From contig CAZHWT010000004.1 in NCBI GenBank assembly GCA_964536215.1, positions 1 to 60,716 on the forward strand: a stretch of 60,716 bases of DNA, read 5' to 3'. How positions within the stretch are numbered: the stretch's first letter is position 1; every line of letters begins with the position of its first letter. The notes beneath the pieces were generated by a model. That model was given only the letters and a program-made list of their open reading frames with translations, was not told the origin of the DNA and searched no databases. Of the stretch, positions 1-60,716 are shown in pieces. The stretch comes from an uncultured Candidatus Saccharibacteria bacterium. GTDB lineage: Bacteria; Patescibacteriota; CAZHWT01. A program made the position numbers and the translations under genes.

Positions 1-19
1 CGTTATTCGAATCAGTTTA

Positions 20-36
20 CCCCGATTTAATCGGGG
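20..36. repeat. hairpin family B (CCCCGATTNAATCGGGG), copy 1
   Basis: 7-bp stem CCCCGAT/ATCGGGG with a 3-nt loop; the same unit recurs 8 more times in the window. Confidence 0.85.
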
Positions 37-350
37 TTTACGGTTTACAGTTTACAGTTTACGATTTACGATTAGCGATTAGCGATTAGCGATTAGCGAT
101 TAGCGATTAGCGATTAGCGATTAAGGGAATTTTAGCACTGGCGGTATTGTTTATCTTTTGCGTCTTGTACCTTTATTTGGCATTTGGACTCTTCTTCCTT
201 GCCATTTAACTCGCCTACTTGCCTACTCCCGACTTGCCAACTTGCCTACTTGTTGACTGTTATTAGTTACTTTCCGCCAGAGGCGGACAGGAGTTACTTG
301 GCTATTGGTTTGTTTCCGCCAGAGGCGGACAGGCTATGCTTCGTTATTCG
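37..350 (+). repeat. mosaic intergenic element, copy A (heptad array + 95-bp core + octamer tract + 2 GC hairpins)
   Basis: GTTTACR/CGATTTA heptads 37-68; (CGATTAG)x7 69-117; core 118-210; TGCCTACT-type octamers 212-258; TCCGCCAGAGGCGGA at 273-287 and 315-329; ATGCTTCGTTATTCG 336-350. Confidence 0.9.
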
Positions 351-388
351 CTCCCGCAACTCGATTCAGCTATCACTACGAGCAAACG

Positions 389-428
389 TGCCAACTTGTC
401 GACTCGTCGACTTGTCGACTTGCCAACT
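389..428 (+). repeat. octamer array TGCCAACT/TGTCGACT x5
   Basis: five tandem 8-mers just downstream of the MFS gene stop; same 8-mer family as 212-258 and 10245-10284. Confidence 0.85.
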
Positions 429-470
429 ACTCAGCGCAGCTGAACTCGCCAACTGCTCGGCTCCGCCGAG

Positions 471-2078
471 CTACCCCTCAATCACTGGCTCCAATAATTC
501 GTCATCCTCGCCCTCGTGATGACTATGGGGCAACCAAATTCCCGACACTATCGCCGCCACAAACACAATCCCGGCCGCAATCCACATTGCCTCAGACAAG
601 CCTTGCATCCAAGCTGTTTTAGCCGCATCTGTTAAGGTCGCACCCATTGGCCCCATCTTCTCGGCAATTACCAGCGCCCCAGCCAAAGAATTCTCAGCAA
701 CCTGCTGTGCTTGTGTTGGTAGCTGAGTCAAACTACTGCTAATCTTGTCGGTATATGCCGACCCCAAGACTGCCCCCAAAACCGCTACCCCCAAAGCACC
801 GCCCAACTCTCTAGTCGTATCGTTCATCGCCGAACCCATACCTGCCCGGTTGCGCGGCACGGCTGACATCATCATAGTTGTGGCCGGTGTCATGGTCAAA
901 GCCATACCCGCCATCATTACCGCCATGCTGCCCATAATTTCCATATAGGTCGGCACCGTGGGCCACTGAGTCATGATCACAAACGCCGCTGACACCAACA
1001 CCAGTCCGGAAGTTACCGTCCAACGCGTCCCAAACTTTTTCACAATATTCGGCACAAACGGCGACACTAAAATCATCAGCATCATCAAGGGCAGCATCCG
1101 CAACGACGACTCAAATGGTCCATATCCCATGATCAACTGAAACAACTGGCTCATCGAAAAGAAAATCCCCATCAAAGCAAAAAAGACTAAGCTTACTGAC
1201 AGCGCCGAAATTGAGAACGCAGTCCGGCTAAACAGCTTCATGTCCAACATTGGATGCTCGGCCTTTAGCTGCCAGAACACAAAGGCTCCCAAGCCTATCA
1301 ATCCCACCGTCAAACTGGTCATAATATCCGCATGCCACAAGCCATGTGACGGCGATTCAATAATGCCATACACTAGCCCTAACAATCCCACCGTCGATAA
1401 GAATCCTCCCAACCAATCAATCGGCGTATGACGCTCATCATGCGAATTAGGCGTTAACCACTGGTTAAAGGCAATCCCAATCACCCCAACCACTGCACTA
1501 AAAATAAACACCGACTCCCATGAATAATGCTCAATCAAAAATCCGCTCGCAATGGACCCCAAAGCTACCCCACCGCCAGCAATACCACTCCATATGGCAA
1601 TCGCTCGAGCTCGTTGATTACGCGGAAACACATTATTAATAATCGACAATGTCGTCGGCATCACCATAGCCCCACCTAACCCCATTACGGCTCGCGAAAT
1701 AATCACTTCCAACCCATCCTTGGCAAAAAACCCGGCATAGACGGTGCCAGCCAAAAAGATCAGCAAACCAATTTGCATAATCGTCTTGCGGCCAAATCGG
1801 TCGGCTACAGCGCTCGCCGTAAACAACAAACTAGCGAAGACTAGCGAATAAATATCCACCACCCAAGTCAATTGCACCGAAGTTAGATTAAGCTGCTCAG
1901 CCAGGGTCGGTAAGGCTAAATTCAAGCTGCTATTGCCTATCATTACCAGCAATAAGCTAGCGCACAATGTAGCTAAAATTTCCCACCGACGCTTATAGAT
2001 TGACGGCTCAATCCCATCCATCTCCTCATTGGTCGGCTCTGGCGCATGAGTATGCTTTTTAAATAATTTGTTAAACAT
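471..2078 (-). CDS. MFS transporter, DHA2/EmrB-QacA-type drug:H+ antiporter (14 TMS)
   Basis: 535-aa ORF with about 14 hydrophobic spans and MFS loop motif ADRFGRKT; ATG at 2078 overlaps the stop of the upstream MarR ORF by 8 nt. Confidence 0.9.
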   Translation of the reverse strand: MFNKLFKKHTHAPEPTNEEMDGIEPSIYKRRWEILATLCASLLLVMIGNSSLNLALPTLAEQLNLTSVQLTWVVDIYSLVFASLLFTASAVADRFGRKTIMQIGLLIFLAGTVYAGFFAKDGLEVIISRAVMGLGGAMVMPTTLSIINNVFPRNQRARAIAIWSGIAGGGVALGSIASGFLIEHYSWESVFIFSAVVGVIGIAFNQWLTPNSHDERHTPIDWLGGFLSTVGLLGLVYGIIESPSHGLWHADIMTSLTVGLIGLGAFVFWQLKAEHPMLDMKLFSRTAFSISALSVSLVFFALMGIFFSMSQLFQLIMGYGPFESSLRMLPLMMLMILVSPFVPNIVKKFGTRWTVTSGLVLVSAAFVIMTQWPTVPTYMEIMGSMAVMMAGMALTMTPATTMMMSAVPRNRAGMGSAMNDTTRELGGALGVAVLGAVLGSAYTDKISSSLTQLPTQAQQVAENSLAGALVIAEKMGPMGATLTDAAKTAWMQGLSEAMWIAAGIVFVAAIVSGIWLPHSHHEGEDDELLEPVIEG

Positions 2079-2538
2079 GTGATTCCTTTCCCAGCTGGGC
2101 AGTCATAATAGTTTGCAATCGGTTATTACCATCAATCAATTGACGTACTTCCTCATCAGACATTTCAGTCAATACTTCTGACAAGAACGCTGTTACCGTT
2201 CCCTCAACCTGCTTCAAATAAGCTTCTCCAGCATCTGTCATCGCCACCAATGTAGTCCGACGGCTATCTGGATCAATCCGCGTCCGAATAAGTCCGTTAT
2301 CCAACAAAATCCCAACCTGTCGGCTAATGGCTGCGTCAGAATGATGCAACTCTCGAGCAATCGCACCTTGCGACAACTCGCCATGCCGCTTTAATACCTT
2401 TAAAACCGGCAAACAAGCCATAGCTCCATCCATGCGCTCATGCAGCGCCGTATGCAGCACTTTAAAAAACAGTTGTCCTGTTAGCCGGTACGACTGCACA
2501 AACTCCGCCATTAATTGTTGTCGGGAAATTTTAGACAC
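2071..2538 (-). CDS. MarR-family transcriptional regulator
   Basis: 155-aa winged-helix protein (LSQGAIARELHHSDAAISRQVGILLDNGLI); GTG start; translationally coupled to the MFS gene. Confidence 0.88.
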   Translation of the reverse strand: MSKISRQQLMAEFVQSYRLTGQLFFKVLHTALHERMDGAMACLPVLKVLKRHGELSQGAIARELHHSDAAISRQVGILLDNGLIRTRIDPDSRRTTLVAMTDAGEAYLKQVEGTVTAFLSEVLTEMSDEEVRQLIDGNNRLQTIMTAQLGKESHV

Positions 2539-2547
2539 CAGGGAATC

Positions 2548-2559
2548 TTAACATGTTAA
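2548..2559. promoter_or_regulatory. candidate MarR operator, perfect palindrome TTAACATGTTAA
   Basis: 12-bp perfect palindrome 10 bp upstream of the marR start; followed by TTAACCGGT. Confidence 0.45.
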
Positions 2560-2600
2560 CTATTAACCGGTCAAGGGTCTAAGGAAAAAACAAATCGTCC

Positions 2601-4325
2601 CTAGTCGACCCTTTGCCATATAACTAAGGCCTCAAACGGCATCAAACGTAGTGCCATCAAGTTTACTTCTTCGCCACGACGAGATTCCACATCTAGACTA
2701 GATAAAATAATCCGACCCTCGCCCCCACTCACTTCAACCGACCAAGCCTCTTGGTCAGAAAAATTCACCACCACTATACATGCTTGGTTCGCTTCAGCGC
2801 GTTTAAACGACACTACCTCATCATGGGTAGCACCAAGCAATTCCAATTCTCCAGATGCGAATACCGGTTCTCTACGCCAACGCAACAACTGCTTGTACAA
2901 ACTGAGCCAAGACAGAGGATCGGACGACTCGGTTTCAACGGTACGCTCATGCCACCCAACGCTTAAAGGTAGCCACAATTTTGACTCATCAGCCAGGCTA
3001 AACCCAGCATTCTTCTGCCCACTCCATTGCATCGGCGTCCGGCAACCATCGCGCATACCCAATTGGTCATCACCATCCTGTGCCCCAATCTCACCATCCA
3101 ACATACCGATTTCTTCACCATAATAGATGTACATCTGCCCGGACAACAACGCATTTACCACTGCCGCCGCCCTAGCCTGCGGCTCACCTAATCGGGTCGC
3201 CACTCTCGGCATATCGTGATTCCCATTAACATGACTTGGGGTTGCGCCAGCTGGCAAAGTAGCATAATAGGCGCGCAACAACTCCCGTTGCTTGCTAGCT
3301 CGCCATTCAGCATGCATACGAGTAAAATTGAACGCATTGGCGTGGTCTAAATCAACCGAGTTTAGTTGACCAATAATCCCAGGCCTTGGGTCGCCTTCAA
3401 ACGTAATCCACGTATCTCTTTCAACATACGCCTTCTCATGCAATACCGCTGTTAATTCTTGCAAATAAGGTGTCAACACCGACTCATACGAGGCACTATA
3501 TTTCTGTTGCAACTGGTAGTAGGGATTACCAACCCCTTCAATATAGTCAGGATTGGGCGGCTCATCGCGAAACTTAGGGTCTTTAGCGATAAACATCACC
3601 GCATCCATCCTAAATCCATCCACCCCACGATCTAACCAAAATCGCATCACTTCTTTTAGAGCCACTCGCACTTCTTCATTCTGCCAGTTCAAATCTGGTT
3701 GCTGCGCAGCAAAACTATGCAGATAATACTGACCCCGTTGCTGGTCAAACGTCCAGGCCGAAATCGGTGGCGTATTAGCCCCAGCTGGCACCGCCAGTTC
3801 GCCCTTCTGCCGTTTTAATAACTGAGATCGCGAAAAAACACTGGCCCAATTGTTCGGCGGTCCGCCATCTGGCCCAGCATCGCGCCAAATATACCAATCG
3901 CTTTTGGGATTATCCCGAGACTGTCGAGACTCTTTAAACCACACATGCTGATCCGAAGTGTGATTAATCACCAAATCCACCATCACCTTTAAGCCTAGCC
4001 GCTGCGCTTCCGCCACCACTCCGTCAAAATCAGTCAGCGTGCCAAATCTAGGATCAACGCCACAATAATCGCTTATATCATAACCGCCATCCACCATCGG
4101 AGAAGGGTAAAAGGGCGAAATCCAAATTGCGCTCACACCCAAATCGCGAACATATTCCAAACCAGAGGTAATCCCAAGCAAGGTTCCCTCACCACGATGC
4201 GCTTCACCAGGCTGTCGCACCTCTAAAAAGCTACGAGGATAAATTTGGTAAATCGACGCCGAGCGCCACCTCAAACCAGACCCATCATCTATCGGTTTAT
4301 CTAAAACTGATTCTATGCCTACCAT
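2601..4325 (-). CDS. GH13 alpha-glucosidase / oligo-1,6-glucosidase-like
   Basis: GH13 signature regions DLVINHTS, GFRMDAV, YYGEEIGM, GNHDMPR; the ORF opens at 4352 (TTG) but the first ATG is at 4325. Confidence 0.9.
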   Translation of the reverse strand: MVGIESVLDKPIDDGSGLRWRSASIYQIYPRSFLEVRQPGEAHRGEGTLLGITSGLEYVRDLGVSAIWISPFYPSPMVDGGYDISDYCGVDPRFGTLTDFDGVVAEAQRLGLKVMVDLVINHTSDQHVWFKESRQSRDNPKSDWYIWRDAGPDGGPPNNWASVFSRSQLLKRQKGELAVPAGANTPPISAWTFDQQRGQYYLHSFAAQQPDLNWQNEEVRVALKEVMRFWLDRGVDGFRMDAVMFIAKDPKFRDEPPNPDYIEGVGNPYYQLQQKYSASYESVLTPYLQELTAVLHEKAYVERDTWITFEGDPRPGIIGQLNSVDLDHANAFNFTRMHAEWRASKQRELLRAYYATLPAGATPSHVNGNHDMPRVATRLGEPQARAAAVVNALLSGQMYIYYGEEIGMLDGEIGAQDGDDQLGMRDGCRTPMQWSGQKNAGFSLADESKLWLPLSVGWHERTVETESSDPLSWLSLYKQLLRWRREPVFASGELELLGATHDEVVSFKRAEANQACIVVVNFSDQEAWSVEVSGGEGRIILSSLDVESRRGEEVNLMALRLMPFEALVIWQRVD

Positions 4326-4425
4326 TATCTCTATAGTACACGTCCAGACCAAAACTGGGAATCATACTAACAAATCAACCCATCACCGCTAAGGCAACTC
4401 AATTAATGCCCAAACATAGATTCAC

Positions 4426-4461
4426 TTATTATATAATACTTTTAAAAGTATTATATAATAA
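4426..4461. promoter_or_regulatory. 36-bp perfect AT-rich palindrome carrying TATAAT on both strands
   Basis: TTATTATATAATACTTTT|AAAAGTATTATATAATAA; lies about 70-100 bp upstream of the GH13 start; arms recur at 15099-15135. Confidence 0.5.
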
Positions 4462-4523
4462 TATAAAATTAACAGAGATAATTAAGAAGAGAGTGAAACC
4501 AAAACCCTACCAGGTTGCTTTTA

Positions 4524-4811
4524 CTATGATTTAGAGGCAGCTTGCTGCGAACTGTCGGATCGTTGCGCCTGACGTTGAGCGAGCCGATCTTCATCTTGTT
4601 TCTCTTTGGCTCTAATCTTAGCCTCTCGGGCACTACGCTGCTTATCTAACTCTTTCTCCAGCGCAGCTTGACACGTTGAATCAGGACAAACCATTAACGT
4701 ACGAGTTAGTTTCGACCTACCACCCAGCGTCTCCAACTCTTCTACCCAAGTTTTTGCTACTATGCGTTCTTTGCCGCATCTCACACATACATTTTTAATC
4801 GTACCGCTCAC
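4524..4811 (-). CDS. small zinc-ribbon-like protein with basic coiled tail (hypothetical)
   Basis: CxxC...CPDSTC cysteine pairs, then a K/R/E/Q-rich tail; GTG at 4811 is preceded by AAGGGGG with 6-nt spacing; the ORF track extends to a TTG at 4853. Confidence 0.55.
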   Translation of the reverse strand: MSGTIKNVCVRCGKERIVAKTWVEELETLGGRSKLTRTLMVCPDSTCQAALEKELDKQRSAREAKIRAKEKQDEDRLAQRQAQRSDSSQQAASKS

Positions 4812-4890
4812 GTAAGACCCCCTTTGCAATCTCCACCAGTACTCCCTATGCAAAGCGGATACTTCACAGTATCCGCTGCATAAAATCTAT

Positions 4891-5247
4891 TTAGTAACGA
4901 CGCCCACCGCCACCACCGTAACCGCCACCACCACGACGATCCTGGTTATAGCCACCACCGCCACGACCACCGCCAAAATTTCCTCGTGGACGATCTTCCT
5001 TCGGACGAGCCACGTTAACCTCTAGGGTTCGACCCTCGAATTCCTTTCCGTTCCACATCTCAATAGCTGCTTGAGCTTCTTCTTCAGTCGCCATTTCAAC
5101 GAAACCAAATCCTTTAGGCATACCCGTTTCTGGGTCAATTTTAATCCACACCGACTCCACCGTCCCAGCCTGAGCAAACGCTTCGCGCAAAGAATCCTCG
5201 GTCACGCTATTGCGGGATAATCCGCCAACAAATAACTTGTTATTCAT
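4891..5247 (-). CDS. RRM-type RNA-binding protein with RGG/glycine-rich tail
   Basis: RNP2 LFVGGL and RNP1 KGFGFVEM; C-terminal GGGRGGGGY repeats; GAGGTG RBS 8 nt upstream. Confidence 0.9.
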   Translation of the reverse strand: MNNKLFVGGLSRNSVTEDSLREAFAQAGTVESVWIKIDPETGMPKGFGFVEMATEEEAQAAIEMWNGKEFEGRTLEVNVARPKEDRPRGNFGGGRGGGGYNQDRRGGGGYGGGGGRRY

Positions 5248-5526
5248 GAAAAATTCACCTCATTCCGGTTTAAGACTTCAACACAAGGCCAATTTCTGTT
5301 TTATTCTTTCAGGCGCCATTGCACCACGGCCAAATGCACTAATCAAAAAAACCAAACCGGCGAGAAACCCCACTCACATCCTGCTTGTATCTAGGCGAAT
5401 TATACCCGAAAAATTGCACTTTGTATACAGACGAGCGAGGACACATGGTTCACGAAAGAGACTCTGCACGGCTATTCGCCTGTTCGTAAGTTCGTTTTTT
5501 CGAAGCTTCGTTATTCGAATGTAGTT

Positions 5527-5794
5527 TGCGATATGCGATTTACGATGAACGATTAGCGATTAGCGATTAGCGATTAGCGATTAGCGATTAGCGATTAGCG
5601 GAATTTTAGCCCTGGTGGTGTTTATTTTTGCATCTTAAACCTTTGTTTGGCATTTGAATTCTTGTATCTTGGCATTTAACGCCTACTCGTCAACTTCCGC
5701 CAGAGGCGGACAGACCATGCTTCGTTATTCGTCTATTCGTACCCGTACTCCGTGCTTCTTACCCCTTCCACCTGCAGCCTCCAGACTGCATACC
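5527..5794 (+). repeat. mosaic intergenic element, copy B
   Basis: CGAT-type heptads 5527-5549; (CGATTAG)x7 5550-5598; core 5599-5680; hairpin TCCGCCAGAGGCGGA 5696-5710; ATGCTTCGTTATTCG; box CCTTCCACCTGCAGCCTCCAGACTGCATACC 5764-5794. Confidence 0.9.
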
Positions 5795-5843
5795 ACTCGC
5801 CTATCTCCCGCTCTCATCCCCCCCATCGTAATTATCCTAAGAG

Positions 5844-5849
5844 TATAAT
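5844..5849 (+). promoter_or_regulatory. -10 box TATAAT, 6 nt upstream of the ATG at 5856 (leaderless candidate)
   Basis: GAGTATAATACCTCTATG; no SD sequence present. Confidence 0.45.
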
Positions 5850-5855
5850 ACCTCT

Positions 5856-6464
5856 ATGTCCCGCTGGTTCAAAAACCCCTTTACCATCATCGGACTCCTC
5901 CTGGTCCTTTTCGGCTGGAGTCCACTTCTCAGTATTATCTTTCTAGACACTCTCGGTCTCTGGCCAGATCCTAACCCTAACCCCATTGGACCCGGCTTAC
6001 TTTTTTTCTTCACCGGCATGCCGGCCGTCATCTGCCTACTCCTAGGCATCATCATTTCCCTGGCTCATCCACAACAGGCTTCAATTGCGCCGTCCACCTC
6101 CCAACCTTCTCCTCTCCCAGGGCCAAAACTAGGACTCACCGACAATCCTACCACCATTACACCTGCCCATCTCACCTCAGAGCAACAAGCATATATCGAT
6201 AGCCCCAGTTGGGCGGCTAGTTTTGGCCTAGCGTACTTTATTTTCATGGGCACACCCGAAACCTTTTTTCGCCACCTCATCCCCAATCTCAACTACATTC
6301 ACTACATCCAGCACGGTCGCCAACAAGCCTGGCGAGCTCGACATTGGCCAACTTTTGACCAATTCAAAACCAAAAACGACCAACTCGACCAACTAGCCAA
6401 AACCACCATCAGCATCATCACCACCCTAGCCATCATATTCTTCACTTTTATTACCCTTATCTAA
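5856..6464 (+). CDS. membrane protein, hypothetical
   Basis: 202-aa ORF with 2 N-terminal and 1 C-terminal hydrophobic spans and a Pro/Ser-rich linker. Confidence 0.6.
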   Translation: MSRWFKNPFTIIGLLLVLFGWSPLLSIIFLDTLGLWPDPNPNPIGPGLLFFFTGMPAVICLLLGIIISLAHPQQASIAPSTSQPSPLPGPKLGLTDNPTTITPAHLTSEQQAYIDSPSWAASFGLAYFIFMGTPETFFRHLIPNLNYIHYIQHGRQQAWRARHWPTFDQFKTKNDQLDQLAKTTISIITTLAIIFFTFITLI

Positions 6465-6536
6465 TAGCCACTACGCATCCAGAACTAAGAGTAATTAGCT
6501 ATTCGTATATTCGTTAGTTCGTCTATTCGCAGGAGA

Positions 6537-6645
6537 TTAACGATTAAGAGAATTTTAGCACTAGTGGTGGGGTTTTACTTTTTGCGTCTTGAACCTTTGT
6601 TTGGCATTTTGACTCTTGTTCCTTGGCATTTACATACCTACTCGA
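6537..6645 (+). repeat. mosaic intergenic element, copy C (core only, one heptad)
   Basis: TTAACGATTAAGAGAATTTTAGCACTAGTGGTG...TTGGCATTTTGACTCTTGTTCCTTGGCATTTACATACCTACTCG between convergent genes. Confidence 0.88.
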
Positions 6646-6695
6646 AATATTTTCATCTGCGACTCGCAACTCATTACCCCCAAACCTAACCCCGT

Positions 6696-7502
6696 CTACT
6701 CATACTGCAACTTGCTACCCAATGCCGAATACCCGGTATTCAAATCAGTCAACGTTGCCATATCCTCTTCACTTAACTCAAAGTCAAATACTTCAATGTT
6801 TTCCTGCAAATGCTCAACCTTACTAGCCTTTGGAATTGGCACTACTCCTAACTGTAAATTCCACCGAATCACAATTTGAGCAGGCGACTTACCATGTGCG
6901 TCGGCTATAGTATCCAGCGCTGCCATATTCAGCTTAGTGTTGCGCGTTAATGGACTATACGCTTGAATCACCATACCAGTATCGTTGGCATACTCAAGCA
7001 TTGACTGACTGTGACCAAAGGGGCTCCATTCAATCTGATTTACAGTCGGAGCCTCCTTCGTACTATCCGCCAACTCTTTCAGCTGCTCAATTGAATAGTT
7101 GCTAACCCCAATATCCTTAGTCAGACCTTCCCGCTTGGCCTGCATAAGTCCTTGCCATAGTTCCTGGCCCACGCCGTCTTGTGGTGGTCGATGAATTAAC
7201 ATTAAATCTGCATATTCAATATCCAGCTCCTGTAAATTCTTTTTTGTCGCCTCGTAGGCATCATCTGTCTCTTCAACTTTAGTCACAATATAAAAAGCAT
7301 CGCGATCCAAACCGCTCTGTTTCAAACCCTGGCCAATTCCAGGCTGCGTACCATAGTCACCCGAAGTATCGATCATTGGATAGCCCATTTCCAAGGCCTT
7401 TACAATTGTCCCAGCTGTATCCTCGGTCAACTTCCACGTCCCTAAACCAATAACCGGCATAGCATTGCCCGTATGCAATTGTACTGTTGTATCTTTATTC
7501 AT
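6696..7502 (-). CDS. aldo/keto reductase (DkgA-like)
   Basis: AKR motifs GLGTW and IDTSGDYG, plus a C-terminal IPKA-type segment; ATG at 7502 has a GGAGG RBS 7 nt upstream; the ORF track start at 7565 is unsupported. Confidence 0.9.
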   Translation of the reverse strand: MNKDTTVQLHTGNAMPVIGLGTWKLTEDTAGTIVKALEMGYPMIDTSGDYGTQPGIGQGLKQSGLDRDAFYIVTKVEETDDAYEATKKNLQELDIEYADLMLIHRPPQDGVGQELWQGLMQAKREGLTKDIGVSNYSIEQLKELADSTKEAPTVNQIEWSPFGHSQSMLEYANDTGMVIQAYSPLTRNTKLNMAALDTIADAHGKSPAQIVIRWNLQLGVVPIPKASKVEHLQENIEVFDFELSEEDMATLTDLNTGYSALGSKLQYE

Positions 7503-7659
7503 CAGCTTACCTCCGTTCGTAATTTGTAGAAGCAATTCTACCGTCGTCGAAGCAAGACGGAGCAATCTTGGTAAATGACCACACCAATTAAATTGTCACG
7601 CTTCACTCACAATGACTTATTCACTAGTCAGTCGGATATTCACATCATTCGCATGGCCA

Positions 7660-8619
7660 TCATGCAAATTCCGGCAAAATCTCCTCTGCATAAAACTTTA
7701 TAAACTCCTCCTGATTCGGCCCTACCTGATGTATGTACACATGGGTAAACCCCGCATCGATATACTGCTGAATCTGCTCTAAATGCCGCTTCTTATTCGC
7801 CCCGCATACCATCGACTCCCCAATCTTGTCTGGCGTCACATCCTTAGCTAATTGTTCAAAATGCAGCGGCATGGGTAGCTCTTGCGAAGCTTGTCCAGAT
7901 ATAGCTGATGTTGGCCAATACTTGGCCGCTGTCTGCATCGCCTTTTTCTCATCCACGTCATAACACACACTAGCCTGACCATAAATTGGCTTTCCTTCAC
8001 CGCCTGACTCTTTAAACACATCAATTACTTCCTTATTCGGTGAAGTTGTCACCAAGCCATCGCCAATCTCTCCAGCCAATTGAGCCGATTTAGTCCCCAT
8101 GGCCGACACTGTAATCTTCGGTAATGTTTGGGGCAGAGAATAAATTCTAGCCTGATCAACCGTAAAATAAGCTCCTGGAATATCCGTCACTCGCCCTTCC
8201 CATACCTCTCGGATAATCTCCACCGCCTCCTGCAGCATTTCCATTCGCCGATTTATATTCGGCCACCCTTCTCCCACCACATGCTCATTCAAATTCTCAC
8301 CCGTGCCCACCCCAAAAATAAATCTATCTTCTAACAAGCAGGCTGTAGTCGCTGCCGCCTGAGCCAAAATGACCGGATGAATCCGCATAATTGGACACGT
8401 CACACCCGTCATCACCGGAATCTTTTTGGTCGACTGACTAATCGCTCCCAACACCGCCCAGACAAATCCACTCTGCCCCTGCGCATCTATCCACGGATGA
8501 AAATGATCCGAAATGCTCAAAAACCCAAATCCCGCCTCCTCGGCCAACCGCGCATTCTTCACCAACACCTCCGGCCGATGCTCCTCGCTAGACAATGTGT
8601 ATCCAATCGAAACAGCCAT
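7660..8619 (-). CDS. LLM-class F420-dependent oxidoreductase (G6PDH-related family)
   Basis: N-terminus IGYTLSSEEH..AEEAGFGFLSISDHFHPW is typical of the family; GGAGG RBS. Confidence 0.82.
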   Translation of the reverse strand: MAVSIGYTLSSEEHRPEVLVKNARLAEEAGFGFLSISDHFHPWIDAQGQSGFVWAVLGAISQSTKKIPVMTGVTCPIMRIHPVILAQAAATTACLLEDRFIFGVGTGENLNEHVVGEGWPNINRRMEMLQEAVEIIREVWEGRVTDIPGAYFTVDQARIYSLPQTLPKITVSAMGTKSAQLAGEIGDGLVTTSPNKEVIDVFKESGGEGKPIYGQASVCYDVDEKKAMQTAAKYWPTSAISGQASQELPMPLHFEQLAKDVTPDKIGESMVCGANKKRHLEQIQQYIDAGFTHVYIHQVGPNQEEFIKFYAEEILPEFA

Positions 8620-8645
8620 AAAACCCTCCTCACTTTCGTACTTTA

Positions 8646-8680
8646 TCTAGAACCTAGAACCTAAAGTCTAAAACCCAGAA
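8646..8680 (+). repeat. heptad array CTAGAAC-type x5
   Basis: CTAGAAC CTAGAAC CTAAAGT CTAAAAC CCAGAAT, directly abutting hairpin A. Confidence 0.75.
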
Positions 8681-8695
8681 TCCGCCAGAGGCGGA
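8681..8695. repeat. hairpin family A (TCCGCCAGAGGCGGA)
   Basis: 6-bp GC stem with a 3-nt loop; 8 intact copies in the window. Confidence 0.85.
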
Positions 8696-8774
8696 CAAGC
8701 CTAGAACCTTACAATGATACTATCACATTACAGCACACCACAAGAGACAGGCTAAAATTATTTATATGTAAAGT

Positions 8775-9326
8775 TTACTTGGAAGAAAAAACTGTTGTCC
8801 CAGCCACTAGGTCATGCGGCCCTCGTCCATCGTGGCGAATAAACACCATCAATACATAAACGACAGCCAACATCATAGCGCCAATCAATCCGACCAAAAT
8901 CCAAAATGGCGGATCTGTCTCATACCCATGGTGGTAAAAGAAATTCATCAATTGCCAGATAAAAGTATGAGCAATCTCCCATGGCAATAGCTTTACAATC
9001 GTTCGCCGCGCAATTTGATGTCGAGTCGCCCCAATTCCACTCTGATCTTTCACAGCCAGTCCAACCACTCTTTTTCCAAATGTCGCTGCTTGCAACCCCG
9101 ATTCGGTAGAGTATAAATAAATAGCTATTGGCAATGTCAGAATGGTAAAAAATAATGCTTGAGTCACATAAGGCCCAAACATCCCCAGATAATCAGGATA
9201 GCCGCCCAGCCAAACTCGGAATACTACAAAACTAACCATCCCTATTAGCCCCATCCAACCAAGAATAACCAAATAATCAACTAGTAGCGCTAAAAATCGC
9301 CGTCGTATAAATGCCCACATACTCAT
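8775..9326 (-). CDS. RDD-family membrane protein
   Basis: 183 aa, 3-4 TM spans, R..D..D-containing N-terminal segment (RRRFLALLVDYLV). Confidence 0.72.
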   Translation of the reverse strand: MSMWAFIRRRFLALLVDYLVILGWMGLIGMVSFVVFRVWLGGYPDYLGMFGPYVTQALFFTILTLPIAIYLYSTESGLQAATFGKRVVGLAVKDQSGIGATRHQIARRTIVKLLPWEIAHTFIWQLMNFFYHHGYETDPPFWILVGLIGAMMLAVVYVLMVFIRHDGRGPHDLVAGTTVFSSK

Positions 9327-9373
9327 AATCGCTCTTCAGTATATCAAAACAACCTAGTCCCCTTCGGAAAATC

Positions 9374-9408
9374 AAACTGTAAACCGTAAACTGCAAACTG
9401 CAAACGCA
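9374..9408 (+). repeat. heptad array AAACTGY x5 (reverse complement of the GTTTACR family)
   Basis: AAACTGT AAACCGT AAACTGC AAACTGC AAACGCA. Confidence 0.8.
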
Positions 9409-9431
9409 AGAACTTCTAGGCAAGCGCAAAA

Positions 9432-10106
9432 ATGTACAATAGAGAAAACAGTCAGACAATACATCAAACCACCAACCCCCTACTTATTGCCAAGCAACAA
9501 AAAGTCCACAATATTCTTGACCGGCTTTACACCCTTTGGCCAGAGCCCAAAACGGAATTGGTTTACACTAATCCTTTACAGCTATTGGTCGCGACCATGC
9601 TTTCGGCCAAAACTCTAGATAAAACCGTCAATATGGTCACGCCTGCCTTGTTTGCCCGTTACCAAACCGCCGCCGATTTCGCCAATGCCGACTTTGCCGA
9701 GCTTGATAAACTCATTGCCAAAATCAACTTTCATCGCACTAAGTCAGCTACTATCATCGCCGCCTGCCACATCATCGCTACTCAGCACCACGGCCAGGTT
9801 CCTCAAACTATGGCCGAGCTGGATGCTTTGCCCGGCGTGGCCCGCAAAACAGCCAACGTCGTCATGGGCAACGCCTTCAACAACCCTCAAGGCATAGCCG
9901 TCGACACCCACGTTGGCCGACTATCCCGCAATTATGGCCTAACCACTCACACCGACCCCGTCAAAATTGAACAGGATCTCATGGCCATCGTCCCCAAACA
10001 ACACTGGATTGCCTTCTCCCACCTCCTCATCCTCTACGGCCGCTACCACTGCCCCGCCCGCAAACCCCGTCACGAGTGTGAATTATTGGCCGATCTATGC
10101 GTCTAA
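9432..10106 (+). CDS. nth: endonuclease III (HhH-GPD DNA glycosylase/AP lyase)
   Basis: HhH motif LPGVARKTANVV, catalytic-region VDTHV, C-terminal Cys cluster. Confidence 0.9.
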   Translation: MYNRENSQTIHQTTNPLLIAKQQKVHNILDRLYTLWPEPKTELVYTNPLQLLVATMLSAKTLDKTVNMVTPALFARYQTAADFANADFAELDKLIAKINFHRTKSATIIAACHIIATQHHGQVPQTMAELDALPGVARKTANVVMGNAFNNPQGIAVDTHVGRLSRNYGLTTHTDPVKIEQDLMAIVPKQHWIAFSHLLILYGRYHCPARKPRHECELLADLCV

Positions 10107-10119
10107 GTCTCCCCTTAAC

Positions 10120-10190
10120 GTCAATCCAGCGCAGGCTGGAATCTGATTCTCAATTCGCCCCGATCCAGTCGAGGTCAGATCAAGAATGAC
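10120..10190 (+). repeat. D-C hairpin composite, degenerate copy
   Basis: GTCAATCCAGCGCAGGCTGGAATCTGATTCTCAAT...CAAGAATGACAAC is colinear with 35582-35631; the D stem keeps pairing through a compensatory C:G to A:T change. Confidence 0.75.
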
Positions 10191-10244
10191 AACCGAGAAA
10201 AATCCATCAAAGGTGTATAATTCCATAAACCTTACTCATCTGCG

Positions 10245-10284
10245 ATCCAACTTGCCAACTTGCCTACTTGCCAACTTGCCTACT
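10245..10284 (+). repeat. octamer array TGCCAACT/TGCCTACT x5, ending 4 nt before the ung start codon
   Basis: ATCCAACT TGCCAACT TGCCTACT TGCCAACT TGCCTACT then AATC ATG. Confidence 0.85.
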
Positions 10285-10288
10285 AATC

Positions 10289-10954
10289 ATGTCCGACGTT
10301 AACCTCAATCCCACCTGGAAAGCCGCGCTACAATCAGAATTCACCAAAGACTACTGGCTCACCCTCACCAACAAAGTCCGTCAGGATATCCAGACCACTC
10401 AAGTCTTTCCGCCGCCAGCCAATATCTTTCGCGCCTTCGACCTCTGCCCATTCGACCAGGTCAAAGTAGTCATCGTCGGCCAGGACCCCTACCACGGCCC
10501 AGGTCAAGCCAACGGGCTATCTTTTGCCGTCAATGAGGGCGTCGCCCTACCGCCTTCACTTAAAAACATTTTTAAAGAAATCCACAATGACCTCAATATT
10601 GACCCGCTACCTTCTGGCGACTTATCCCGTTGGGCCAAACAAGGCGTCCTCATGCTCAACAGCGTCTTAACCGTCAAAGCCCGCCAACCCGCCTCGCACG
10701 CCAAACTCGGCTGGGAACAATTCACCGACGCCGCCATCCAAGCTCTCAATGCCGAACGAACCCACATTGTCTACATGCTCTGGGGAAAATACGCTCAACA
10801 AAAAGGTCAAACCATTAACCGCGACAACAATTTAGTCCTACAATCCGCCCACCCTTCACCGCTAGCCGGCAACGCCTTCTTCGGTCACCACCACTTCAGT
10901 CAGTGCAACCAGTATTTAGAGCAATTTAATCCGCCGGCTATTGATTGGAGATAA
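10289..10954 (+). CDS. ung: uracil-DNA glycosylase, family 1
   Basis: GQDPYHG water-activating loop and HPSPL motif; ATG at 10289 (the ORF track TTG at 10268 lies inside the octamer array). Confidence 0.92.
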   Translation: MSDVNLNPTWKAALQSEFTKDYWLTLTNKVRQDIQTTQVFPPPANIFRAFDLCPFDQVKVVIVGQDPYHGPGQANGLSFAVNEGVALPPSLKNIFKEIHNDLNIDPLPSGDLSRWAKQGVLMLNSVLTVKARQPASHAKLGWEQFTDAAIQALNAERTHIVYMLWGKYAQQKGQTINRDNNLVLQSAHPSPLAGNAFFGHHHFSQCNQYLEQFNPPAIDWR

Positions 10955-11013
10955 AATAGGTAGCAAGGCAGCGAGAGAGAGTTGTGAATAGGGAGTTGTG
11001 AGTTTGGCAGCTT

Positions 11014-11095
11014 GTCATTCTGAGGCTTGCCGAAGAATCTTCCATCTATAATGTCTGTACACCTTAGGAGATCCTTCGCAGTAGCTCAGGATGAC
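11014..11095. repeat. inverted pair of D-type hairpins (GTCATYCTGAGS-loop-GAAGRATC)
   Basis: 11014-11039 forward and 11070-11095 reverse; the stems differ by paired substitutions (ATTCT/AGAAT versus ATCCT/AGGAT). Confidence 0.75.
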
Positions 11096-11107
11096 TCCCC
11101 CACTTGT

Positions 11108-11153
11108 GTCATTCTCGACCAGACCCCGATTGAATCGGGGTGAATCGAGAATC
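11108..11153 (+). repeat. hairpin C (GTCATTCTCGAC...TCGAGAATC) with hairpin B nested in its loop
   Basis: B unit CCCCGATTGAATCGGGG at 11124-11140 sits between the C arms. Confidence 0.85.
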
Positions 11154-11243
11154 TCTTGCGAGGCTATTGGTTATTAGTTACTTAGTTACTTGGATTAGGG
11201 TTGCGAAGTATGATATACGATTTGCGATCTACCGATTGCTCTC

Positions 11244-11327
11244 GTTGTCATTCTCGACCCGATCGAGAATCCCTTGCAGGGCTATTGGTTATTTCCTCCA
11301 CTGGCGAAACAGAGTTACTTGGACAAG
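11244..11327 (+). repeat. C-A composite element (C hairpin + TTGCAGGGCTATTGGTTATTTCC + degenerate A hairpin + AGAGTTACTTGGACAAG)
   Basis: colinear with the reverse complements of 19582-19660 and 23695-23743 + 23843-23870. Confidence 0.85.
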
Positions 11328-11330
11328 TTT

Positions 11331-11372
11331 CGATGTACGATTAACGATTAACGATATACGATATACGATGAG
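11331..11372 (+). repeat. heptad array CGATNNN x6
   Basis: CGATGTA CGATTAA CGATTAA CGATATA CGATATA CGATGAG. Confidence 0.85.
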
Positions 11373-11393
11373 CCCCACTTAAATCAGGGTAAA

Positions 11394-12338
11394 CTAATTC
11401 TGCCCTCGCTTAACCTGCTCCGTCTTAACCGTCATATTCCGCTCGGTGTGGCGGTTAATCTCTTGCGCCGTCACCATAGCATTGCGCATCTGCTCTTGCA
11501 GATCATTCATACCAGACGGTGAGTGAGGTACCAAAATGGTATTTGTCTTACTGGCGTTGCTCACTTCCTTAAGCGTATCAAAATACTGGGTCATCAAAAC
11601 CAAATTCATCACTTCCTGAGCCGAGGTTCCATCTACCGAAGTACTAAACTCTTCCACTGACTCACGCAACCCCTCAATAATCGCCTTGCGCTGGTTGGCG
11701 ATACCTTGCCCCTGCAACGCTTTACTCTCAGCCTCACCCTCGGCCGCCTTAACTACTCTAATCTTCTCCGCCTCCGCCTGCTGAATAGCCGCCTCCCGCA
11801 ACCGTTGCGACGCATTAATCTCATTCATGCTACTCTTTACTTTTGAGTCAGGATCAATATCAGTCACTAGTGTCTTCATAATCCCATAGCCAAAATCATC
11901 CATCACCTGATCCAGCTCACCCTTAACCGCCTGAGCAATATCATCTTTCATCAAGAACAGCTCATCCAAGGTAATCCCTGGCACTCGAGCCCGAACCGTA
12001 TCAAAAACAAACGAAGTAATTTGAGCTTGAGGACTTTGTAGACGATAAAAAGCATCCACCACCTTATTCGACAAAACGTGGTACTGCACACTAACAATCA
12101 CGAACACAAACACGTTATCTTTAGTCTTGGTCTCTACTCGCACATCCAACTGCTGCACCCGCAGACTCAATCGCCCAGCTACCCGGTCAATCAACGGGAT
12201 TTTAAAATTTAACCCCGCCGGAGCTATCCGTACAAACTTACCAAACCGTTCTATTACTGCCGCCGTCTGCTGCTTAACTGTAAACAACCCAGTCAACAAT
12301 AATAAAACAATAACCGCTAAAACAATACCAAAGAACAT
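11394..12338 (-). CDS. SPFH/band-7 (stomatin/prohibitin-like) membrane protein
   Basis: N-terminal TM span, then an SPFH core and a coiled-coil AEAEKIRVVKAAEGEAES segment; AAGGAG RBS. Confidence 0.9.
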   Translation of the reverse strand: MFFGIVLAVIVLLLLTGLFTVKQQTAAVIERFGKFVRIAPAGLNFKIPLIDRVAGRLSLRVQQLDVRVETKTKDNVFVFVIVSVQYHVLSNKVVDAFYRLQSPQAQITSFVFDTVRARVPGITLDELFLMKDDIAQAVKGELDQVMDDFGYGIMKTLVTDIDPDSKVKSSMNEINASQRLREAAIQQAEAEKIRVVKAAEGEAESKALQGQGIANQRKAIIEGLRESVEEFSTSVDGTSAQEVMNLVLMTQYFDTLKEVSNASKTNTILVPHSPSGMNDLQEQMRNAMVTAQEINRHTERNMTVKTEQVKRGQN

Positions 12339-12428
12339 ATATCTCCTTTTCTCCAGCCATAGCCGGTTTATGCCTGTAGTATAGCACGGAAGCGAACAAT
12401 ATTTGCACGCCCGCTCCCGTTCGGTTCA

Positions 12429-12719
12429 CGATTAGCGATTAGCGATTAGCGATTAGCGATTAGTGATTAGTGATTAGCGATTAAGGGAATTTTAGCACTA
12501 GTGGTGTTTTATTTTTGCATCTTGAACCTTTATTTGGCATTTGGACTCTTGTTCCTTGGCATTTGCATACCCTACTCGCCTACTTGTCGACTCTGTTATT
12601 GGTTATTAGCTACTTTCCGCCAGAGGCGGACAGGAGTTAGTTCGTTTATTCGTTGATTCGATGCTCCGTTATTCGAACCTCGTGTCCCCCCTTCCTCCTG
12701 CAGCCTCCGGTTGCATACC
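12429..12719 (+). repeat. mosaic intergenic element, copy D (most complete)
   Basis: (CGATTAG)x5 + (TGATTAG)x2 + CGATTAA 12429-12484; core 12478-12570; octamers; hairpin A 12616-12630; TTCGTTTATTCG; box CCTTCCTCCTGCAGCCTCCGGTTGCATACC 12690-12719. Confidence 0.92.
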
Positions 12720-12746
12720 GTATACTACAAACACCACGCTATCAAC

Positions 12747-13526
12747 ATGATCATCCTCCTCCACTCCTCCAAAACCATGCGCTCTTCGCATCATTCACCA
12801 GAATTGACGAAACCTCAGCTTTTCGACAAAGCTAGCCAGCTTGGGTCCTATTTAAAAACTCTCTCGCCAAAGCAAATTGCCAAGACTATGCAGGTATCTC
12901 CCGCCTTGGCCAGCAAAACACACACCATCATTTCAAATTGGGATACAAATCCGGATAACCAATCCGCTGCCATCGACAGTTTTATCGGCGATATCTACAG
13001 CGGTTTGCAGGCCGATACATTCTCGATAGATGACCGCCACTACGCTCAAAAACACCTCCGCATTCTCTCTGGCCTCTATGGCATTCTCCGCCCACTCGAC
13101 GGTGTCATGCCATACCGGCTCGAAATGGCCTACAAACTTCCCAGTCCAAAATTCACCAACCTTTACAACTTCTGGGGAACCTCAATAGTCGACACTCTGC
13201 CCCAAGGCGAACTCATCGTCAATACCTCATCCGTCGAATACACTCGCACCATCACCCCCTACATCAATCCCAACAACCTTATCACTCCAACCTTCCTAAC
13301 CCTCAATCCCAAAACCAATCAACCGACCCAAGTTGTCGTTCACACCAAAATCGCCCGCGGCGCCTTCGCCCGCTGGCTCATTACCACCAAAACGACAGAC
13401 CCAACCCAGCTAGACCAATTCAACCTCCTCAACTACCACTTCGATCCAACCCGCAGCACTCTCCAAAATCCTACCTATATTTGCCCAACCTTCGGCGGCA
13501 TCGGCCTCAGCATGCGACTAAAGTAA
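12747..13526 (+). CDS. yaaA: YaaA/DUF328 peroxide-stress protein
   Basis: N-terminus MIILLHSSKTM and the overall length match the UPF0246 family; upstream ORF-track residues lie inside the repeat. Confidence 0.85.
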   Translation: MIILLHSSKTMRSSHHSPELTKPQLFDKASQLGSYLKTLSPKQIAKTMQVSPALASKTHTIISNWDTNPDNQSAAIDSFIGDIYSGLQADTFSIDDRHYAQKHLRILSGLYGILRPLDGVMPYRLEMAYKLPSPKFTNLYNFWGTSIVDTLPQGELIVNTSSVEYTRTITPYINPNNLITPTFLTLNPKTNQPTQVVVHTKIARGAFARWLITTKTTDPTQLDQFNLLNYHFDPTRSTLQNPTYICPTFGGIGLSMRLK

Positions 13527-13962
13527 CGCTTCAACAATACGGAAAAGTGCCACAAATTATTCGTGCAACCATGAACCGAATCCTATCAGGCACTTCGCTC
13601 TCCCCATGGCAGAAAATCCACTAAAAACGAAATCCGAAAAACTCATTCGAACCCCCACTTCCCAAAAACAAATAATTCATCTACAATAACAACTGGCCCA
13701 AAAACAGCCAGCCTTGGGAAGATCGTCACAGCACCATCCCTTTTACCCAATTTTATATACAACCTCTATCTCCAGTCATCTGTCGACTGATTTGAAAACT
13801 CCTGATCACTTTGACAGCAATTGGGTTGTCAAAACGACCAGGATGTAAGATAGTGCCGGCCAAAACAGCCGGCACTATTACCAGGAGTGTGGATGGACAT
13901 TCGCGCCCCACCTAGCCCAGCAATGAACTAAAAACATTCATTGCAAGGTGAAGGGGATCCTC

Positions 13963-14535
13963 GTGAAAAAATTCTTATTGGCAATGAGTCTGGTTTTGGC
14001 GTTAGTCAGCATGGCTGCTCCGGCCAACGCCCAAGACTCTTCTCTCTACGCCGCTGCACCCATCGGACTACACTTGCGGTCTGGCCCTAGTCTTAGTGCA
14101 TCGATCATTGATCTGATGCCGTATGGCAGTAGCGTGGAAGCCATGAGCCAAACTTCTGGCGCATGGCAAAAAGTCAAATTCAACCAGAACATCGGCTGGG
14201 CCTACAGTGATTGGCTCAGTCCAGAGCCGGTCCAAGCACTCTCCAGTCAAACCAGTGGAGGCTACGCTCAAGGCTCCATGGAGGGTATTATCCGAGAGGC
14301 TGCCGCCCGCTACGGCGTAGACGGAGATTGGCTACTCGCAGTCGCCATCTGCGAATCATCGCTCAACCCCAGCACCGTTGGACCCAACGGCGAAATCGGT
14401 CTATTCCAGTTTATGGAATCCACCTACTGGGGCTACGGTGGTCAAGGCGATATCTGGAATCCCTACAACCAAGCGGATCTGGCCGCCCGCATGTTCTCGC
14501 AAGGCCTCAGCTATCACTGGACCTGCGCCAGATAG
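13963..14535 (+). CDS. secreted SH3b + SLT-type lytic transglycosylase
   Basis: signal peptide VKKFLLAMSLVLALVSMAAPANA; SH3b-like segment; SLT motif AICESSLNP...GLFQF; the GTG at 13963 has AAGGGG 6 nt upstream. Confidence 0.8.
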   Translation: MKKFLLAMSLVLALVSMAAPANAQDSSLYAAAPIGLHLRSGPSLSASIIDLMPYGSSVEAMSQTSGAWQKVKFNQNIGWAYSDWLSPEPVQALSSQTSGGYAQGSMEGIIREAAARYGVDGDWLLAVAICESSLNPSTVGPNGEIGLFQFMESTYWGYGGQGDIWNPYNQADLAARMFSQGLSYHWTCAR

Positions 14536-14631
14536 CCACCCACTTCCGCGGACTACCTTGTAGTCAAGTGGCCATGGGGCACAACACCCCATGGCCACTC
14601 GTATAAACCATTAACATCTCCAGCTCCCTGG

Positions 14632-15060
14632 TCAATCTAACCAACTCTTCAGAGACTCAAGATCTGCAAAAATTTCATCAAAAATACAGTACAACGAATC
14701 TGTCTTCTCCACCGGCCCAACCGCGTAACACTTTTTACCTAACCCATACGCCACTCCAGCCTCAATATGCCCAGCATTACCTGCCGGCAATACCAATAAA
14801 AAGTTTTCTGCTTTCTTCTCGGCCTCTATATCCGTATCAAAAATCTGCCGCACAAAGGGGTGACTCAGCGGCAATTCTTCAAACTGTTGCATTAGCTCTT
14901 CCGGATTACCATCAATAGCAAAAGCTACAGCGGAGTCTTTATAATCCGACTCAAGAAAGCAATACGCGGATTTACCGCTATCCCGCACCGCCTCTAGCAC
15001 TGCCAAAATCTCATCCTTATTCCGCCACCGCCCTGCAATAAAAAAATCAAAATGCCCCAT
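14632..15060 (-). CDS. nucleoside 2-deoxyribosyltransferase-like protein
   Basis: FFIAGRWRN N-terminus and LPAGNAGHIEAGVAYGLGK resemble the NDT-fold family. Confidence 0.5.
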   Translation of the reverse strand: MGHFDFFIAGRWRNKDEILAVLEAVRDSGKSAYCFLESDYKDSAVAFAIDGNPEELMQQFEELPLSHPFVRQIFDTDIEAEKKAENFLLVLPAGNAGHIEAGVAYGLGKKCYAVGPVEKTDSLYCIFDEIFADLESLKSWLD

Positions 15061-15098
15061 ATAACGACCTAATTATTACCACCACTATACCAAAAATA

Positions 15099-15135
15099 TA
15101 TTATATAATAAAATTATTTTTATTATATAATACTT
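15099..15135. promoter_or_regulatory. inverted pair of the TTATTATATAATA motif (same arms as 4426-4461)
   Basis: TATTATATAATAA 15099-15111 and TTATTATATAATACTT 15120-15135; 40-75 bp upstream of the start at 15060. Confidence 0.5.
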
Positions 15136-15239
15136 CTAAAACACCGCAGATAAATGTCGTTAAGATCATGTAAAAATCACAGCAAAGTGTGCGTACCGCA
15201 GGTCTCAAGAAACGTTCTTGAGACCTGCAGCTTCTCACC

Positions 15240-15686
15240 CTACTGACCGTCCCACAAACGAGAACTTGGGACAAACACAGAATGATGTGGGCCAATCTCA
15301 TCCAAGACGGCCAGAGTTTGCTGTCGCCAGCGCTCATCCCAACGCTGCTGACTACCAGCAGCACGACAAGCTTCAGCTTCAGATTGGTCGAGAAACAACC
15401 CGACAACAGGGCTAGTATGTCCACCCCAATAGAACATATTTACCAGCTCTGCCTCAACAAGCTTACCACGATCGTAAAGTACTACCCCGCGCTTTCTGGT
15501 AATACCCACTGTGTGACCATCCCGCAAACGGAATGGCACCTCTTTATCGCTTGGGAGACTTGCCGGATAAATCCGCTCAACCGATGGCCAATTGTCAGGT
15601 CCCCAAAATTCATCGGAAATCCGATAAATTGACCCTGAACGAGTCACCGCGTAAAACACATGCATCGGACCATCTGTCTTAACCAC
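15240..15686 (-). CDS. hypothetical protein
   Basis: 148-aa ORF; GTG start preceded by AAAGGAG with 7-nt spacing. Confidence 0.6.
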   Translation of the reverse strand: MVKTDGPMHVFYAVTRSGSIYRISDEFWGPDNWPSVERIYPASLPSDKEVPFRLRDGHTVGITRKRGVVLYDRGKLVEAELVNMFYWGGHTSPVVGLFLDQSEAEACRAAGSQQRWDERWRQQTLAVLDEIGPHHSVFVPSSRLWDGQ

Positions 15687-15904
15687 AGCTCTACTCCTTT
15701 GAGCTATAATCTCTGCACCTCAGAGATATCTCATGACCCGAATTATAGCACTAGTATAGAAAAGGACAAAAAGTACGCTTATCGGCTGAGCTGTATTTTT
15801 ACCGCGTCTCCAATCAACTCTTCCACCAAAGCCAAAATCAAACGCATTGCCTGACCCGTCAGAGAACTGAAAAAGGCTAATCTCAAATAGTTATACTCAA
15901 ATAT

Positions 15905-15941
15905 AAAAAATGGAGGCCGGTCCCATTAGAACGTGCCTCCA
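15905..15941 (-). terminator. rho-independent terminator of the 15957-16616 gene
   Basis: minus-strand stem ATGGAGGC/GCCTCCAT followed by TTTTTT. Confidence 0.75.
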
Positions 15942-15956
15942 TCGAGTCGCTTATAT

Positions 15957-16616
15957 TTACTTGTTAGCAATGTGCCAATACACATTGCCGCCTGAATACA
16001 CTGGCTGCTCTCCCGCCGCTCGAGATACTACTCGCAGTGTCCCATCCAACCAACTCGTCATGACGACCGTTGGCAACAACTCAATGGGATCGCAATTCTT
16101 AAGCACTAGCCTGGTTGGTTGAGTCACTATCCAGGCTAAAGTCTCGCCAGTAGGGCAGTCTGTTTGGCAATCGATAGACTGATCAAACGTGTCGCCGAGT
16201 GGCTGGATATATTTATCCAAAGGCCACAGACTGACCAACACTGGGCCATCCTGCCTAAAGATCGAATAGTAGTCTCTCCGTGCAATATGCCTCTGTTTAA
16301 CCTTGCCGTCCTCGACCCAAGCGAGATAAACGCCTGGAGCTGTGACCATAAGGTCTACAGACTGACCATCACCGGGCCACACCAACACGGTGTCAAAATC
16401 AATGGCCCCATCAATGGTTATGAACGGATGCATATTGGCGTAACCACCGCACCCGGTACAATAGGCCGCAATCTTGGCTAAAAAGCCTATCGGGAATACC
16501 GTTTCCGCCGCGGTCGGCTGAATGATATTCACGCCGTCACCAGATTGAGCGGCTACTGCTGAGCCCTGGCAAGCCATAAAAAGTAACACAAACAGTAGTA
16601 AGCGAACTCGACCCAT
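15957..16616 (-). CDS. secreted hypothetical protein
   Basis: the ATG at 16616 gives signal peptide MGRVRLLLFVLLFMACQGSAVAA; a terminator lies downstream. Confidence 0.6.
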   Translation of the reverse strand: MGRVRLLLFVLLFMACQGSAVAAQSGDGVNIIQPTAAETVFPIGFLAKIAAYCTGCGGYANMHPFITIDGAIDFDTVLVWPGDGQSVDLMVTAPGVYLAWVEDGKVKQRHIARRDYYSIFRQDGPVLVSLWPLDKYIQPLGDTFDQSIDCQTDCPTGETLAWIVTQPTRLVLKNCDPIELLPTVVMTSWLDGTLRVVSRAAGEQPVYSGGNVYWHIANK

Positions 16617-16848
16617 GACTTGAACTCCGTCCACGAATATTGACGCACGACGCGTCAATTCACGTCAGAATAGTATCATATATAACTAGAAAGTGCAACA
16701 CTATAGGACTAAAAACTGATCAATTTGTGTAATCGCCATTCTAAAACCAAAATCTGGCAATCTATTTAACAGCGTCATCAAACTAGGTTGCCGCAGATCA
16801 TTCATATTGATGGGCGCAAACCTAAAGACAAAACACCATCTTACTCAA

Positions 16849-17205
16849 TTAACCTTCTCCATCCAGCGCCACTGCCTGTAAAATTACTCGACGTAACTTC
16901 TCTTCATCAACAACCTCATCCTTAGTCAAATTAATCGACCGATGTGACTTGGAATCAAGGCCGCTATTAAATAACCCCAAACCATCCAGCTGTGCGCCGT
17001 GAAAAAAGTTAATTTTAACATGGTCCTTAAAAGCCGAAATAGCCATAATCATCCTCTTGCCCACAAAAATCGGCACATCCCACTTCCAATCTTCGGTCAA
17101 ATCAGGAGCTGTTTCATGAATAAAATTCCGGTAATAAGCCAACTTCTCACCACGCCAATCACTCAGTTCCGCCACATAGGCATCGACTCGCTCATTAGTA
17201 GACAT
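16849..17205 (-). CDS. DUF1801 (YdhG-like) domain protein
   Basis: 118 aa; W..E.KW..P.F..... and KDHV.I.F pattern of the family; 13 nt downstream of the preceding gene. Confidence 0.72.
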   Translation of the reverse strand: MSTNERVDAYVAELSDWRGEKLAYYRNFIHETAPDLTEDWKWDVPIFVGKRMIMAISAFKDHVKINFFHGAQLDGLGLFNSGLDSKSHRSINLTKDEVVDEEKLRRVILQAVALDGEG

Positions 17206-17217
17206 ATAACCTCACTT

Positions 17218-17661
17218 TCATGACTTGATTTCCTGCCGCGGCGCATCCGGAAAAGCAGCCGGGTCAATCAGCACCAACCTATCAGCTGTGAATTTATAAA
17301 TCGCCTCAGTCGCCTGGCCCTCGGCTGTCAGTTTAAACAATCTCTCTGGATTAGCTCCAAATCGATGACTATAAATCTCATGTGCCTTCGCAATCGCCTC
17401 ACCACTCAAAGCATTAGCCTTCCCTTCGGCATGAAAGCACTGGAACTTCTCCTCATTCAGCAACGTCCCCATGGCTATTAATCCATTAGCCTCAACCGCC
17501 TGTGAGTGACGACTCTTCCTGGACGACGTCCAATAAAAATTAAACTTCTCATCAAAAGCCACATGCACACTACACAACTGCGGCCGCCCCTCCCAGACCG
17601 TCGCCAGCTGCATCACCGGGTGATTATTCAAATGTTCTTTAAGCGCTTCTTTAATATCCAT
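17218..17661 (-). CDS. pyridoxamine 5'-phosphate oxidase-family (FMN split-barrel) protein
   Basis: MQLATV...P....V.F core; the ATG at 17661 has AGGAGG 6 nt upstream. Confidence 0.75.
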   Translation of the reverse strand: MDIKEALKEHLNNHPVMQLATVWEGRPQLCSVHVAFDEKFNFYWTSSRKSRHSQAVEANGLIAMGTLLNEEKFQCFHAEGKANALSGEAIAKAHEIYSHRFGANPERLFKLTAEGQATEAIYKFTADRLVLIDPAAFPDAPRQEIKS

Positions 17662-17726
17662 ACTCAACCTCCTAGGCAACGTATTTAATCTATAGTAACA
17701 AATATCATTACATAAAATTCAAATGT

Positions 17727-17754
17727 AAAAGGCGGCACCCCAAAAGGTGCCGCC
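17727..17754 (-). terminator. rho-independent terminator of the 17775-18179 gene
   Basis: minus-strand stem GGCGGCACC/GGTGCCGCC followed by TTTTACATTT. Confidence 0.75.
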
Positions 17755-17774
17755 CTGTGCACACAACCACCTTT

Positions 17775-18179
17775 TCAATTGAATATCGCCTCAAAAAGGG
17801 GCGGTGCTACAACTTGACAGTACTGAGGCCCGAACGTCAAATCTAAACCGCGTCTATCAAAACCATGGTCTTTCCACCATTGGGCCGCACATCTTCCTTG
17901 CTCATCCTTAACCTCCAGCAAGGCAATAGCATCGACCGCTGATACGGAAAATCCGCCAATATTATCTTGGTCCGGCTCCCCACTCAACACACCCAGAAGC
18001 ACTGATGTCTCCCCATAAAAAATTATGGGAAACTCAACTCCCACCCACATGCTTCTGACTTCATAAGGAGCCTCTCCCGATGGAATGGCGATAATCCGGG
18101 CCCGTGGAACAATCCCGGGCGGCAAACCAAACCGCAACTCAATCTTTCGAATGACAGCCTCCATCGCCTCGTTTGTCAT
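17775..18179 (-). CDS. hypothetical protein
   Basis: 134-aa ORF with AGGAG RBS 7 nt upstream and its own terminator. Confidence 0.62.
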   Translation of the reverse strand: MTNEAMEAVIRKIELRFGLPPGIVPRARIIAIPSGEAPYEVRSMWVGVEFPIIFYGETSVLLGVLSGEPDQDNIGGFSVSAVDAIALLEVKDEQGRCAAQWWKDHGFDRRGLDLTFGPQYCQVVAPPLFEAIFN

Positions 18180-18347
18180 CTTCTATCTCCTGTCGAAGCA
18201 ACATTCTGGTCAGCCGTGATTATATGCGCTCACCTCTGCTAAAACAAGCCTCAATATAGCAGATACTACTCATGATCTAAATTACGATACGAACTTACTC
18301 CGCACGTCGGATGTCAGTATCTATTCCAGCACCGGCAAAGCTATAAA

Positions 18348-18363
18348 CCCCGATTAAATCGGG
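18348..18363. repeat. hairpin family B copy
   Basis: CCCCGATTAAATCGGG. Confidence 0.8.
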
Positions 18364-18480
18364 TTAAACCATAAGATACGACTTTCGGAACATGGTAGCT
18401 CAGAGAAGTTCGGGAATATTTTACCCAATCAGACATGGGCTATAGCCATAAACACCGCTTTAATCAAAGTAAATCAAAAA

Positions 18481-18517
18481 TTTAACACCGTTAAACTTAT
18501 TTGTTAAGTGGTATAAT
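18481..18517 (+). promoter_or_regulatory. palindrome TTTAACACCGTTAAA + 16 nt + TGGTATAAT promoter
   Basis: palindrome 18481-18495; TATAAT 18512-18517; in-frame GTG at 18525 lies 7 nt after the -10 box. Confidence 0.6.
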
Positions 18518-18524
18518 CACTCCC

Positions 18525-19571
18525 GTGACCACCTATCTCTCCACCTTTATTACCGGCTTTGGCGATATTGTCGAAAGTGCCATCCGCAAAAACGTTAAGG
18601 ACGCTCAAATCAATCTGCTTCTAGATGGTCTGATCATTTTTCAATCCAAAGCCAACATTAACCAGATTCGTCAGCTCAATTTTCTAAACAATAGCTTTAT
18701 CGTCCTGGCTCACAACACCAAGACTTCTGCGGACCCATTACAAGACATACTTCTCCAAGCCCTCAAACAAACCAACGTCGAAAAACAATTCCTGGCCGCC
18801 ATGCCCCATCGCCCAACCTCATTCCGAGTCAAAACCTTCCGAGAAAACCAGCCCGTCGCTGTCGACAAAACTCTCCTCTCCAAGCTGGAAAAGCAGCTCA
18901 GCCAAATCCACTATCTCCACCTCAACAAAAGCACCCCGCAAATAGAATTCTGGTGCTTTACCCGCCGCGAAGGCCACGCCTTCTTTGCTCTCAAAATTAC
19001 TCGCACCGAAAACTACGAAAAAACTCTTTCCAAAGGCGAACTCCGCCCCGAACTGGCCAACCTTCTCTGCCTCTTATCCGAACCCAAATCCACCGATATC
19101 TTCCTTGATCCCTTTGCCGGCTTTGGCTCCATCCCCGCTGCCCGAGCCAAACTCCTCCCCGCTGCCAAAATCATCGCCGGGGACAATAATCCGAACCTCA
19201 TCAAAACCCTCCAGGCCAAATTCAAATCCATCAAACATCCTATTACCATCACCAAGCTCGACGCTCTCAGCACCCCATTCGAATCCCAATCCATTACCAA
19301 AATCGTTACCGATCCCCCTTGGGGCTTCTTTGAAAAAGATCTTAATATCAACCAGCTCTATCAAGACATGCTGACCGAATTCACTCGCATCCTCAAACCT
19401 AACGGCATAGCCATCATCTTAACTGCCCAAAAAGAAACATTCACCAACGTACTTCAAAACCATCCCAGCCTCAGCCTCATTTCCGAACACACCACCCTTG
19501 TCTCCGGCAAAAAAGCCAGCGCCTATAAACTGAGATTAGTAGATCGCAGATCGTTAATCGTAGATCGTTAA
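18525..19571 (+). CDS. THUMP-domain class I SAM-dependent RNA methyltransferase
   Basis: SAM motif I DPFAGFGS and catalytic DPPWG; N-terminal THUMP-like region; start inferred from the promoter (ORF track TTG at 18501); the last 10 codons lie in a heptad array. Confidence 0.8.
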   Translation: MTTYLSTFITGFGDIVESAIRKNVKDAQINLLLDGLIIFQSKANINQIRQLNFLNNSFIVLAHNTKTSADPLQDILLQALKQTNVEKQFLAAMPHRPTSFRVKTFRENQPVAVDKTLLSKLEKQLSQIHYLHLNKSTPQIEFWCFTRREGHAFFALKITRTENYEKTLSKGELRPELANLLCLLSEPKSTDIFLDPFAGFGSIPAARAKLLPAAKIIAGDNNPNLIKTLQAKFKSIKHPITITKLDALSTPFESQSITKIVTDPPWGFFEKDLNINQLYQDMLTEFTRILKPNGIAIILTAQKETFTNVLQNHPSLSLISEHTTLVSGKKASAYKLRLVDRRSLIVDR

Positions 19572-19581
19572 TCGTTAATCG
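19540..19581 (+). repeat. heptad array (TAGATCG/TTAATCG) x6 spanning the methyltransferase stop codon
   Basis: TAGATCG CAGATCG TTAATCG TAGATCG TTAATCG TTAATCG; reverse complement of the CGAT family; encodes VDRRSLIVDR*. Confidence 0.85.
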
Positions 19582-19700
19582 CCAAACCAATCCAAGTAAC
19601 TCTTGTCCGCCTCTGGCGGAAATAACCAATAACCCTGCAAGGGATTCTCAATCAGGTCGAGAATGACAACAAACAGAGCGCTTCACCCTTCAACCTTCAA
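19582..19700 (-). repeat. C-A composite element plus shared tail AACAAACAGAGCGCTTCACCCTTCAACCTTCA
   Basis: hairpin A 19596-19610; hairpin C 19631-19657; the tail is identical to 23866-23901. Confidence 0.88.
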
Positions 19701-19727
19701 CCTTCAACCTGTAACCTATAACCTATA
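19677..19727 (+). repeat. heptad array CCTTCAA x3, CCTGTAA, CCTATAA x3
   Basis: seven tandem 7-mers read directly. Confidence 0.85.
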
Positions 19728-19888
19728 ACCTATAACCAGATTCATCCCTCGTTTCCCGCGCTCCAGTACGACGTGCCCAAAATGCAAAAACCCTCTACTC
19801 AATACTCGCTCTCGCCCTCTCACACGTACAATTGCCACCACCAGCCACCATCATTTATACTAAATCTATAACCATAAAAGGAGTAAAT

Positions 19889-20305
19889 ATGCCAACCAAA
19901 CTTAGCCCTTATCTCGGATTCCAAGATAACGCTCGCCAAGCTATGGAGTTTTACCACAGCATCTTCGGCGGCGACCTCGCCCTCAACACTTTCAAAGAAT
20001 CAAACGCCAGCCAAGACCCGTCCGAAGACGAAAAAATCATGCACGCCGCTCTGCACGTCAGCGAGCTGATCAGCTTCATGGCCTCCGACACTCCCAATGG
20101 CATGGACCGCCCAAACGGCAGCGCTATTAGCATGTCTTTAAACGGCGACAACGACGAAGAATTAACTAGTTACTTCAACAAACTGGCCGAAGGTGGCACT
20201 ATCACCCTTCCTCTGGAGCAGGCGCCTTGGGGCGACAAATTCGGTATGGTCAAAGACCAGTTTGGCATCAATTGGATGGTAAATATAAGTCCAGTCAAAG
20301 CCTAA
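19889..20305 (+). CDS. VOC/glyoxalase-fold protein (PhnB-like)
   Basis: LSPYLGF...A.EFY..IFGG N-terminus and ...PWGDKFGMVKDQFGINW C-terminus; AAAGGAG RBS before the ATG at 19889. Confidence 0.8.
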   Translation: MPTKLSPYLGFQDNARQAMEFYHSIFGGDLALNTFKESNASQDPSEDEKIMHAALHVSELISFMASDTPNGMDRPNGSAISMSLNGDNDEELTSYFNKLAEGGTITLPLEQAPWGDKFGMVKDQFGINWMVNISPVKA

Positions 20306-20449
20306 ACAGACTGGTTCTCGACTCCGCTCGAACTGTAGTTATACTTCGAGCGCCGTCGAGAAGCCAAATCTAAACTAGAACCTACAACCTACCCCCACAG
20401 CTCACCATTTTTTCTAAATCCTAATTCTGTTCTACTTCTATTTTCCAGA

Positions 20450-20477
20450 TTCTATTTTCTATTTTCTATTTTCTCCC
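20450..20477 (+). repeat. heptad array TTCTATT x3-4, abutting the ABC permease stop codon
   Basis: TTCTATT TTCTATT TTCTATT TTCTCCC; a further copy lies near 20436. Confidence 0.8.
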
Positions 20478-20478
20478 A

Positions 20479-21294
20479 TCACGCCTTGCGCATATAAGCC
20501 CGTACCGTCAATGGCGCAAAAATCAGCACAATCAATCCCGCGGCCAACAAACATAGCCAGAAATCTGTTCCTATCGCGCCATGATTAGCTAATTCCCGTA
20601 CTGCCGCCACCAAGTGTGAAATTGGGTTAATCTTCACAAACACCTGTAGCCAATCCGGCAACGTATCCACCGGTACGAAAGCGTTACTCAAAAACGTCAG
20701 CGGGAAAATGAACAAAAAGGCAATCGCCTGCACGCTCGACGCACTCCGCGCCAGCACCCCAATCAAAGCAAATACCCAGCTCAAACACCAGGCCACTAGA
20801 ATAGCCAATAAACTCCCGGCTGCCGTTCCTAAAAACCCACCGCCCGGATGATAGCCCATCAAGAAACCTGTGGTAAACGTCAATAATGCCACAATAATAT
20901 ACCGCGTCGTATCAGCCAACAACGCCCCAGCTAATGGCGCAATCCGGGCAATCGGCAAACTCTTAAATCGGTTAAACACCCCCTTATCCATATCTTCGCG
21001 CAACTGCTGTCCCGTTACTTGGCTGGTAGTCAGAATCGACATAGCCAAAATACCCGGAATCAGCGACGGCAAATACGCACTAACATCCCCAGAGATCGCC
21101 CCACCAAATAGATAGCCAAACATCACGGGAAACAGAATTGGCTGAATGAGCACATCCGCAAACTGCTCTGGCGTCCGGCGCATCTTTAATAAATTTCGAT
21201 ACGCCATAGTCAGAGTATCGCGTAGCACTTGCCCTATCGAAGCTCGATTCTTTAAAGTCCGTTCCGCTGCCGGCACAATCGTTCCTGTGTTCAT
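20479..21294 (-). CDS. ABC-2-type transporter permease (DrrB-like)
   Basis: 271 aa, 6 TM spans; ATGA start/stop overlap with the ATPase gene. Confidence 0.85.
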   Translation of the reverse strand: MNTGTIVPAAERTLKNRASIGQVLRDTLTMAYRNLLKMRRTPEQFADVLIQPILFPVMFGYLFGGAISGDVSAYLPSLIPGILAMSILTTSQVTGQQLREDMDKGVFNRFKSLPIARIAPLAGALLADTTRYIIVALLTFTTGFLMGYHPGGGFLGTAAGSLLAILVAWCLSWVFALIGVLARSASSVQAIAFLFIFPLTFLSNAFVPVDTLPDWLQVFVKINPISHLVAAVRELANHGAIGTDFWLCLLAAGLIVLIFAPLTVRAYMRKA

Positions 21295-22259
21295 TTTGTA
21301 TCCTCCTCAACTTCGTGCTCAGCTGGCCGACCTGTAATAGTCAAAAAGACTTCATCCAGAGTTGGCTTTTGCACACTCACCTCAGTCAAATGAACCTGCG
21401 CCTGGCGCAAGGCTACCAATAAATCTGTAATCTTTTCGGGATCTGCCATCGGTGCCGCCAACAATGTCGGCTCTGGCCTAGTCGGATGAGCCTGCAACAC
21501 GTTTTGGATAATGCTAGAAGCTTCTTCCATATCATTCTTAGCCTTCAACCTTAGCTGCAGCGTAGCCGTACCAATACTAGACTTCAGCTCATCAGCCGTC
21601 CCTTCCGCCACCACTTTACCGTGATCAATCACCACAATCCGATCCGCCAACTGATCAGCCTCATCCAAATATTGCGTCGTCAATAAAATAGTCGACCCAT
21701 TCTTAACCAACCGTCGAATCGTCTCCCACATCTGATTCCGCGTCCGCGGATCCAACCCTGTGGTCGGCTCATCCAGGAAAATTAATGGCGGCTGAGCAAT
21801 TAAACTGGCTGCTAAATCCAGCCGTCGCCGCATCCCACCGGAAAACTTCGCCAACGGCCGCTTAGCCGCCTCCGTCAGACTAAACTCTTCCAGCAAGTCA
21901 CCAGCCTTTTTCTTGGCCTCACGCGAGCTTAGCCCCAACAATCGGCCAAAAATCACTAGATTTTCCATTGCCGATAATGCTTCATCCACCGACGCGTCCT
22001 GACCCGTCACGCCAATCAATTGCCGCACCACCTGCGCCTCATGCACAATATCATGGCCAAAAATAGTCGCCTTACCGCCATCCGGACGCAACAATGTCGC
22101 CAGCATGTTAATCGTCGTACTCTTACCCGCCCCATTCGGTCCTAAAATCCCCACAATCGACCCCGCTGGCACCGCCAACGACACCCCGTCCACCGCTCGG
22201 TTATCGCCGAACGACTTTATTAAATTAGTGGCCTCTACTGCCAAAGTTTCTTGTGACAT
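21291..22259 (-). CDS. ABC transporter ATP-binding protein (DrrA-like)
   Basis: Walker A GPNGAGKST, signature FSGGMRRRL, Walker B LIFLDEPT; AAAGGA RBS fits the ATG at 22259 (alternative ATG at 22265). Confidence 0.9.
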   Translation of the reverse strand: MSQETLAVEATNLIKSFGDNRAVDGVSLAVPAGSIVGILGPNGAGKSTTINMLATLLRPDGGKATIFGHDIVHEAQVVRQLIGVTGQDASVDEALSAMENLVIFGRLLGLSSREAKKKAGDLLEEFSLTEAAKRPLAKFSGGMRRRLDLAASLIAQPPLIFLDEPTTGLDPRTRNQMWETIRRLVKNGSTILLTTQYLDEADQLADRIVVIDHGKVVAEGTADELKSSIGTATLQLRLKAKNDMEEASSIIQNVLQAHPTRPEPTLLAAPMADPEKITDLLVALRQAQVHLTEVSVQKPTLDEVFLTITGRPAEHEVEEDTK

Positions 22260-22380
22260 ATGCATATCCTTTACTATATTTGTTTAGTAGGCAAGTCGTG
22301 AGTCGGCAAGAGACGCCTGCCCGTAATGCGTACTTCATAATTCGTAATTCTGCAACCCTCGTCTACTCGAAAATAGTTTG

Positions 22381-22397
22381 CCCCGATTAAATCGGGG
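22381..22397. repeat. hairpin family B copy
   Basis: CCCCGATTAAATCGGGG. Confidence 0.85.
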
Positions 22398-22464
22398 TTT
22401 GCGGTAGAAAAACCTACTCGCCTACTCCCGACTTGCCTACTACTCATACTTCGCGCCTCTATCC

Positions 22465-22494
22465 CCTTACTCCTATAGCCTCCAGTTGCACGCC
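22465..22494 (+). repeat. third copy of the CCTTMCTCCT-GCCTCCAGTTGCA box
   Basis: CCTTACTCCTATAGCCTCCAGTTGCACGCC; compare 5764-5794 and 12690-12719. Confidence 0.7.
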
Positions 22495-22646
22495 GCAGGG
22501 AAGCTCGCGCACAGTCTACCCCGCAGTAGACGAAGTCTGCGAGGAGTACACGAGCACGAGCGACCCGAGGCCCCAGACAGCGCACATACCTACTCGTTTA
22601 CACGTACTTGCTACTCATATAAAAGTATACGAAAAACTAAAAATAA

Positions 22647-22683
22647 TTTAACACTGTTAAATTTTTATGTCAAGTGGTATAAT
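22647..22683 (+). promoter_or_regulatory. palindrome TTTAACACTGTTAAA + 16 nt + TGGTATAAT promoter of the TetR gene
   Basis: palindrome 22647-22661; TATAAT 22678-22683; the ATG at 22690 lies 6 nt after the -10 box; geometry matches 18481-18517. Confidence 0.65.
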
Positions 22684-22689
22684 CAGCTT

Positions 22690-23445
22690 ATGAACAACAG
22701 AAATAAACCTTCTAAAGATAAAACTAAAAAGGATTTACACCATCACGTTCTGCAGTGGTTGGACCAAAAACACGCCGAACATCTCAAGCAACACGCTGAC
22801 CGTTTTAACAAAAGCCAGGCCAAGACGCAGGCCAACCAGACCAAAATTATCCAGGCTGCCTTAGAGATTCTCGATCAAAAAGGCCTTGACGACCTGTCTA
22901 TCCGCGATATCGCCCACCGCATTCATCGCCAAGGTCCAGCTATTTACTGGTATTTTAAAAATAAGGAAACGCTGGTCGACTTTATGGCCGAAGCTATTCT
23001 TGCCGAAGCCTTTTCCAACCTTACCCCCCGCGCCGAACACGAAGACTGGCAGGATTGGCTTATCGCTCAAATGCAAACCCTCCGCCAAGCCATGCTCTCC
23101 CGCACCGACGGTGCGCGAGTCGTGGCCGGTGCCCACTTTTACCCCGCTATCACCTTGGCCAAACTATACGAAACCGCCTTTATCTCGCTCACCTCGGCCA
23201 ACCTCGACCTCAAAACCGCCCGCCACATCATCCTCACCACCACCTACTTCACCTTCGGCTTCTGCATAGAAGAACAAGCCGCCCCTACTCCAGAAGAACT
23301 GGCGGCTGCCAAAACTCAAGAGATTCGCACCATGTTCCCCAACCTTTTCACCGCCGTAGACCAAGCCGCCCAACCCCTCAACTCCGGCGACCAAGACTTC
23401 CTCACCGGTCTACAATTTATCATCAATGGAGCCCCCAAGGCGTAG
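22690..23445 (+). CDS. TetR/AcrR-family transcriptional regulator
   Basis: HTH region IIQAALEILDQKGLDDLSIRDIAHRIHRQGPAIYWYFKNKETLV; divergent from the ABC exporter pair; upstream ORF-track residues lie in repeats. Confidence 0.87.
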   Translation: MNNRNKPSKDKTKKDLHHHVLQWLDQKHAEHLKQHADRFNKSQAKTQANQTKIIQAALEILDQKGLDDLSIRDIAHRIHRQGPAIYWYFKNKETLVDFMAEAILAEAFSNLTPRAEHEDWQDWLIAQMQTLRQAMLSRTDGARVVAGAHFYPAITLAKLYETAFISLTSANLDLKTARHIILTTTYFTFGFCIEEQAAPTPEELAAAKTQEIRTMFPNLFTAVDQAAQPLNSGDQDFLTGLQFIINGAPKA

Positions 23446-23500
23446 TTATTGGTATTAGAATTAGAAGAATAGAAATACAAACCACGAACCAACCTTCATC

Positions 23501-23517
23501 CCCCGATTCAATCGGGG
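23501..23517. repeat. hairpin family B copy flanked by CCTTCA heptads
   Basis: CCCCGATTCAATCGGGG, followed by TCAACCTTCAA. Confidence 0.85.
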
Positions 23518-23596
23518 TCAACCTTCAAGAAGAGTATCGCTCATCAAATTCATCCCATAACAGCATCGGACATTACCAATCCTGGCAAAATTGGTG

Positions 23597-23616
23597 GTAC
23601 GTACACGTGTACGTAC
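23597..23616. repeat. 20-bp perfect palindrome GTACGTACACGTGTACGTAC
   Basis: self-complementary; followed by ATAGGTATCTTTATCTCTG; a related copy lies at 44729-44783. Confidence 0.8.
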
Positions 23617-23666
23617 ATAGGTATCTTTATCTCTGTAAAGTTGGTGAAGGGTGAGGGTGAGGGTGA

Positions 23667-23743
23667 ATCGTATATCGTTAATCGTAAATCGTAACTTGTC
23701 CAAGTAACTCCTGTCCGCCTCTGGCGGAAAGTAACTAATAACC
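23667..23743 (-). repeat. heptads (ATCGTWW x4) + A half of the C-A composite
   Basis: ATCGTAT ATCGTTA ATCGTAA ATCGTAA, then CTTGTCCAAGTAACTCCTGTCCGCCTCTGGCGGAAAGTAACTAATAACC (hairpin A 23714-23728). Confidence 0.85.
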
Positions 23744-23842
23744 AGATTGGTGAGTGGTGGGTAGTGAGTTGTACCCGAATTACGCAGTACGAATTACGAA
23801 GTACGCGAGCGAATAACGAATAAACGAAGATGCGTATATGTA

Positions 23843-23926
23843 GGGATTCTCGATCGGGTCGAGAATGACAACAAACAGAGCGCTTCACCCTTCAACCTTC
23901 ACCCTTCAACCCCGATTCAGTCTGGG
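23843..23926 (-). repeat. C half of the C-A composite + shared tail + degenerate B hairpin
   Basis: GGGATTCTCGATCGGGTCGAGAATGACAACAAACAGAGCGCTTCACCCTTCAACCTTCA; B-like CCCCGATTCAGTCTGGG 23910-23926; separated from the A half by a ~100-bp insert. Confidence 0.85.
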
Positions 23927-24036
23927 TCAACCTTCAACAAACTCTACCCCACGCTCCAGAATGACATACGCGAAACTCGAAACTCTCTATTCAAAACTCG
24001 TCTTTGCCATCTTAAAAAACTTTGGACGCTACACGC

Positions 24037-24042
24037 TATAAT
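24037..24042 (+). promoter_or_regulatory. -10 box TATAAT, 6 nt upstream of the ATG at 24049 (leaderless candidate)
   Basis: CGCTATAATAAGCATATG. Confidence 0.45.
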
Positions 24043-24048
24043 AAGCAT

Positions 24049-25572
24049 ATGCCTATCACCGACCCATCAATCAAAAAGCTACTACAGCTCTACCAACCCA
24101 TCAAAACCCTCCAGCAGATTGCCGGCATTCTCGACTGGGATATGAACGTCAACCTGCCAGCAGCCGCCGGAGAAACCCGCGGTAACCAAAATGCTTTTCT
24201 GGCCGAACAAATTGCTCATCACTGGCACAATCCAGACATCACTCAATTACTCGATCGGCTTAATGACCAGCACGACAACCTCTCCACCGACGAACAAGCA
24301 GTCCTCCAAAGTTTAAATCACGCCAGCCGTTTTTATCTCAAAATCCCCATCGACATCGTCCAAGAACACGCCCGCACCACCGCCGAGGCCTTCATGGTCT
24401 GGCAGCAAGCCAAAACCAACAACGACTTCAGCCTCTTTGCTCCACAACTGGAAAAGATTGTCCAGCTAACGCAAGTCATCGCCGATAAGCTCGGTTATCA
24501 ACACAACCCCTACGACGCCTTGCTTGACCTTTACGACCAGGGCCTCACGGCCGACTTCTGTGCCACCACCTTTAACCAACTCCAACCCCAATTAACCAAT
24601 CTAGTCGCTCGTATTCAAAAGGCCAAAAATTTCCAGCCCGACAGTCCATTGTTATCAGAAAGCATGCTCTATCCAGAACAAGACCAACGCCAACTCTCAC
24701 TATTCGCTCTCAAGAAAATGGGCTACAACTTTTCCTCTGGCCGCCTGGACACCGCCATGCACCCTTTCTCCACTGACCTCGGTCTGGGCGACACCAGAAT
24801 CACTACCCGCTATTTGCCCCACGACTTTCGCTCCTCCCTGTCTGCCTCCATGCACGAAGGCGGCCACGCCCTCTACACCCAAGGCATTAATCCAGAGCTG
24901 GCAGACATTTCACTCGAATCAGAGCTATCCTTTGCTATCCACGAATCCCAATCCCGTTTCTGGGAAAACCAAGTCGGCCGCAGCCCTGAATTTCTCACTT
25001 TCATGGCTCCGCTTTTCCAAGCCTTCTTCCCAGACCAACTTGGTCAAACCAGCCCAGACACCTTTGTTCAACTCTTTAACCAAGTCAAACCCAGCCTCAT
25101 CCGCATCGAAGCCGACGAAGTCACCTATTGCCTGCACATCTTAATCAGGTTTGAATTAGAAAACGACCTCATTAATCAAAAACTCGCCGTCAAAGACCTG
25201 CCCGAGGCTTGGCGAGCTAAATTTAAACAGTATCTCAACACAGAACCAACCACCGATGCCGAAGGTGTCCTTCAGGATGTCCACTGGTCCAACGGCTATA
25301 TCGGTTACTTCCCATCCTACGCCCTGGGCAACCTCTATGCCGCTCAATTTACTCATCAACTCAAAAAAGAGTTACCCTTCAACCAACTACTCAGCCAAGG
25401 CGAACTCGGCTCCATCTTATCCTGGCTGCGCACTAACATTCATCAGTATGGCTCCAGCCGCACTCCCGACCAACTCGTCCAAGCTATCACCGGCGAACCG
25501 CTCAACCCACACTATTTTATTAACTATCTGGAAGAAAAATTCAACACTATCTATCAGCTACCCAAAAAATAA
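24049..25572 (+). CDS. M32 carboxypeptidase (Taq-type metallocarboxypeptidase)
   Basis: HEXXH as HEGGHALY, plus HESQSRFWEN and DVHWS..Y.GYFPSY family motifs. Confidence 0.9.
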   Translation: MPITDPSIKKLLQLYQPIKTLQQIAGILDWDMNVNLPAAAGETRGNQNAFLAEQIAHHWHNPDITQLLDRLNDQHDNLSTDEQAVLQSLNHASRFYLKIPIDIVQEHARTTAEAFMVWQQAKTNNDFSLFAPQLEKIVQLTQVIADKLGYQHNPYDALLDLYDQGLTADFCATTFNQLQPQLTNLVARIQKAKNFQPDSPLLSESMLYPEQDQRQLSLFALKKMGYNFSSGRLDTAMHPFSTDLGLGDTRITTRYLPHDFRSSLSASMHEGGHALYTQGINPELADISLESELSFAIHESQSRFWENQVGRSPEFLTFMAPLFQAFFPDQLGQTSPDTFVQLFNQVKPSLIRIEADEVTYCLHILIRFELENDLINQKLAVKDLPEAWRAKFKQYLNTEPTTDAEGVLQDVHWSNGYIGYFPSYALGNLYAAQFTHQLKKELPFNQLLSQGELGSILSWLRTNIHQYGSSRTPDQLVQAITGEPLNPHYFINYLEEKFNTIYQLPKK

Positions 25573-25580
25573 GGTCCATC

Positions 25581-25623
25581 AAATAAAAATAGTCCGTGGC
25601 GTCACTCAGACACCTCGGACTAT
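25581..25623 (-). terminator. terminator-like hairpin between convergent genes
   Basis: stem ATAGTCCG/CGGACTAT with TTTTTATTT on the minus strand only. Confidence 0.5.
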
Positions 25624-25641
25624 TAGATTAACCAGTCATCA

Positions 25642-25827
25642 CTAGCCAATCGAGGACAAACACCACACCAATAGTGCGCAGATACCGAGGAATAGCAAAC
25701 TCAGACGATCCGAGCTGTCCCACTTCGCCCACGACCTTCGCAGATGCGCAGTACGAATGATACTCATCGAAAGCAAGACTTCCAGCGCAAAAATCGCCAG
25801 AATCAGAAGCAAAACTGCGAGTTCCAT
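25642..25827 (-). CDS. small two-TM membrane peptide (hypothetical)
   Basis: MELAVLLLILAIFALEVLL...LSLLFLGICALLVWCL; a minus-strand terminator lies just downstream; an overlapping alternative frame exists. Confidence 0.35.
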   Translation of the reverse strand: MELAVLLLILAIFALEVLLSMSIIRTAHLRRSWAKWDSSDRLSLLFLGICALLVWCLSSIG

Positions 25828-26080
25828 CTCCACACCCTTTCACGTGACCGCAATCTCCAAACGAAGCGCAAGTCTAACATAGTCTCTTACAGATGACAAT
25901 CAGTCAAGAAAACGCCTTCGTATGCCGCAAAAGACAGGTCTTCACATATTCATAACATTCTCTTCTAAACCATTAGCGCTAAACTAACCCACGCCAACGC
26001 TAATCATCAAATCAGAACAAACAGCAAAAAGATGATATACTAAAAGTACCATTTTATTACAGTAGTACTTGGAGGTTTTT

Positions 26081-26350
26081 ATGAAGTGTCCAATCGATAG
26101 CACCCAATTAGTCATGAGCGAACGCCAAGGCGTCGAAATAGATTACTGCCCACAATGTCGAGGCGTCTGGCTGGACAGAGGCGAAATAGATAAAATCATC
26201 GACCGTAGTCAATCACCAACCACCACTTCAGCGCCAAACCCACAACTCGCCTCCGAAGTACAGTCGAACCAGTTCCCACCCAACGACTATCACCAACCCC
26301 GCCGCAAAAAGAAAGAATCGTTCTTAAGCGACTTATTCGACTTCGACTAA
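26081..26350 (+). CDS. TFIIB-type zinc-ribbon protein
   Basis: CPIDST...CPQCRGVWLDRGE motif; GGAGG RBS before the ATG at 26081. Confidence 0.7.
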   Translation: MKCPIDSTQLVMSERQGVEIDYCPQCRGVWLDRGEIDKIIDRSQSPTTTSAPNPQLASEVQSNQFPPNDYHQPRRKKKESFLSDLFDFD

Positions 26351-26364
26351 TTCATACATCAGCC

Positions 26365-26565
26365 CTATCGCGTATCGCCCGTCTGCAAGTCGAAAATTGC
26401 TTGGCGCAATATCCGAATAGCCTTTACCCCAACGCCATGAAGCTTCAGCAATTCGTCATCACTCACGTTCGCCACCTGTTCCAGAGTATAAACCCCAGCG
26501 GCATTCAGCGCTCTGGTGGCTGGTTGCCCAATTTTAGGCAATTGATTATCCATAACCTTCTCCAT
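26365..26565 (-). CDS. small helix-hairpin-helix DNA-binding protein
   Basis: LLKLHGVGVKAIRIL HhH motif; 66 aa. Confidence 0.62.
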   Translation of the reverse strand: MEKVMDNQLPKIGQPATRALNAAGVYTLEQVANVSDDELLKLHGVGVKAIRILRQAIFDLQTGDTR

Positions 26566-26745
26566 ATCAACATTAGCTCCTTTCGGTTAAAAATCACCGC
26601 CACACCCATCTTAACAGAATTAAATCAACCCCAATGCAAAGCGTCAACCTTCAACCTGGGCTACAAAACTATCCTGACAAGTAGTATTCTGCCAGCCCAT
26701 CATATCCGGGATCATCTATTCATATACGAACCCAACGCAGACGTT

Positions 26746-26751
26746 TATACT
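26746..26751 (+). promoter_or_regulatory. -10 box TATACT, 8 nt upstream of the ATG at 26760
   Basis: GTTTATACTATTCAAGTATG. Confidence 0.35.
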
Positions 26752-26759
26752 ATTCAAGT

Positions 26760-28202
26760 ATGCCCAAACTATCAGACAGGCAGTTCCTCATTGTTGTAGT
26801 AGGTATTACGACTATCATGCGCCTCCCCACGCTATGGTCGACTGGTGGCTACGGCGACGAAGGTATTTACATGGCCATTGCTCGAGCCATGCACCATGGG
26901 GCTATCCTCTACGTCGATATCTGGGATCACAAGCCGCCCATACTCTATTGGATCTACTACCTAGCCAACTTTGCCCCCAACTGGCACATAGCCTTCATCA
27001 TCCTCAAATTAATTGGCAGTATCCTCGTCGCCCTCATCCTACTACTCTTCTACCAACTCAACCACAGGCTAAATTCCTCACCTAAAATCGCCCAACGACT
27101 AGCCCTGGCAACCGTAGCCATATTTTTTTTCACTACCATTCTGGAATCACAAACCATCAACGCCGAACTACTCTTCATCCCCGTCAATCTAACCATTCTC
27201 TGGTGCCTGCTTAAATGGCCACGCTATTTTATTATCGGCATGCTAGCTGGAATTTCATTACTCATCAAAGCCAATGGCCTTATCGAGGCCAGCCTGCTCA
27301 TTTTATGTCTATCTTGGATAAACGCCCCCAATTGGCGACACTACCTGATGGCCATGACCAAAGCAGCCGCTGGCGGATTGCTCGTCGTTAGCCCTTGGCT
27401 GATCTGGGTCATCTGGCATGGCTACTGGAACGATACCTGGTACGCTATCTGGCAATACAACCAAGACTATACCGCTTGGGCCTGGCAGCAAAGCCCAGTC
27501 GGCCCGTTGGCCACCTACGCTCCTAAACTCTGGCTTTTGGTCGCCATCTGTCTCTGTTTAGTCGTCATTATGGCTTGGACCAAGAACAAACTTTCCACCC
27601 ACGCCGCCACCCTAACAATCTGGCTAGTGGCTGCCATCTGCTCGGCCACCATTTCGGACCGTGTTTATGGTCATTACTTTCTACAAGCCGTCGCACCACT
27701 AGTGCTAATGGGACAAGCTATCTGGCCAAAAATACCTATCAAACTCAACAGGGCCACTATCGCTACTACACACCTTAAACCCAGTGCAATAATCGCTTAC
27801 ACTATTCTGCTAGTTAGCATTTCTATAGTTTTTCTACCCTGGCAGCCCATTATGGTCAATGGTCCACTGGGCCACTTCTATACACAACCAGCTAACCAAG
27901 CAGCCGCATTAGCTAGTCACATCAATCAGCACTACCCGGATATAAATTCATATTACCTGCACGCCAATGCCGCCTGGGCATTGGTTTGGACTAAGGCCAT
28001 GTTCACCAACAAATATATTGTCGACTACCATGCTGGCTATCCCAATGATAGCACCGACTCGGATATTAAATCGGCCAAACTAGTAGTAGTCCAGCTCTCC
28101 AGCAATAGTGCCGACGCACTCATAGAATCACTGGAGTCAAAAAACTGGAAGGAAGTAGAGAAGTGGCAAGGATTTAAATTCTACCAAAACCGGCAGTCCT
28201 AA
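26760..28202 (+). CDS. GT39/ArnT-like membrane glycosyltransferase
   Basis: GDEGIYMAIARAM..G....D.WDHKPPILYW loop after TM1; more than 10 TM spans. Confidence 0.8.
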   Translation: MPKLSDRQFLIVVVGITTIMRLPTLWSTGGYGDEGIYMAIARAMHHGAILYVDIWDHKPPILYWIYYLANFAPNWHIAFIILKLIGSILVALILLLFYQLNHRLNSSPKIAQRLALATVAIFFFTTILESQTINAELLFIPVNLTILWCLLKWPRYFIIGMLAGISLLIKANGLIEASLLILCLSWINAPNWRHYLMAMTKAAAGGLLVVSPWLIWVIWHGYWNDTWYAIWQYNQDYTAWAWQQSPVGPLATYAPKLWLLVAICLCLVVIMAWTKNKLSTHAATLTIWLVAAICSATISDRVYGHYFLQAVAPLVLMGQAIWPKIPIKLNRATIATTHLKPSAIIAYTILLVSISIVFLPWQPIMVNGPLGHFYTQPANQAAALASHINQHYPDINSYYLHANAAWALVWTKAMFTNKYIVDYHAGYPNDSTDSDIKSAKLVVVQLSSNSADALIESLESKNWKEVEKWQGFKFYQNRQS

Positions 28203-28250
28203 ATGGAGGTCTGTCAGTTGACCGATTCAAGATCCTTGTAATCATCGCCC

Positions 28251-29723
28251 TTAGATCGAGGCTTCCCAATCAAACAACACTTCATCCTCTCGGTACCCAC
28301 CTCGCCCCTTACCAATATGACCAAAGTCATGCACAAACTCAATTCGCTTAATATACTTAATCATCTTATACCCCAACTTTTTCTCGCATCGCAGCCGAAT
28401 CGGCGCCCCATGTTCCACGGGCAACACTGTATCATTCATAGCATAAGCCAAAATAGTCTGGTAGTCTCGCATATCACTAATTCGCAAGGCTTCGTAAAAC
28501 GGCAATCCTTCCTCATCCTCATCATAAGCATACAACACCACGTACCGCGCCTCAGCCGTCGGCTTACACATATCCATAATCGCCTGCACTGGCACCCCCT
28601 GCCACTTAGCAATGGCCGTCCAACCTTGAATACACACATGCTTAGTAATCTGCGTCCGACTTTCCATAGCCTTTAAATCAGCCAGCGACAAAGACAGCTC
28701 CTTTTCCACCATTCCACTCACCTTTAGCTGCCAATCCGCAAAACCTTTCTGCTGTAACCGCTTATACTCTTCAGTCTCCGGCGGATACCCGTTCACTCGG
28801 AAAAACTTCGATATATCCGACTCCTTATACTCTTGACGCGACTTCATCCAGCCAAATAATAGTCTAATCAGTGGCGCATACAGTTTGACCAGCATCGCCC
28901 TAGCTCTGACAGGGCTAGTAATGGTAAAGTAGCTAGCCCAAACATTAAACAACAACACCAAGAGCAGTCCGGCCACAAACACCGTTAAGGCAGCCGCCAA
29001 ATCTACATCGGTCGTACCAAAAGTAATCAACTTAACATTACGGTAAAAATACACCAACGCTACCAGCGTTACATGCACCAAAATAAATAACGAAAACCCC
29101 ACCATGCCCAAAAAGTGCAAACTCCGAGCCACCTGTCGACGTCCACCAAACAATTTAATATAGCCCGGAAACCAACCGGTTAAGGCCGGCGACATGGCCA
29201 CCGCAGTAATAACCATCAATGGCGCCAACCCAAATACCACTACGCCATAAGCTAGCTGCTGCAAAGCATCATATGGTTGAAAGGCCGATTCTGGTGGCAA
29301 TTGAAACGAGGCATACGTCACAATCGACTCCCAAGCTCGAGGGAACACATCCCAGCTAGTCGGAATAAGTCGTGTCCACTCTCCACTAAAAAACAAAAAC
29401 CCCCAGTACACTAGCCCTGTCACAATCCAAATCGTTGCCGAAGCAAAATGCCAGTTACGAGCCGCTCCAAACTGCTTATGACCGCCACCCGGCAAGGCCA
29501 CTCGTCCAATTGGCTCCACCTCGTCATGTGCCGTCCAAATTTTATCCTTAGGCATCTTCTTTTTACCAAACTTAAGCCAATGATTAGTCTCTGTAGTATG
29601 GTCCGACCAATACAACTTGGGATGATCCGCCAAAATATGCAACCCACTCCGAATCAACAAGACGATTGAAAATAGATTAATAAAATGGGTTATAACAATG
29701 ACCAAAGGCATAGTAGCTTCCAT
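28251..29723 (-). CDS. molybdopterin-dependent oxidoreductase (YedY/MsrP-type) fused to an N-terminal multi-pass, cytochrome-b-like membrane domain
   Basis: C-terminal Oxidored_molyb-like HVCIQGW...LAYAMNDTVLPVEHGAPIRL; N-terminal 5-6 TM spans with conserved His; start uncertain (29741 TTG, 29723 ATG, 29711 ATG). Confidence 0.78.
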   Translation of the reverse strand: MEATMPLVIVITHFINLFSIVLLIRSGLHILADHPKLYWSDHTTETNHWLKFGKKKMPKDKIWTAHDEVEPIGRVALPGGGHKQFGAARNWHFASATIWIVTGLVYWGFLFFSGEWTRLIPTSWDVFPRAWESIVTYASFQLPPESAFQPYDALQQLAYGVVVFGLAPLMVITAVAMSPALTGWFPGYIKLFGGRRQVARSLHFLGMVGFSLFILVHVTLVALVYFYRNVKLITFGTTDVDLAAALTVFVAGLLLVLLFNVWASYFTITSPVRARAMLVKLYAPLIRLLFGWMKSRQEYKESDISKFFRVNGYPPETEEYKRLQQKGFADWQLKVSGMVEKELSLSLADLKAMESRTQITKHVCIQGWTAIAKWQGVPVQAIMDMCKPTAEARYVVLYAYDEDEEGLPFYEALRISDMRDYQTILAYAMNDTVLPVEHGAPIRLRCEKKLGYKMIKYIKRIEFVHDFGHIGKGRGGYREDEVLFDWEASI

Positions 29724-29931
29724 ACATAAATCATACCCCAAAAGGCAACTTTGTTACAGCCATTGTCCTACCCAGCCTCATCTGCTATCTAGTCCGACAC
29801 GTTTGCCGAATAAATTTCAACGCCTCATCTATTGAGAACGCTTCTGGGACAATGTGCTCAAACCGGTGGCCGGACCGGTGAGCTGATACATACCACTGCC
29901 GCATATCATTTTCGGTAAACAAACCACTCGT

Positions 29932-30297
29932 CTACCTAGCTTTGTGCCGCCGCAACGTCTCTTCTAGGGAAATATCAAAATAGAAAATATAATTTTCTTG
30001 CGGGTGTTCGGCAAAAATTGTCTCAAACACCTCACCATAAGATTTCACACTCAAAATCCCTTCCAGGATTACGTCATACCCATCCTGCAGAACCTCCAAA
30101 ACATTGTGCCGAATCAGCCGATGAACCGTATCCGAATTGTACTTGCCACCCCCACCTGCCGGCTTAAACATGAACCGATAGTGGTCCTGCTCAATCAAAG
30201 CCACTCGACCCGTCGCTTGTTCAAACAACCACTTAGCCACCGAACTCTTCCCCGACCCCGACGGCCCTCGTAAAATAATCAGCTTAGTCTCATTCAT
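29932..30297 (-). CDS. P-loop kinase / AAA-family ATPase (small)
   Basis: Walker A GPSGSGKSS close to the ATG at 30297; the ORF-track upstream extension is unsupported. Confidence 0.7.
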   Translation of the reverse strand: MNETKLIILRGPSGSGKSSVAKWLFEQATGRVALIEQDHYRFMFKPAGGGGKYNSDTVHRLIRHNVLEVLQDGYDVILEGILSVKSYGEVFETIFAEHPQENYIFYFDISLEETLRRHKAR

Positions 30298-30497
30298 AAA
30301 TCCAGTATAGCAACAAAAAGTTGTTATTTTATTGCTATTTAAAAAGCAACTTTTACGCAACCGCTGAGCGCTATTGCTCAAAGGCTCCAGCGCCTTCGTC
30401 ACTGCCTAAAACTATAGTCAATAAACACACCAACCGACGCTGACGACAATGGTATCGATTTTGTCGCACACCATTGCTCATCAATTAACTGCCACCA

Positions 30498-31760
30498 CTA
30501 ACTCGTGCTGCCCTCAATCAGCTCAACCGGCGGTGCATCAGGCTCATTCGCCGCCAACAACTCCTCCGACTCTCGCGTCGCTTCAGGTGGCGTCATAAAT
30601 ATCGCTCCCAGCATCATCACTATCGATGTCACCAAAATTACGTAAAACAAAATCCCATCATCAAATGTTTTAAACTGCATCGCCTGAGGGATCTGGTAAA
30701 AAAGCACAATGGTTACCAGACCTCGTGGAGTGTAAAACAGTTCCGGCAATACATGTCCTCGACTAAAAACCTGTAAATACATAAAGCGCACCACATACAA
30801 CGCCACTACAATTACCGTTCCGACTGCAATGACCTTTAAACTACCTAACGAATGCAGATTAATCGTGTACCCAAATAAGGTAAAAAACAGAGTCCGGATC
30901 AAAAAGGCTGACTCAGCAGTTACCAATCGCAACGAATAGGTGACATCTTTAACCGCTGCATAGGGGAAAATCTCTCGCGTAAACCGCACTTGGATTTTTG
31001 ACCAGTTATTAATGATCAAGCCAAAAACCAGAATAACCAGCAAGGAAGGGAAACTAAACGTATGCCCCAAAGCATATACCAACAGTAACGAAGCAAATAA
31101 CAAGAAAATTTTAATATCAATGGTAATTTTGGTTAACAACCCCAGTAAAGCCACCGATAGTACAATCGAAACCAAAATAGCCAACCCAATACTGCCAAAG
31201 CGAACTACTACCGTCCCAGCCGAAATAGCACTGCCAGCAATTAAAAAGTTGAATACCAGGATACCTAAAATATCCGACAAAGAAGACTCGTACGTTAAAA
31301 ATTCCCGCTTTTTTTCATTTAGCGATCCTACGCTCGAAGCCACAATCGTACTACTAATAATTGACAGCGGTACTGCGTACACTAAACTAACCAACCATGG
31401 CTGCTGCAACCAAAAGTGAACAATCGAGCTAGTTGCCACCATCGACAAAAACAACACAAACAACGACGACCCCGCCGCATTCCCTATCAACTTCAACTTA
31501 TCCCGAGAGAATTCTAAATCCAGCCCAGCCTCAAGCAAAATAATAATTAAACCAATCACCCCAATAAACTCAACAAAAGCTTGAGGCACTGTCACATAAA
31601 AATCTTGCCAAATTGCCAGCTCCCGAATCCCAATACCCAAAAAGAGTAGCAGTAAAACTGTTGGAATACGATTTTTTTCCGAAATAAGTGAGAAAAAATA
31701 AGACACCACTATCAGACTGCACAACACGATGATAATGGTATAAACGTCAATCCCAGGCAC
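30498..31760 (-). CDS. cation:proton antiporter (Na+/H+ exchanger family), paralog 1
   Basis: 420 aa, about 11-12 TM spans; about 92% identical to the 33672-34934 product by hand alignment. Confidence 0.85.
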   Translation of the reverse strand: MPGIDVYTIIIVLCSLIVVSYFFSLISEKNRIPTVLLLLFLGIGIRELAIWQDFYVTVPQAFVEFIGVIGLIIILLEAGLDLEFSRDKLKLIGNAAGSSLFVLFLSMVATSSIVHFWLQQPWLVSLVYAVPLSIISSTIVASSVGSLNEKKREFLTYESSLSDILGILVFNFLIAGSAISAGTVVVRFGSIGLAILVSIVLSVALLGLLTKITIDIKIFLLFASLLLVYALGHTFSFPSLLVILVFGLIINNWSKIQVRFTREIFPYAAVKDVTYSLRLVTAESAFLIRTLFFTLFGYTINLHSLGSLKVIAVGTVIVVALYVVRFMYLQVFSRGHVLPELFYTPRGLVTIVLFYQIPQAMQFKTFDDGILFYVILVTSIVMMLGAIFMTPPEATRESEELLAANEPDAPPVELIEGSTS

Positions 31761-31766
31761 TAAACC

Positions 31767-31772
31767 AGTGTA
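31767..31772 (-). promoter_or_regulatory. -10-like TACACT, 6 nt upstream of the GTG at 31760
   Basis: minus strand GCTACACTGGTTTAGTG; identical sequence upstream of paralog 2. Confidence 0.35.
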
Positions 31773-31899
31773 GCACAGCCAAAAGTTAGCCGGCCACTCC
31801 GGACCTACTCTTCAAGCCGCCTCAGCTACACAGGACAAGCAAGCTTTGTTACTATTTAGATATAAAGCTTTAGAACAATTACTACAAAGGGAGTAATAT

Positions 31900-32373
31900 A
31901 TGGCTCAATTAAACGTCGAAGTTCCGCAAAATTCACAAAATATTTTAGGCACTATTACCATTAATGCCCCACTGGCTAAAGTTTTTGAGGCTCACACCAA
32001 TAGTGATCTATTCAAAAAGTGGTGGGGCCGAGGGCACGAGTTAGATGTCCACGCTTTTAAAGCCGAAGATGGTGGCCTCTGGCACATCGGCGAAAAAGCC
32101 GACGATGGCAACACCTACGAATTCCGCGGCTCATTCCACGAAATAGCCCCAAACGAGCGCATTGTCTGGACTTTTGAATTTTTAGGCATGCCAGAGCGGG
32201 GCCACGTCGCCCTGGAAAAGTTGGAGTTTAGCGCCATCGACGACAAAACCACCCAACTCAAAACCACCAGCACTTATCAGTCCATCGAAGACCGCGACGG
32301 CATGATTGCCAGCGGCATGGAAGAAGGCTGGCGACAATCCCTTGATGCTCTAGAAAAAGTCGCCGGCAAATAA
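31900..32373 (+). CDS. SRPBCC/AHSA1-domain protein
   Basis: 157 aa; Aha1/START-like pattern (I.AP...VF.A.T....KWW ... GW...L..L); GGGAG RBS. Confidence 0.8.
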   Translation: MAQLNVEVPQNSQNILGTITINAPLAKVFEAHTNSDLFKKWWGRGHELDVHAFKAEDGGLWHIGEKADDGNTYEFRGSFHEIAPNERIVWTFEFLGMPERGHVALEKLEFSAIDDKTTQLKTTSTYQSIEDRDGMIASGMEEGWRQSLDALEKVAGK

Positions 32374-32400
32374 AGATTTCAAAGTACATTCCTCAAACAA

Positions 32401-32440
32401 GCACCGCGTCTGACTAAACGGTTGGATGCGGTGTTTTTTC
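32401..32440 (+). terminator. rho-independent terminator
   Basis: CACCGC...GCGGTG followed by TTTTTT. Confidence 0.6.
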
Positions 32441-32523
32441 ATCTGTTCCACTTATATTGAAAAAGTAATAAGCTTATAGTATAATACACAGCGTCGTTAT
32501 TCGAAGTATGTGAGAGGCAAAAA

Positions 32524-33561
32524 ATGAGCGACGCAACCATGTCAGCCATGGGGCTGGCCAAACGGCACGCTGAAAATCCGATTTTGGCACCACAACCACA
32601 ATTGTGGTGGTGCAGTCAGAAGGTCTACAATGCGGCGGCAATCAGGGAAGAGCAGCAAACGCTGCTCATTTTCCGAGCCATCGGGGACGACTGGAAGTCT
32701 CGGCTTGGCATCGCCAGATCGGCAGGCGGTCAACACTTCGAGGTCGATCCAACTCCATTCTCTCTCCAGAGCGCTGGAGTTGAGCTTCACGAGATGGAAG
32801 ATCCCCGGTACGTCAAGATCGATGGCCAATCGGTCATGACCTTTGTCGACTTCGATGGCGAGTGCGCTCGACAAGCCCTAGCTGCCGGACCAGACTTGCA
32901 CTCCCTGCGGAATCAGGGACTGGTCTTGCCGGACTGGAACCGACAGAAGCCGCGGGTACAGCCTGATGGACGCAATTGGACCAAAGCTGGAGCCATGTTC
33001 TCGCGGCAGATTGGCAATCGTTATGCCATGCTGTTCGGAGATGAGCAAATTCGTCTGGCTACCAACCCCTCACTTCAGGGGTCATGGATAGTCAACGAGC
33101 AGCCGGTACTAGGCATCCGACCCGGACTTTTCGACGCCGGCTACATCGAGATGGGCCCAGCCCCAATCTGGACCTCCGAAGGCTGGCTGGTGCTGTATCA
33201 TGGCATCCAACGCCTCAACGATATCCCTGGCGATCCCCGAGTCTATCGGCTCGGCGCTGCCTTGCTGGATCATGACGATCCGCAGCAAGTTCTGTGGCGC
33301 TGCACCCGGCCGATCCTCGAACCGGAAGGTCGCGAGAGACTCGGCGTCCTTGATATCAACGCCACTCAGGATGGCGCCAAGGGACTGACGGAAATCAGTC
33401 AGTCAGAAATTGACCACAAAGCCGAGCTGGATGCTTTGCCAACGGCCATTTTCTGCTGCGGAGCCATCCTCAAAGATAGCACTGTCTGGATGTACTATTC
33501 GTCGGGCGACGAGGTGATCAATCTGGCCACCATCACCCTCGAAGACGTTCTCCAGCATTAG
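32524..33561 (+). CDS. GH130-family glycosidase/phosphorylase-like protein
   Basis: NPIL.P......W....VYNAAAI N-terminus and EDPRYV motif; GAGAGG RBS; composition differs from its neighbours. Confidence 0.78.
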   Translation: MSDATMSAMGLAKRHAENPILAPQPQLWWCSQKVYNAAAIREEQQTLLIFRAIGDDWKSRLGIARSAGGQHFEVDPTPFSLQSAGVELHEMEDPRYVKIDGQSVMTFVDFDGECARQALAAGPDLHSLRNQGLVLPDWNRQKPRVQPDGRNWTKAGAMFSRQIGNRYAMLFGDEQIRLATNPSLQGSWIVNEQPVLGIRPGLFDAGYIEMGPAPIWTSEGWLVLYHGIQRLNDIPGDPRVYRLGAALLDHDDPQQVLWRCTRPILEPEGRERLGVLDINATQDGAKGLTEISQSEIDHKAELDALPTAIFCCGAILKDSTVWMYYSSGDEVINLATITLEDVLQH

Positions 33562-33569
33562 CCAATCAT

Positions 33570-33600
33570 AGCCTGGCGCTCTACGCGCCAGGCTACATTT
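33570..33600 (+). terminator. terminator hairpin after the GH130 gene
   Basis: 10-bp stem AGCCTGGCGC/GCGCCAGGCT followed by ACATTTATT. Confidence 0.6.
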
Positions 33601-33671
33601 ATTCCTTTATACAATCAATACATCAAAAACCTACTCAAGCCATTGCGGGCTCAACTTCACCGCTCACTCAG

Positions 33672-34934
33672 CTAAATATTGGATTCAATCAGCTCAACCG
33701 GCGGCATCTCAGCAGTTGAATCTGTCCCCTCGTCCCCTTCCGCTTGACGCGTCGCTTCGGGCGGCGTCATAAACATCGCCCCCAACATCATCACTATCGA
33801 TGTCACCAAAATAACGTAAAATAAAATCCCATCATCAAAGGCCTTAAACTGCATCGCCTGGGGGATCTGATAAAACAACACAATCGTTACCAAACCCCGA
33901 GGCGTATAAAACAACTCCGGCAGCACATGTCCCCGACTAAAAATCTGTAGATACATAAACCGCACCACATACAACACCACCACAATCGCTGTTCCCACCG
34001 CAATCACCTTCAAACTACCCAACAAATGCAGGTTAATCGTATAGCCAAATAAAGTAAAAAACAGAGTCCGGACTAAAAAGGCCGACTCAGCTGTAACTAG
34101 TCGCAACGAATAGGTTACATCTTTAACCGCCGTATAGGGGAAAATCTCTCGCGTAAACCGAACTTGAATTTTTGACCAGTTATTAATAATCAAGCCAAAA
34201 ATCAGAATAACCAGTAATGAGGGGAAACTAAACGTATGCCCCAAGGCATACACTAATAGCAGCGAGGCAAACAACAAGAAAATTTTAATATCAATCGTAA
34301 TCTTGGTTAACAGTCCCAACAAAGCCACCGATAGCGCAATCGAAACCAAGATAGCCAACCCAATACTACCAAAGCGAACCACTACCGTCCCGGCCGAAAT
34401 AGCGCTGCCAGCAATTAAAAAGTTAAATACTAAAATGCCTAAAATATCTGACAATGATGATTCGTAGGTTAAAAACTCCCGCTTTTTCTCATTCAACGAC
34501 CTCACACTCGAAGCCACAATCGTACTACTTATAATGGATAATGGTACCGCATACACCAAACTAACCAACCATGGTTGCTGCAGCCAAAAATGAACAATCA
34601 ATCCAGTCGCCGCCATCGACAAAACCAGCACAAATAAAGACGACCCAGCCGCATTCCCTATTAGTTTTAATTTATCACGAGAGAATTCTAAGTCTAGCCC
34701 AGCCTCAAGCAAAATAATTATTAAACCAATCACCCCAATAAACTCAACAAACGATTGAGGCACCGTCACATAAACGCCTTGCCAAATCGCCAGCTCCCGA
34801 ATCCCAATGCCCAAAAAGAGTAATAGCAAGACGGTTGGAATACGAGATTTTTCAGAAATAAGAGAGAAAAAATAAGACACCACTATCAAGCTACACAGCA
34901 CAATGATAATGGTATAAACATCAATCCCAGGCAC
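33672..34934 (-). CDS. cation:proton antiporter, paralog 2
   Basis: 19 substitutions in the first ~398 residues relative to paralog 1, then a divergent C-terminal tail. Confidence 0.85.
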   Translation of the reverse strand: MPGIDVYTIIIVLCSLIVVSYFFSLISEKSRIPTVLLLLFLGIGIRELAIWQGVYVTVPQSFVEFIGVIGLIIILLEAGLDLEFSRDKLKLIGNAAGSSLFVLVLSMAATGLIVHFWLQQPWLVSLVYAVPLSIISSTIVASSVRSLNEKKREFLTYESSLSDILGILVFNFLIAGSAISAGTVVVRFGSIGLAILVSIALSVALLGLLTKITIDIKIFLLFASLLLVYALGHTFSFPSLLVILIFGLIINNWSKIQVRFTREIFPYTAVKDVTYSLRLVTAESAFLVRTLFFTLFGYTINLHLLGSLKVIAVGTAIVVVLYVVRFMYLQIFSRGHVLPELFYTPRGLVTIVLFYQIPQAMQFKAFDDGILFYVILVTSIVMMLGAMFMTPPEATRQAEGDEGTDSTAEMPPVELIESNI

Positions 34935-34940
34935 TAAACC

Positions 34941-34946
34941 AGTGTA
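34941..34946 (-). promoter_or_regulatory. -10-like TACACT, 6 nt upstream of the GTG at 34934
   Basis: duplicated together with the gene. Confidence 0.35.
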
Positions 34947-35040
34947 GCACAGTCAAAAGTCAGGCTGCTACTTTAGTAGTCTGCTCTTCAATCGAGCCTC
35001 TCAACCACATAGAGCAACTACTACTCAATTCGATCTAAAG

Positions 35041-35451
35041 TTAGTGACTTTCTGCATGCTTTTTAAAGTTGTCCAAAATGGCTTGCCATCCGTCGCGCTG
35101 CATTTCCTCAGAATTCTCAGCTTCCGGATCAAACGACTGCACAATCTTTACACCATCAGGCGTTGCAGAAAACGCCACCACAACATGCCGACCATCGTCG
35201 ATATCATACTCAATTAACTCATACTCTTTGACTGCAGTATACACACCGCCAAAGTCAAAACTAGCACTGCCGTCTTTAGCTGCCATAGTCGTTTTAAACC
35301 TACCACCTTCACGTACATCATTCTCAGCATCACGAGATTCCCAATCGTCGGCCGCAAAGGCCCAGCCTTCAATATGTTTTGGTTCAACCCAACACTGCCA
35401 GACAGTTGCTATGGGCGCATTGACTACCGTTTGAATAGTTATTAGATTCAT
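35041..35451 (-). CDS. SRPBCC/AHSA1-domain protein
   Basis: 136 aa; V.API..VW......HI..W ... GW..IL.N pattern. Confidence 0.8.
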   Translation of the reverse strand: MNLITIQTVVNAPIATVWQCWVEPKHIEGWAFAADDWESRDAENDVREGGRFKTTMAAKDGSASFDFGGVYTAVKEYELIEYDIDDGRHVVVAFSATPDGVKIVQSFDPEAENSEEMQRDGWQAILDNFKKHAESH

Positions 35452-35544
35452 AGTGCTGAAGTTTAAAATAAAACTCCCCTCCTATATAAGTGTAACAAAA
35501 CTTTGGCCCAACAAACAAAAAGACTAACCCACACGACATTCTGA

Positions 35545-35631
35545 GTATCCCAGATAGATTCTACGGCCTTCCACTTATGTCATTCCCGCGAAAGCGGGAA
35601 TCTGATTCTCGATCAGGTCGAGAATGACAAA
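35545..35631 (+). repeat. D-C hairpin composite with 40-nt leader
   Basis: CAGATAGATTCTACGGCCTTCCACTTATGTCATTCCCGCGAAAGCGGGAATCTGATTCTCGATCAGGTCGAGAATGAC; an inverted copy lies at 50268-50374. Confidence 0.9.
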
Positions 35632-35715
35632 GAAGATAGTTGCCAGCTGGGGATGAATGAAAAAGTGAGTGTGGGGCAGACAAAAAGACCTGGTAGATTT
35701 GAACGAGCAACCTTG

Positions 35716-36084
35716 TTACGTTGCAGATGCGTTAATTTTTTCCAACTGAATGGTCAAAATCTTCTTAATCAACTCGACAGGCAACGGCTCATCTAGCGAA
35801 AATTGAATAGTGCCTTTACCCGAAGTTTTATACCGATGAGTTTCAGGCAATAATTCTGCCATTTCTGACGTAAACGGATACAAGGATACATGCTTCTTCC
35901 AGGCCGCAAAATGTATCATTGCCTTGTCGTTGACTAAAAAGGTGGGTATAGCATAACTAATTACTTCTACTGCTCCCGGCGCTACGCTCTGCACAATGCT
36001 CCGCAGTTGTCGCAAATGAGCCTGCGCTTTAGCTGGATACAACGCTATATACTCATCTATGGTAATTGGCGCACTGCTTGTCAT
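35716..36084 (-). CDS. DUF1801 domain protein
   Basis: 122 aa; IDEYI......A...L..LR..V...AP.A.E.ISY..P pattern. Confidence 0.7.
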   Translation of the reverse strand: MTSSAPITIDEYIALYPAKAQAHLRQLRSIVQSVAPGAVEVISYAIPTFLVNDKAMIHFAAWKKHVSLYPFTSEMAELLPETHRYKTSGKGTIQFSLDEPLPVELIKKILTIQLEKINASAT

Positions 36085-36091
36085 GCCCCAC

Positions 36092-36505
36092 TCACCGCCA
36101 CACCGCTAATAACACAGAATTAACCAGCATTACCACCAAAAAGTAACTAGCATTCAACCACCAAAACTTCCACCCCAAGCGCTGATACAGCGTCACTCCA
36201 ATCGTCGTCGCCGCGGTCAAACCTAGCCATAACAACAACCCAATCTGCGCTCCCTGGCTGGCTGTCCCAGCCCCCAACGAATGGATCACCACTGCCAATG
36301 TCGCCGCCTGTAGCAAGCCAGAAACTACCACAAATCCCAAAATCTTTGTCGCCTCATTCTGCGGAATCTCCATAATGTCTTGCCCTGTCAGCTTGGCCCA
36401 CTGCTTGGCAAATCCCATCGGCGAATACCATAACGCGCCTACCGCGCAGTTGATAATCCAGGCCACCACAACCGCCATATAGTTCAATCCTTCAAATTGC
36501 AGCAT
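36092..36505 (-). CDS. DUF1761-like membrane protein
   Basis: 4 TM spans; N..AV.VA.I....GALWYSP..F...W motif; GAGGAGG RBS before the ATG at 36505. Confidence 0.65.
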   Translation of the reverse strand: MLQFEGLNYMAVVVAWIINCAVGALWYSPMGFAKQWAKLTGQDIMEIPQNEATKILGFVVVSGLLQAATLAVVIHSLGAGTASQGAQIGLLLWLGLTAATTIGVTLYQRLGWKFWWLNASYFLVVMLVNSVLLAVWR

Positions 36506-36653
36506 TATAAAATCCTCCTCGTAATAGTCATACCCCAACTGTAATCCAAGCTAATTAAAACTGCAATAGCTTGCCTGATTATTGAATCAGCACACCGCAA
36601 TACAACCCAAAAATAAGCGCCTTGCCCAAAAAATGAGCAAGGCACCAGACCAG

Positions 36654-36923
36654 CTAGGCAAAATTCTTTCCCTTAACCAGCTTACACTCTGTGGATATTT
36701 CAACAACTCCTGCCCCGATCAAGCTCCACATTTTCTCAATGACCCGGGCATCATTCTCGCCTTTCATACCGGGAATCTCCTTCAACTTTGATCGAAGTAT
36801 ACCCGGATCAAGACCACTAGGATTCTCAGCTATTAAACGCCGAGTTACCTTATCGGCTTCTATCCAGCCCTCTTGCCGCTCTTGTTCTAAGAGTTGATAA
36901 TACCTCACCACGTCGCTAGGCAT
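36654..36923 (-). CDS. hypothetical protein
   Basis: 89-aa ORF with AAAGGAG RBS. Confidence 0.55.
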   Translation of the reverse strand: MPSDVVRYYQLLEQERQEGWIEADKVTRRLIAENPSGLDPGILRSKLKEIPGMKGENDARVIEKMWSLIGAGVVEISTECKLVKGKNFA

Positions 36924-37056
36924 TGTCCTTCTCCTTTCAAGCGATCCAAGCGCCGCCTCTCCATCAGATGGCTCGCATCCAGGTTATATCACGTCACCAT
37001 ACCTCACTTCAAACAAAGAGAATAGTATTCTCATTTTGTATTACGATAATAATATA

Positions 37057-37085
37057 TTGTAAAACGATAAATAATGTGATATAAC
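37057..37085 (+). promoter_or_regulatory. sigma-70-type promoter of the DUF2975 operon
   Basis: TTGTAA, 17 nt, TGaTATAAC (extended -10); the -35 box lies in the second of two TTGTAnnACGATAA direct repeats (37036, 37058). Confidence 0.5.
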
Positions 37086-37125
37086 GGCACTATCTAACTA
37101 TGTCTACTATAAAAAGGAGCTTTCT

Positions 37126-37593
37126 ATGCCAAAAGGTTCAACCTTATTTCTAAAAACAATCATCATTTTGTTGGGGCTTATTGTTCTGGCTTTGTGTATG
37201 GTTGTCTTACCCGATGGTATCCGCCACACCAGTAACTGGTACGGCTACCGTCCTCTGCTGGTAGGCATGTATATACCTGCCATTCCGTTCTTTATCGCTC
37301 TCTTTCAAGGGTTTAAACTCTTAGATAACATCGACAACAACCAAATTTTCACCAAGTCCTCAAACAACGCCCTCACTATCATCAAATACTGCGGCCTCAT
37401 AATTGGACTGCTCTACGGCCTGGCTTTGCCTTACATCTACTATCTAGCCCAAATGGATGACGCGCCTGGGGTTATGCTGATTGGCCTGGTCTTTGCCTTT
37501 GCCCCTCTCGGCATTGCCCTGGTAGCCGCTATCGTCCAAAAGCAACTCCAAAATACTATTACTTTAAAGTCGGAGAATGACTTAACGGTCTAA
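37126..37593 (+). CDS. DUF2975 membrane protein
   Basis: 4 TM spans; family-typical C-terminus LKSENDLTV; AGGAG RBS. Confidence 0.72.
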   Translation: MPKGSTLFLKTIIILLGLIVLALCMVVLPDGIRHTSNWYGYRPLLVGMYIPAIPFFIALFQGFKLLDNIDNNQIFTKSSNNALTIIKYCGLIIGLLYGLALPYIYYLAQMDDAPGVMLIGLVFAFAPLGIALVAAIVQKQLQNTITLKSENDLTV

Positions 37594-37599
37594 GTTGCC

Positions 37600-38091
37600 A
37601 TGAAATTCACATCTATATTCCTCGCCAAAGCATTTGTCTATTTCGCTGGTTTGGCTGTACTGACTATTCTAGTTATCATGCTGCCCGAATTGGCCAGAGA
37701 GGAAAAAGCCTCCAACCCTTCCGTATCTTCGGCCTTGCCATACATTATGGGTGCCTGGGTGCTGGCTATTCCCGTGTTTGTGGCCCTGCACCAAACCCTT
37801 AAACTGATCAACTATGTAGCCCGCAACAAAGCAGTATCAGGTGAGTCAGTCAAAGCATTACAACGTATCAAAATTTGCGCCATCATCTTCGGTGTTCTGT
37901 TCATCGTAGCGACAGTGACTGCTCTGACCGCCGCCAAAATAGCCAGCCCCACCGAAGACACTGCCCCTTTTGGCATCATCACCGCCGTCTTTGTCTTTAC
38001 CTCATCCATCATTGCCACTTCCGTCGCCGTCCTGCAGCGGGTTGTACAAAGAGCAATCGCCATCAAAGCAGAAAACGATTTAACAGTCTAA
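37600..38091 (+). CDS. DUF2975 membrane protein (tandem paralog)
   Basis: same topology; C-terminus IKAENDLTV. Confidence 0.72.
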   Translation: MKFTSIFLAKAFVYFAGLAVLTILVIMLPELAREEKASNPSVSSALPYIMGAWVLAIPVFVALHQTLKLINYVARNKAVSGESVKALQRIKICAIIFGVLFIVATVTALTAAKIASPTEDTAPFGIITAVFVFTSSIIATSVAVLQRVVQRAIAIKAENDLTV

Positions 38092-38100
38092 AGGAGAATC

Positions 38101-38304
38101 ATGATTATTATCAACATCGACGTCATGCTAGCCAAACGCAAAATGAGCGTTACCGAACTAGCTGAAAAAGTTGGCATCACCATGGCCAACCTATCTATTC
38201 TCAAAAACGGCAAAGCCAAGGCTATCCGCCTGTCCACTCTGGCAGCCATTTGCCAGGCACTGGATTGCCAGCCGGGTGATATTCTAGAATACAAACAGTC
38301 GTAA
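38101..38304 (+). CDS. YozG-type XRE-family HTH transcriptional regulator
   Basis: 67 aa; MSVTELAEKVGITMANLSILKNGK HTH; GGAG RBS; usual partner of DUF2975 genes. Confidence 0.85.
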   Translation: MIIINIDVMLAKRKMSVTELAEKVGITMANLSILKNGKAKAIRLSTLAAICQALDCQPGDILEYKQS

Positions 38305-38321
38305 TCACCTGTTTTTAATCT

Positions 38322-38987
38322 ATGTATAAAAAAATCGACACGCAGATGCTATCGGCAGCGGCAACGATCTGCCTGTTGATCGCCATTGTCTATATTACTC
38401 AGGTTTACATTCCGCTCAACCAGCTACACCAGTTTATCGACCGGTTTGGACCACTCGGCACGCTTACCTACATTATTTCGGTTATTCTGGCCAACATTGC
38501 TGCCCCCATCAGCGCTTCACCGCTACTCCTTCTCGGCTACTCACTGTATGGCAAAAACGCTATTTGGCTGTTCGCCCTGGGCAACATTATCGCCATGGCC
38601 ATCAACTTTTATATCGCCCACCTATTTGGTCTAAAACTAATCTCCAGACTAATCGGACAGGCGAACATGACCAAGCTGGAAGAACTATCCCGCGATTACG
38701 GTCTCATCGCTTTATTCCTGGTCAGAGTCTTTCTGTCGGGGATTAGCGACATGGCCTCCTACGCCTTCGGCCTTAGTCCAATCAAGTTCCGGCCCTACAT
38801 TATTGTCTCAATCATTGGTGCTCTACCGCCCTATCTATTGCTCTATTTCTTCTCCACTGAAAACCAATCGTCATTACAATTTCTCCTCATGCAACTGGCC
38901 ATAGCCGGTGTTCTCTCAGCCGCATTCTTAAGCGCCCGTTATCTCAAGCTCCATCTTCTTCGCCTTCTCCTCAAAGGTCAGTGGTAA
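38322..38987 (+). CDS. TVP38/TMEM64 (DedA-related) membrane protein
   Basis: 221 aa, 5-6 TM spans, G..PP segment typical of the family. Confidence 0.72.
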   Translation: MYKKIDTQMLSAAATICLLIAIVYITQVYIPLNQLHQFIDRFGPLGTLTYIISVILANIAAPISASPLLLLGYSLYGKNAIWLFALGNIIAMAINFYIAHLFGLKLISRLIGQANMTKLEELSRDYGLIALFLVRVFLSGISDMASYAFGLSPIKFRPYIIVSIIGALPPYLLLYFFSTENQSSLQFLLMQLAIAGVLSAAFLSARYLKLHLLRLLLKGQW

Positions 38988-39084
38988 AAACTGCCGGTAT
39001 CCAACCTCACCGCTCCCTATTCTAAAACCCGGCACTTCTCAAATAGCCAAACTCTGCGCTTCTCAATTACAAGTTCTATATAAA

Positions 39085-39099
39085 TTTAACACTGTTAAA
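39085..39099. promoter_or_regulatory. third copy of the palindrome TTTAACACTGTTAAA
   Basis: identical to 22647-22661; 170 bp upstream of the LPXTG gene; no TATAAT at +16. Confidence 0.5.
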
Positions 39100-39269
39100 T
39101 TATTTATCAGATCAAAAGGCCACGGCCAAACAGACCCAAAATCACCCCTATACAAAACCCCGGCAACCAGTATATGCTTTATCAGGCAGGCGTAACTATA
39201 CTCAGATAGATACCATTACTCCGGCTCTATATTTAATTTCTGTGAAAGGCGGAAATTCAAACCAGCTAT

Positions 39270-41132
39270 ATGCCTACATTTTCACCCAAACGAATAGCCA
39301 GTTATTCACTCGTACTCATCGCCAGCGCCGCCATGGTCTTGGCCGCTGTTCCACCAGCCGCACCGGTTTCTGCTGACAGCTATACCTGGACCAACATTAC
39401 CGAGGACACCGATCTTAACGAACCATTGTTTGAAACCAATGTTAATCAGGTAGTCACGCTTGGTGGAGAGTTGTATGCCGCTATAGAGAATAGCGATGCC
39501 ACGCTGTGGAAACACAGTGGGTCTATCTGGTTTGACGTCACCCCTTCCGTCATGGACGGCGCCGGCCCGATTAAATATTTTGCCCGCTACGGAAACAAAT
39601 TATACGCGGTTACCCAGAACAACGCCGCTTCTGATAAAATCAGCCTATATAAGTACGAAGATGGCAGTTGGTCAGCCGATACCAATTTTGACGGCGACTA
39701 TTTTGACGTCCGCGGCATGGGCGCCTATGATGACATGTTATGCGTTGCCCTAAGGGCCAAATCAACCTTCCACCCTACCATGGAATGCCTAAATTCTGGC
39801 AGCTGGGCCGCCGAAGACATGACTACCAATGGTTTGGAGTCATTCAACTATGATAATACTGATGTCGTTCTCTACCATGGCGAAGGAGGTAACACCATAG
39901 CCGTCAACGGAGCCGACGGAGACAACAACGACAAAATCTGGGTCTATGGCAATTACGGCGAACAACACTGGCAAATCCTCGATATAAGTCCCGACTTTAC
40001 CGGAGCAGGCATTCAAATTAACGGCCTGGTTGCTGATTCTACCGAAGGCATATATGTCTCTACCTACAACACCAACGACTCCACCAGCAAAATCTACTAT
40101 ATCGATGGGTTCGGCGGCACCAGTCAGAAAGGCAACGCTCCATTCGGCGAGACCAAGCGTGTCATCCAACTCTTTAGCAGCTACGACGGTTCGCTCTTTG
40201 CTATCAGCACCAACTACAGCCAAACTATTAGCGTCTATAAACTGCTTGACGACAGTTGGGTCAATATCTCTCAGGACAGTATCATCGGTCAACTTAGTCC
40301 AGCTCAAACTCGCGCCTACAACCTAACCGAAGCCGAAGATGCTCTGGTCCTGGCCACTTCAGCCGATGACGACGGCGCCTATGCCGGCAATATTTGGACC
40401 TACAAAGCCAGCGCTGGTGGAGGTGGGGGAGACGAGGGTGGAGGTGACGAAGACGGCGGCGATGGCGGCGAGAACTCAGACACCGACAATATTAGCAGCG
40501 AGATCGAAGCCGGCGCACCCAATAGCGGCGATGCCAATGGCGACGAAATTCCAGATAATCAGCAAAGCAATGTAGCCAGCCTGCTCTTTAGCGGCACCGG
40601 CAAATATATTAGCGTCGCCTCGACCGGCCCCAATTGCCAAAACCTCAGCAACGTCTCAGCCGCAGCCGCCGATAGCCTCAACACTGCCGATTCTGCCTAT
40701 TCTTACCCTCAGGGTCTGGTCAACTTTACCACCACCTGCAACACCAACGGGCAATCGGCCACTATCACACTCTACTTCTACACCGAAACCACACCAGATA
40801 GCTTTATCCTGCGTAAATTCAACCCCAACACTCACATCTACACCACCATTACCGATGCTACGCTTACCCAGGCAACTATCGGCGGTCAAAAAGCTATCAA
40901 GGCCAGCTACACTGTCACCGACGGCGGCACTGGCGACACTGACGGCATCGTCAACGGAGTCATTGTTGATCCAGCCGGTTTAGCCTTAGCCGCCACCACT
41001 CCAACTGCAACACCAACCCCAACGCCAGCAGGCAGCCTACCCGCCACAGGTGCCACCGCTGCCACTGGCGCCATTATCAGCCTAGCCCTAATCGCCGGAG
41101 GCGTCTTACTCAAAACCTACCGCCAAGCCTAA
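39270..41132 (+). CDS. LPXTG-anchored surface protein with beta-propeller-like N-domain
   Basis: signal peptide; repeated G.LYA/.IW.Y blades; GGGGGDEGGGDEDGGDGG linker; shared pre-anchor module; TPTPTP linker; LPATG + TM + basic tail. Confidence 0.82.
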   Translation: MPTFSPKRIASYSLVLIASAAMVLAAVPPAAPVSADSYTWTNITEDTDLNEPLFETNVNQVVTLGGELYAAIENSDATLWKHSGSIWFDVTPSVMDGAGPIKYFARYGNKLYAVTQNNAASDKISLYKYEDGSWSADTNFDGDYFDVRGMGAYDDMLCVALRAKSTFHPTMECLNSGSWAAEDMTTNGLESFNYDNTDVVLYHGEGGNTIAVNGADGDNNDKIWVYGNYGEQHWQILDISPDFTGAGIQINGLVADSTEGIYVSTYNTNDSTSKIYYIDGFGGTSQKGNAPFGETKRVIQLFSSYDGSLFAISTNYSQTISVYKLLDDSWVNISQDSIIGQLSPAQTRAYNLTEAEDALVLATSADDDGAYAGNIWTYKASAGGGGGDEGGGDEDGGDGGENSDTDNISSEIEAGAPNSGDANGDEIPDNQQSNVASLLFSGTGKYISVASTGPNCQNLSNVSAAAADSLNTADSAYSYPQGLVNFTTTCNTNGQSATITLYFYTETTPDSFILRKFNPNTHIYTTITDATLTQATIGGQKAIKASYTVTDGGTGDTDGIVNGVIVDPAGLALAATTPTATPTPTPAGSLPATGATAATGAIISLALIAGGVLLKTYRQA

Positions 41133-41155
41133 ACAATCACGCTCTCGCAACCCAA

Positions 41156-41189
41156 ATCGGCAGGTATCCACATTCGGATACCTGCCGAT
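41156..41189 (+). terminator. 14-bp-stem hairpin after the LPXTG gene
   Basis: ATCGGCAGGTATCC/GGATACCTGCCGAT; no clean T tract; immediately precedes the nagZ-like -10 box. Confidence 0.5.
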
Positions 41190-41191
41190 TG

Positions 41192-41197
41192 TATAAT
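41192..41197 (+). promoter_or_regulatory. extended -10 TGTATAAT, 7 nt upstream of the ATG at 41205
   Basis: TTGTATAATGAGAGTAATG. Confidence 0.4.
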
Positions 41198-41204
41198 GAG
41201 AGTA

Positions 41205-42422
41205 ATGATTAAAAATCACCGACACTCTGCCAACTTCATTATCAAACTGCTCGGCTCCATCATTAGTGTAAGCCTGCTAGTATGCGCTGTAATCCTGACC
41301 CTCAACCTTCAATCAAATGCGCCTTCTTCACCCCAAAGCAAATCGCCCACGCCAACCAGTCCAACCATCAGCACTACACCAACCTCAACTCCAACTCCAA
41401 CTCCATCCCCACCCGACCTCATTGGCTGTATCAATCAATTACCTGACCAAGTCAAAATTGGTCAAAAACTTATGTTCGCTGGCTATGCCTCCACACTAAA
41501 TGCTCAACAATCGGCCGTCACCCAAGCCAACTTGGCCGGTCTCATTCTAATGGACCAAACCTCAGCCTCGGCAATTGCCAATCTAACTCGCCGCTTCACT
41601 ATTCCACCCATTATTGCCGTCGACCAAGAAGGCGGTAAAGTCCAACGCTTTACCAGTCAAGGCAAAATCCCCGGCGCCCAAGATATGGCTGCCACCCATA
41701 CCACCCACCAAGCCTACCAACTCTATCTCAATGACGCCCAGTATCTCAAAAGTGTTGGCATTACCACCAACTTTGCCCCGGTCGTGGACGTCATTAGCCG
41801 TCAACCAAATCCATTACCTGGCCGCCTCTTCAGCAACGATCCCCAAGTCGTTACCGAGTACGCCAAACGCTTTATCCAAGCCGATCAAAAGGCCGGCCTT
41901 ACTCCAGTCATCAAACACTTCCCCGGACTGGGCAGCGCCACCGGCAACACCGATAACGGCCCTGCCACTACCGATCCGCTAGCCAATCTACAAAAACGAG
42001 ACCTATTGCCCTATCAGCAATTAGCCGACCTCAAACCAGACGTCATGGTCGCCAACGCAGTTATACCCAACCTCAGTCAAAATCAGCCAGCCATTTGGTC
42101 CAGCGACACCGTCGAGCTACTCAGAAGTCTTGGCTATACCGACTCAGTTATCTATACTGACTCTCTCACTGCCAAGGCCATCCCCGGCTATTTGTCCGAC
42201 GCCGCCATCAAAGCTTGGCAAGCCGATATTGATATTGCCCTAGTCGTCCAAACTCGCCAACAAACACCCCAGATTGCCAGCCTCATCCACACCATTATCG
42301 CCAAAGCTGAGCAAGCCCTAGACTCCGGCCAACTCAACCGCGATCAAATTAACCAATCTTTGTTACGCATTTTTAACCGCAAACACCTTAACCCCTGCAA
42401 TCTCAAAACCCAACAATCTTAA
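41205..42422 (+). CDS. GH3 beta-N-acetylhexosaminidase (NagZ-like), membrane-tethered
   Basis: AVDQEGGKVQRF and KHFPGLG motifs; N-terminal TM span + TPTSTPTPTP linker; the ORF track start at 41196 overlaps the -10 box. Confidence 0.85.
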   Translation: MIKNHRHSANFIIKLLGSIISVSLLVCAVILTLNLQSNAPSSPQSKSPTPTSPTISTTPTSTPTPTPSPPDLIGCINQLPDQVKIGQKLMFAGYASTLNAQQSAVTQANLAGLILMDQTSASAIANLTRRFTIPPIIAVDQEGGKVQRFTSQGKIPGAQDMAATHTTHQAYQLYLNDAQYLKSVGITTNFAPVVDVISRQPNPLPGRLFSNDPQVVTEYAKRFIQADQKAGLTPVIKHFPGLGSATGNTDNGPATTDPLANLQKRDLLPYQQLADLKPDVMVANAVIPNLSQNQPAIWSSDTVELLRSLGYTDSVIYTDSLTAKAIPGYLSDAAIKAWQADIDIALVVQTRQQTPQIASLIHTIIAKAEQALDSGQLNRDQINQSLLRIFNRKHLNPCNLKTQQS

Positions 42423-42456
42423 CGCAACCTTCTTAAAAACACACGGTTTTAAGCAC

Positions 42457-42487
42457 AAAAATAGGCCGACGCTGCGGCCTATTTTTA
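42457..42487. terminator. bidirectional rho-independent terminator
   Basis: ATAGGCCG/CGGCCTAT stem flanked by AAAA and TTTT between convergent genes. Confidence 0.8.
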
Positions 42488-42509
42488 TATTCATTCAATC
42501 AGATTCGTC

Positions 42510-44462
42510 CTAACGCACCACTCGACCTTTGTTGCGGCGATTATAGTAGACCAGCCCTCCACCCAGAACCAGCAGCACAATACCAACCGTAGTCATCATG
42601 GCCATCTGCGCCCCAGTAGCCGGCAGTGCTAAATCTGAATCAGACGCAGGCGAACTGGAAGACCCTGGCGTTGGCGTCGGTGTACTCGTCGGATCAGTAG
42701 CCCCTACTACCGCCAAGCCAACCGGATCATCAATCACCCCTGTAGCCGGATTAAGGTCAAGTGGTCCATTATCGACAATAGTGTAGCTGGCTCGGACCAC
42801 TGATTGACCACCAATCTCCTGACGGGTAATAGTGGCATCGCTAATGGTCGTATAAGCCTGTGTGGTAGGATTGTATTTTCGCAGCACCAAATCCTGGTCG
42901 TTTTCGTCGTAGTAATACAATTGCACCGTCGTCGATCCATCACTGCAATTAGCCGAAAAATGCAGCAAACCAGCAAAGTAATTATACTCCCCGTCCTGTT
43001 TTGCCTTTGCCATTTCCGCTTCCGAAGACGCCTCGGTAATAGCGCACGTATCACTCAAAACCGCCGACATATAGGCGTCAGTCACCGGGTTAACAAAGCT
43101 AACCACATGAGGCTGTTGACTGTCCAACGTTCCATCATTATTAGCGTCACCATCATTGGGTGCATTATTTTCTACCGTTGCCGCAATACCATCTGCGTCA
43201 GAAGTGGTAAAGTTCCAGCTCGTCTTGTCGGCAATAGCATAATCGCTCATACCTCCTTCGTCACTAAAGTAGAAAACATCATCAAAGGTAACATAATAGT
43301 TAGTAGATGGCTCCAAATCCATAGCCGGATCTATAGTAATGGTATCGCTGTCATAACCAGAGAAAGTCCCATATTCGTCATCATAGTTCTCAATCCCCAC
43401 ATATTCCGAATCATCGGCCGATCGGTAAATGTGTAAAACACCTTCCGATGCCGTCACGTTTCGGTTAAACGTAATCACTAGATTACTATCAACGGCCACG
43501 TCGGTCGCATTATCGGCTGGACTAAGACTAACAATCTCCGCTTCAGGCTGGGCATTAGCCGTAATCTGGAAAGAAGTCGCTGATACTGTCGGCAAATGCT
43601 CTTCATCGCTACCAAACTCAACTACATAATACTGGCGCTGAATAGTACAGGGGACATCATCCCATTTACCGCCCTGACCACCAGAGAACCAGATTTGAAC
43701 ACAATCCAGGCTTTCAACACCACTCGGCTCATACTGAGCCCAGTTAGTAAAGGTGCCTTCTCCCACTGGATTACCACCATCAGCCTCATCCCAAAACTCC
43801 GTTCCAGCTTCCGGGCCCGTCATCCATTTCCAGTGCCCTTCACTATCTAATTCGTTAGCCCCAATCCATCCATCCTGATCTAGTCGCGAAGCAACAAAAT
43901 CATGCTCGTCTTGAGAGGTAATGGTCGCCAAATACCCGTTAACGCCACCATACGTCATACCTTCGGCTGCCGCCTCCGCCGCTGCCCAGGTTATCCCCGA
44001 CTCAGCCGCCTCCACCACCTGGTAAACGTGTCCATTGTCCGGATTATAGACATCGCCATCACCACCACCTAAACGCGCTTCAATTGTTACTGTCCCAGTT
44101 TCAGTCGGGTAAAACCGCAACGTCGCCAAAGCCGCGTTAAGTTTTGACCTAGTGCCAGACATTTGAATATTCTGACCAAAACTGTCGCCATCAAACGTCA
44201 CTCCAGTGGTGGAGGTAAAGTTAAGCGAACCGCTGGGGGCATACAAATTGACGTGCAGGTTCTCATCACCCTCGCCATTAATCGTCAGGTCAGTCACCGG
44301 TATATGCTCCAACACATAGCCCGTTTTATTAGCTACAGTCGAAAAGGCTTCACCAGCCGCTACCGTTGACCGAATTGGCAGATTGATGCTCAATGCCCCA
44401 ATCGCTATTGACAGCATCGCGCTAATAGCGAATCCCAACTTAACCGTTTTTGTTTTATTCAT
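42510..44462 (-). CDS. LPXTG-anchored surface protein with metazoan-type C-type lectin domain
   Basis: CTLD signature WIGANELDSEGHWKWMTG...CVQIW....GKWDDVPC; Ig-like segment; shared pre-anchor module; LPATG + TM + RRNKGR tail. Confidence 0.85.
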   Translation of the reverse strand: MNKTKTVKLGFAISAMLSIAIGALSINLPIRSTVAAGEAFSTVANKTGYVLEHIPVTDLTINGEGDENLHVNLYAPSGSLNFTSTTGVTFDGDSFGQNIQMSGTRSKLNAALATLRFYPTETGTVTIEARLGGGDGDVYNPDNGHVYQVVEAAESGITWAAAEAAAEGMTYGGVNGYLATITSQDEHDFVASRLDQDGWIGANELDSEGHWKWMTGPEAGTEFWDEADGGNPVGEGTFTNWAQYEPSGVESLDCVQIWFSGGQGGKWDDVPCTIQRQYYVVEFGSDEEHLPTVSATSFQITANAQPEAEIVSLSPADNATDVAVDSNLVITFNRNVTASEGVLHIYRSADDSEYVGIENYDDEYGTFSGYDSDTITIDPAMDLEPSTNYYVTFDDVFYFSDEGGMSDYAIADKTSWNFTTSDADGIAATVENNAPNDGDANNDGTLDSQQPHVVSFVNPVTDAYMSAVLSDTCAITEASSEAEMAKAKQDGEYNYFAGLLHFSANCSDGSTTVQLYYYDENDQDLVLRKYNPTTQAYTTISDATITRQEIGGQSVVRASYTIVDNGPLDLNPATGVIDDPVGLAVVGATDPTSTPTPTPGSSSSPASDSDLALPATGAQMAMMTTVGIVLLVLGGGLVYYNRRNKGRVVR

Positions 44463-44728
44463 CAAATAAGTGTTCTCCTATTAAATAAGTACTGTATATA
44501 ATTTCAGGTTCGAAGGCATCTCTCAGGCGCCAGCCGTCCGCTTAATCGGTCAACGTGTATATATCAATTGAAATTACTGCCAGCCAAGCCAAAATCATAC
44601 TCGACTGCATAGTCAAACCGCGTCTTAAGAGTACGTATTAAATGCTTGTCTGTCTAGTCAGAAAACAGGTTGTATATTTTCTTACTCATCCATCAAGACA
44701 CAACGTGAGCCCCTCATATACTCAAAAA

Positions 44729-44783
44729 GTACGTACATGTGTACGTAAACGTGTACGTACATACCTTATTTTATCTCTGATAA
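44729..44783. repeat. GTACGTACA-type palindrome element, second locus
   Basis: GTACGTACATGTGTACGTAAACGTGTACGTACATACCTTATTTTATCTCTGATAA; shares ACGTGTACGTACATA..T.TTTATCTCTG with 23606-23637. Confidence 0.75.
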
Positions 44784-44840
44784 CGTGAAATAGGATGAAT
44801 AACAAACTTCGCCAGGGTACCTGGGAAGTCGAGTCACTCG

Positions 44841-45481
44841 TTATTTGCTAATGCGGAACGTAAGATGAGTCACCAACGGAGAATCTATGACTCTCACTTT
44901 CTCCAGCTGAGTCTCGCCGAGGTTTTCCAGTAATCGGGTTCCGCCACCAAGCAGTATCGGCACTACATGAATCTGCAGTTCATCCAGCAACCCAGCCTTA
45001 ATACACTGTTGAATAGTCGCAGCGCCGCCGCCAACCGAAATATCCTTATTACCTGCCGCTTGTTTAGCCTGAGACACAGCCTTCTCAATGCCGTCGGTCA
45101 CAAAATGAAAGGACGTGCCACCTTCTTTAACCACCGTCTCTCGCTCATGAGAAGTCAAAATAAACACCGGCGCATGAAATGGAGGAGTATCGCCCCACCA
45201 GCCGTCTGGATTAGGATCACTTTCCCAAGGCCCCTCACCACCACTAAACATTCGCCGCCCCATAATCACCGCTCCAACATTAGCGGTAACCTCTTTCATC
45301 AAGTCATTGTCCGGTCCCGCCTCTCCATCCGACATACCATGCGCCTCACGCCAAGATTGCAATTTCACTACCCACTCGTGAAGCTCCTCACCCCGCCGCC
45401 CCAACGGCTCCTCCAGAGTCGGATCCGGCCCAGCAATATCCCATCCAACGACATCGAAATATCAGCAAAAACTTTTGGCAT
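44841..45481 (-). pseudogene. RibD_C/dihydrofolate-reductase-family gene interrupted by a 1-nt frameshift
   Basis: ATG at 45481 encodes MPKVFADISMSLDG, then the frame breaks at the GGG run near 45438-45442; the rest (IAGPDPTLEEPLGRRGEELHEW...) continues in the ORF 44841-45404. Confidence 0.6.
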
Positions 45482-45487
45482 ACTAAA

Positions 45488-45493
45488 AGTATA
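45488..45493 (-). promoter_or_regulatory. -10 box TATACT, 6 nt upstream of the ATG at 45481
   Basis: minus strand GTTATACTTTTAGTATG. Confidence 0.4.
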
Positions 45494-45532
45494 ACAAGCT
45501 TAACACGACTACGCCCATTGCACGTCTCATTC

Positions 45533-46192
45533 TCACCCCTCAGCCAAATGAGCATGATCATTAAATATCCATACCGACCATTCCGGTTTATCCTCAGCCA
45601 TTCCATACTTCAGCACAGTCAGACCAGTATTCTCATGCCCAATATGAGTCTGAAACACCTTAAATGATTGCGGCGTTAGCGTCTCCCTCTGCAACACCGC
45701 CGCCACCAACGTTCGCAAAAAGTAACCATGAGTTACCACCACTATTGACGACTCATTTCTGGAAGTTAAGTACTTCAGAGCTCTATCAGCTCGATCTGTA
45801 ATATCAGTAAAGTTTTCGCCATCCTCGACTCGCAAGCTAGGATCATACAAACTTTCTGCCCAACGAATTTCTAGATCCAATGCTTTGGGATCATTTTTTG
45901 GTTTACCCGCAGACCAACTTGGCCGCGTCCGCTCCACAAACAAATCAGAATACTCAACATCAAGGCCTGTCGACAATGCCACAGCTTCCGCCGTCTGCCT
46001 GGTCCTCATCCATGGGCTGGCAACTAATGCTTCTACCTCGAGCGCACCAATTCTATGAGCAATATGCTCCGCCTGTCGTCGCCCTTTCTCCGTCAACGGC
46101 GAGTCCGTCGGCTGAAACGTATCTCCAATATTCCCCTCACTCTGTCCATGCCGAACCAAATAAACAGTCTTTAACGCTTTAAATTTCGCCAT
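45533..46192 (-). CDS. histidine phosphatase (phosphoglycerate-mutase-like) family protein
   Basis: RHGQSEGN catalytic motif and a later VVVTHG. Confidence 0.85.
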   Translation of the reverse strand: MAKFKALKTVYLVRHGQSEGNIGDTFQPTDSPLTEKGRRQAEHIAHRIGALEVEALVASPWMRTRQTAEAVALSTGLDVEYSDLFVERTRPSWSAGKPKNDPKALDLEIRWAESLYDPSLRVEDGENFTDITDRADRALKYLTSRNESSIVVVTHGYFLRTLVAAVLQRETLTPQSFKVFQTHIGHENTGLTVLKYGMAEDKPEWSVWIFNDHAHLAEG

Positions 46193-46195
46193 ACC

Positions 46196-46513
46196 TTAGC
46201 CAATCTTCTTGTCCAACTCATTCATCGTTTTCAAAAATGCATCCTGCAAATCAATATCCAGCTCATTAGCAATCACCAACACCGACCACAAACAATCAGC
46301 CAATTCATGGGCAATTTTATCATCCACATTCTCGGCGACTCGAAAATTATTCTTAGCCATAATTAACTTAGCCAAATCTCCCACATCCCCAACTAGCCCT
46401 TGGGTATACTCTGCCACACGCCACTCTGCATGCCCATCCTGCCTGTTCAACGCCCTGTACAAACCCTGTATTTCACTAGCCCTAACTGTCAATTCTCGTA
46501 AGTCCATACCCAA
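46196..46513 (-). CDS. MazG-like nucleotide pyrophosphohydrolase (small, single domain)
   Basis: LVGDVGDLAKLI...IAHELADCLWSVLVIANELDIDL four-helix pattern. Confidence 0.75.
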   Translation of the reverse strand: MGMDLRELTVRASEIQGLYRALNRQDGHAEWRVAEYTQGLVGDVGDLAKLIMAKNNFRVAENVDDKIAHELADCLWSVLVIANELDIDLQDAFLKTMNELDKKIG

Positions 46514-46807
46514 AGTATACCAAACTATACACCCTGACTTTCAGAAAGTCTCAGCTCAGAGAGCATCGGTAAATTCACTCAATACAAATAAACTTCTCGA
46601 ATGCCCATCCTTTTATTGCTCTTACTAACACAATTGCGGCACATGAAAATTCCTGGTTGTATCTGGGTGATTTTGCACAAACTCCTCACGCAGCCGAGGC
46701 TCAATAAAGCCATCAACAACGCAATCCTGCAATCTGCGCCTCGGACACCCGACACCCGACTAGATTCTATCGCCACCGCTCCAGAATGACAAAGCCCTTA
46801 CCTTCAA

Positions 46808-46824
46808 CCCCGATTCAATCGGGG
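46808..46824. repeat. hairpin family B copy flanked by CCTTCAA heptads
   Basis: CCTTCAACCCCGATTCAATCGGGGTCAACCTTCAACC. Confidence 0.85.
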
Positions 46825-46844
46825 TCAACCTTCAACCAAAATGC

Positions 46845-46850
46845 TATACT
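46845..46850 (+). promoter_or_regulatory. -10 box TATACT, 6 nt upstream of the ATG at 46857
   Basis: GCTATACTTGCCCCATG. Confidence 0.4.
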
Positions 46851-46856
46851 TGCCCC

Positions 46857-47342
46857 ATGTCCAAACCCTACCGCCTCGGTGCTCATGCCGCCATCTTCGA
46901 CCAAGAGGATAATATTTTATTAACCCAACATCAAACCTACAACAATAACGAATGGAACTTCCCCGGTGGTGGCCGCGAGAAAGGCGAAGACGCCATCCAA
47001 AACGCCCTTCGGGAAATAAAAGAAGAGCTTAATCTGGATCCACAAGACCTCCAAGTCCTCGGCGTCTCAGCCCATCCCAACGTCTACAATTTCCCTCAGA
47101 GCATGGTCGATGAAGGCCGTCCCATCGCCCAAAAGTACCAAGGCCAACACAAAGACCACGTCCTATTACGCTTTGTCGGCGACAAATCTTCCATCCAATT
47201 GGACCCCAGAGAAGTTCGCCAAGCTAAATGGGTACCAATCAAAGATCTCTCCACCCACCTCATCTTCCCCAACCAATTTCAAAGCGCCCAACTAGTTATT
47301 GAAGAATATCTTCAACTAAAACCAAACCTTAAAAGAATCTAA
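46857..47342 (+). CDS. NUDIX hydrolase
   Basis: canonical Nudix box GGGREKGEDAIQNALREIKEELNL. Confidence 0.87.
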   Translation: MSKPYRLGAHAAIFDQEDNILLTQHQTYNNNEWNFPGGGREKGEDAIQNALREIKEELNLDPQDLQVLGVSAHPNVYNFPQSMVDEGRPIAQKYQGQHKDHVLLRFVGDKSSIQLDPREVRQAKWVPIKDLSTHLIFPNQFQSAQLVIEEYLQLKPNLKRI

Positions 47343-47920
47343 ATAATCCAGGGCACCAGCATCCACGATCGATCGACATACTCTGCATATGGCTGACCAA
47401 AGTGACTGCGCAATAATTTCTCTTCCCGCTTACCCAGCAAATAAACACTCATCAGCATAATCACAAAAAAGACTATCGCCAGATAACTCTGCGCCACCAG
47501 CTCAATACCCAAAACCGAAAATAGGAAACTACTATAAATTGGGTGACGAATATACCGGTACACACCCGACGTAACCAATTCCTGCTTATCTTTAACCTGG
47601 TATTCCATGGCATGCGACCAGTTAGAGCTCAACTCGCGTCTGGCTACTATCCCCAGCCAAACACTCGCCCCAACCACCACTAGTCCAATCAATTGAGCAA
47701 CTGGACTATCAGAGAACCTCAACACATCCCAACCTAACAATTGAACCACCAAAAACAGCCACAACAGCCACCATATTCCCAATACTACCAGCTCTCGACT
47801 GGAACTTGTCCTCTTTTTAGGCTTAACCCTATTGGCCATCGCCGCCGTCACTATCCAATAGCCCAACCTGCCACTTATAAAAATCACCGCCAAGATTCTT
47901 GCCAATAAATCAAACGACAT
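47339..47920 (-). CDS. isoprenylcysteine carboxyl methyltransferase (ICMT/PEMT)-family membrane methyltransferase
   Basis: LVTSGVYRYIRHPIYSSFLF motif; 4-5 TM spans. Confidence 0.75.
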   Translation of the reverse strand: MSFDLLARILAVIFISGRLGYWIVTAAMANRVKPKKRTSSSRELVVLGIWWLLWLFLVVQLLGWDVLRFSDSPVAQLIGLVVVGASVWLGIVARRELSSNWSHAMEYQVKDKQELVTSGVYRYIRHPIYSSFLFSVLGIELVAQSYLAIVFFVIMLMSVYLLGKREEKLLRSHFGQPYAEYVDRSWMLVPWII

Positions 47921-47929
47921 AAAACCTTC

Positions 47930-48523
47930 CTAAACGGGTCGAATCAACTCTGGTCGAGACAACAGTAGCTTGTGCAGCTGCTCAAAGTATGGCCAAATCT
48001 CCGGTGACAAACCAACCTTTTCCCGCTTAGCCCGATAAATCATATCCACCGTCACACCCTCCTTCTGCCACGAATACCCCTCATTAACATAAATCAGCAT
48101 AATCGGCATCACCTTATCCAACGCATAAATAAACCGGGATTCCTTATCCTCTCTATGCTCATACCCTTCAATCGACGCTATCATATCTCCAAAATCACCC
48201 CAATCAGCCTTTAGTCGCTCCACGGCCTCCGCCTCACGCTGCTCTTTAGAAGCCAATCTATCCTCGGCTCCATAAATATATGTATCCCCGGCATGAACCT
48301 CAATCAAATCGTGCACCAACGCATAACGAATTAATAAATCCCTATCCAAATCAGGGAAAAATTGGCTCACATACCAAGCCGTCATAGCCAAATTGTAGCT
48401 ATGCTCGGTATCATTCTCAGCCACATACTTATCTCCATGCCGCCGATGCGCCCGTCGCTCAACCCGACTAAATTCCCCCAACAGTCTTTGCAATTCCAAT
48501 AACCGAGAAATATCAATTTTCAT
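47930..48523 (-). CDS. HD-domain phosphohydrolase (YfbR-like 5'-nucleotidase family)
   Basis: NDTEHSYNLA ... ALVHDLIEVHAGDT metal-binding motifs. Confidence 0.8.
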   Translation of the reverse strand: MKIDISRLLELQRLLGEFSRVERRAHRRHGDKYVAENDTEHSYNLAMTAWYVSQFFPDLDRDLLIRYALVHDLIEVHAGDTYIYGAEDRLASKEQREAEAVERLKADWGDFGDMIASIEGYEHREDKESRFIYALDKVMPIMLIYVNEGYSWQKEGVTVDMIYRAKREKVGLSPEIWPYFEQLHKLLLSRPELIRPV

Positions 48524-48531
48524 AGACCTAC

Positions 48532-48537
48532 AGTATA
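48532..48537 (-). promoter_or_regulatory. -10 box TATACT, 8 nt upstream of the ATG at 48523
   Basis: minus strand TGTTATACTGTAGGTCTATG. Confidence 0.35.
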
Positions 48538-48583
48538 ACAGAGATAAACAGGCCCGAGCATCAACATTATCCTAAAAGACCAC

Positions 48584-49018
48584 CTAGCGGACTGACTCTA
48601 AATATTCTTCAAGCCCATTTAACCATCCGCCCTCAAAATAATCCCGCGGTTCAAAAGTTGCCACATCCACCCATTCAAATCGATCATGATGCTGACCCAA
48701 AGCAAGCTCTCCACTTACGTACACAGCCTCATGCCCCACCGCAAATATTCGCACCTTTTCTCCAGAAGAATGCTCCACTCTCTCATGCCTAAAAAACACC
48801 ACAGGCTGCCCAACCACCAACTTCACTGCCGAGCCCAGCTCTTCAACAATCTTCCGCTCAATCACCGTTTTTAAATCAAACTCAAACTCGTCCGGCTTTA
48901 TCCGCCCGCCCTGAATATCCCACGACCCAAACACATCATGAGTAATCAGCAGCCTATCCTCATCCCTCACTAACAACTTAACTGCCACAAAATAAACATC
49001 TTTACCGGACATAGCCAT
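48584..49018 (-). CDS. NUDIX-like hydrolase with atypical Nudix box
   Basis: GGRIKPDEFEFDLKTVIERKIVEELG (3-residue insertion relative to the consensus). Confidence 0.62.
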   Translation of the reverse strand: MAMSGKDVYFVAVKLLVRDEDRLLITHDVFGSWDIQGGRIKPDEFEFDLKTVIERKIVEELGSAVKLVVGQPVVFFRHERVEHSSGEKVRIFAVGHEAVYVSGELALGQHHDRFEWVDVATFEPRDYFEGGWLNGLEEYLESVR

Positions 49019-49251
49019 AACAATACCTAACCTCTCTAATTATTAGTGCCCATCCTAACACAAAAAATCTCTGCGGATCTCCGATCACCTCGGCTTACAC
49101 GCTACGCTCAGCGAAGTTGATTAAAGAATATCCATAATTTATACAAGGGATTTTATCTTAGCAGTTTCAGTTAACACGCTTGATGCAGGTAGGACCTGTT
49201 ACTCTTTAGGTTAATCTTGACCGCCAGCCGCCACATTGGTATTGTTAGCCC

Positions 49252-49596
49252 ATGCCAAGCAAACCAATCACAACGATGCAAGATGCCCAGACATTCGTTA
49301 AAAACTTTGCCCAAAATAACAACTGGGTTGATGAGCCCAATATCGATAAATTTGACCACCTGCACGAGGAATTAATCGAAATGTCTAAAATATTGCGGTA
49401 TAAATCTTTGGCAGACAGGCAGCAGGCCATCATCGATCACCGCGACCAACTAATGGACGGACTAGGTGATCTCTTCTTCGCCACTTGTCGCTTAGCCAAT
49501 CAATTAAATCTCGATATTACCGAAGCCTTTAACACCGTTAAAGGACAAATCGAAACCAGGTACACCAATCAAAACCCTGAGGGTATTAAAAAGTAA
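49252..49596 (+). CDS. MazG-like nucleotide pyrophosphohydrolase (small)
   Basis: HLHEELIEMSK...LGDLFFATCRLANQLNLDI pattern. Confidence 0.7.
   Translation: MPSKPITTMQDAQTFVKNFAQNNNWVDEPNIDKFDHLHEELIEMSKILRYKSLADRQQAIIDHRDQLMDGLGDLFFATCRLANQLNLDITEAFNTVKGQIETRYTNQNPEGIKK
49528..49542. promoter_or_regulatory. fourth copy of the palindrome TTTAACACCGTTAAA, inside a CDS
   Basis: exact match to 18481-18495; encodes AFNTVKG near the 3' end of the MazG-like gene. Confidence 0.35.
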
Positions 49597-49670
49597 CACT
49601 ATCTTGTCTTAAACATCCATCACCCTACCCACCAACAACCTACATCAACATATCAGAGATAAGTAAGCAT

Positions 49671-49694
49671 AAATATACATTTAAATGTATATTT
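49671..49694. repeat. 24-bp perfect AT-rich palindrome between convergent genes
   Basis: AAATATACATTT|AAATGTATATTT. Confidence 0.7.
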
Positions 49695-49820
49695 GATCAG
49701 GTAAGATCGCTAGACTTATTTAAAAATAAGACATAGCTTAAGTAGATGATTCAAAATAAATGCGGCACAATCTGAACTATGAGACGAAATAAGTAATCTA
49801 ACCAGACTCCACCAAACAGC

Positions 49821-50186
49821 TCACTCCGGAATTTCCGCTATAGCTTCAATTTCAATAAATATTTTGGGATCACCTGGGAACGCTGGCAATGCTGACACTT
49901 CAACCGTGGTCCTAGCCGGCCGGTGGTCATTAAAAAACACCGCATACATCTGGTTCATCCGCTCAAACTGAGCCAAGTCCGTCATAAAGACGGTCGTCTT
50001 AACTACGTTATGTTCATTCAGCCCAGCTGACTCCAAGACATTTTTAAGCTTCAGAAAAACATTTGTCACCTGAGACTCAAAGTCGCCAGGAATAACCCCA
50101 GTCTTAGCATCAACTCCAACCTGACCGGATATAAAAACTAAATTACCAGATTTATAAAAAGGACTTAATGGCGCATTCATACTCAA
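49821..50186 (-). CDS. ridA: RidA/YjgF-family reactive-intermediate deaminase
   Basis: 121 aa; GQVG..........D...Q....L.N......AG ... ART.V.V..LP....IEIE pattern. Confidence 0.9.
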   Translation of the reverse strand: MSMNAPLSPFYKSGNLVFISGQVGVDAKTGVIPGDFESQVTNVFLKLKNVLESAGLNEHNVVKTTVFMTDLAQFERMNQMYAVFFNDHRPARTTVEVSALPAFPGDPKIFIEIEAIAEIPE

Positions 50187-50267
50187 AGTATAGCACTAAC
50201 CATACCTAGATACCTCAATCAACCCCCCACATCCACATTTCATCTACCCCAGCTGACAACCATCTTC

Positions 50268-50374
50268 CTTGTCATTCTCGACTGGACCCCGATCATATCG
50301 GGGTGAATCGAGAATCAGATTCCCGCTTTCGCGGGAATGACATAAGTGGAAGGCCGTAGAATCTATCTGAGATA
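50268..50374 (-). repeat. D-C hairpin composite (inverted copy) with hairpin B nested in the C loop
   Basis: the reverse complement matches 35545-35631 over about 70 nt; B unit CCCCGATCATATCGGGG at 50287-50303 replaces the 3-nt C loop. Confidence 0.9.
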
Positions 50375-50404
50375 ATCAAAAAAGTGCATGTGGGTCAGCT
50401 CAAT

Positions 50405-50920
50405 CTAACAATCAAATACAAACCAGCAAGCATGATTGCGCAGTCTCTGATCATCAAGAACCAACGACTTAATCTCAACTGGCAGTTGCGCTCTCTGCCA
50501 TTGACATTCTTCTCGACCACTCTTTTGACTATCGGACAGGTCAAAACTAGCTTGCACTGCTTTAATAGCATATGCCGCCGCCCCAAGTTCATGGGCCGCC
50601 ACATGGGCAGTCAAAGCCGCTTGAGCTGCAGCATAAGCCGCATATCGCGCCGCCCCTTTTAGATCCCGCGCCGCTGCATTCGCATGCCCACCCGCCGCAC
50701 GAGCCTCCATCATGGCAATTTCGCCACCAGCCCACGCCCGAGCACACTCAATAGCCCGCCGCGGCCGCCCATCATCCACCCGCTCCCCCTCAAATAACCC
50801 CAACACATGCTCCGCACAATCCGCCGCCCACAGCGCCAACAACCGATGATCACCATCAGTCAAACTCCCGCCTCTACGAATAGTAATAAATCGAGGATCC
50901 CGTGGTTGAGTAAGAATCAT
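50405..50920 (-). CDS. alpha-helical Ala-rich protein resembling putative immunity (Imm5-like) proteins
   Basis: LLALWAADCAEHVLGLFE...DGRPRRAIECARAWA...AA.AA..A pattern; local GC is clearly higher than the flanks. Confidence 0.5.
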   Translation of the reverse strand: MILTQPRDPRFITIRRGGSLTDGDHRLLALWAADCAEHVLGLFEGERVDDGRPRRAIECARAWAGGEIAMMEARAAGGHANAAARDLKGAARYAAYAAAQAALTAHVAAHELGAAAYAIKAVQASFDLSDSQKSGREECQWQRAQLPVEIKSLVLDDQRLRNHACWFVFDC

Positions 50921-51068
50921 AAGCCAATTCTATCAGAGCAGGGAAAGCCAAAGATATTCACTACAGTCAAAATCAACAAAGCCTAGCAGGTCCGCATTCT
51001 CCCAACATGTTGACACATAGCTCGTTTAACTATACTATCCACCCGCGTATCCGCATTTAACAGGAGAG

Positions 51069-51398
51069 ATGACGGTGAATCTATCCATGATTAGCAGCTG
51101 GGTCAAAGAACGTCGCCAAGAGATAGACATATCTCAAAAAAGTCTAGCCGAGATTATCTGGTGCAGCCCAAGCTATATCAGCGATATAGAGTGTGGCCGC
51201 ATACGCAATTTCAGCGGCTACGGAAGCTCCATTGCCTGGCGAACAGTTGTGCGACTGGCCGATGCGCTCAGTCGAGATGAAGATGACCGGGCTGAATTTT
51301 TGAGGCTTACTGGACACCAAGAAGAAGCCAGATTCCCTCGATCTCGATTTCCAGACATCATCCAATGGAGAGAACAATTTCCGCAGCTGGTAACCTAA
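51069..51398 (+). CDS. XRE-family HTH protein
   Basis: ISQKSLAEIIWCSPSYISDIECGR HTH; AGGAG RBS. Confidence 0.75.
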   Translation: MTVNLSMISSWVKERRQEIDISQKSLAEIIWCSPSYISDIECGRIRNFSGYGSSIAWRTVVRLADALSRDEDDRAEFLRLTGHQEEARFPRSRFPDIIQWREQFPQLVT

Positions 51399-51600
51399 CC
51401 ACCAACTGCACCACACAGTGGTGGTCGTCAACCAACTCGACGCCCACCACCTTCTATCCTCTACTCTCTCGTCCGACCTTCCAGGTCAGCAACTCAGAGG
51501 ACGTAGCTTGCCTGTTTAAAAAAGAACGCGTCAACACGCTCTTCTATCGGAGTGAAAGGCTCATCCAATACATCTAAATTGAATCAAATTAAATCAAAAT

Positions 51601-52011
51601 TTAGGAAACTAGACACAACTGCCACGACACCCCGTACTTATCCGAAGTCCAGCCAAATTTCTTACCAATACCATAATCCCCTAAAGGCATCAGCTCTTGC
51701 CCGCCTTGCGTAAGCTTTGCATACAAGCTATCAATTTCACCTTCTGTTTCACAGTTTACATATATAGAAATTGCTGGCGTAAAACCAAACTGATGATCCA
51801 TAGTGTTCTCACTCACCATATACTCTTGCCCAGCCATTGTAAAATGAGCCAGCTTTACCAGTCCTGCTTGACCACCTGGCTCTTCAGCGCCCCATCGTTC
51901 AATTTTCTTAATTTCTGAATCAGGAAATAAGGAAACATAAAAATTAATAGCCTCTTCAGCCTTACCGCACTGCTCACCAACAAACATTAAGAAAGTCACT
52001 GTTTTTTGCAT
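51601..52011 (-). CDS. VOC-fold protein (PhnB / 3-demethylubiquinone-9 methyltransferase-domain family)
   Basis: TFLMF.G.....EA..FY.S.F ... KYGVSWQL motifs. Confidence 0.8.
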   Translation of the reverse strand: MQKTVTFLMFVGEQCGKAEEAINFYVSLFPDSEIKKIERWGAEEPGGQAGLVKLAHFTMAGQEYMVSENTMDHQFGFTPAISIYVNCETEGEIDSLYAKLTQGGQELMPLGDYGIGKKFGWTSDKYGVSWQLCLVS

Positions 52012-52087
52012 ATAGTTAGTATGGCAAAAATAAAATGTTGCTGAATATCTACCGTATGTCAGCGCGCCTATTCTCTAAAGCTCAGAG

Positions 52088-54898
52088 TTAACTACTTCGC
52101 TTATACAAGTTCAAACTAAAGCCAAGTAGTAGCAGTATCCCACCCAACAATGCCCCTAAAGTCACTGGTGAACCCGTAGCAGGTAGTGGCAAACCTGTTG
52201 ACTGCGCTGGTGCTGCGGCCTCTGACAAAACCGCTGGACCGGCTGGATCAACAATAATGCCATTTGCAATTCCATCTACATCTAACTGCCCACCATCAGT
52301 AACCTGGTAACTGATTACTAGGACAGAACTTCCCCCAATAACTCGCCTCTCAAACAAAGCGTCAGGAACGGTCTGAAAACTGCCATGGTTAAATTTGCGC
52401 AGTACATAATTACCGGCCGGAGCATTGTAGTAATACTGCGTCACCGTCGTGGTATAACCTGGCGTACCACAGTTAGCATTAAAATCTAGTAAGCCTAGGG
52501 GATAGCTAAACTCATCATCGCGAGCGAGAGTAGCTTGGTTTTTAACACTAACATTGCTAAGAGAACAACTTGCATCCACCTTAGCCACCACTTCATATCC
52601 GGTGGTAGGGTAATTGATACTGGTAACATTATCTTGACTAGCATCAGCAGTACTATCTCCGTCTAAGTCGACATTACTCAAAATGTGAACCGTACGGACC
52701 ACCTCAACCGCAGCGTTGCCCGCTTGATCAACCACATTATATTTAACGATGTATGTGTCGGGGATAGCAGTGTTGACAGGGTTAACAATGGCAATAGATC
52801 CGGTCAGGTCTCCGCTTAGCGCATCAGCGGCCGTAGCCCCAGCATCACTATATGATTGACCTTGAATAAGCGAAATTGACTCTGAGCCGGTACGGGTAAT
52901 TACTGGCGGGGTTGTATCAATCGTCCAGGTATAAGGGCTGGTCTCCACGTTATTGCCGGCCGCGTCCCTAGCTCGCACTGTTACAGTATGAGAGCCTTCA
53001 ACTAAACCAGTGAAATTCTTCTGACTAGCACAGCTATTAAAACTTCCGCTGTCCAGCTTGCAGCTAAAACTAATAGGGAGAGACAGAGCATCGGTTGCCT
53101 GGAAGACAAAGCCAGCACTAGTCTGATTAGTTATTAGATCGGGAAAACTATCCAAAGTAATCGACGGGTTGGTCGTATCCCAAATCAGGGTAAAGTCGTC
53201 ATAAGCACTGTTGCCAGCCTCATCGACCACTGTCAAACGAAGGACATAGCTGCCATCTTGGCTTATGGCGGAGATGGTCGGCTTCAGCACACTGGCATCG
53301 GTAAAGCTGACTGTGCCGGAGCCAGTTTGCTTTGTCCATGCATAGCTAGCAATACCACTCCCCGCATCACTGGCAGCAGCTTCGCTTTGACTAAAACTAG
53401 CATTGGTCTGTTGATTGCTCCCAGCATCTACCGCTGGAGCCGTTAAATCATAGTCAAAAGTATGAGTGACAGTCGCGAAACCAGCGCCACCTGCCAGCTC
53501 ACCACGCACATACAATGTAATCGCGTTGCCTTCACTCGGGGCCGGAATATCTGCACCAAGACCGCCACAATCCACCGTCGACCAATCAGTGTTATTCCAA
53601 CTAAATTGACAGGTATCACTGTCACCCCAATCAACTGCCGGACTCCAACTGTTTATTTTGGCTGAATCAACCGGGCTTGAAATCAAAATGGTTGGATATG
53701 GCGGTACATCAGCATTATCAAGCAGAGTTGGGTAAGCACCATCGTGAGCCTCCCATATGGTACTAAAATCCCATTCGTTACCAGCATTATTGTATACGGC
53801 ATGAGTATGAGTCAGGCCTTGAAATACGCTACCATCGGCTACATCACTAACGCCACTAGTAGCACCACTTCCTACTGGTGTGCCAGTCACACTATAGGAA
53901 TTTGCCAGGCTTGTTTGGTTATAGCCGGCAAATCCCCCAAAGGGTGCTATACCAGCGCTAACAGTACCAACGGCAAAATCATTTTGTATAACATTGCCCC
54001 CCTCACCAAAAAGCCCGCCCGAATTGTATCCGGGGCCAGTTATAGTTACATTGCCCGTAGCATAGGAATTGGTAATAGTCCCCGCTACTCCTGCTATTCC
54101 GCCAAATGAGTTTTCTGAATTAGCGGGAGTAGTCACATTACCGGTAGCGTAGCTATTAGAAATAGTTGCCGCCCCGGCATGACCAACCAGACCACCAACA
54201 TCATTTTTTCCAGATACATTGGCGCTTGACCATGATCGAGAAATAGTTCCGCCCGATTGCCAACCACTTATACCACCGGCCCACGTAGTCGGTGTCGACA
54301 CAGTGCCATCTTTAACCGAGCTAAGGGTAATATTCCCATTACCAAGGCCCGAAATACCACCGACCGAATTAGCCGCCGACGTCAGGCTGGGGTTCACAAT
54401 ATGAACACGCGTAATTGACCCCCCATTAAACCCCGTTACACCACCAACATTGGACGCCCCATCAAAAACGGGATTCTTGATTGTTAGGTTGGAGACAGTG
54501 GCGGATGAGGAAAGATACCCAAACAGACCAACATAATTGGTTGCCGACCGAGAGATAACCATGCCCGTCAAAGTGTGATCAGCACCGTCTAAAGATCCCG
54601 CAAACTGGCTGGAATTATCACTAATTGGTTGCCACCCGCTACCCGTGTTAGCACTAGAGCCGGCATAGGTCGAATAGCCAGCGCTATTTTCATCCAAGTC
54701 TGCCATCAATATATAACTAGCGCTCAAATTGTTGCGAACATCGTTTAAATCGGACCAGCTAGCAATTTGATAAGGATCTCCAGGGGATCCGTCACCCCCA
54801 CCAAAAGCATGGACCTGAGGAGTTAGACCCGCAAAACTTATTAAAACGAGTGATACAATACAAAGTAGAATCTGGACTTTTTTTAGGCAATGTTTCAT
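52088..54898 (-). CDS. LPXTG-anchored giant surface protein with GLUG repeats and Ig-like/DUF5011-like domains
   Basis: signal peptide; repeated GG(I/L/V)(A/S/T/V)G GLUG-type units; three Ig-like modules (..D.AGN...); shared pre-anchor module; LPATG + TM + KRSS. Confidence 0.85.
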   Translation of the reverse strand: MKHCLKKVQILLCIVSLVLISFAGLTPQVHAFGGGDGSPGDPYQIASWSDLNDVRNNLSASYILMADLDENSAGYSTYAGSSANTGSGWQPISDNSSQFAGSLDGADHTLTGMVISRSATNYVGLFGYLSSSATVSNLTIKNPVFDGASNVGGVTGFNGGSITRVHIVNPSLTSAANSVGGISGLGNGNITLSSVKDGTVSTPTTWAGGISGWQSGGTISRSWSSANVSGKNDVGGLVGHAGAATISNSYATGNVTTPANSENSFGGIAGVAGTITNSYATGNVTITGPGYNSGGLFGEGGNVIQNDFAVGTVSAGIAPFGGFAGYNQTSLANSYSVTGTPVGSGATSGVSDVADGSVFQGLTHTHAVYNNAGNEWDFSTIWEAHDGAYPTLLDNADVPPYPTILISSPVDSAKINSWSPAVDWGDSDTCQFSWNNTDWSTVDCGGLGADIPAPSEGNAITLYVRGELAGGAGFATVTHTFDYDLTAPAVDAGSNQQTNASFSQSEAAASDAGSGIASYAWTKQTGSGTVSFTDASVLKPTISAISQDGSYVLRLTVVDEAGNSAYDDFTLIWDTTNPSITLDSFPDLITNQTSAGFVFQATDALSLPISFSCKLDSGSFNSCASQKNFTGLVEGSHTVTVRARDAAGNNVETSPYTWTIDTTPPVITRTGSESISLIQGQSYSDAGATAADALSGDLTGSIAIVNPVNTAIPDTYIVKYNVVDQAGNAAVEVVRTVHILSNVDLDGDSTADASQDNVTSINYPTTGYEVVAKVDASCSLSNVSVKNQATLARDDEFSYPLGLLDFNANCGTPGYTTTVTQYYYNAPAGNYVLRKFNHGSFQTVPDALFERRVIGGSSVLVISYQVTDGGQLDVDGIANGIIVDPAGPAVLSEAAAPAQSTGLPLPATGSPVTLGALLGGILLLLGFSLNLYKRSS

Positions 54899-55059
54899 AT
54901 GCTTTACGCTTAATTGTTTACTATCGACCTCAGATATTAATTCTATATCCCCTGATTATAAATAACAAGCAATCATATTTTATTCAACCTTAAGCGGTTT
55001 GAGCGGTCCGTCAGGAACTATATTTGGCTCAGTAGGAAGAATCTAAAAGCCTGTTGTGC

Positions 55060-56001
55060 TTAATCAATACAATGTTGAATAAAAACGATTACTATGTTTA
55101 GTATAAAACGAGCATCCTTTTCTTCGGCATAGTCTTTTTTCGGGTGAGCATCACCAAATAACTTTCGGTATTCCATCACCGTAGATTCAAGCCCTTTTAT
55201 CACTTTTTTTGAAAGTAAATCATCAGGCAGAATGCCCTTTCTAATCCCCTCATCGACCAAATCACTAATATCTCCCTTGCCTATCTTGCCTTTAACCTTT
55301 ATCTGTAAAAATGCCTGCAATGCAGAGACTAGGTGGGTAATAGATGTGCTGTAAGACTTTTGATTGGTGCGCTGATATTCAGACAGCGCATTTGATAGCT
55401 CTTTTTGAACAGGGCTCCATTGATCACCGGCAAGCTTAGCGAACGTGGGTTCTATCACATAAGCTTCAATGAGCTTATCTTGGCGTGGTACAAAACCTTG
55501 TCTAGTTAGGCAAAGATTTACAGCAAAATGCTCGAAGACATCATTGATTGCGTTAGCGAATCTATCAAATTGAGCAAATGCTGCTTCTAGGTCTTCGTCA
55601 CTAGCATTTTCGCCCAACTTACTATCATTTATTAATTTAGAAGCATAAATACTTAGCAATTGAATCGCAACATCGGATTCTTGGAACCTCAAAATATTAA
55701 AGAAATCTTCTTGAGCATGTTCTCTGCAGCAACTTTTAAAGTAACCATATTCGAAATGAATCCCTCCATGTTCAAAAAGTTTATGGCCAAAAGTATTATA
55801 CTTGTATTCTTCGTTAAGAAATAAAATACAGCGGACTATGTCATCCGCCTCATCAAACCAGTCTCTGGCTAGTAAAAATTTAAGTACTTTCTTTTTATCG
55901 TCTTCCGAAAGTTCACCCCAAGATCGTAAATCCAACGACGGCTTAAGCATGTGTTTAACTTGTGGAGAAGTTTCGCTCCAAAGCTTGAAAGGATTATTCA
56001 T
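55060..56001 (-). CDS. HEPN-like (Abi_C/AbiJ-type) protein, putative abortive-infection RNase
   Basis: C-terminal R-x6-H motif (YRKLFGDAHPKK) followed by a hydrophobic helix; AT-rich gene next to a tRNA; start uncertain (GTG 56022 or ATG 56001). Confidence 0.45.
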   Translation of the reverse strand: MNNPFKLWSETSPQVKHMLKPSLDLRSWGELSEDDKKKVLKFLLARDWFDEADDIVRCILFLNEEYKYNTFGHKLFEHGGIHFEYGYFKSCCREHAQEDFFNILRFQESDVAIQLLSIYASKLINDSKLGENASDEDLEAAFAQFDRFANAINDVFEHFAVNLCLTRQGFVPRQDKLIEAYVIEPTFAKLAGDQWSPVQKELSNALSEYQRTNQKSYSTSITHLVSALQAFLQIKVKGKIGKGDISDLVDEGIRKGILPDDLLSKKVIKGLESTVMEYRKLFGDAHPKKDYAEEKDARFILNIVIVFIQHCID

Positions 56002-56407
56002 AAATGCAGTACTACCTAGCACAGCTCCTCAATAGCATTAGCTGATGAATACAACATAAATACCAATATTAGCAAATCTAATGGAGCATTGAACTTACCC
56101 TAACAACGCCCAGCTTGGCTGGTGTCCAAAGGTATAGTATGCCTAAATAACAGAGATGGGCAATAGGCAAGCATATCGTAGGCCTGGTACTTCTCCGCCG
56201 ATTAGCTGATCAGGCCCCTAGCGTGTCTATGATGATCGTTGCCATTTAGCTCTTTTCTAGATAACGAACAGTGACAAGAGACTTCACCTCCATGGTGAGA
56301 CAACCAAATAACAATATTTATAGAAAATACTCCAGAGAGCATGGATTTGAATTTATCTTCTGAGATAGACCGATGCAACCAGACCTATCTCGAACAATAT
56401 CTAACGC

Positions 56408-56423
56408 TGGCTGGCGGACCTGG
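56408..56423 (-). repeat. 16-bp direct repeat of the tRNA-Gln 3' end (att-like)
   Basis: TGGCTGGCGGACCTGG is identical to 56576-56591. Confidence 0.85.
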
Positions 56424-56536
56424 TACTTCGCTTTGCTCAGGTTCATAATTCATGATATAGGTATTTTAAAAAACCGATATCACTTCATTATTCAGCGAAC
56501 AACGCTTTGCGCCTTCAAGTCTGCGGACTACACAGC

Positions 56537-56565
56537 CAAATAAAATACCCTCAGACAAACTGAGG
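56537..56565 (-). terminator. terminator downstream of tRNA-Gln
   Basis: minus-strand stem CCTCAG/CTGAGG followed by GTATTTTATTTGG. Confidence 0.55.
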
Positions 56566-56575
56566 AATTTTTATT

Positions 56576-56649
56576 TGGCTGGCGGACCTGGATTTGAACC
56601 AAGAATACCTCCTCCAGAGGGAGGCGTGATGCCATTTCACCATCCGCCA
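56576..56649 (-). tRNA. tRNA-Gln (anticodon CTG), CCA-encoded
   Basis: hand-folded cloverleaf: acceptor TGGCGGA/TCCGCCA, D stem GTGA/TCAC, anticodon stem CCTCC/GGAGG with loop CTCTGGA, T stem CTTGG/CCAGG with TTCAAAT loop, then G-CCA. Confidence 0.85.
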
Positions 56650-56846
56650 ACATACAGCTTCGCTGTAGAATATTGAATTAGGAATTTTGAATAATGAATA
56701 TTCTTTATTCAGGATTCTTAATACCTACCTGGCCTGGCCAAGCTCTGGGATTGTACCAAAAATCACTGCTAAGCTCAAGAAAAACTGCTTATACCAATAA
56801 ATATCCATTTAAATAGCTATTTATTCGTATCCAGCCTAACCCATCG

Positions 56847-57035
56847 CTACACTTCTTCTGGCATAACTGCCCAGCAGATCATATACATAACAAACCCCGG
56901 GAAAAACCCGGTTACCAGAATAAATAGCGCCCAGGCAATCCGCGCCAATGCCACGTCCACCCCAAAATAAGCCGCCATACCTGCTGCCACCCCAGCCACC
57001 ATTCGATCACTTTTAGAACGCATCAATCGTTTCAT
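56847..57035 (-). CDS. PspC-domain membrane protein
   Basis: RSKSDRMVAGVAAGMAAYFGVDVALARIAWALFIL matches the PspC domain pattern. Confidence 0.78.
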   Translation of the reverse strand: MKRLMRSKSDRMVAGVAAGMAAYFGVDVALARIAWALFILVTGFFPGFVMYMICWAVMPEEV

Positions 57036-57154
57036 AACTATCTTTCCTCTATATCTATTTTATATTGTTCAACTATACATATAAACCTCAGGATTGTACC
57101 AAAAAGCCACCTCAGGCGCAAAACCGCCTATCTCCTCTGGCAGAAACAACCAAT

Positions 57155-57341
57155 AGACGAGTAGGCAAGTAGGGTACGCAAATGCCAAGGTGCAAGAGTC
57201 CAACTGCCAAATACGGTTAATCGCTCACTGCAAATCGTTAATCGTAAATCGTAAACCCCGATTCAATCGGGGTCAAGTCGAGAATGACAAAGAATAAACG
57301 ATTTGCGATTATCGATTAACAGCCTGTCCGCCTCTGGCGGA
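57155..57341 (-). repeat. mosaic intergenic element, copy E (inverted and rearranged)
   Basis: octamers + last ~40 nt of the core (57174-57214); CGAT heptads; hairpin B 57256-57272; half C (GTCGAGAATGAC); heptads; hairpin A 57327-57341. Confidence 0.8.
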
Positions 57342-57347
57342 ATCTAC

Positions 57348-57377
57348 AATAAATATCCAATTAATTGGATATTTATT
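57348..57377 (-). terminator. 30-bp perfect palindrome overlapping the LamG gene stop codon
   Basis: AATAAATATCCAATT|AATTGGATATTTATT; AT-rich stem, no separate T tract. Confidence 0.45.
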
Positions 57378-60300
57378 CCCCCCACCTCACCGCCCCACCG
57401 TTATACAACGTCTTAATCTGGGCATCTGTCAGCATGTAGTTAAATATCTGCACATCATCAAGCAAGCCTTCATAGAAACCGGTTGCCACTCCTCCGGCAT
57501 AATACATTCCAATTGTATTAACTCCAGGGCCTACCGTTTGCCCCATTCTGCTGCTAGATGGAGCGCTAAAATTTATAAGCACTCCATTCCGATATATAGA
57601 CGTAACACCTTCAGGGTCTATGGTGATCAGAACATGTTGCCACTGGTCAGTTTGAATAACTTGCTTGCTCATAACTTGAGAACCGCAACCAGTCCGCAAC
57701 CATAGCTGAGAATTGTAGAGAACCAGATATTGGCTAGCCGGCGTACAACCACTAGTAGGCCCCCAGGCATACAGTGCTCTGTAGTGAGCGTCTACACTAC
57801 TTGGCTTAATCCACATAGAAATAGTCATATTAGAAGTTGGCAGCACCGTATTGGTTACATCCACATAATCATCCACCCCATCAAAACTCATGGCCGAGTT
57901 ATACTTCCCACTCTTAGCCATCCCCCAAGCACTGGCCGCATTCTCACAGTTTCCAACAGCCGTTGTCCCACCACTCCCTAAGCTCAACACTCCATCCAAT
58001 CCATTTCCCGACGAATCATGAATCGCTGTCCCACTACATTCGTCAAACTTATAATGCGCAATTGGTTTACCATAGTTATAATCCCAGGCAACTTGAGCCG
58101 GCGTGCGGGCATAGTCGTAAACACGTATTTCATCCAACTGCCCATGCAGATGTTCAAAGTAGCTACCAGTACCATCCTGTTTACTCCCAACCGTAAAGGG
58201 GATAGTCGATGACCCAAGTGGTGTGCCACCAGTACTACGAGACTCCAGAATACCGTTAATATACAGCTGCTTAGTTGACCCTGTCTGAGTACCAACAACA
58301 TGGTACCACCGTCCCGTTACTGGCACAGTGCTAGAAGCAATCCGACTACCACCGCCACCACCATCCCCGGTCCAAAACGCAAAATGGTTGTCGGTATCTA
58401 TTTGAAGAAGATACTGTTGACTCACCCCCGGTCGCCACTTACCCACAAACGTGTAAAAATGGCTATCAATCACCTCCAGCTGTACCCATGCCTCCACAGT
58501 GATACTGGTGGGGTTAAGATCCGCCTCACTACTAGTAGTCGTATAATCATCACCATCAAAGTAGCCGGCTTTACCAGTCCTGCCCGGCCCATACTGCGCT
58601 CCACTACCATGCCAGCTCCCCTCGTGATTGTTACCCGACACATCCGCAACCGTAGCCCCACTCCCCTCCTCAAAGTCATATGCCACCACCGGCGCAGCAC
58701 AATCAGAGGTATCCCCTGGCACACAATACTTGCTCCCAGCGGAATTAGACGGTTTAGTAGCAGTTTGGCCAGTTCCGGTGGTAGTTGATTCAGTAGAGGT
58801 GCTGCCAATAATACTTCCCGCAGATTGATTGTAGTCGACGAGAATAGCTTGAGGAGTAAGTGCAGCATTGTACAGCTTTACTTCATCAATAGAACCTTGA
58901 AAGTAAAGTGGTGTTCCGGTTGTTCGTGAGCCAATTCTAAAGGTGGTACTCGTAGCGCTCTTAGTGCCAGTAAAAGGAACTCTTGCCCCCAACTTCCCAT
59001 CCACATACACCAAAACGCCAGATCCATCAAATACGCCTAAAACATGCTGCCACTTATTTACTTCTAGAGGTTGTGGATAGGTAGCAATAAAATTAGCAGA
59101 CCCATTAGTAACCACAAAAGCTATAGAGCTTCCTTGTTGTTGCAGCTCATATTGAGCACTGCTAACTGACCCTCCCGACTTGCCAGCAATGGTGTGATAC
59201 CCCAATAAAGTAGCGGGCTTAATCCAAGCACTCAACGTAACCGGCCCTCGAATATCCGCCATAGCAGAATTCTCACTCTCCACAAAATCATCCACCCCGT
59301 CAAACCTAATACCCCCTCGCGTCTTACCATCTACACTCCACCCAGAATCAGCCACAGCTGGACTAGCCACATTTTTAACAGTCCCATCCAACCCACTTCC
59401 TGCCACCCCAGAGTTGCGTGCCACTACCCCTTTGCCTTCATCAAACTTCCAATACCCCACCGGAGAATCTACTGCCGATTGTCCCGCCTGCATATCCTGC
59501 ACAACCTGTCCGGGAGTACGGGCATAGTTATAAATCTTAAACTCATCAAGCAAGCCTTTTAATCGATAGAGACTAGTTGTATCATCACCAGCCAGCATAA
59601 GACTATCTACCGATATGCCCGCAAAGGCAGCGTCCAAGTCACTCGTTAATGTGCCATCTAGATAGGCCTTAATTCTACCGTCGCTTGCAGTAGCAACAAG
59701 AGCAATATAATGCCACTGATCATCGTCCAAATGTTTGCCTGGAAGAAACACTTTAGGAGTCGATTCTCCTAGATACCCATACAGACCATTGTGAGCATCG
59801 CCATTAAAATAAATTGCTGCGTTGCCGTTGCTTTGAAAAATGCGATAGAAGCTACCTGGTTGCATAGGCGTCCTTTGCCACCAACCTATTGATATATCCT
59901 TTGCAGCAAAAGACATATCAGCAACATCTATAACCCCATCTACACCGTTAAAACTTCCAGCCTTACCAACCTGCCCCGCCACATACCGATCACTGGTTCC
60001 ACTCCACGTCCCAGTATGTCCATTCCCCGACTTGTCATAAACGGAATTTCCCGACCCTTCTTCAAAATCATAATACGCCACCGGCTTGGGAGCGTAGGTA
60101 TAGAGTTGCTGAACCTCTGACGATGTGAGGGCTCGATTGTAGATCCGAGCTTCATCCATACCGCCATCAAACTGAGCGCTGCCATTAACTCTACCGATAT
60201 AAGCACCCCCTCCGTTATTTGCATGACGTACAGCTGGGTCCCAGGTTGCAGTAGAAGACAACTCTCCATTTAGATAGAAGGACGCTGCAGACTTCTCATT

Positions 60301-60714
60301 ATCAACGATTAACACTAAATAATTCCAGGAATTGAGTTCAGTTACTGTTGTCGTAAGCTCTAGATAACTTGGAGTGCCGGAGGACAACGAAACTAAAGCA
60401 TGGAAACTTGAACTATTCCCGTTGCCATAGTCAATTCGGGTATTGCCGTTCTCGCCCAGCATCCCTCGACGATTTAACTCCGGATAAATACTACTATTGG
60501 CCCAAATGGCATATGTTCTACTTTGAGATGTTGTAGGCGTCCCAAGTGAAATATAATCATCCACCCCATCAAACCTCCCTCCATTGCCAAACTTACCAAT
60601 CCCCACTGCCGTTCCATTAATTGTCTGCCCATTATTCCCATTCCCACTAGCATCCTTAACTTCCCCACTCGTCCCATTCCAACTACTCTCATCCATCTTC
60701 CAATACCCCACCAA
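57373..60714 (-). CDS. giant LamG/concanavalin-A-like lectin repeat protein (N-terminus runs off the window)
   Basis: five modules, each opening with Y(W/Y/D)(K/F)(F/M)(D/E)E..G....D.SGNG..G and closing with (L/I/M)D(E/D).(R/K/Q)(I/L/V)(Y/F)(N/D)..LT; the ORF is open to the window edge. Confidence 0.85.
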   Translation of the reverse strand: MVGYWKMDESSWNGTSGEVKDASGNGNNGQTINGTAVGIGKFGNGGRFDGVDDYISLGTPTTSQSRTYAIWANSSIYPELNRRGMLGENGNTRIDYGNGNSSSFHALVSLSSGTPSYLELTTTVTELNSWNYLVLIVDNEKSAASFYLNGELSSTATWDPAVRHANNGGGAYIGRVNGSAQFDGGMDEARIYNRALTSSEVQQLYTYAPKPVAYYDFEEGSGNSVYDKSGNGHTGTWSGTSDRYVAGQVGKAGSFNGVDGVIDVADMSFAAKDISIGWWQRTPMQPGSFYRIFQSNGNAAIYFNGDAHNGLYGYLGESTPKVFLPGKHLDDDQWHYIALVATASDGRIKAYLDGTLTSDLDAAFAGISVDSLMLAGDDTTSLYRLKGLLDEFKIYNYARTPGQVVQDMQAGQSAVDSPVGYWKFDEGKGVVARNSGVAGSGLDGTVKNVASPAVADSGWSVDGKTRGGIRFDGVDDFVESENSAMADIRGPVTLSAWIKPATLLGYHTIAGKSGGSVSSAQYELQQQGSSIAFVVTNGSANFIATYPQPLEVNKWQHVLGVFDGSGVLVYVDGKLGARVPFTGTKSATSTTFRIGSRTTGTPLYFQGSIDEVKLYNAALTPQAILVDYNQSAGSIIGSTSTESTTTGTGQTATKPSNSAGSKYCVPGDTSDCAAPVVAYDFEEGSGATVADVSGNNHEGSWHGSGAQYGPGRTGKAGYFDGDDYTTTSSEADLNPTSITVEAWVQLEVIDSHFYTFVGKWRPGVSQQYLLQIDTDNHFAFWTGDGGGGGSRIASSTVPVTGRWYHVVGTQTGSTKQLYINGILESRSTGGTPLGSSTIPFTVGSKQDGTGSYFEHLHGQLDEIRVYDYARTPAQVAWDYNYGKPIAHYKFDECSGTAIHDSSGNGLDGVLSLGSGGTTAVGNCENAASAWGMAKSGKYNSAMSFDGVDDYVDVTNTVLPTSNMTISMWIKPSSVDAHYRALYAWGPTSGCTPASQYLVLYNSQLWLRTGCGSQVMSKQVIQTDQWQHVLITIDPEGVTSIYRNGVLINFSAPSSSRMGQTVGPGVNTIGMYYAGGVATGFYEGLLDDVQIFNYMLTDAQIKTLYNGGAVRWGE

Positions 60715-60716
60715 CC

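Follow-up and report, generated by a model that had tools for sequence, protein, structure and literature searches.

The intergenic DNA of the contig analysed here is crowded with short repeats of several kinds, and we lean towards regarding the mosaic feature at its copy D, together with four relatives, as a family of lineage-specific, non-coding, DNA-level mosaic repeats that fill the spaces between genes of a CPR-like genome. The reading that fits best is of a patchwork like those formed by NIMEs, BIMEs and SDRs with STRRs, in which blocks would be copied from one intergenic region to another and remodelled afterwards. The genomes of CPR/Patescibacteria are considered small and streamlined; in this contig a quarter of the DNA between genes is a patchwork of 7/8-mer tandem arrays, very small palindromes and a repeat of 95 bp, none of which the nearest available relatives have. 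"The window" denotes the whole 60.7-kb contig, which is the only part of the genome at hand.

The core family and the repeat landscape

When the window is searched by BLASTN with the region of copy D (12380-12760), the matches are copy A (62-299; 83% over 239 nt, E-value 6e-66), copy B (5536-5696; 85% over 164 nt, 5e-48, its 3' part, 5695-5794, matching at 75% over 106 nt), copy C (6535-6644; 90% over 111 nt, 4e-36) and, on the minus strand, copy E (57213-57156; 90% over 58 nt, 4e-17). The four plus-strand copies and one inverted partial copy of a preliminary description are borne out as four full cores (A, B, C and D) and a half-core (E), with E-values between 1e-15 and 1e-66; a profile search with nhmmer also returns exactly five copies of the core (E-values 1e-33 to 2e-15) and no sixth, either in the window or in ~260 fetched loci. 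The heptad arrays of that description are found by TRF in A, B and D, together with 8-mer arrays; the palindrome CACTAGTG, which it placed in each core, is seen only in C and D, its counterparts being CACTGGCG in A and CCCTGGTG in B.

Identity among the five copies is 81-90%, which implies that there has been no recent burst. Their gene contexts are unrelated: B and D lie between divergent genes, C lies between convergent genes, and A and E lie 3' of a gene. Alignment shows the whole ~290-bp order of parts to be common to B and D. The 3' box of D recurs in B and, loosely, at 22464-22483, each time with a plus-strand gene just downstream. The contig itself starts within the mosaic of copy A.

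Four of the five copies (A-D) are on the same strand and within 12.6 kb (rough binomial p ~0.01-0.05), a clustering that is suggestive, in that it fits local copying better than random transposition.

Positions of the core copies and of related repeats in the window
Feature	Position	Strand	Basis
Copy D, heptad array (CGATTAG) x7.9, 95% matches	12429..12483	+	TRF, sequence
Copy D, core of ~95 bp, AT-rich, 39% GC	12484..12578	+	BLASTN, nhmmer profile, pattern search
Copy D, boxes in core: TTTGGCATTT; CTTGGCATTT	12533-12542; 12555-12564	+	pattern search
Copy D, extended -10-like TGCTAAAAT	12489-12497	-	motif scan
Copy D, CCTACTYG octamers, then TATTGGTTATTAGCTACTT (site module carrying the hairpin)	12579..12615	+	sequence, site alignment
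Copy D, hp1, 19-nt insertion hairpin TCCGCCAGAGGCGGACAGG, 74% GC	12616..12634	+	filled/empty sites
Copy D, TTCGTTAT-type octamer array	12641..12675	+	TRF
Copy D, 3' box CCCTTCCTCCTGCAGCCTCC..TGCATACC	12689..12719	+	BLASTN
Copy A, whole	20..360	+	TRF, BLASTN
Copy A, left parts: hp2; GGTTTAC x5; CGATTAG x7.9	20-36; 35-70; 69-123	+
Copy A, right parts: core; octamers; hp1 twice; then TTCGTTATTCG	124-214; 209-252; 273-291 and 315-333	+
Copy B	5535..5794	+
Copy B, left parts: heptads x9.4; core	5535-5600; 5600-5682	+
Copy B, right parts: hp1 (variant ...ACAGA); TTCG octamers; 3' box	5696-5714; (octamers between); 5763-5794	+
Copy C: two degenerate heptads, core, one octamer, no hairpin; convergent genes on either side	6535..6645	+
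Copy E, inverted	57154..57341	-
Copy E, only the 3' half of the core	57154-57219	-
Copy E, other parts: heptads; hp2 within half dRS3-like arm; hp1	57232-57255; 57256-57272; 57323-57341	-
Empty hp1 site TTAGTTACTT^AGTTACTTGG	11174..11193	+	alignment
Filled paralogues of the empty site	259-301; 23742-23700 (reverse complement)		alignment
Solo hp1 inside another mosaic (heptads, hp1, dRS3-like hairpin, CTTCAAC/AACCTAT heptads)	19602..19620	-
Further solo hp1	8681-8699 (+); 23710-23728 (-)		pattern search
dRS3-consensus hairpins ATTCCCGCGAAAGCGGGAAT, ATTCTCGATCAGGTCGAGAAT, without hp2 here	35582..35625	.
Paralogue of these hairpins, with hp2 in the loop	50270-50338

At least 26% of the DNA between genes is made up of repeats, and of all repeat bases 95% fall there. 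The density of 7/8-mer arrays is 36 per 100 kb, compared with 9-13 per 100 kb at other loci. The heptamers run head to tail, and 920 of 970 array bases found by TRF are intergenic; heptamers, octamers and the hairpin are also found apart from the mosaic in many other intergenic stretches of the window. Homogeneity within the arrays is 91-100%, as against a divergence of 10-19% among the cores (TRF, BLASTN). A derivation of the core from a decayed heptad array was considered and rejected, there being no autocorrelation at lag 7.

Proteins encoded on the contig include LPXTG and choice-of-anchor proteins, and the named homologues are from Patescibacteria. On these grounds, and because the window has 0 HIP1 sites, a cyanobacterial origin (STRR/HIP1) was rejected. 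In the nearest database relatives (67-71% amino-acid identity) every module is absent: a syntenic relative is nearly free of repeats, its region upstream of YaaA measuring 28 bp, and another relative has none. Searches farther afield gave no further copy of the core. The strict two-box pattern of the core (see below) has 0 matches in JGI/ENA metagenomes and 0 in IMG/VR, and a loose version (18 specified bases, variable gap) has only chance matches in genome contigs, none of them homologous to the core. The core with its 3' part matches nothing in plasmids, its concatenated six-frame peptides match nothing in a set of 5.8 billion proteins, and the sequences of the mosaic were not found in the literature, nor the accessions of the sequencing runs in papers.

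The small hairpins hp1 and hp2

The hairpin hp1 (TCCGCC-AGA-GGCGGA plus CAGG) is present in 8 copies in the window, all of them intergenic; shuffled sequence gives an expectation of 0.00. That it is a separate 19-nt insertion is seen from paralogous sites with and without it, in the window as well as in one metagenome contig. The earlier description had the parts of the mosaic in a fixed order, as of a single element; that does not hold, since hp1 is inserted independently and since arrays and hairpins occur without the core. The second hairpin, hp2 (~22 nt inserted), is present or absent in the loop of dRS3-like hairpins when paralogous copies are compared. Both show the precise presence or absence between homologues that characterises small mobile repeats of ~20-27 nt. 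The dRS3-like pattern ATTCYC-N8-22-GRGAAT itself has 9 matches in the window, with 0.21 expected; two of the nine, at 35582 and 50319, have the strict dRS3 consensus ATTCCC-N8-GGGAAT, and there are also ATTCTC-N9-GAGAAT variants.

In metagenomes there are at least 120 exact matches to hp1, in 113-118 different contexts, and the contigs that bear it verbatim span 29-68% GC. The tRNA D-arm sequence TAGCT^CAGT is split by the identical 19-mer in at least 8 contigs. Phages yielded 0 matches to hp1. The orientation of hp1 relative to genes differs between the window and the metagenomes, a point that counts against the reading preferred here. The only doublet is the pair in A (273, 315), which is direct, not inverted. 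Two conventional identities were tried for hp1 and rejected: an intrinsic terminator, because a T-run is absent on either strand, and a REP of a neighbouring RAYT, because a RAYT is found at only 1 of 120 loci, with unrelated GTAG-type REPs of its own.

On the preferred reading the mosaic would have arisen as follows. A block of at most ~290 bp (CGATTAG heptads, core, CCTACTYG octamers, hairpin site, TTCGTTAT octamers and C-rich box) would be copied between intergenic regions; each part would then evolve separately, the 7/8-mer arrays growing and homogenising by slippage, the GC palindromes hp1 and hp2 being gained or lost seamlessly, and deletions shortening the core (E and C). Block copying could proceed by ectopic recombination or gene conversion between intergenic regions that already have arrays and hairpins in common; alternatively, a site-specific or single-strand recombinase might act on the small palindromes. 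A mechanism of this kind has been proposed for the NIME arrays of Neisseria. On this view the core would correspond to an RS "spacer" rather than to an RNA gene or an autonomous transposon, and any cellular role (an outward promoter, or a protein bound at the pair of TTGGCATTT boxes) would come second. For the core itself no empty counterpart came to light, so that its copying is read from its multiplicity only.

A much bolder proposal, to which we give little credence, is that machinery of an as yet unknown type, spread across phyla, seamlessly inserts hairpins of ~19-22 nt (hp1, hp2) and, together with slippage, builds NIME/SDR-like recombination platforms, the core family among them, in a CPR genome that is otherwise streamlined. 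Its typical insertion sites would be the position after a T, hairpin loops, tandem-repeat junctions and the tRNA D-arm sequence. If it were true, hp1 would be among the smallest and most widely distributed of mobile sequences. With its clear-cut occupied and vacant sites and over 100 independent contexts, hp1 offers a handle for finding the enzyme that moves such sequences, no enzyme being known to move SDR-like repeats.

Alternative readings

The pair of boxes in the core (TTGGCATTT) is found 5 times in the window, against 0.00 expected from shuffles. A spacing of about 22 bp had been described for each core; it is exactly 22 bp, start to start, in five of five copies, but the second box of A (TTGCCATTT) and the first box of E (TTTGGCAGTT) deviate. 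Variable columns are fewer in the boxes (2/20) than in their surroundings (17/32; Fisher p=0.003, post hoc). Exact spacing and lower variation together are a hint of constraint and hence of function, and the boxes may therefore have a protein-binding or promoter role. The protein-binding platform suggested in the preliminary description gains from these two properties and loses by the confinement of TTGGCATTT to the cores, no other instance being found in the 60 kb. Matches to sigma-54 (GG-N10-GC), CIRCE and IHF motifs were considered and rejected; the spacing or the second half is missing, and CIRCE is represented by a half-site only (TTAGCACT).

The most specific form of a regulatory reading makes the core a portable cis-acting module, with a regulator on the direct repeats activating a candidate promoter that fires through the heptad array into the leftward gene. 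On the minus strand the core does offer two direct-repeat boxes AAATGCCAA, 22 bp (two helical turns) apart, upstream of an extended -10 element, TGCTAAAAT, which is kept in A, C and D. Other matches to TGnTAWAAT lie just before gene starts (15742, 18509 and 22675), suggesting that the organism uses extended -10 promoters, and the minus-strand genes downstream of B and D encode an RRM protein and a Band7/SPFH protein. We nevertheless consider this reading unlikely: the promoter of C, between convergent genes, would be antisense, the TG is lost in B, E is without the -10 half, and the three -10 matches, being copies of one repeat, are not independent. The leaders would be long (~150 nt for D, ~350 nt for B), the boxes are missing from all other intergenic regions of the window, and a scan for consensus promoters and terminators in the region of D, the sole copy scanned, was negative. 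That no terminator appears there also tells against transcription of the core into small RNAs, one of the explanations offered earlier for the family, or into cis-acting RNA elements, a reading that we hold to be very improbable. The copies are, it is true, intergenic, conserved and several, the minus strand has its possible extended -10, and an RRM RNA-binding protein gene adjoins copy B, but Rfam, folding and covariation all speak against an RNA. The core has no Rfam match even at E<=1; the folding energy of every copy is no better than that of shuffles on either strand (z -0.6 to +1.7); the consensus fold amounts to -5.0 or -4.5 kcal/mol and its covariation term is ~0; and indels and a half-copy are tolerated. 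A small ORF of A, B and D ("MLRYS...PLPPAAS") was rejected because the DNA similarity runs on across a frameshift; A diverges after five codons.

The absence of an ORF, of terminal inverted repeats (TIRs) and of a transposase nearby, all three noted at the outset, stands. Searched for inverted repeats, A, B and D show internal hairpins only and no terminal pair common to the copies; the flanks of A-E have no direct repeat at the borders of core or block, which align as arrays of different kinds; no transposase is found among the ~30 larger ORFs of the window (Pfam or NCBIfam), and no recombinase was seen in its 60.7 kb. With neither Rfam match, better fold, covariation, conserved ORF, TIR nor target duplication, an sRNA gene and a classical MITE are both unsupported. 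A non-autonomous single-strand transposon, likeliest of the IS200/IS605 or RAYT type (PATE/REPIN-like), might be expected to lack TIRs and target duplications, as that family does; the whole would move as one unit, with hp2 as its left hairpin and hp1 as its right, in trans by a Y1/HUH enzyme encoded elsewhere. In A and E the 5' hairpin is indeed hp2 and the 3' hairpin hp1, and hp1, a palindrome with the conserved tetranucleotide CAGG, is inserted seamlessly. The left junctions show no conservation in the alignment. As an account of the family this transposon is nonetheless distinctly improbable, for only A and E have hairpins on both flanks (the left one is absent from B, C and D, and both from C), and the hairpins occur alone, gained and lost independently of the core. 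A Y1 transposase is absent from the window, the single RAYT seen at 120 metagenome loci with hp1 has unrelated REPs of its own on its flanks, the hp1 pair of A is not an inverted doublet, and the copies are clustered locally and old. The earlier suggestion of a new non-autonomous mobile or recombinogenic element is, in spirit, the one that fits best, but this is not one element of fixed order and its architecture has known parallels.

It might also be asked whether the family is a product of chimeric joins or collapsed repeats, given that the contig opens within a mosaic and that short-read contigs end at repeats. For more than 20 independent runs (SRR11843814-38) the Logan assemblies are nearly identical to the window (one contig at 99.9%, the others checked at 100%); contigs aligned to it break inside hairpin copies, at 12613 and 19621, and the M32-gene contigs all begin ~177 nt upstream of the gene (~23872 by arithmetic), in another repeat module. 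Near-identical flanks combined with breaks in repeats indicate that the repeats are real and multi-copy, and not an artefact of one assembly; it is the short-read assemblies of this organism that are broken by the modules. The copies also differ by 10-19% and are therefore not collapsed duplicates, the modules lie at sensible intergenic positions (124/2,754 repeat bases are in genes), and hp1 is present in many unrelated public assemblies. An assembly or sequencing artefact, which the preliminary description had kept in mind, is accordingly scarcely credible.

Comparison with known repeat systems

The architecture was at first not recognised; it has parallels in the NIMEs of Neisseria, the BIMEs of E. 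coli and the STRRs and SDRs of Nostoc. There are likenesses, too, to the BOX elements of pneumococci (boxA-boxB(n)-boxC) and the Correia elements of Neisseria, modular intergenic repeats of 100-300 bp with a variable number of internal tandem units, which may carry promoters and influence genes nearby. The mosaic is likewise modular and intergenic, of that size and with variable internal tandem units. However, the ends of BOX and Correia elements are complementary or form TIRs (with a TA duplication in Correia) and these elements fold stably, whereas the core is without TIR and does not fold stably.

REPs, BIMEs and REPINs belong to Enterobacteria and Pseudomonas, and REPs are species-specific. 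They are short extragenic GC palindromes with a conserved tetranucleotide, non-coding and high in copy number, that form mosaics with other short motifs, the BIMEs (PMC3116915). As a multi-copy extragenic palindrome with an adjacent conserved tetranucleotide, hp1 resembles them; it differs in that no RAYT was seen in the window, that its pair in A is direct and that it is identical across very different contigs. BIMEs, for their part, have neither a 95-bp core nor heptad arrays.

Another parallel is with the intergenic tandem heptamers (STRR) of Nostocaceae, which Elhai and co-workers (2008, Genome Res 18:1484) reportedly described as accompanied by SDRs of ~20-27 nt, precisely inserted and often nested. 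SDRs were reported from Nostocaceae only (PMC5861425). Both hp1 and hp2 behave like SDRs in their precise insertion in other repeats and hairpins. The phylum and the sequences are different, however, the window has 0 HIP1 sites (GCGATCGC), and hp1, at 19 nt, is found verbatim in contigs of 29-68% GC.

In NIMEs, AT-richer RS families of ~50-150 bp alternate with GC-rich inverted repeats of ~20 bp, giving rise to a GC "wave" and to dynamic arrays, which are considered substrates of recombination or targets of a recombinase and not genes (PMC1797815). The same alternation of GC-rich small repeats with AT-richer spacers is seen here (cores 36-41%, hp1 74%, window 47% GC), and dRS3-like hairpins, two of them strict, are likewise in excess. 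Yet an RS is flanked by dRS3 on both sides and the cores are flanked by 7/8-mer arrays and hp1/hp2; a half dRS3-like arm is found near E only, and no long dRS3-RS-dRS3 arrays were seen. Nor was an associated prophage recombinase seen in the window, and NIMEs, reported as Neisseria-specific, belong to another phylum. Because hp1 and hp2, and not dRS3 pairs, flank the core, the analogy with NIMEs is structural and not exact; read in that way, the mosaic would extend NIME-type patchworks and very small mobile repeats far beyond Neisseria and Nostocaceae, the groups to which they were said to be specific.

Copies and parts of the mosaic

The architecture that the preliminary description assigned to 12429-12719 (copy D) is present exactly as described, part by part (Table). 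A BLASTN search of the window with copy D retrieves A, B and C as well as an inverted partial copy, E (E-values 6e-66 to 4e-17), and a profile built from the aligned cores finds the same five, as had been claimed, with no further core in the window or in ~260 other loci. The core is thus a multi-copy sequence. E is indeed inverted and partial, and of the core it keeps the 3' half only. The two 10-nt boxes said to lie about 22 bp apart in every core keep an identical 22-bp register in all five copies (five occurrences of the two-box motif in the window against 0.00 expected), one box in A and one in E being substituted; the palindrome CACTAGTG, attributed to each core, is found in C and D only. 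It had also been stated that the copies lack ORFs, terminal inverted repeats and a nearby transposase: they have no conserved ORF in any frame and no terminal inverted repeats in common, and a scan of the ~30 larger window ORFs revealed no transposase.

Coordinates and counts of repeat features in the window (parts of copy D are read from the sequence)
Feature	Position	Strand	Remark
Copy A	20-360	+	
Copy B	5535-5794	+	
Copy C	6535-6645	+	
Copy D, heptads (CGATTAG) x7.9	12429-12483	+	
Copy D, AT-rich core	12484-12578	+	
Copy D, CCTACTYG octamers		+	directly 3' of core
Copy D, hairpin TCCGCCAGAGGCGGA		+	3' of CCTACTYG octamers
Copy D, TTCGTTAT-type octamers		+	3' of hairpin
Copy D, C-rich box	ends at 12719	+	last element; ends with TGCATACC
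Copy E	57154-57341	inverted	
Further mosaic family	19640-19709 with 23842-23911		96% identity
Further mosaic family	35524-35676 with 50225-50398		77% identity
hp1 (19-nt hairpin) TCCGCCAGAGGCGGACAGG			8 copies; 0 expected
hp2 (~22-nt insertion hairpin) CCCCGATTNAATCGGGG			7 copies
Hairpins fitting neisserial dRS3 consensus ATTCYC-N8-9-GRGAAT			9; 0.2 expected

Two MLRYS-initiated short ORFs lie inside the mosaic (12661-12750 and 5717-5848), one ending in an ATGA that overlaps the YaaA start, the other 8 nt before the next gene. They are judged non-coding because DNA similarity crosses a frameshift, though they might still influence the following genes as uORFs do. By eye, an unlisted small ORF at 56830-57036 (- strand), ~120 nt downstream of copy E, specifies a PspC-like membrane peptide (MKRLMRSKSDRMVAGVAAGMAAYFGVDVALARIAWALFILVTG...). 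There is a tRNA gene at 56579-56649 (-).

Filled and empty hairpin sites

The order of parts, described as fixed, holds for B and D, which have the whole ~290-bp order in common, implying that blocks were copied whole and then remodelled; it does not hold for hp1 and hp2, which are seamlessly present or absent at paralogous sites. Alignment of all hp1 sites of the window places an empty site, TTAGTTACTT^AGTTACTTGG, at 11174-11193, which lacks exactly the 19 nt found in its paralogues in A (259-301) and at 23742-23700. On metagenome contig L248, two copies (1-135 and 7750-7880) of an unrelated ~130-nt repeat differ likewise: one has precisely these 19 nt, in the loop of GTCCCGC-TTC-GCGGGAC, and the other lacks them. 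The ~22-nt hp2 likewise sits in the loop of a dRS3-like hairpin at 50270-50316 (within 50270-50340) and 11107-11153, with hp2-free paralogues at 35605-35625 (within 35560-35630) and 11250-11270 (within 11242-11274). The heptad arrays are 91-100% homogeneous and the cores that adjoin them differ by 10-19%, so that arrays homogenise independently of cores, turning over by slippage after block copying. To judge from such comparisons of sequence, the mosaic is a palimpsest and not one unit.

Hp1 is not confined to this genome. In metagenome contigs at least 120 sites match the 20-mer T+hp1 exactly, where one or a few would be expected by chance (a rough estimate, the size of the collection not being given); IMG/VR and 117 control loci contain no hp1. 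The matches listed (loci L129-L248, e.g. L187:1764-1783 and L242:9708-9727) represent 113-118 distinct contexts, depending on de-duplication, on contigs of 29-68% GC. Near-variants with 1-3 substitutions are rare in these loci (12). Of the hp1 occurrences, ~74% fall outside any ORF of 100 aa or longer, the upstream neighbor is co-oriented in 50 of 68 cases, and 20 of 118 (17%) have a tRNA gene no more than 200 nt away, 18 of these 20 on the same strand. At least eight occurrences split a tRNA D-arm sequence at TAGCT^CAGT, in apparently truncated tRNA 5' fragments with intact tRNA genes downstream. At L154:3859-4110, a tRNA-like 5' part made up of GCGCCGAAGTAACTCAG, hp1 and GGTCCGAGC is separated by ~200 nt from the matching 3' part, GTCGTGGGTTCGAATCCCACCTTCGGCTCA, and an intact tRNA-Thr lies between the two parts; the arrangement resembles a tRNA gene that has been split or heavily interrupted. 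Its 5' motif recurs at L154:4300 and on L206 and L218.

The repeat-rich contig and its relatives

Of the contig, 19% is intergenic. Tandem or dispersed repeats account for at least 26% of this intergenic DNA, which in turn holds 95% of all repeat bases. Arrays of 7- and 8-mers number 36 per 100 kb in the window versus 9-13 in the other loci compared. The window has at least two further mosaic families; the two in the Table are dispersed intergenic repeats that combine the same hairpins with other heptads (CTTCAAC, AACCTAT), so that the core family is one mosaic among several. At its 3' end the methyltransferase ORF (18501/18525-19571) continues into an ATCGTTA heptad array (19539-19581), its last ~10 codons and stop being repeat DNA.

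The window, a complete contig of 60,716 bp, is 47% GC and contains no HIP1 sites; its surface proteins include LPXTG and choice-of-anchor-U types. Two window proteins have named homologues, at 51-57% identity, in Candidatus Saccharimonadales, Patescibacteria, Woesebacteria, Curtissbacteria and Roizmanbacteria, and on this basis the window is assigned to Patescibacteria/CPR with moderate confidence. The best matches in a set of 5.8 billion proteins are only a YaaA at 67% identity (contig L127) and an M32 at 71% (contig L249). L127 retains partial synteny (UDG ... YaaA ... DUF1801), with a 28-bp spacer upstream of YaaA versus 408 bp in the window, and has almost no tandem repeats; L249 lacks every mosaic module. 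This makes the repeat system lineage-specific.

GC skew, (G-C)/(G+C), is extreme, uniform and unrelated to gene orientation: -0.25 over 1-60716 and -0.10 to -0.35 per 4-kb window, of constant sign, a strand asymmetry of mitochondrial magnitude. At third codon positions of the coding strand it is -0.52 in + strand genes and +0.45 in - strand genes, and in intergenic DNA -0.20; the relatives have -0.15 (L127), -0.17 (L128) and +0.01 (L249). Two Na+/H+ exchanger genes (30498-31760 and 33672-34934, both -) are 86% identical over 1,288 bp, a recent local gene duplication; between them lie a small ORF and a gene for a GH130-like phosphorylase.

Origin, possible function and analogues of the mosaic

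That the modules are an artefact of assembly is scarcely credible. In Logan short-read assemblies of over 20 runs the contig recurs at 99.9-100% identity, and those assembly contigs that were aligned to the window end within hairpin copies, at 12613 and 19621; the contigs with the M32 gene begin ~177 nt upstream of it (~23872 by arithmetic, unaligned), in another repeat module. Contig ends inside modules show independently that these are real and repeated. An sRNA is very improbable. Rfam gives no match to the core at a threshold as loose as E<=1, no copy folds better on either strand than its dinucleotide shuffles (z -0.6 to +1.7), and the consensus structure (-5.0 or -4.5 kcal/mol) has a covariation term near zero, a weak test with only five copies. 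A consensus scan of copy D (12300-12800, the sole stretch scanned) gave no sigma-70-type promoter and no intrinsic terminator. Coding signals are absent too, and six-frame peptides of the core have no relatives in the 5.8-billion-protein set. Nor did the core match plasmids (searched with core plus 3' part) or IMG/VR and JGI/ENA metagenomes (strict two-box pattern). Derivation of the core from a decayed heptad array was rejected, lag-7 periodicity being absent.

A regulatory module has more in its favor but is still unlikely. The boxes vary less than their surroundings (2 of 20 columns versus 17 of 32 in the rest of the 3' half; Fisher p=0.003, the boxes having been picked after inspection), and their 12-nt spacer is indel-free in all copies. 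Downstream of them on the - strand is TGCTAAAAT, an extended -10-like motif that A, C and D retain, and other TGnTAWAAT matches directly precede gene starts (15742, 18509, 22675). However, C sits between convergent genes, the TG is lost in B, the -10 is missing from E and the box is found nowhere else in 60 kb. TGnTATAAT/TATAAT occurs 7-60 nt before likely start codons at 15742-15750(-), 18509-18517(+), 22675-22683(+) and 5840-5848(+), in one case (18509) 8 nt before ATG 18525, the start as called on Logan contigs; the pattern suggests that window genes use extended -10 promoters and leaderless or very short-leader mRNAs, with little Shine-Dalgarno use.

As to how blocks spread between intergenic regions, we lean towards ectopic recombination or gene conversion between regions that would already share arrays and palindromes or, alternatively, a recombinase targeting the palindromes. 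Four same-strand copies within 12.6 kb favor local copying. Transposition of the mosaic as one unit, in the single-strand (HUH) manner, is improbable; a RAYT lies near hp1 at only one locus among the matches listed, and it has its own unrelated REPs. The evidence on mechanism comes from 60.7 kb of genome and five copies, with weak covariation and orientation statistics. Recombination of this kind has been proposed for the arrays of neisserial intergenic mosaic elements (NIMEs) by Bentley et al. (PMC1797815).

REP/BIME, BOX and Correia elements have modularity in common with the mosaic, but each differs from it in at least one defining feature. In structure NIMEs are the closest analogue: they too combine a small GC inverted repeat with an AT-richer 50-150-bp repeat and a GC wave, and dRS3-consensus hairpins (e.g. 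ATTCCCGCGAAAGCGGGAAT) occur in the window, although this core lacks the defining dRS3-RS-dRS3 arrangement. In behavior the closest analogue is the Nostocaceae landscape of tandem heptamers (STRRs) and small dispersed repeats (SDRs); SDR-like repeats are reported from that lineage only (PMC5861425). Such repeat-rich intergenic DNA is unexpected in the phylum of the window.

Follow-up and report, generated by a model that had tools for sequence, protein, structure and literature searches.

A 17-bp palindrome in the loop of a REP-type hairpin and the mosaic intergenic repeats around it in a Patescibacteria-like genome

The locus at positions 50271-50341 of the 60,716-nt stretch of DNA analysed here (the window) is probably non-coding selfish DNA: a pair of CGTC/TGTC-type REP hairpins, C and D, in which a 17-bp element (B) and a 4-bp target copy have been inserted into C, within spacers of mosaic composition. 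The two hairpins lie tail to tail as part of a dispersed repeat some 135 bp long (Table 1), directly past the stop codon of an Imm5-like gene (50405-50920, - strand), and their GTCA and TGAC heads are able to pair. As single-stranded DNA, the region 50262-50350 folds at -23 kcal/mol (z = -5.8). Alignment of the two copies of the dispersed repeat, at 50.3 kb and 35.6 kb, revealed that they differ by exactly 21 nt, which corresponds to B (17 bp) plus 4 nt; 50271-50341 has its unfilled counterpart in the copy at 35545-35690. The same-strain assemblies in Logan end inside this repeat, in D, at 50326 or 50340.

We propose that the loop of C received B, a perfect palindrome, together with the 4-bp target copy that would complete the 21-nt difference from the 35.6-kb sister, and that the C(B) composite later spread, or was exchanged, between loci. 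The long spacers would be arrays resembling the NIMEs of Neisseria or the BIMEs of E. coli, composed of the REPs C, D, E and F, of B, of a second micro-element (A) and of 7-8-bp tandem arrays. A trans-acting enzyme that is not encoded in the window may recognise the folded single strand reading GTCAT..., in which case the stems must stay paired. B, in turn, could be moved by an enzyme making 4-nt staggered cuts at TCAA-like sites, and loops would be hit because of the AT-rich TCAA-like sites that they offer and not because of their shape.

Table 1. Repeat features of the 60,716-nt window, in order of position.
Feature	Position	Strand	Remarks
B	20-36		flanks TTTA/TTTA; edge of GGTTTAC array
Two A units, TCCGCCAGAGGCGGACAGG	273-291, 315-333	+	
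A unit	5696-5714	+	
A unit	8681-8699	+	between CTAGAAC heptamer units
Third D+C pair, decayed	10120-10190	+	
D variant of this pair	10120-10143	+	one compensated C-G to A-T change, one A.A mismatch
Full C hairpin of this pair, decayed	10145-10190	-	two G.T wobbles; decayed B 10158-10174
E-type pair, tail to tail	11014-11095		members 11014-11039 (+), 11070-11095 (-)
Full C hairpin with B in loop	11108-11153	+	B 11124-11140; junction CCAGA-B-TGAA, as at 50271
Empty A site	11176-11191	+	GGTTATTAGTTACTT^AGTTACTTGGA, junction 11183/11184; same module as filled copies, minus exactly 19 nt
Full C hairpin	11247-11271	+	5-nt loop CCCGA; followed by small CCCTTGCAGGG hairpin and module with decayed A
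Decayed A unit, TCCTCCACTGGCGAAACAG	11294-11312	+	
A unit	12616-12634	+	in module GGTTATTAG(T/C)TACTT..AGTTA
B, last base G>T	18348-18364		flanks TAAA/TAAA
A unit	19602-19620	-	
Full C hairpin	19643-19667	-	5-nt loop; one G.T wobble; followed by A-carrying module
B	22381-22397		flanks TTTG/TTTG
B	23501-23517		flanks CATC/TCAA; beside CTTCAAC-type units
A unit	23710-23728	-	
Full C hairpin	23845-23869	-	5-nt loop
Decayed B	23910-23926		flanks TCAA/TCAA; within CTTCAAC array
Second copy of dispersed repeat	35545-35690	+	D 35579-35602 (+); full C hairpin with empty 5-nt loop 35604-35628 (-)
F-type hairpin, GTCATTCTGGAGCG..GATAGAATC	46763-46790	-	decayed relative 23938-23965 (-)
B	46808-46824		flanks TCAA/TCAA; removal of 21 nt gives back a perfect CCTTCAA repeat
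Dispersed repeat copy, about 135 bp (156 bp with B)	50215-50370	-	D+C pair inside
Full C hairpin with B in loop	50271-50316	+	TGTC-tagged REP, CGTC-2 type; architecture as in PMC3733652
Parts of this hairpin	50271-50316		head GTC 50271-50273; arms 50274-50281 and 50308-50315; original loop CTGGA 50282-50286; tail C 50316
B micro-palindrome, CCCCGATCATATCGGGG	50287-50303		flanks TGGA (50283-50286) and TGAA (50304-50307), an imperfect 4-nt direct repeat
D hairpin, GTCATTCCCGCGAAAGCGGGAATC	50318-50341	-	CGTC-1 / dRS3 type; tail to tail with C
Half C (5' arm and loop CTTGA) fused to B	57256-57288	-	B 57256-57272; 7-bp tandem array in place of 3' arm
A unit	57323-57341	-	

An initial annotation of this DNA had described families A to D as recurrent intergenic hairpins. 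All their copies in the 60,716-nt window are indeed intergenic and recur far beyond chance; chance palindromes were rejected, as the family counts far exceed those of shuffles. Eight exact copies of TCCGCCAGAGGCGGA, the family A sequence, were counted against 0 expected. The + strand carries five of them (273, 315, 5696, 8681, 12616) and the - strand three (19606, 23714, 57327); the copy given at 19596 had been misplaced by 10 nt, and the decayed copy at 11294 is genuine. Nine copies had been listed for B. Seven occur at no more than one mismatch (0 expected) and the variant at 50287 retains a perfect palindrome, but the copy at 23910 is decayed and not a clean palindrome, and a further decayed copy at 10158 was missing from the list. 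Family C (GTCATTCTCGA) gave 11 matches in the window at no more than one mismatch (0.6 expected), and family D three copies (0.01 expected), every one paired tail to tail with a C. This pairing was absent from the initial annotation, as was the separation of two further families, E at 11014 (+) and 11070 (-) and F at 46763 (-) and 23938 (-). The hairpins at 11108 and 50271 do enclose B in the loop of C, as had been claimed; the loop at 35604-35628, described as 3 nt long, has 5 nt, or 3 nt when a T.G pair is counted. That the families nest inside each other was overstated for the window, where B inside C is the sole nesting. CGTC-type hairpins amount to about 15 copies in 60 kb, all of them intergenic.

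By their sequences, C and D fit the CGTC/TGTC-tagged REP superfamily, which includes Neisseria dRS3 and Rickettsia RPE-4 and RPE-6 (Di Nocera, De Gregorio and Rocco 2013, PMC3733652). The definition of these REPs asks for an unpaired tag at one end, CGTC or alternatively TGTC or CCTC, for an 8-9-bp stem whose first two positions are A and T, for a loop of 4 nt in family 1 and of 5 nt in families 2-4, and for a short unpaired tail that is mostly CCA (PMC3733652). All scorable intact C and D copies in the window carry an unpaired TGTC head, and the decayed D at 10120 carries CGTC. Their stems are of 8 bp with AT first (ATTCTCGA/TCGAGAAT and ATTCCCGC/GCGGGAAT), and their loops are GAAA (4 nt) in D and CCTGA or CCCGA (5 nt) in C, the two long C loops being a 5-nt loop plus a 21-nt insertion. 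The short tails are CTG/CAG, CCC or CTC in the window whereas CCA is the usual tail of CGTC REPs and dominates in related copies of other genomes. Also common to both groups are the intergenic position, the frequent inverted dimers, the mosaic spacers and the lack of a known dedicated transposase; the published account likewise reports none (PMC3733652). The host differs, since it appears to be Patescibacteria-like here whereas the CGTC repeats of PMC3733652 came from five phyla, mostly Alphaproteobacteria, and so do the dimers, which here join C with D tail to tail and there are mostly head-to-head. D conforms in addition to the dRS3 inverted repeat ATTCCC-N8-GGGAAT (as ATTCCC GCGAAAGC GGGAAT), and its 25-mer GTCATTCCCGCGAAAGCGGGAATCT is identical in a dRS3 copy of Neisseria gonorrhoeae. 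Exact C hairpins were also found, among the matches listed, in Saccharibacteria, Microgenomates, Curtissbacteria, Nomurabacteria and Dehalococcoidales MAGs; the D+C pair had no match in a phage collection. The initial annotation had been unable to place the sequences and had named a match to known REP families as evidence against itself; because C and D match such families, this part was already known.

The general REP/BIME-type reading of that annotation was right, and the Neisseria NIME arrays are the nearest mosaic. In both, dRS3-type hairpins are interleaved with other short repeats and the content varies between spacers, although the interleaved material consists here of 7-8-bp tandem arrays and the micro-hairpins A and B and, in Neisseria, of RS elements of 50-150 bp; NIME arrays were stated as not seen outside Neisseria (PMC1797815). 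With the REP/BIME elements of E. coli and the REPIN-RAYT systems the window repeats share tagged hairpins, compensatory stem changes and inverted doublets as the likely replicative unit, and the working model there is that a Y1 transposase recognises folded single-stranded DNA (PMC3116915). The GTAG tag of REP/RAYT elements is absent, however: C, D, E and F carry TGTC, A has a 3' CARG and B is tagless.

The stems of these elements are conserved as structure on one strand, and the elements are discrete insertion units. Among the matches listed, sequences anchored solely by GTCAT...ATC were bimodal, with 30/143 and 32/99 fully paired against 0/71 and 3/58 in the controls. E-type copies have the form GTCAT(T/C)CTGAG...CGAAG(A/G)ATC with a tandem G.A internal loop, and both variable stem positions are paired in all 23 of the 23 listed, by four pair types. 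When a listed stem had a single mismatch, this was a G.T wobble on the GTC strand in 22 of 25 cases and C.A in one. Within the window, the compensated changes cited in the initial annotation, TCCCGC/GCGGGA versus TCCAGC/GCTGGA in D and ATTCT/AGAAT versus ATCCT/AGGAT in the outer stems of E, are correct, and the D copy at 10120 has one A.A mismatch as well. Its proposal that the structure itself is selected is thus supported once copies from other genomes join those of the window, by covariation and by the G.T bias on the GTC strand. Since this bias tells which strand folds, it narrows the search for an enzyme acting on CGTC REPs.

For B, metagenomes and the window together yielded 133 distinct copies among the matches listed. 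Of these, 56 lie between exact 4-nt direct repeats, compared with 8.4% when flanking partners were permuted, and only 7 have inverted flanks. As direct repeats occur above chance, B acts like a micro insertion element with duplication of its target. TCAA/TTGA accounts for 41 of these 56 listed direct repeats, in a flank spectrum shaped by the search pattern, which imposed A before and T after the palindrome. Exact direct repeats were present at 5 of the 10 window copies. Elsewhere B was found within another B with TTGA duplicated (locus L364), within other CGTC REPs with TGAA duplicated (L264, L280, L320) and at a conserved 23S rRNA site, as a 19-nt net insertion with GAG duplicated (L294). 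B resembles MITEs in its 8-bp arms, which are terminal inverted repeats, in the fixed length of its target duplication and in its lack of coding capacity. It differs in size, as its 17 bp amount to two 8-bp ends and a central base whereas the bacterial MITEs listed in PMC3184786 measure 67-637 bp, and in parentage, since no parent insertion sequence with B ends was found; a search for longer elements with B ends 40-6000 bp apart gave no candidate in 2.5 Mb of fetched loci. As a two-ended transposase substrate 17 bp is very short, and we counted this against our best explanation. Loop-specific nesting, as initially proposed, did not hold as a strict rule: B enters TCAA-like tetranucleotides in many contexts, and only about 6-10% of the listed copies lie within larger hairpins. 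Insertion into a REP loop has a precedent in IS1397 and in Tobes and Pareja 2006, as cited in PMC3116915. The four C(B) copies in the window have a junction in common, ..GA-B-(T/C)GAA or one with a replaced right side, and owing to it they probably derive from one insertion, the composite spreading afterwards.

The second micro-element, A, is a discrete 19-nt unit, TCCGCCAGAGGCGGA plus CARG, with copies in many phyla among the matches listed. Over 134 listed copies its boundaries are sharp and its flanks carry no information. Alignment revealed one filled/empty pair in the window, differing by 19 nt, and in locus L074 A lies inside A. No target duplication appeared at any boundary offset tried. 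Some of the distant A matches must be due to chance, because about 70 matches to its 17-mer are expected in 596 Gb, and a few are tRNA variable arms. In the literature searched, no description of the literal A and B sequences was found, only shRNA and primer coincidences. The small dispersed repeats of Nostoc, described by Elhai et al. in 2008, are reportedly hairpin-forming, about 20-27 nt long and without a known transposase; they are said to occur within one another and within heptamer tandem arrays, and reportedly only in Nostocaceae. Compared by description only, these repeats are longer than A (19 nt) and B (17 nt), which both occur in many phyla, and B has a clear 4-bp target duplication.

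We looked for a mobilising enzyme in the window and beside related copies. No transposase, integrase, Y1/HUH or GIY-YIG domain was detected with Pfam in about 50 window ORFs, and the window contains neither a recombinase nor a prophage. A crude motif screen of 265 ORFs beside 218 CGTC hairpins elsewhere, among the listed matches, gave no HUH-like motif. A RAYT gene, the other point of difference from REPIN-RAYT systems, was found neither among the ORFs of the window, which is a part of the genome, nor beside these 218 hairpins. ORF clusters around the listed A and C copies, and around the listed B copies, contained no transposase. The only ORF family enriched near B was GIY-YIG, at 12 of 129 loci among the matches listed, and it is also the one most widely common to B-bearing contigs. 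A stand-alone GIY-YIG nuclease of about 90 aa adjoins B in recurring tRNA-like modules and may be a lead for the mobilising enzyme; six GIY-YIG proteins gave no tblastn match to the window. The idea that B sits in a tRNA D-loop at those sites was rejected, as excising B and 4 nt restored no tRNA detectable by ARAGORN; they are tRNA-like 5' fragments followed by the GIY-YIG ORF. No filled/empty polymorphism was seen between strains: all 17 of the 17 Logan contigs with window proteins are 99.96-100% identical and free of indels. The best protein relative is a Patescibacteria MAG at 48% identity, and tblastn revealed no closer relative of the window ORFs among the fetched loci.

Other explanations were weighed against selfish insertion. 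The hairpins could work at the RNA level, by terminating transcripts, stabilising their 3' ends or serving as processing sites, B in C being a longer stem-loop variant. Stable stems, tolerance of G.T mismatches on one strand, the C-G-closed GAAA tetraloop of D and the place of the flagged locus right behind the Imm5-like stop codon would suit such a role, and PMC3733652 reports REPs mostly downstream of coding regions, plausibly transcribed. Nevertheless, no hairpin precedes a T-run, no terminator-like site occurs in 49800-51000, and the only window match at the Rfam gathering threshold is one tRNA, and no Rfam family covers the hairpins. Their orientation is mixed with respect both to genes and to the replication strand; those at 19643 and 23845 read on the - strand while the flanking genes are +, antisense to the only direction of transcription. 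Copies occupy divergent, convergent and tandem spacers, including the divergent promoter spacers 18180-18500, 22266-22485 and 46514-46856, and elsewhere the same elements lie inside rRNA genes and tandem arrays. A regulatory role is accordingly disfavoured, and we consider it improbable. Less probable still, and very doubtful, is that C(B) is the ancestral long hairpin, that the short-loop C arose by deletion through replication slippage and that B never inserted into C. Palindromes are prone to deletion, the most diverged D+C pair (10120-10190) already has a decayed B while the sister of the 50.3-kb copy has none, and the flanks of B in C are imperfect direct repeats (TGGA/TGAA and CAGA/TGAA), which counts against insertion with target duplication. 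Yet many other lineages have the short-loop C, B was in none of the fetched C copies, and B occurs by itself, with target duplications, in over 120 unrelated contexts. Moreover, 5 nt, the length of the short loops, is canonical for the family, and exactly such a canonical loop lies left of B in every C(B) composite.

A further reading, which we regard as rather unlikely, follows the NIME precedent and holds that the mosaic is kept because it promotes variation of adjacent genes. In Neisseria, filamentous phage integrates into dRS3 by means of a transposase/recombinase of its own, and the arrays have been proposed to promote exchange of neighbouring surface-protein genes; both this integration and the NIME hypothesis are in print (PMC1797815). 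The D sequence is that of a dRS3 copy, several mosaics adjoin large surface-protein genes (Laminin_G_3 at 57373-60714, Ig-like/LPXTG at 42510-44465), and conservation of the stem on one strand would suit a recombinase acting on folded DNA. Against this, the window is without a recombinase or prophage, the phage collection gave no match, and the neighbours of most mosaics are ordinary genes, housekeeping or accessory. This reading would also leave the target duplications of B and the 19-nt indel of A unexplained. It is nevertheless compatible with selfish insertion and does not exclude it.

Most of the flagged spacer is ordinary selfish-repeat biology. Through C and D, a known REP superfamily, including the supposedly Neisseria-specific dRS3/NIME design, is brought to a Patescibacteria-like genome, which raises the question of why hosts so far apart retain one and the same 25-mer when no transposase for it is known. 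The repeats also break short-read assemblies of this organism, as public contigs stop in D. Tentatively, A and B could be an undescribed class of mobile DNA of micro size, below that of any bacterial MITE, and of the same sequence across distant phyla, which would invade hairpins, tandem arrays and Patescibacteria 23S rRNA with the help of an unrecognised trans-acting enzyme. If elements of 17-19 nt are indeed mobile, they would lower the size limit of transposable DNA, and A and B would account for some of the short rRNA-gene insertions in candidate-phyla bacteria.

The recurrence of the four hairpin families in the window, as claimed by the initial annotation, was confirmed. Family A (TCCGCCAGAGGCGGA) occurs in eight exact copies against 0 expected, a single coordinate being shifted by 10 (given as 19596, correctly 19606). 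Family B (CCCCGATTNAATCGGGG) has seven copies at no more than one mismatch (0 expected); its variant at 50287 is still a perfect palindrome, the copy at 23910 is decayed, and another decayed copy, at 10158, had been overlooked. The head of family C (GTCATTCTCGA) gave 11 matches versus 0.6 expected and family D three copies versus 0.01. All family copies lie between ORFs. B occupies the C loop at both places claimed, and all D copies stand tail to tail with a C, an arrangement that had gone unnoticed. As single-stranded DNA, 50262-50350, which spans one such pair, adopts a three-way structure (-23 kcal/mol, z = -5.8).

Coordinates of repeats and associated features (window positions, unless an L-numbered locus from another genome or metagenome is given)
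Feature	Location	Remark
B in C loop	11108-11153; 50271-50316	
Decayed form of B within C loop	10145-10190	
Half C fused to B	57256-57288	
D/C tail-to-tail pairs	10120/10145; 35579/35604; 50318/50271	
E, GTCAT-headed family	11014; 11070 (-)	not separated in initial annotation
F, GTCAT-headed family	46763 (-); 23938 (-)	not in initial annotation
tRNA-like/B/GIY-YIG module	L296 3307; L319 1223; L335 5183; L337 5608 + 5912; L274 1122 + 1420; L281 4238; L277 1024	
7-8-bp tandem arrays	69-123; 5535-5600; 12429-12483; 19681-19737; 23883-23911	examples
TTTAACA-NN-GTTAAA	18481-18495; 22647-22661; 39085-39099; 49528-49542	
GTACGTACA-NN-TGTACGTAC	23597-23616; 44729-44760	once; overlapping tandem pair
AT-only perfect palindromes	4426-4461; 15099-15132	stems 15-16 bp
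Paralogue pairs	30498-31760 / 33672-34934; 31900-32373 / 35041-35451; 16849-17205 / 35716-36084; 37126-37593 / 37600-38091	

C and D had been likened to REP/BIME elements, correctly, and left as sequences that could not be placed, yet they belong to a described superfamily. The CGTC-tagged REPs of Di Nocera et al. (PMC3733652) combine an unpaired head (CGTC or TGTC) with an 8-9-bp stem in which A and T come first, a 4- or 5-nt loop and a short tail. All these features are found in D (TGTC-ATTCCCGC-GAAA-GCGGGAAT-C) and C (TGTC-ATTCTCGA-CCTGA-TCGAGAAT-C). Their CGTC-1 family is equated with the Neisseria dRS3 (PMC3733652), the ATTCCC-N8-GGGAAT unit of NIME arrays (PMC1797815), and N. gonorrhoeae has the D 25-mer GTCATTCCCGCGAAAGCGGGAATCT unchanged on its chromosome, in a dRS3 copy (L374 301-325, Neisseria gonorrhoeae NZ_CP119140); this record, a 2.17-Mb PLSDB 'plasmid', is evidently a misfiled chromosome. 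When C was searched with any loop among GTDB representatives, the exact 5-nt-loop form was found in Saccharibacteria, Microgenomates, Curtissbacteria, Nomurabacteria, Dehalococcoidales and 'Gammaproteobacteria' MAGs. In Nitrospirales, Methylophaga, Psychromonas and Vibrio inusitatus there are variants whose loop has 9 nt. The long-loop matches fall within coding DNA, and their number is what chance predicts for the pattern. The fetched loci held 139 GTC-headed perfect 8-bp hairpins, versus 1-11 with control heads; their stems are diverse and their tail is mostly CCA. The D core d(GCGAAAGC) is a classic case: Hirao et al. 1989 reportedly described it as a DNA mini-hairpin of extraordinary stability.

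Compensated stem changes had led the initial annotation to propose that the structure itself is selected, and its pairs (TCCCGC/GCGGGA versus TCCAGC/GCTGGA; ATTCT/AGAAT versus ATCCT/AGGAT) are correct. As the window copies are too few, covariation was tested in other genomes on GTCAT...ATC sequences anchored on their ends only, pairing not being demanded. Pairing was bimodal: all six inner positions were paired in 30/143 sequences with loop 4 (0/71 controls) and in 32/99 with loop 5 (3/58 controls). In E-type elements (GTCA-NN-CTGA...GAAG-NN-T) both free positions were paired in 23/23, with four pair types. Where a stem has one non-Watson-Crick position, this is G.T on the GTC strand in 22/25 copies, or 8/11 distinct stems, and C.A in just one copy, and window copies 19643 and 10145 obey the same rule. 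Since transitions should yield both mismatches equally, one defined strand must be the folded one. Together, the bimodal pairing, the E covariation and the G.T bias support the proposal across genomes: stem structure is selected on one strand. That strand could be mRNA or DNA; orientation relative to genes is mixed in the window and some copies are antisense to the sole local direction of transcription, so DNA is more likely.

Concerning B, alignment revealed that 35545-35690 (+) and 50215-50370 (-) are two copies of one repeat of ~135 bp, the C loop of the latter being longer by exactly 21 nt. The filled site reads, in the C frame, GTCATTCTCGA-C-TGGA-[B]-TGAA-TCGAGAAT, that is, the normal 5-nt loop, then B, then four bases that imperfectly repeat the four to its left. 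Scans for B retrieved at least 120 metagenome stretches and nine viral ones. Identical 4-nt direct repeats flank B in 56 of the 133 distinct copies listed (TCAA 25, TTGA 16, then TAAA, TTAA, TTTA, TTCA, TAGA and TGAA), against 8.4% matches when flank partners were permuted; seven of these 133 have inverted flanks, five being A4/T4 and terminator-like. The search pattern required A before and T after the palindrome and so biased the spectrum to TNNA, but it cannot produce left-right identity at the two free positions. Moreover, B at 22381, outside the pattern, is flanked by TTTG on both sides, and exact direct repeats surround 5 of 10 window copies. B also lies within another B with TTGA duplicated (L364), and at the arm/loop junction of other CGTC REPs with TGAA duplicated (L264, L280, L320). 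The behaviour of B is therefore that of a 17-bp unit which duplicates 4 bp of target on insertion and prefers TCAA-like sites. Judged from the sequences, a micro-element that duplicates its target did insert into C.

The loop-specific nesting formerly suggested for B was not borne out. B inserts in many contexts; larger hairpins (at least 7 bp) enclose 14 of the 133 copies listed, ~8 without A/T runs, versus 2.4% of control positions. The window composites of B in C have one orientation and one right junction ([T/C]GAA), or the right side replaced, which points to a single insertion whose product then spread or was converted. These composites thus probably record one event later copied, and are no evidence of loop targeting. 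B is decayed in the most diverged pair and absent from the 35.6-kb sister, so loss or exchange also belongs to this history.

B reaches rRNA genes as well. A metagenome contig (L294, Ga0209210_1005827) carries two copies in its 23S rRNA gene, at 6682-6698 and 6801-6817. In the Rfam alignment this gene has 21 nt against 2 in the consensus, with GAG repeated on both sides; the net insertion sits at the conserved AAAUCAACCGAGAUU site and the second B takes the place of a native helix. The adjoining 16S gene holds a group I intron. Further putative rRNA-borne matches were seen in L332, L345, L249, L338 and L347. The sole family enriched near B was a stand-alone GIY-YIG nuclease of ~90 aa (12/129 B loci), whose ORF lies, in nine places, 3' of a tRNA-like 5' fragment carrying B in its D-loop. 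This module (tRNA-like acceptor and D-arm, B with TCAA duplication in the D-loop, GIY-YIG ORF) occurs on unrelated metagenome contigs. Removing B from it gives no tRNA recognised by ARAGORN. We regard the nuclease as a candidate enzyme for B, a lead rather than evidence.

A is a 19-nt unit: five window copies share the module GGTTATTAGTTACTT-[A]-AGTTACTTGGA, and in the copy of this module at 11150-11200 precisely the 19 nt TCCGCCAGAGGCGGACAGG are missing. The A 17-mer gave at least 117 stretches among GTDB representatives, with ~70 chance matches expected in the whole collection. In the 134 copies listed, the bases at +3 (A/G) and +4 (G in 73%) beyond the searched string are conserved though not imposed, the flanks carry no information on either side, and no target duplication was found at any offset. 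Of these copies, 6/134 are enclosed in the loop of a hairpin with at least 7 bp (3/670 controls) and 11/134 stand between long direct repeats (5/670 controls). In L074 (2327-2400, MAG contig CAYUHI010000085) a reversed 19-nt A separates, to the base, the loop of another A from its 3' arm (TTCCGCCAGA[CTTGTCCGCCTTTGGCGGA]GGCGGACAAG); the same 500 bp contain one C hairpin and three other GTCAT-headed hairpins. In L221 and L350, E-type REPs carry an A-like hairpin that fills their loop. By record titles, hosts among the listed matches include many Patescibacteria classes, Bacteroidota, Ignavibacteria, Desulfobacterota, Chloroflexota, Omnitrophota and others. In a few Bacteroidota and Chloroflexota contigs (L138, L190, L129 and L201) the 17-mer coincides with the long variable arm of a type-II tRNA gene, which may be chance or a hint of the origin of A.

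The window (47% G+C) carries ordinary chromosomal genes: MFS transporter, amylase, M32 peptidase, glycosylases, NUDIX and large LPXTG/Ig-like surface proteins. Among GTDB representatives, a 31-mer occurring twice in the window matches one foreign MAG only, which places the source genome outside that collection. The M32 peptidase has its best relative in a Patescibacteria MAG (48% identity), and no exact match to the window proteins was found outside short Logan contigs of runs SRR118438xx. The organism is likely to be Patescibacteria-like. GC skew is ~-0.25 (-0.08 to -0.37) along the whole 60 kb regardless of gene orientation, an unusually strong asymmetry, and AT skew is mostly positive. Paralogous pairs a few kb apart encode Na+/H+ exchangers (with 23-nt identical stretches), AHSA1-like, DUF1801 and DUF2975 proteins. 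Nearly every long spacer has 7-8-bp tandem arrays (CGATTAG x8, GCGATTA x9, CTTCAAC, AACCTAT, ACTTGCCT, others) that recall the heptamer repeats of heterocystous cyanobacteria, and A and B are often within them or at their edges. A fifth palindrome, TTTAACA-NN-GTTAAA (four copies versus 0.04 expected), looks like an operator, three copies being upstream of ORFs (18501+, a TetR-like gene, 39270+) and that at 49528 inside ORF 49252-49596. The palindrome GTACGTACA-NN-TGTACGTAC (0 expected) and two long AT-only ones with a common 13-mer, TTATTATATAATA, were also observed. Short-read assemblies made independently from the same strain stop at 50326 and 50340, inside D, and at 57247, at the tandem array beside B; these repeats thus fragment public assemblies of the organism.

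No transposase, integrase or HUH domain was found among the ~50 window ORFs, and 218 CGTC hairpins from elsewhere have 265 ORFs at distances up to 400 bp, in which a crude screen detected no HUH-like motif. Nor did we find a conserved neighbour gene around A or C copies, or a longer element bearing B ends. Di Nocera et al. (PMC3733652) likewise report no transposase dedicated to CGTC REPs. A and B seem to have no description in the literature searched; in size and habit they resemble the small dispersed repeats reported from Nostoc. C and D may well spread through recognition of a folded single strand, and B would do so through a 4-nt staggered cut, as its target duplications support.
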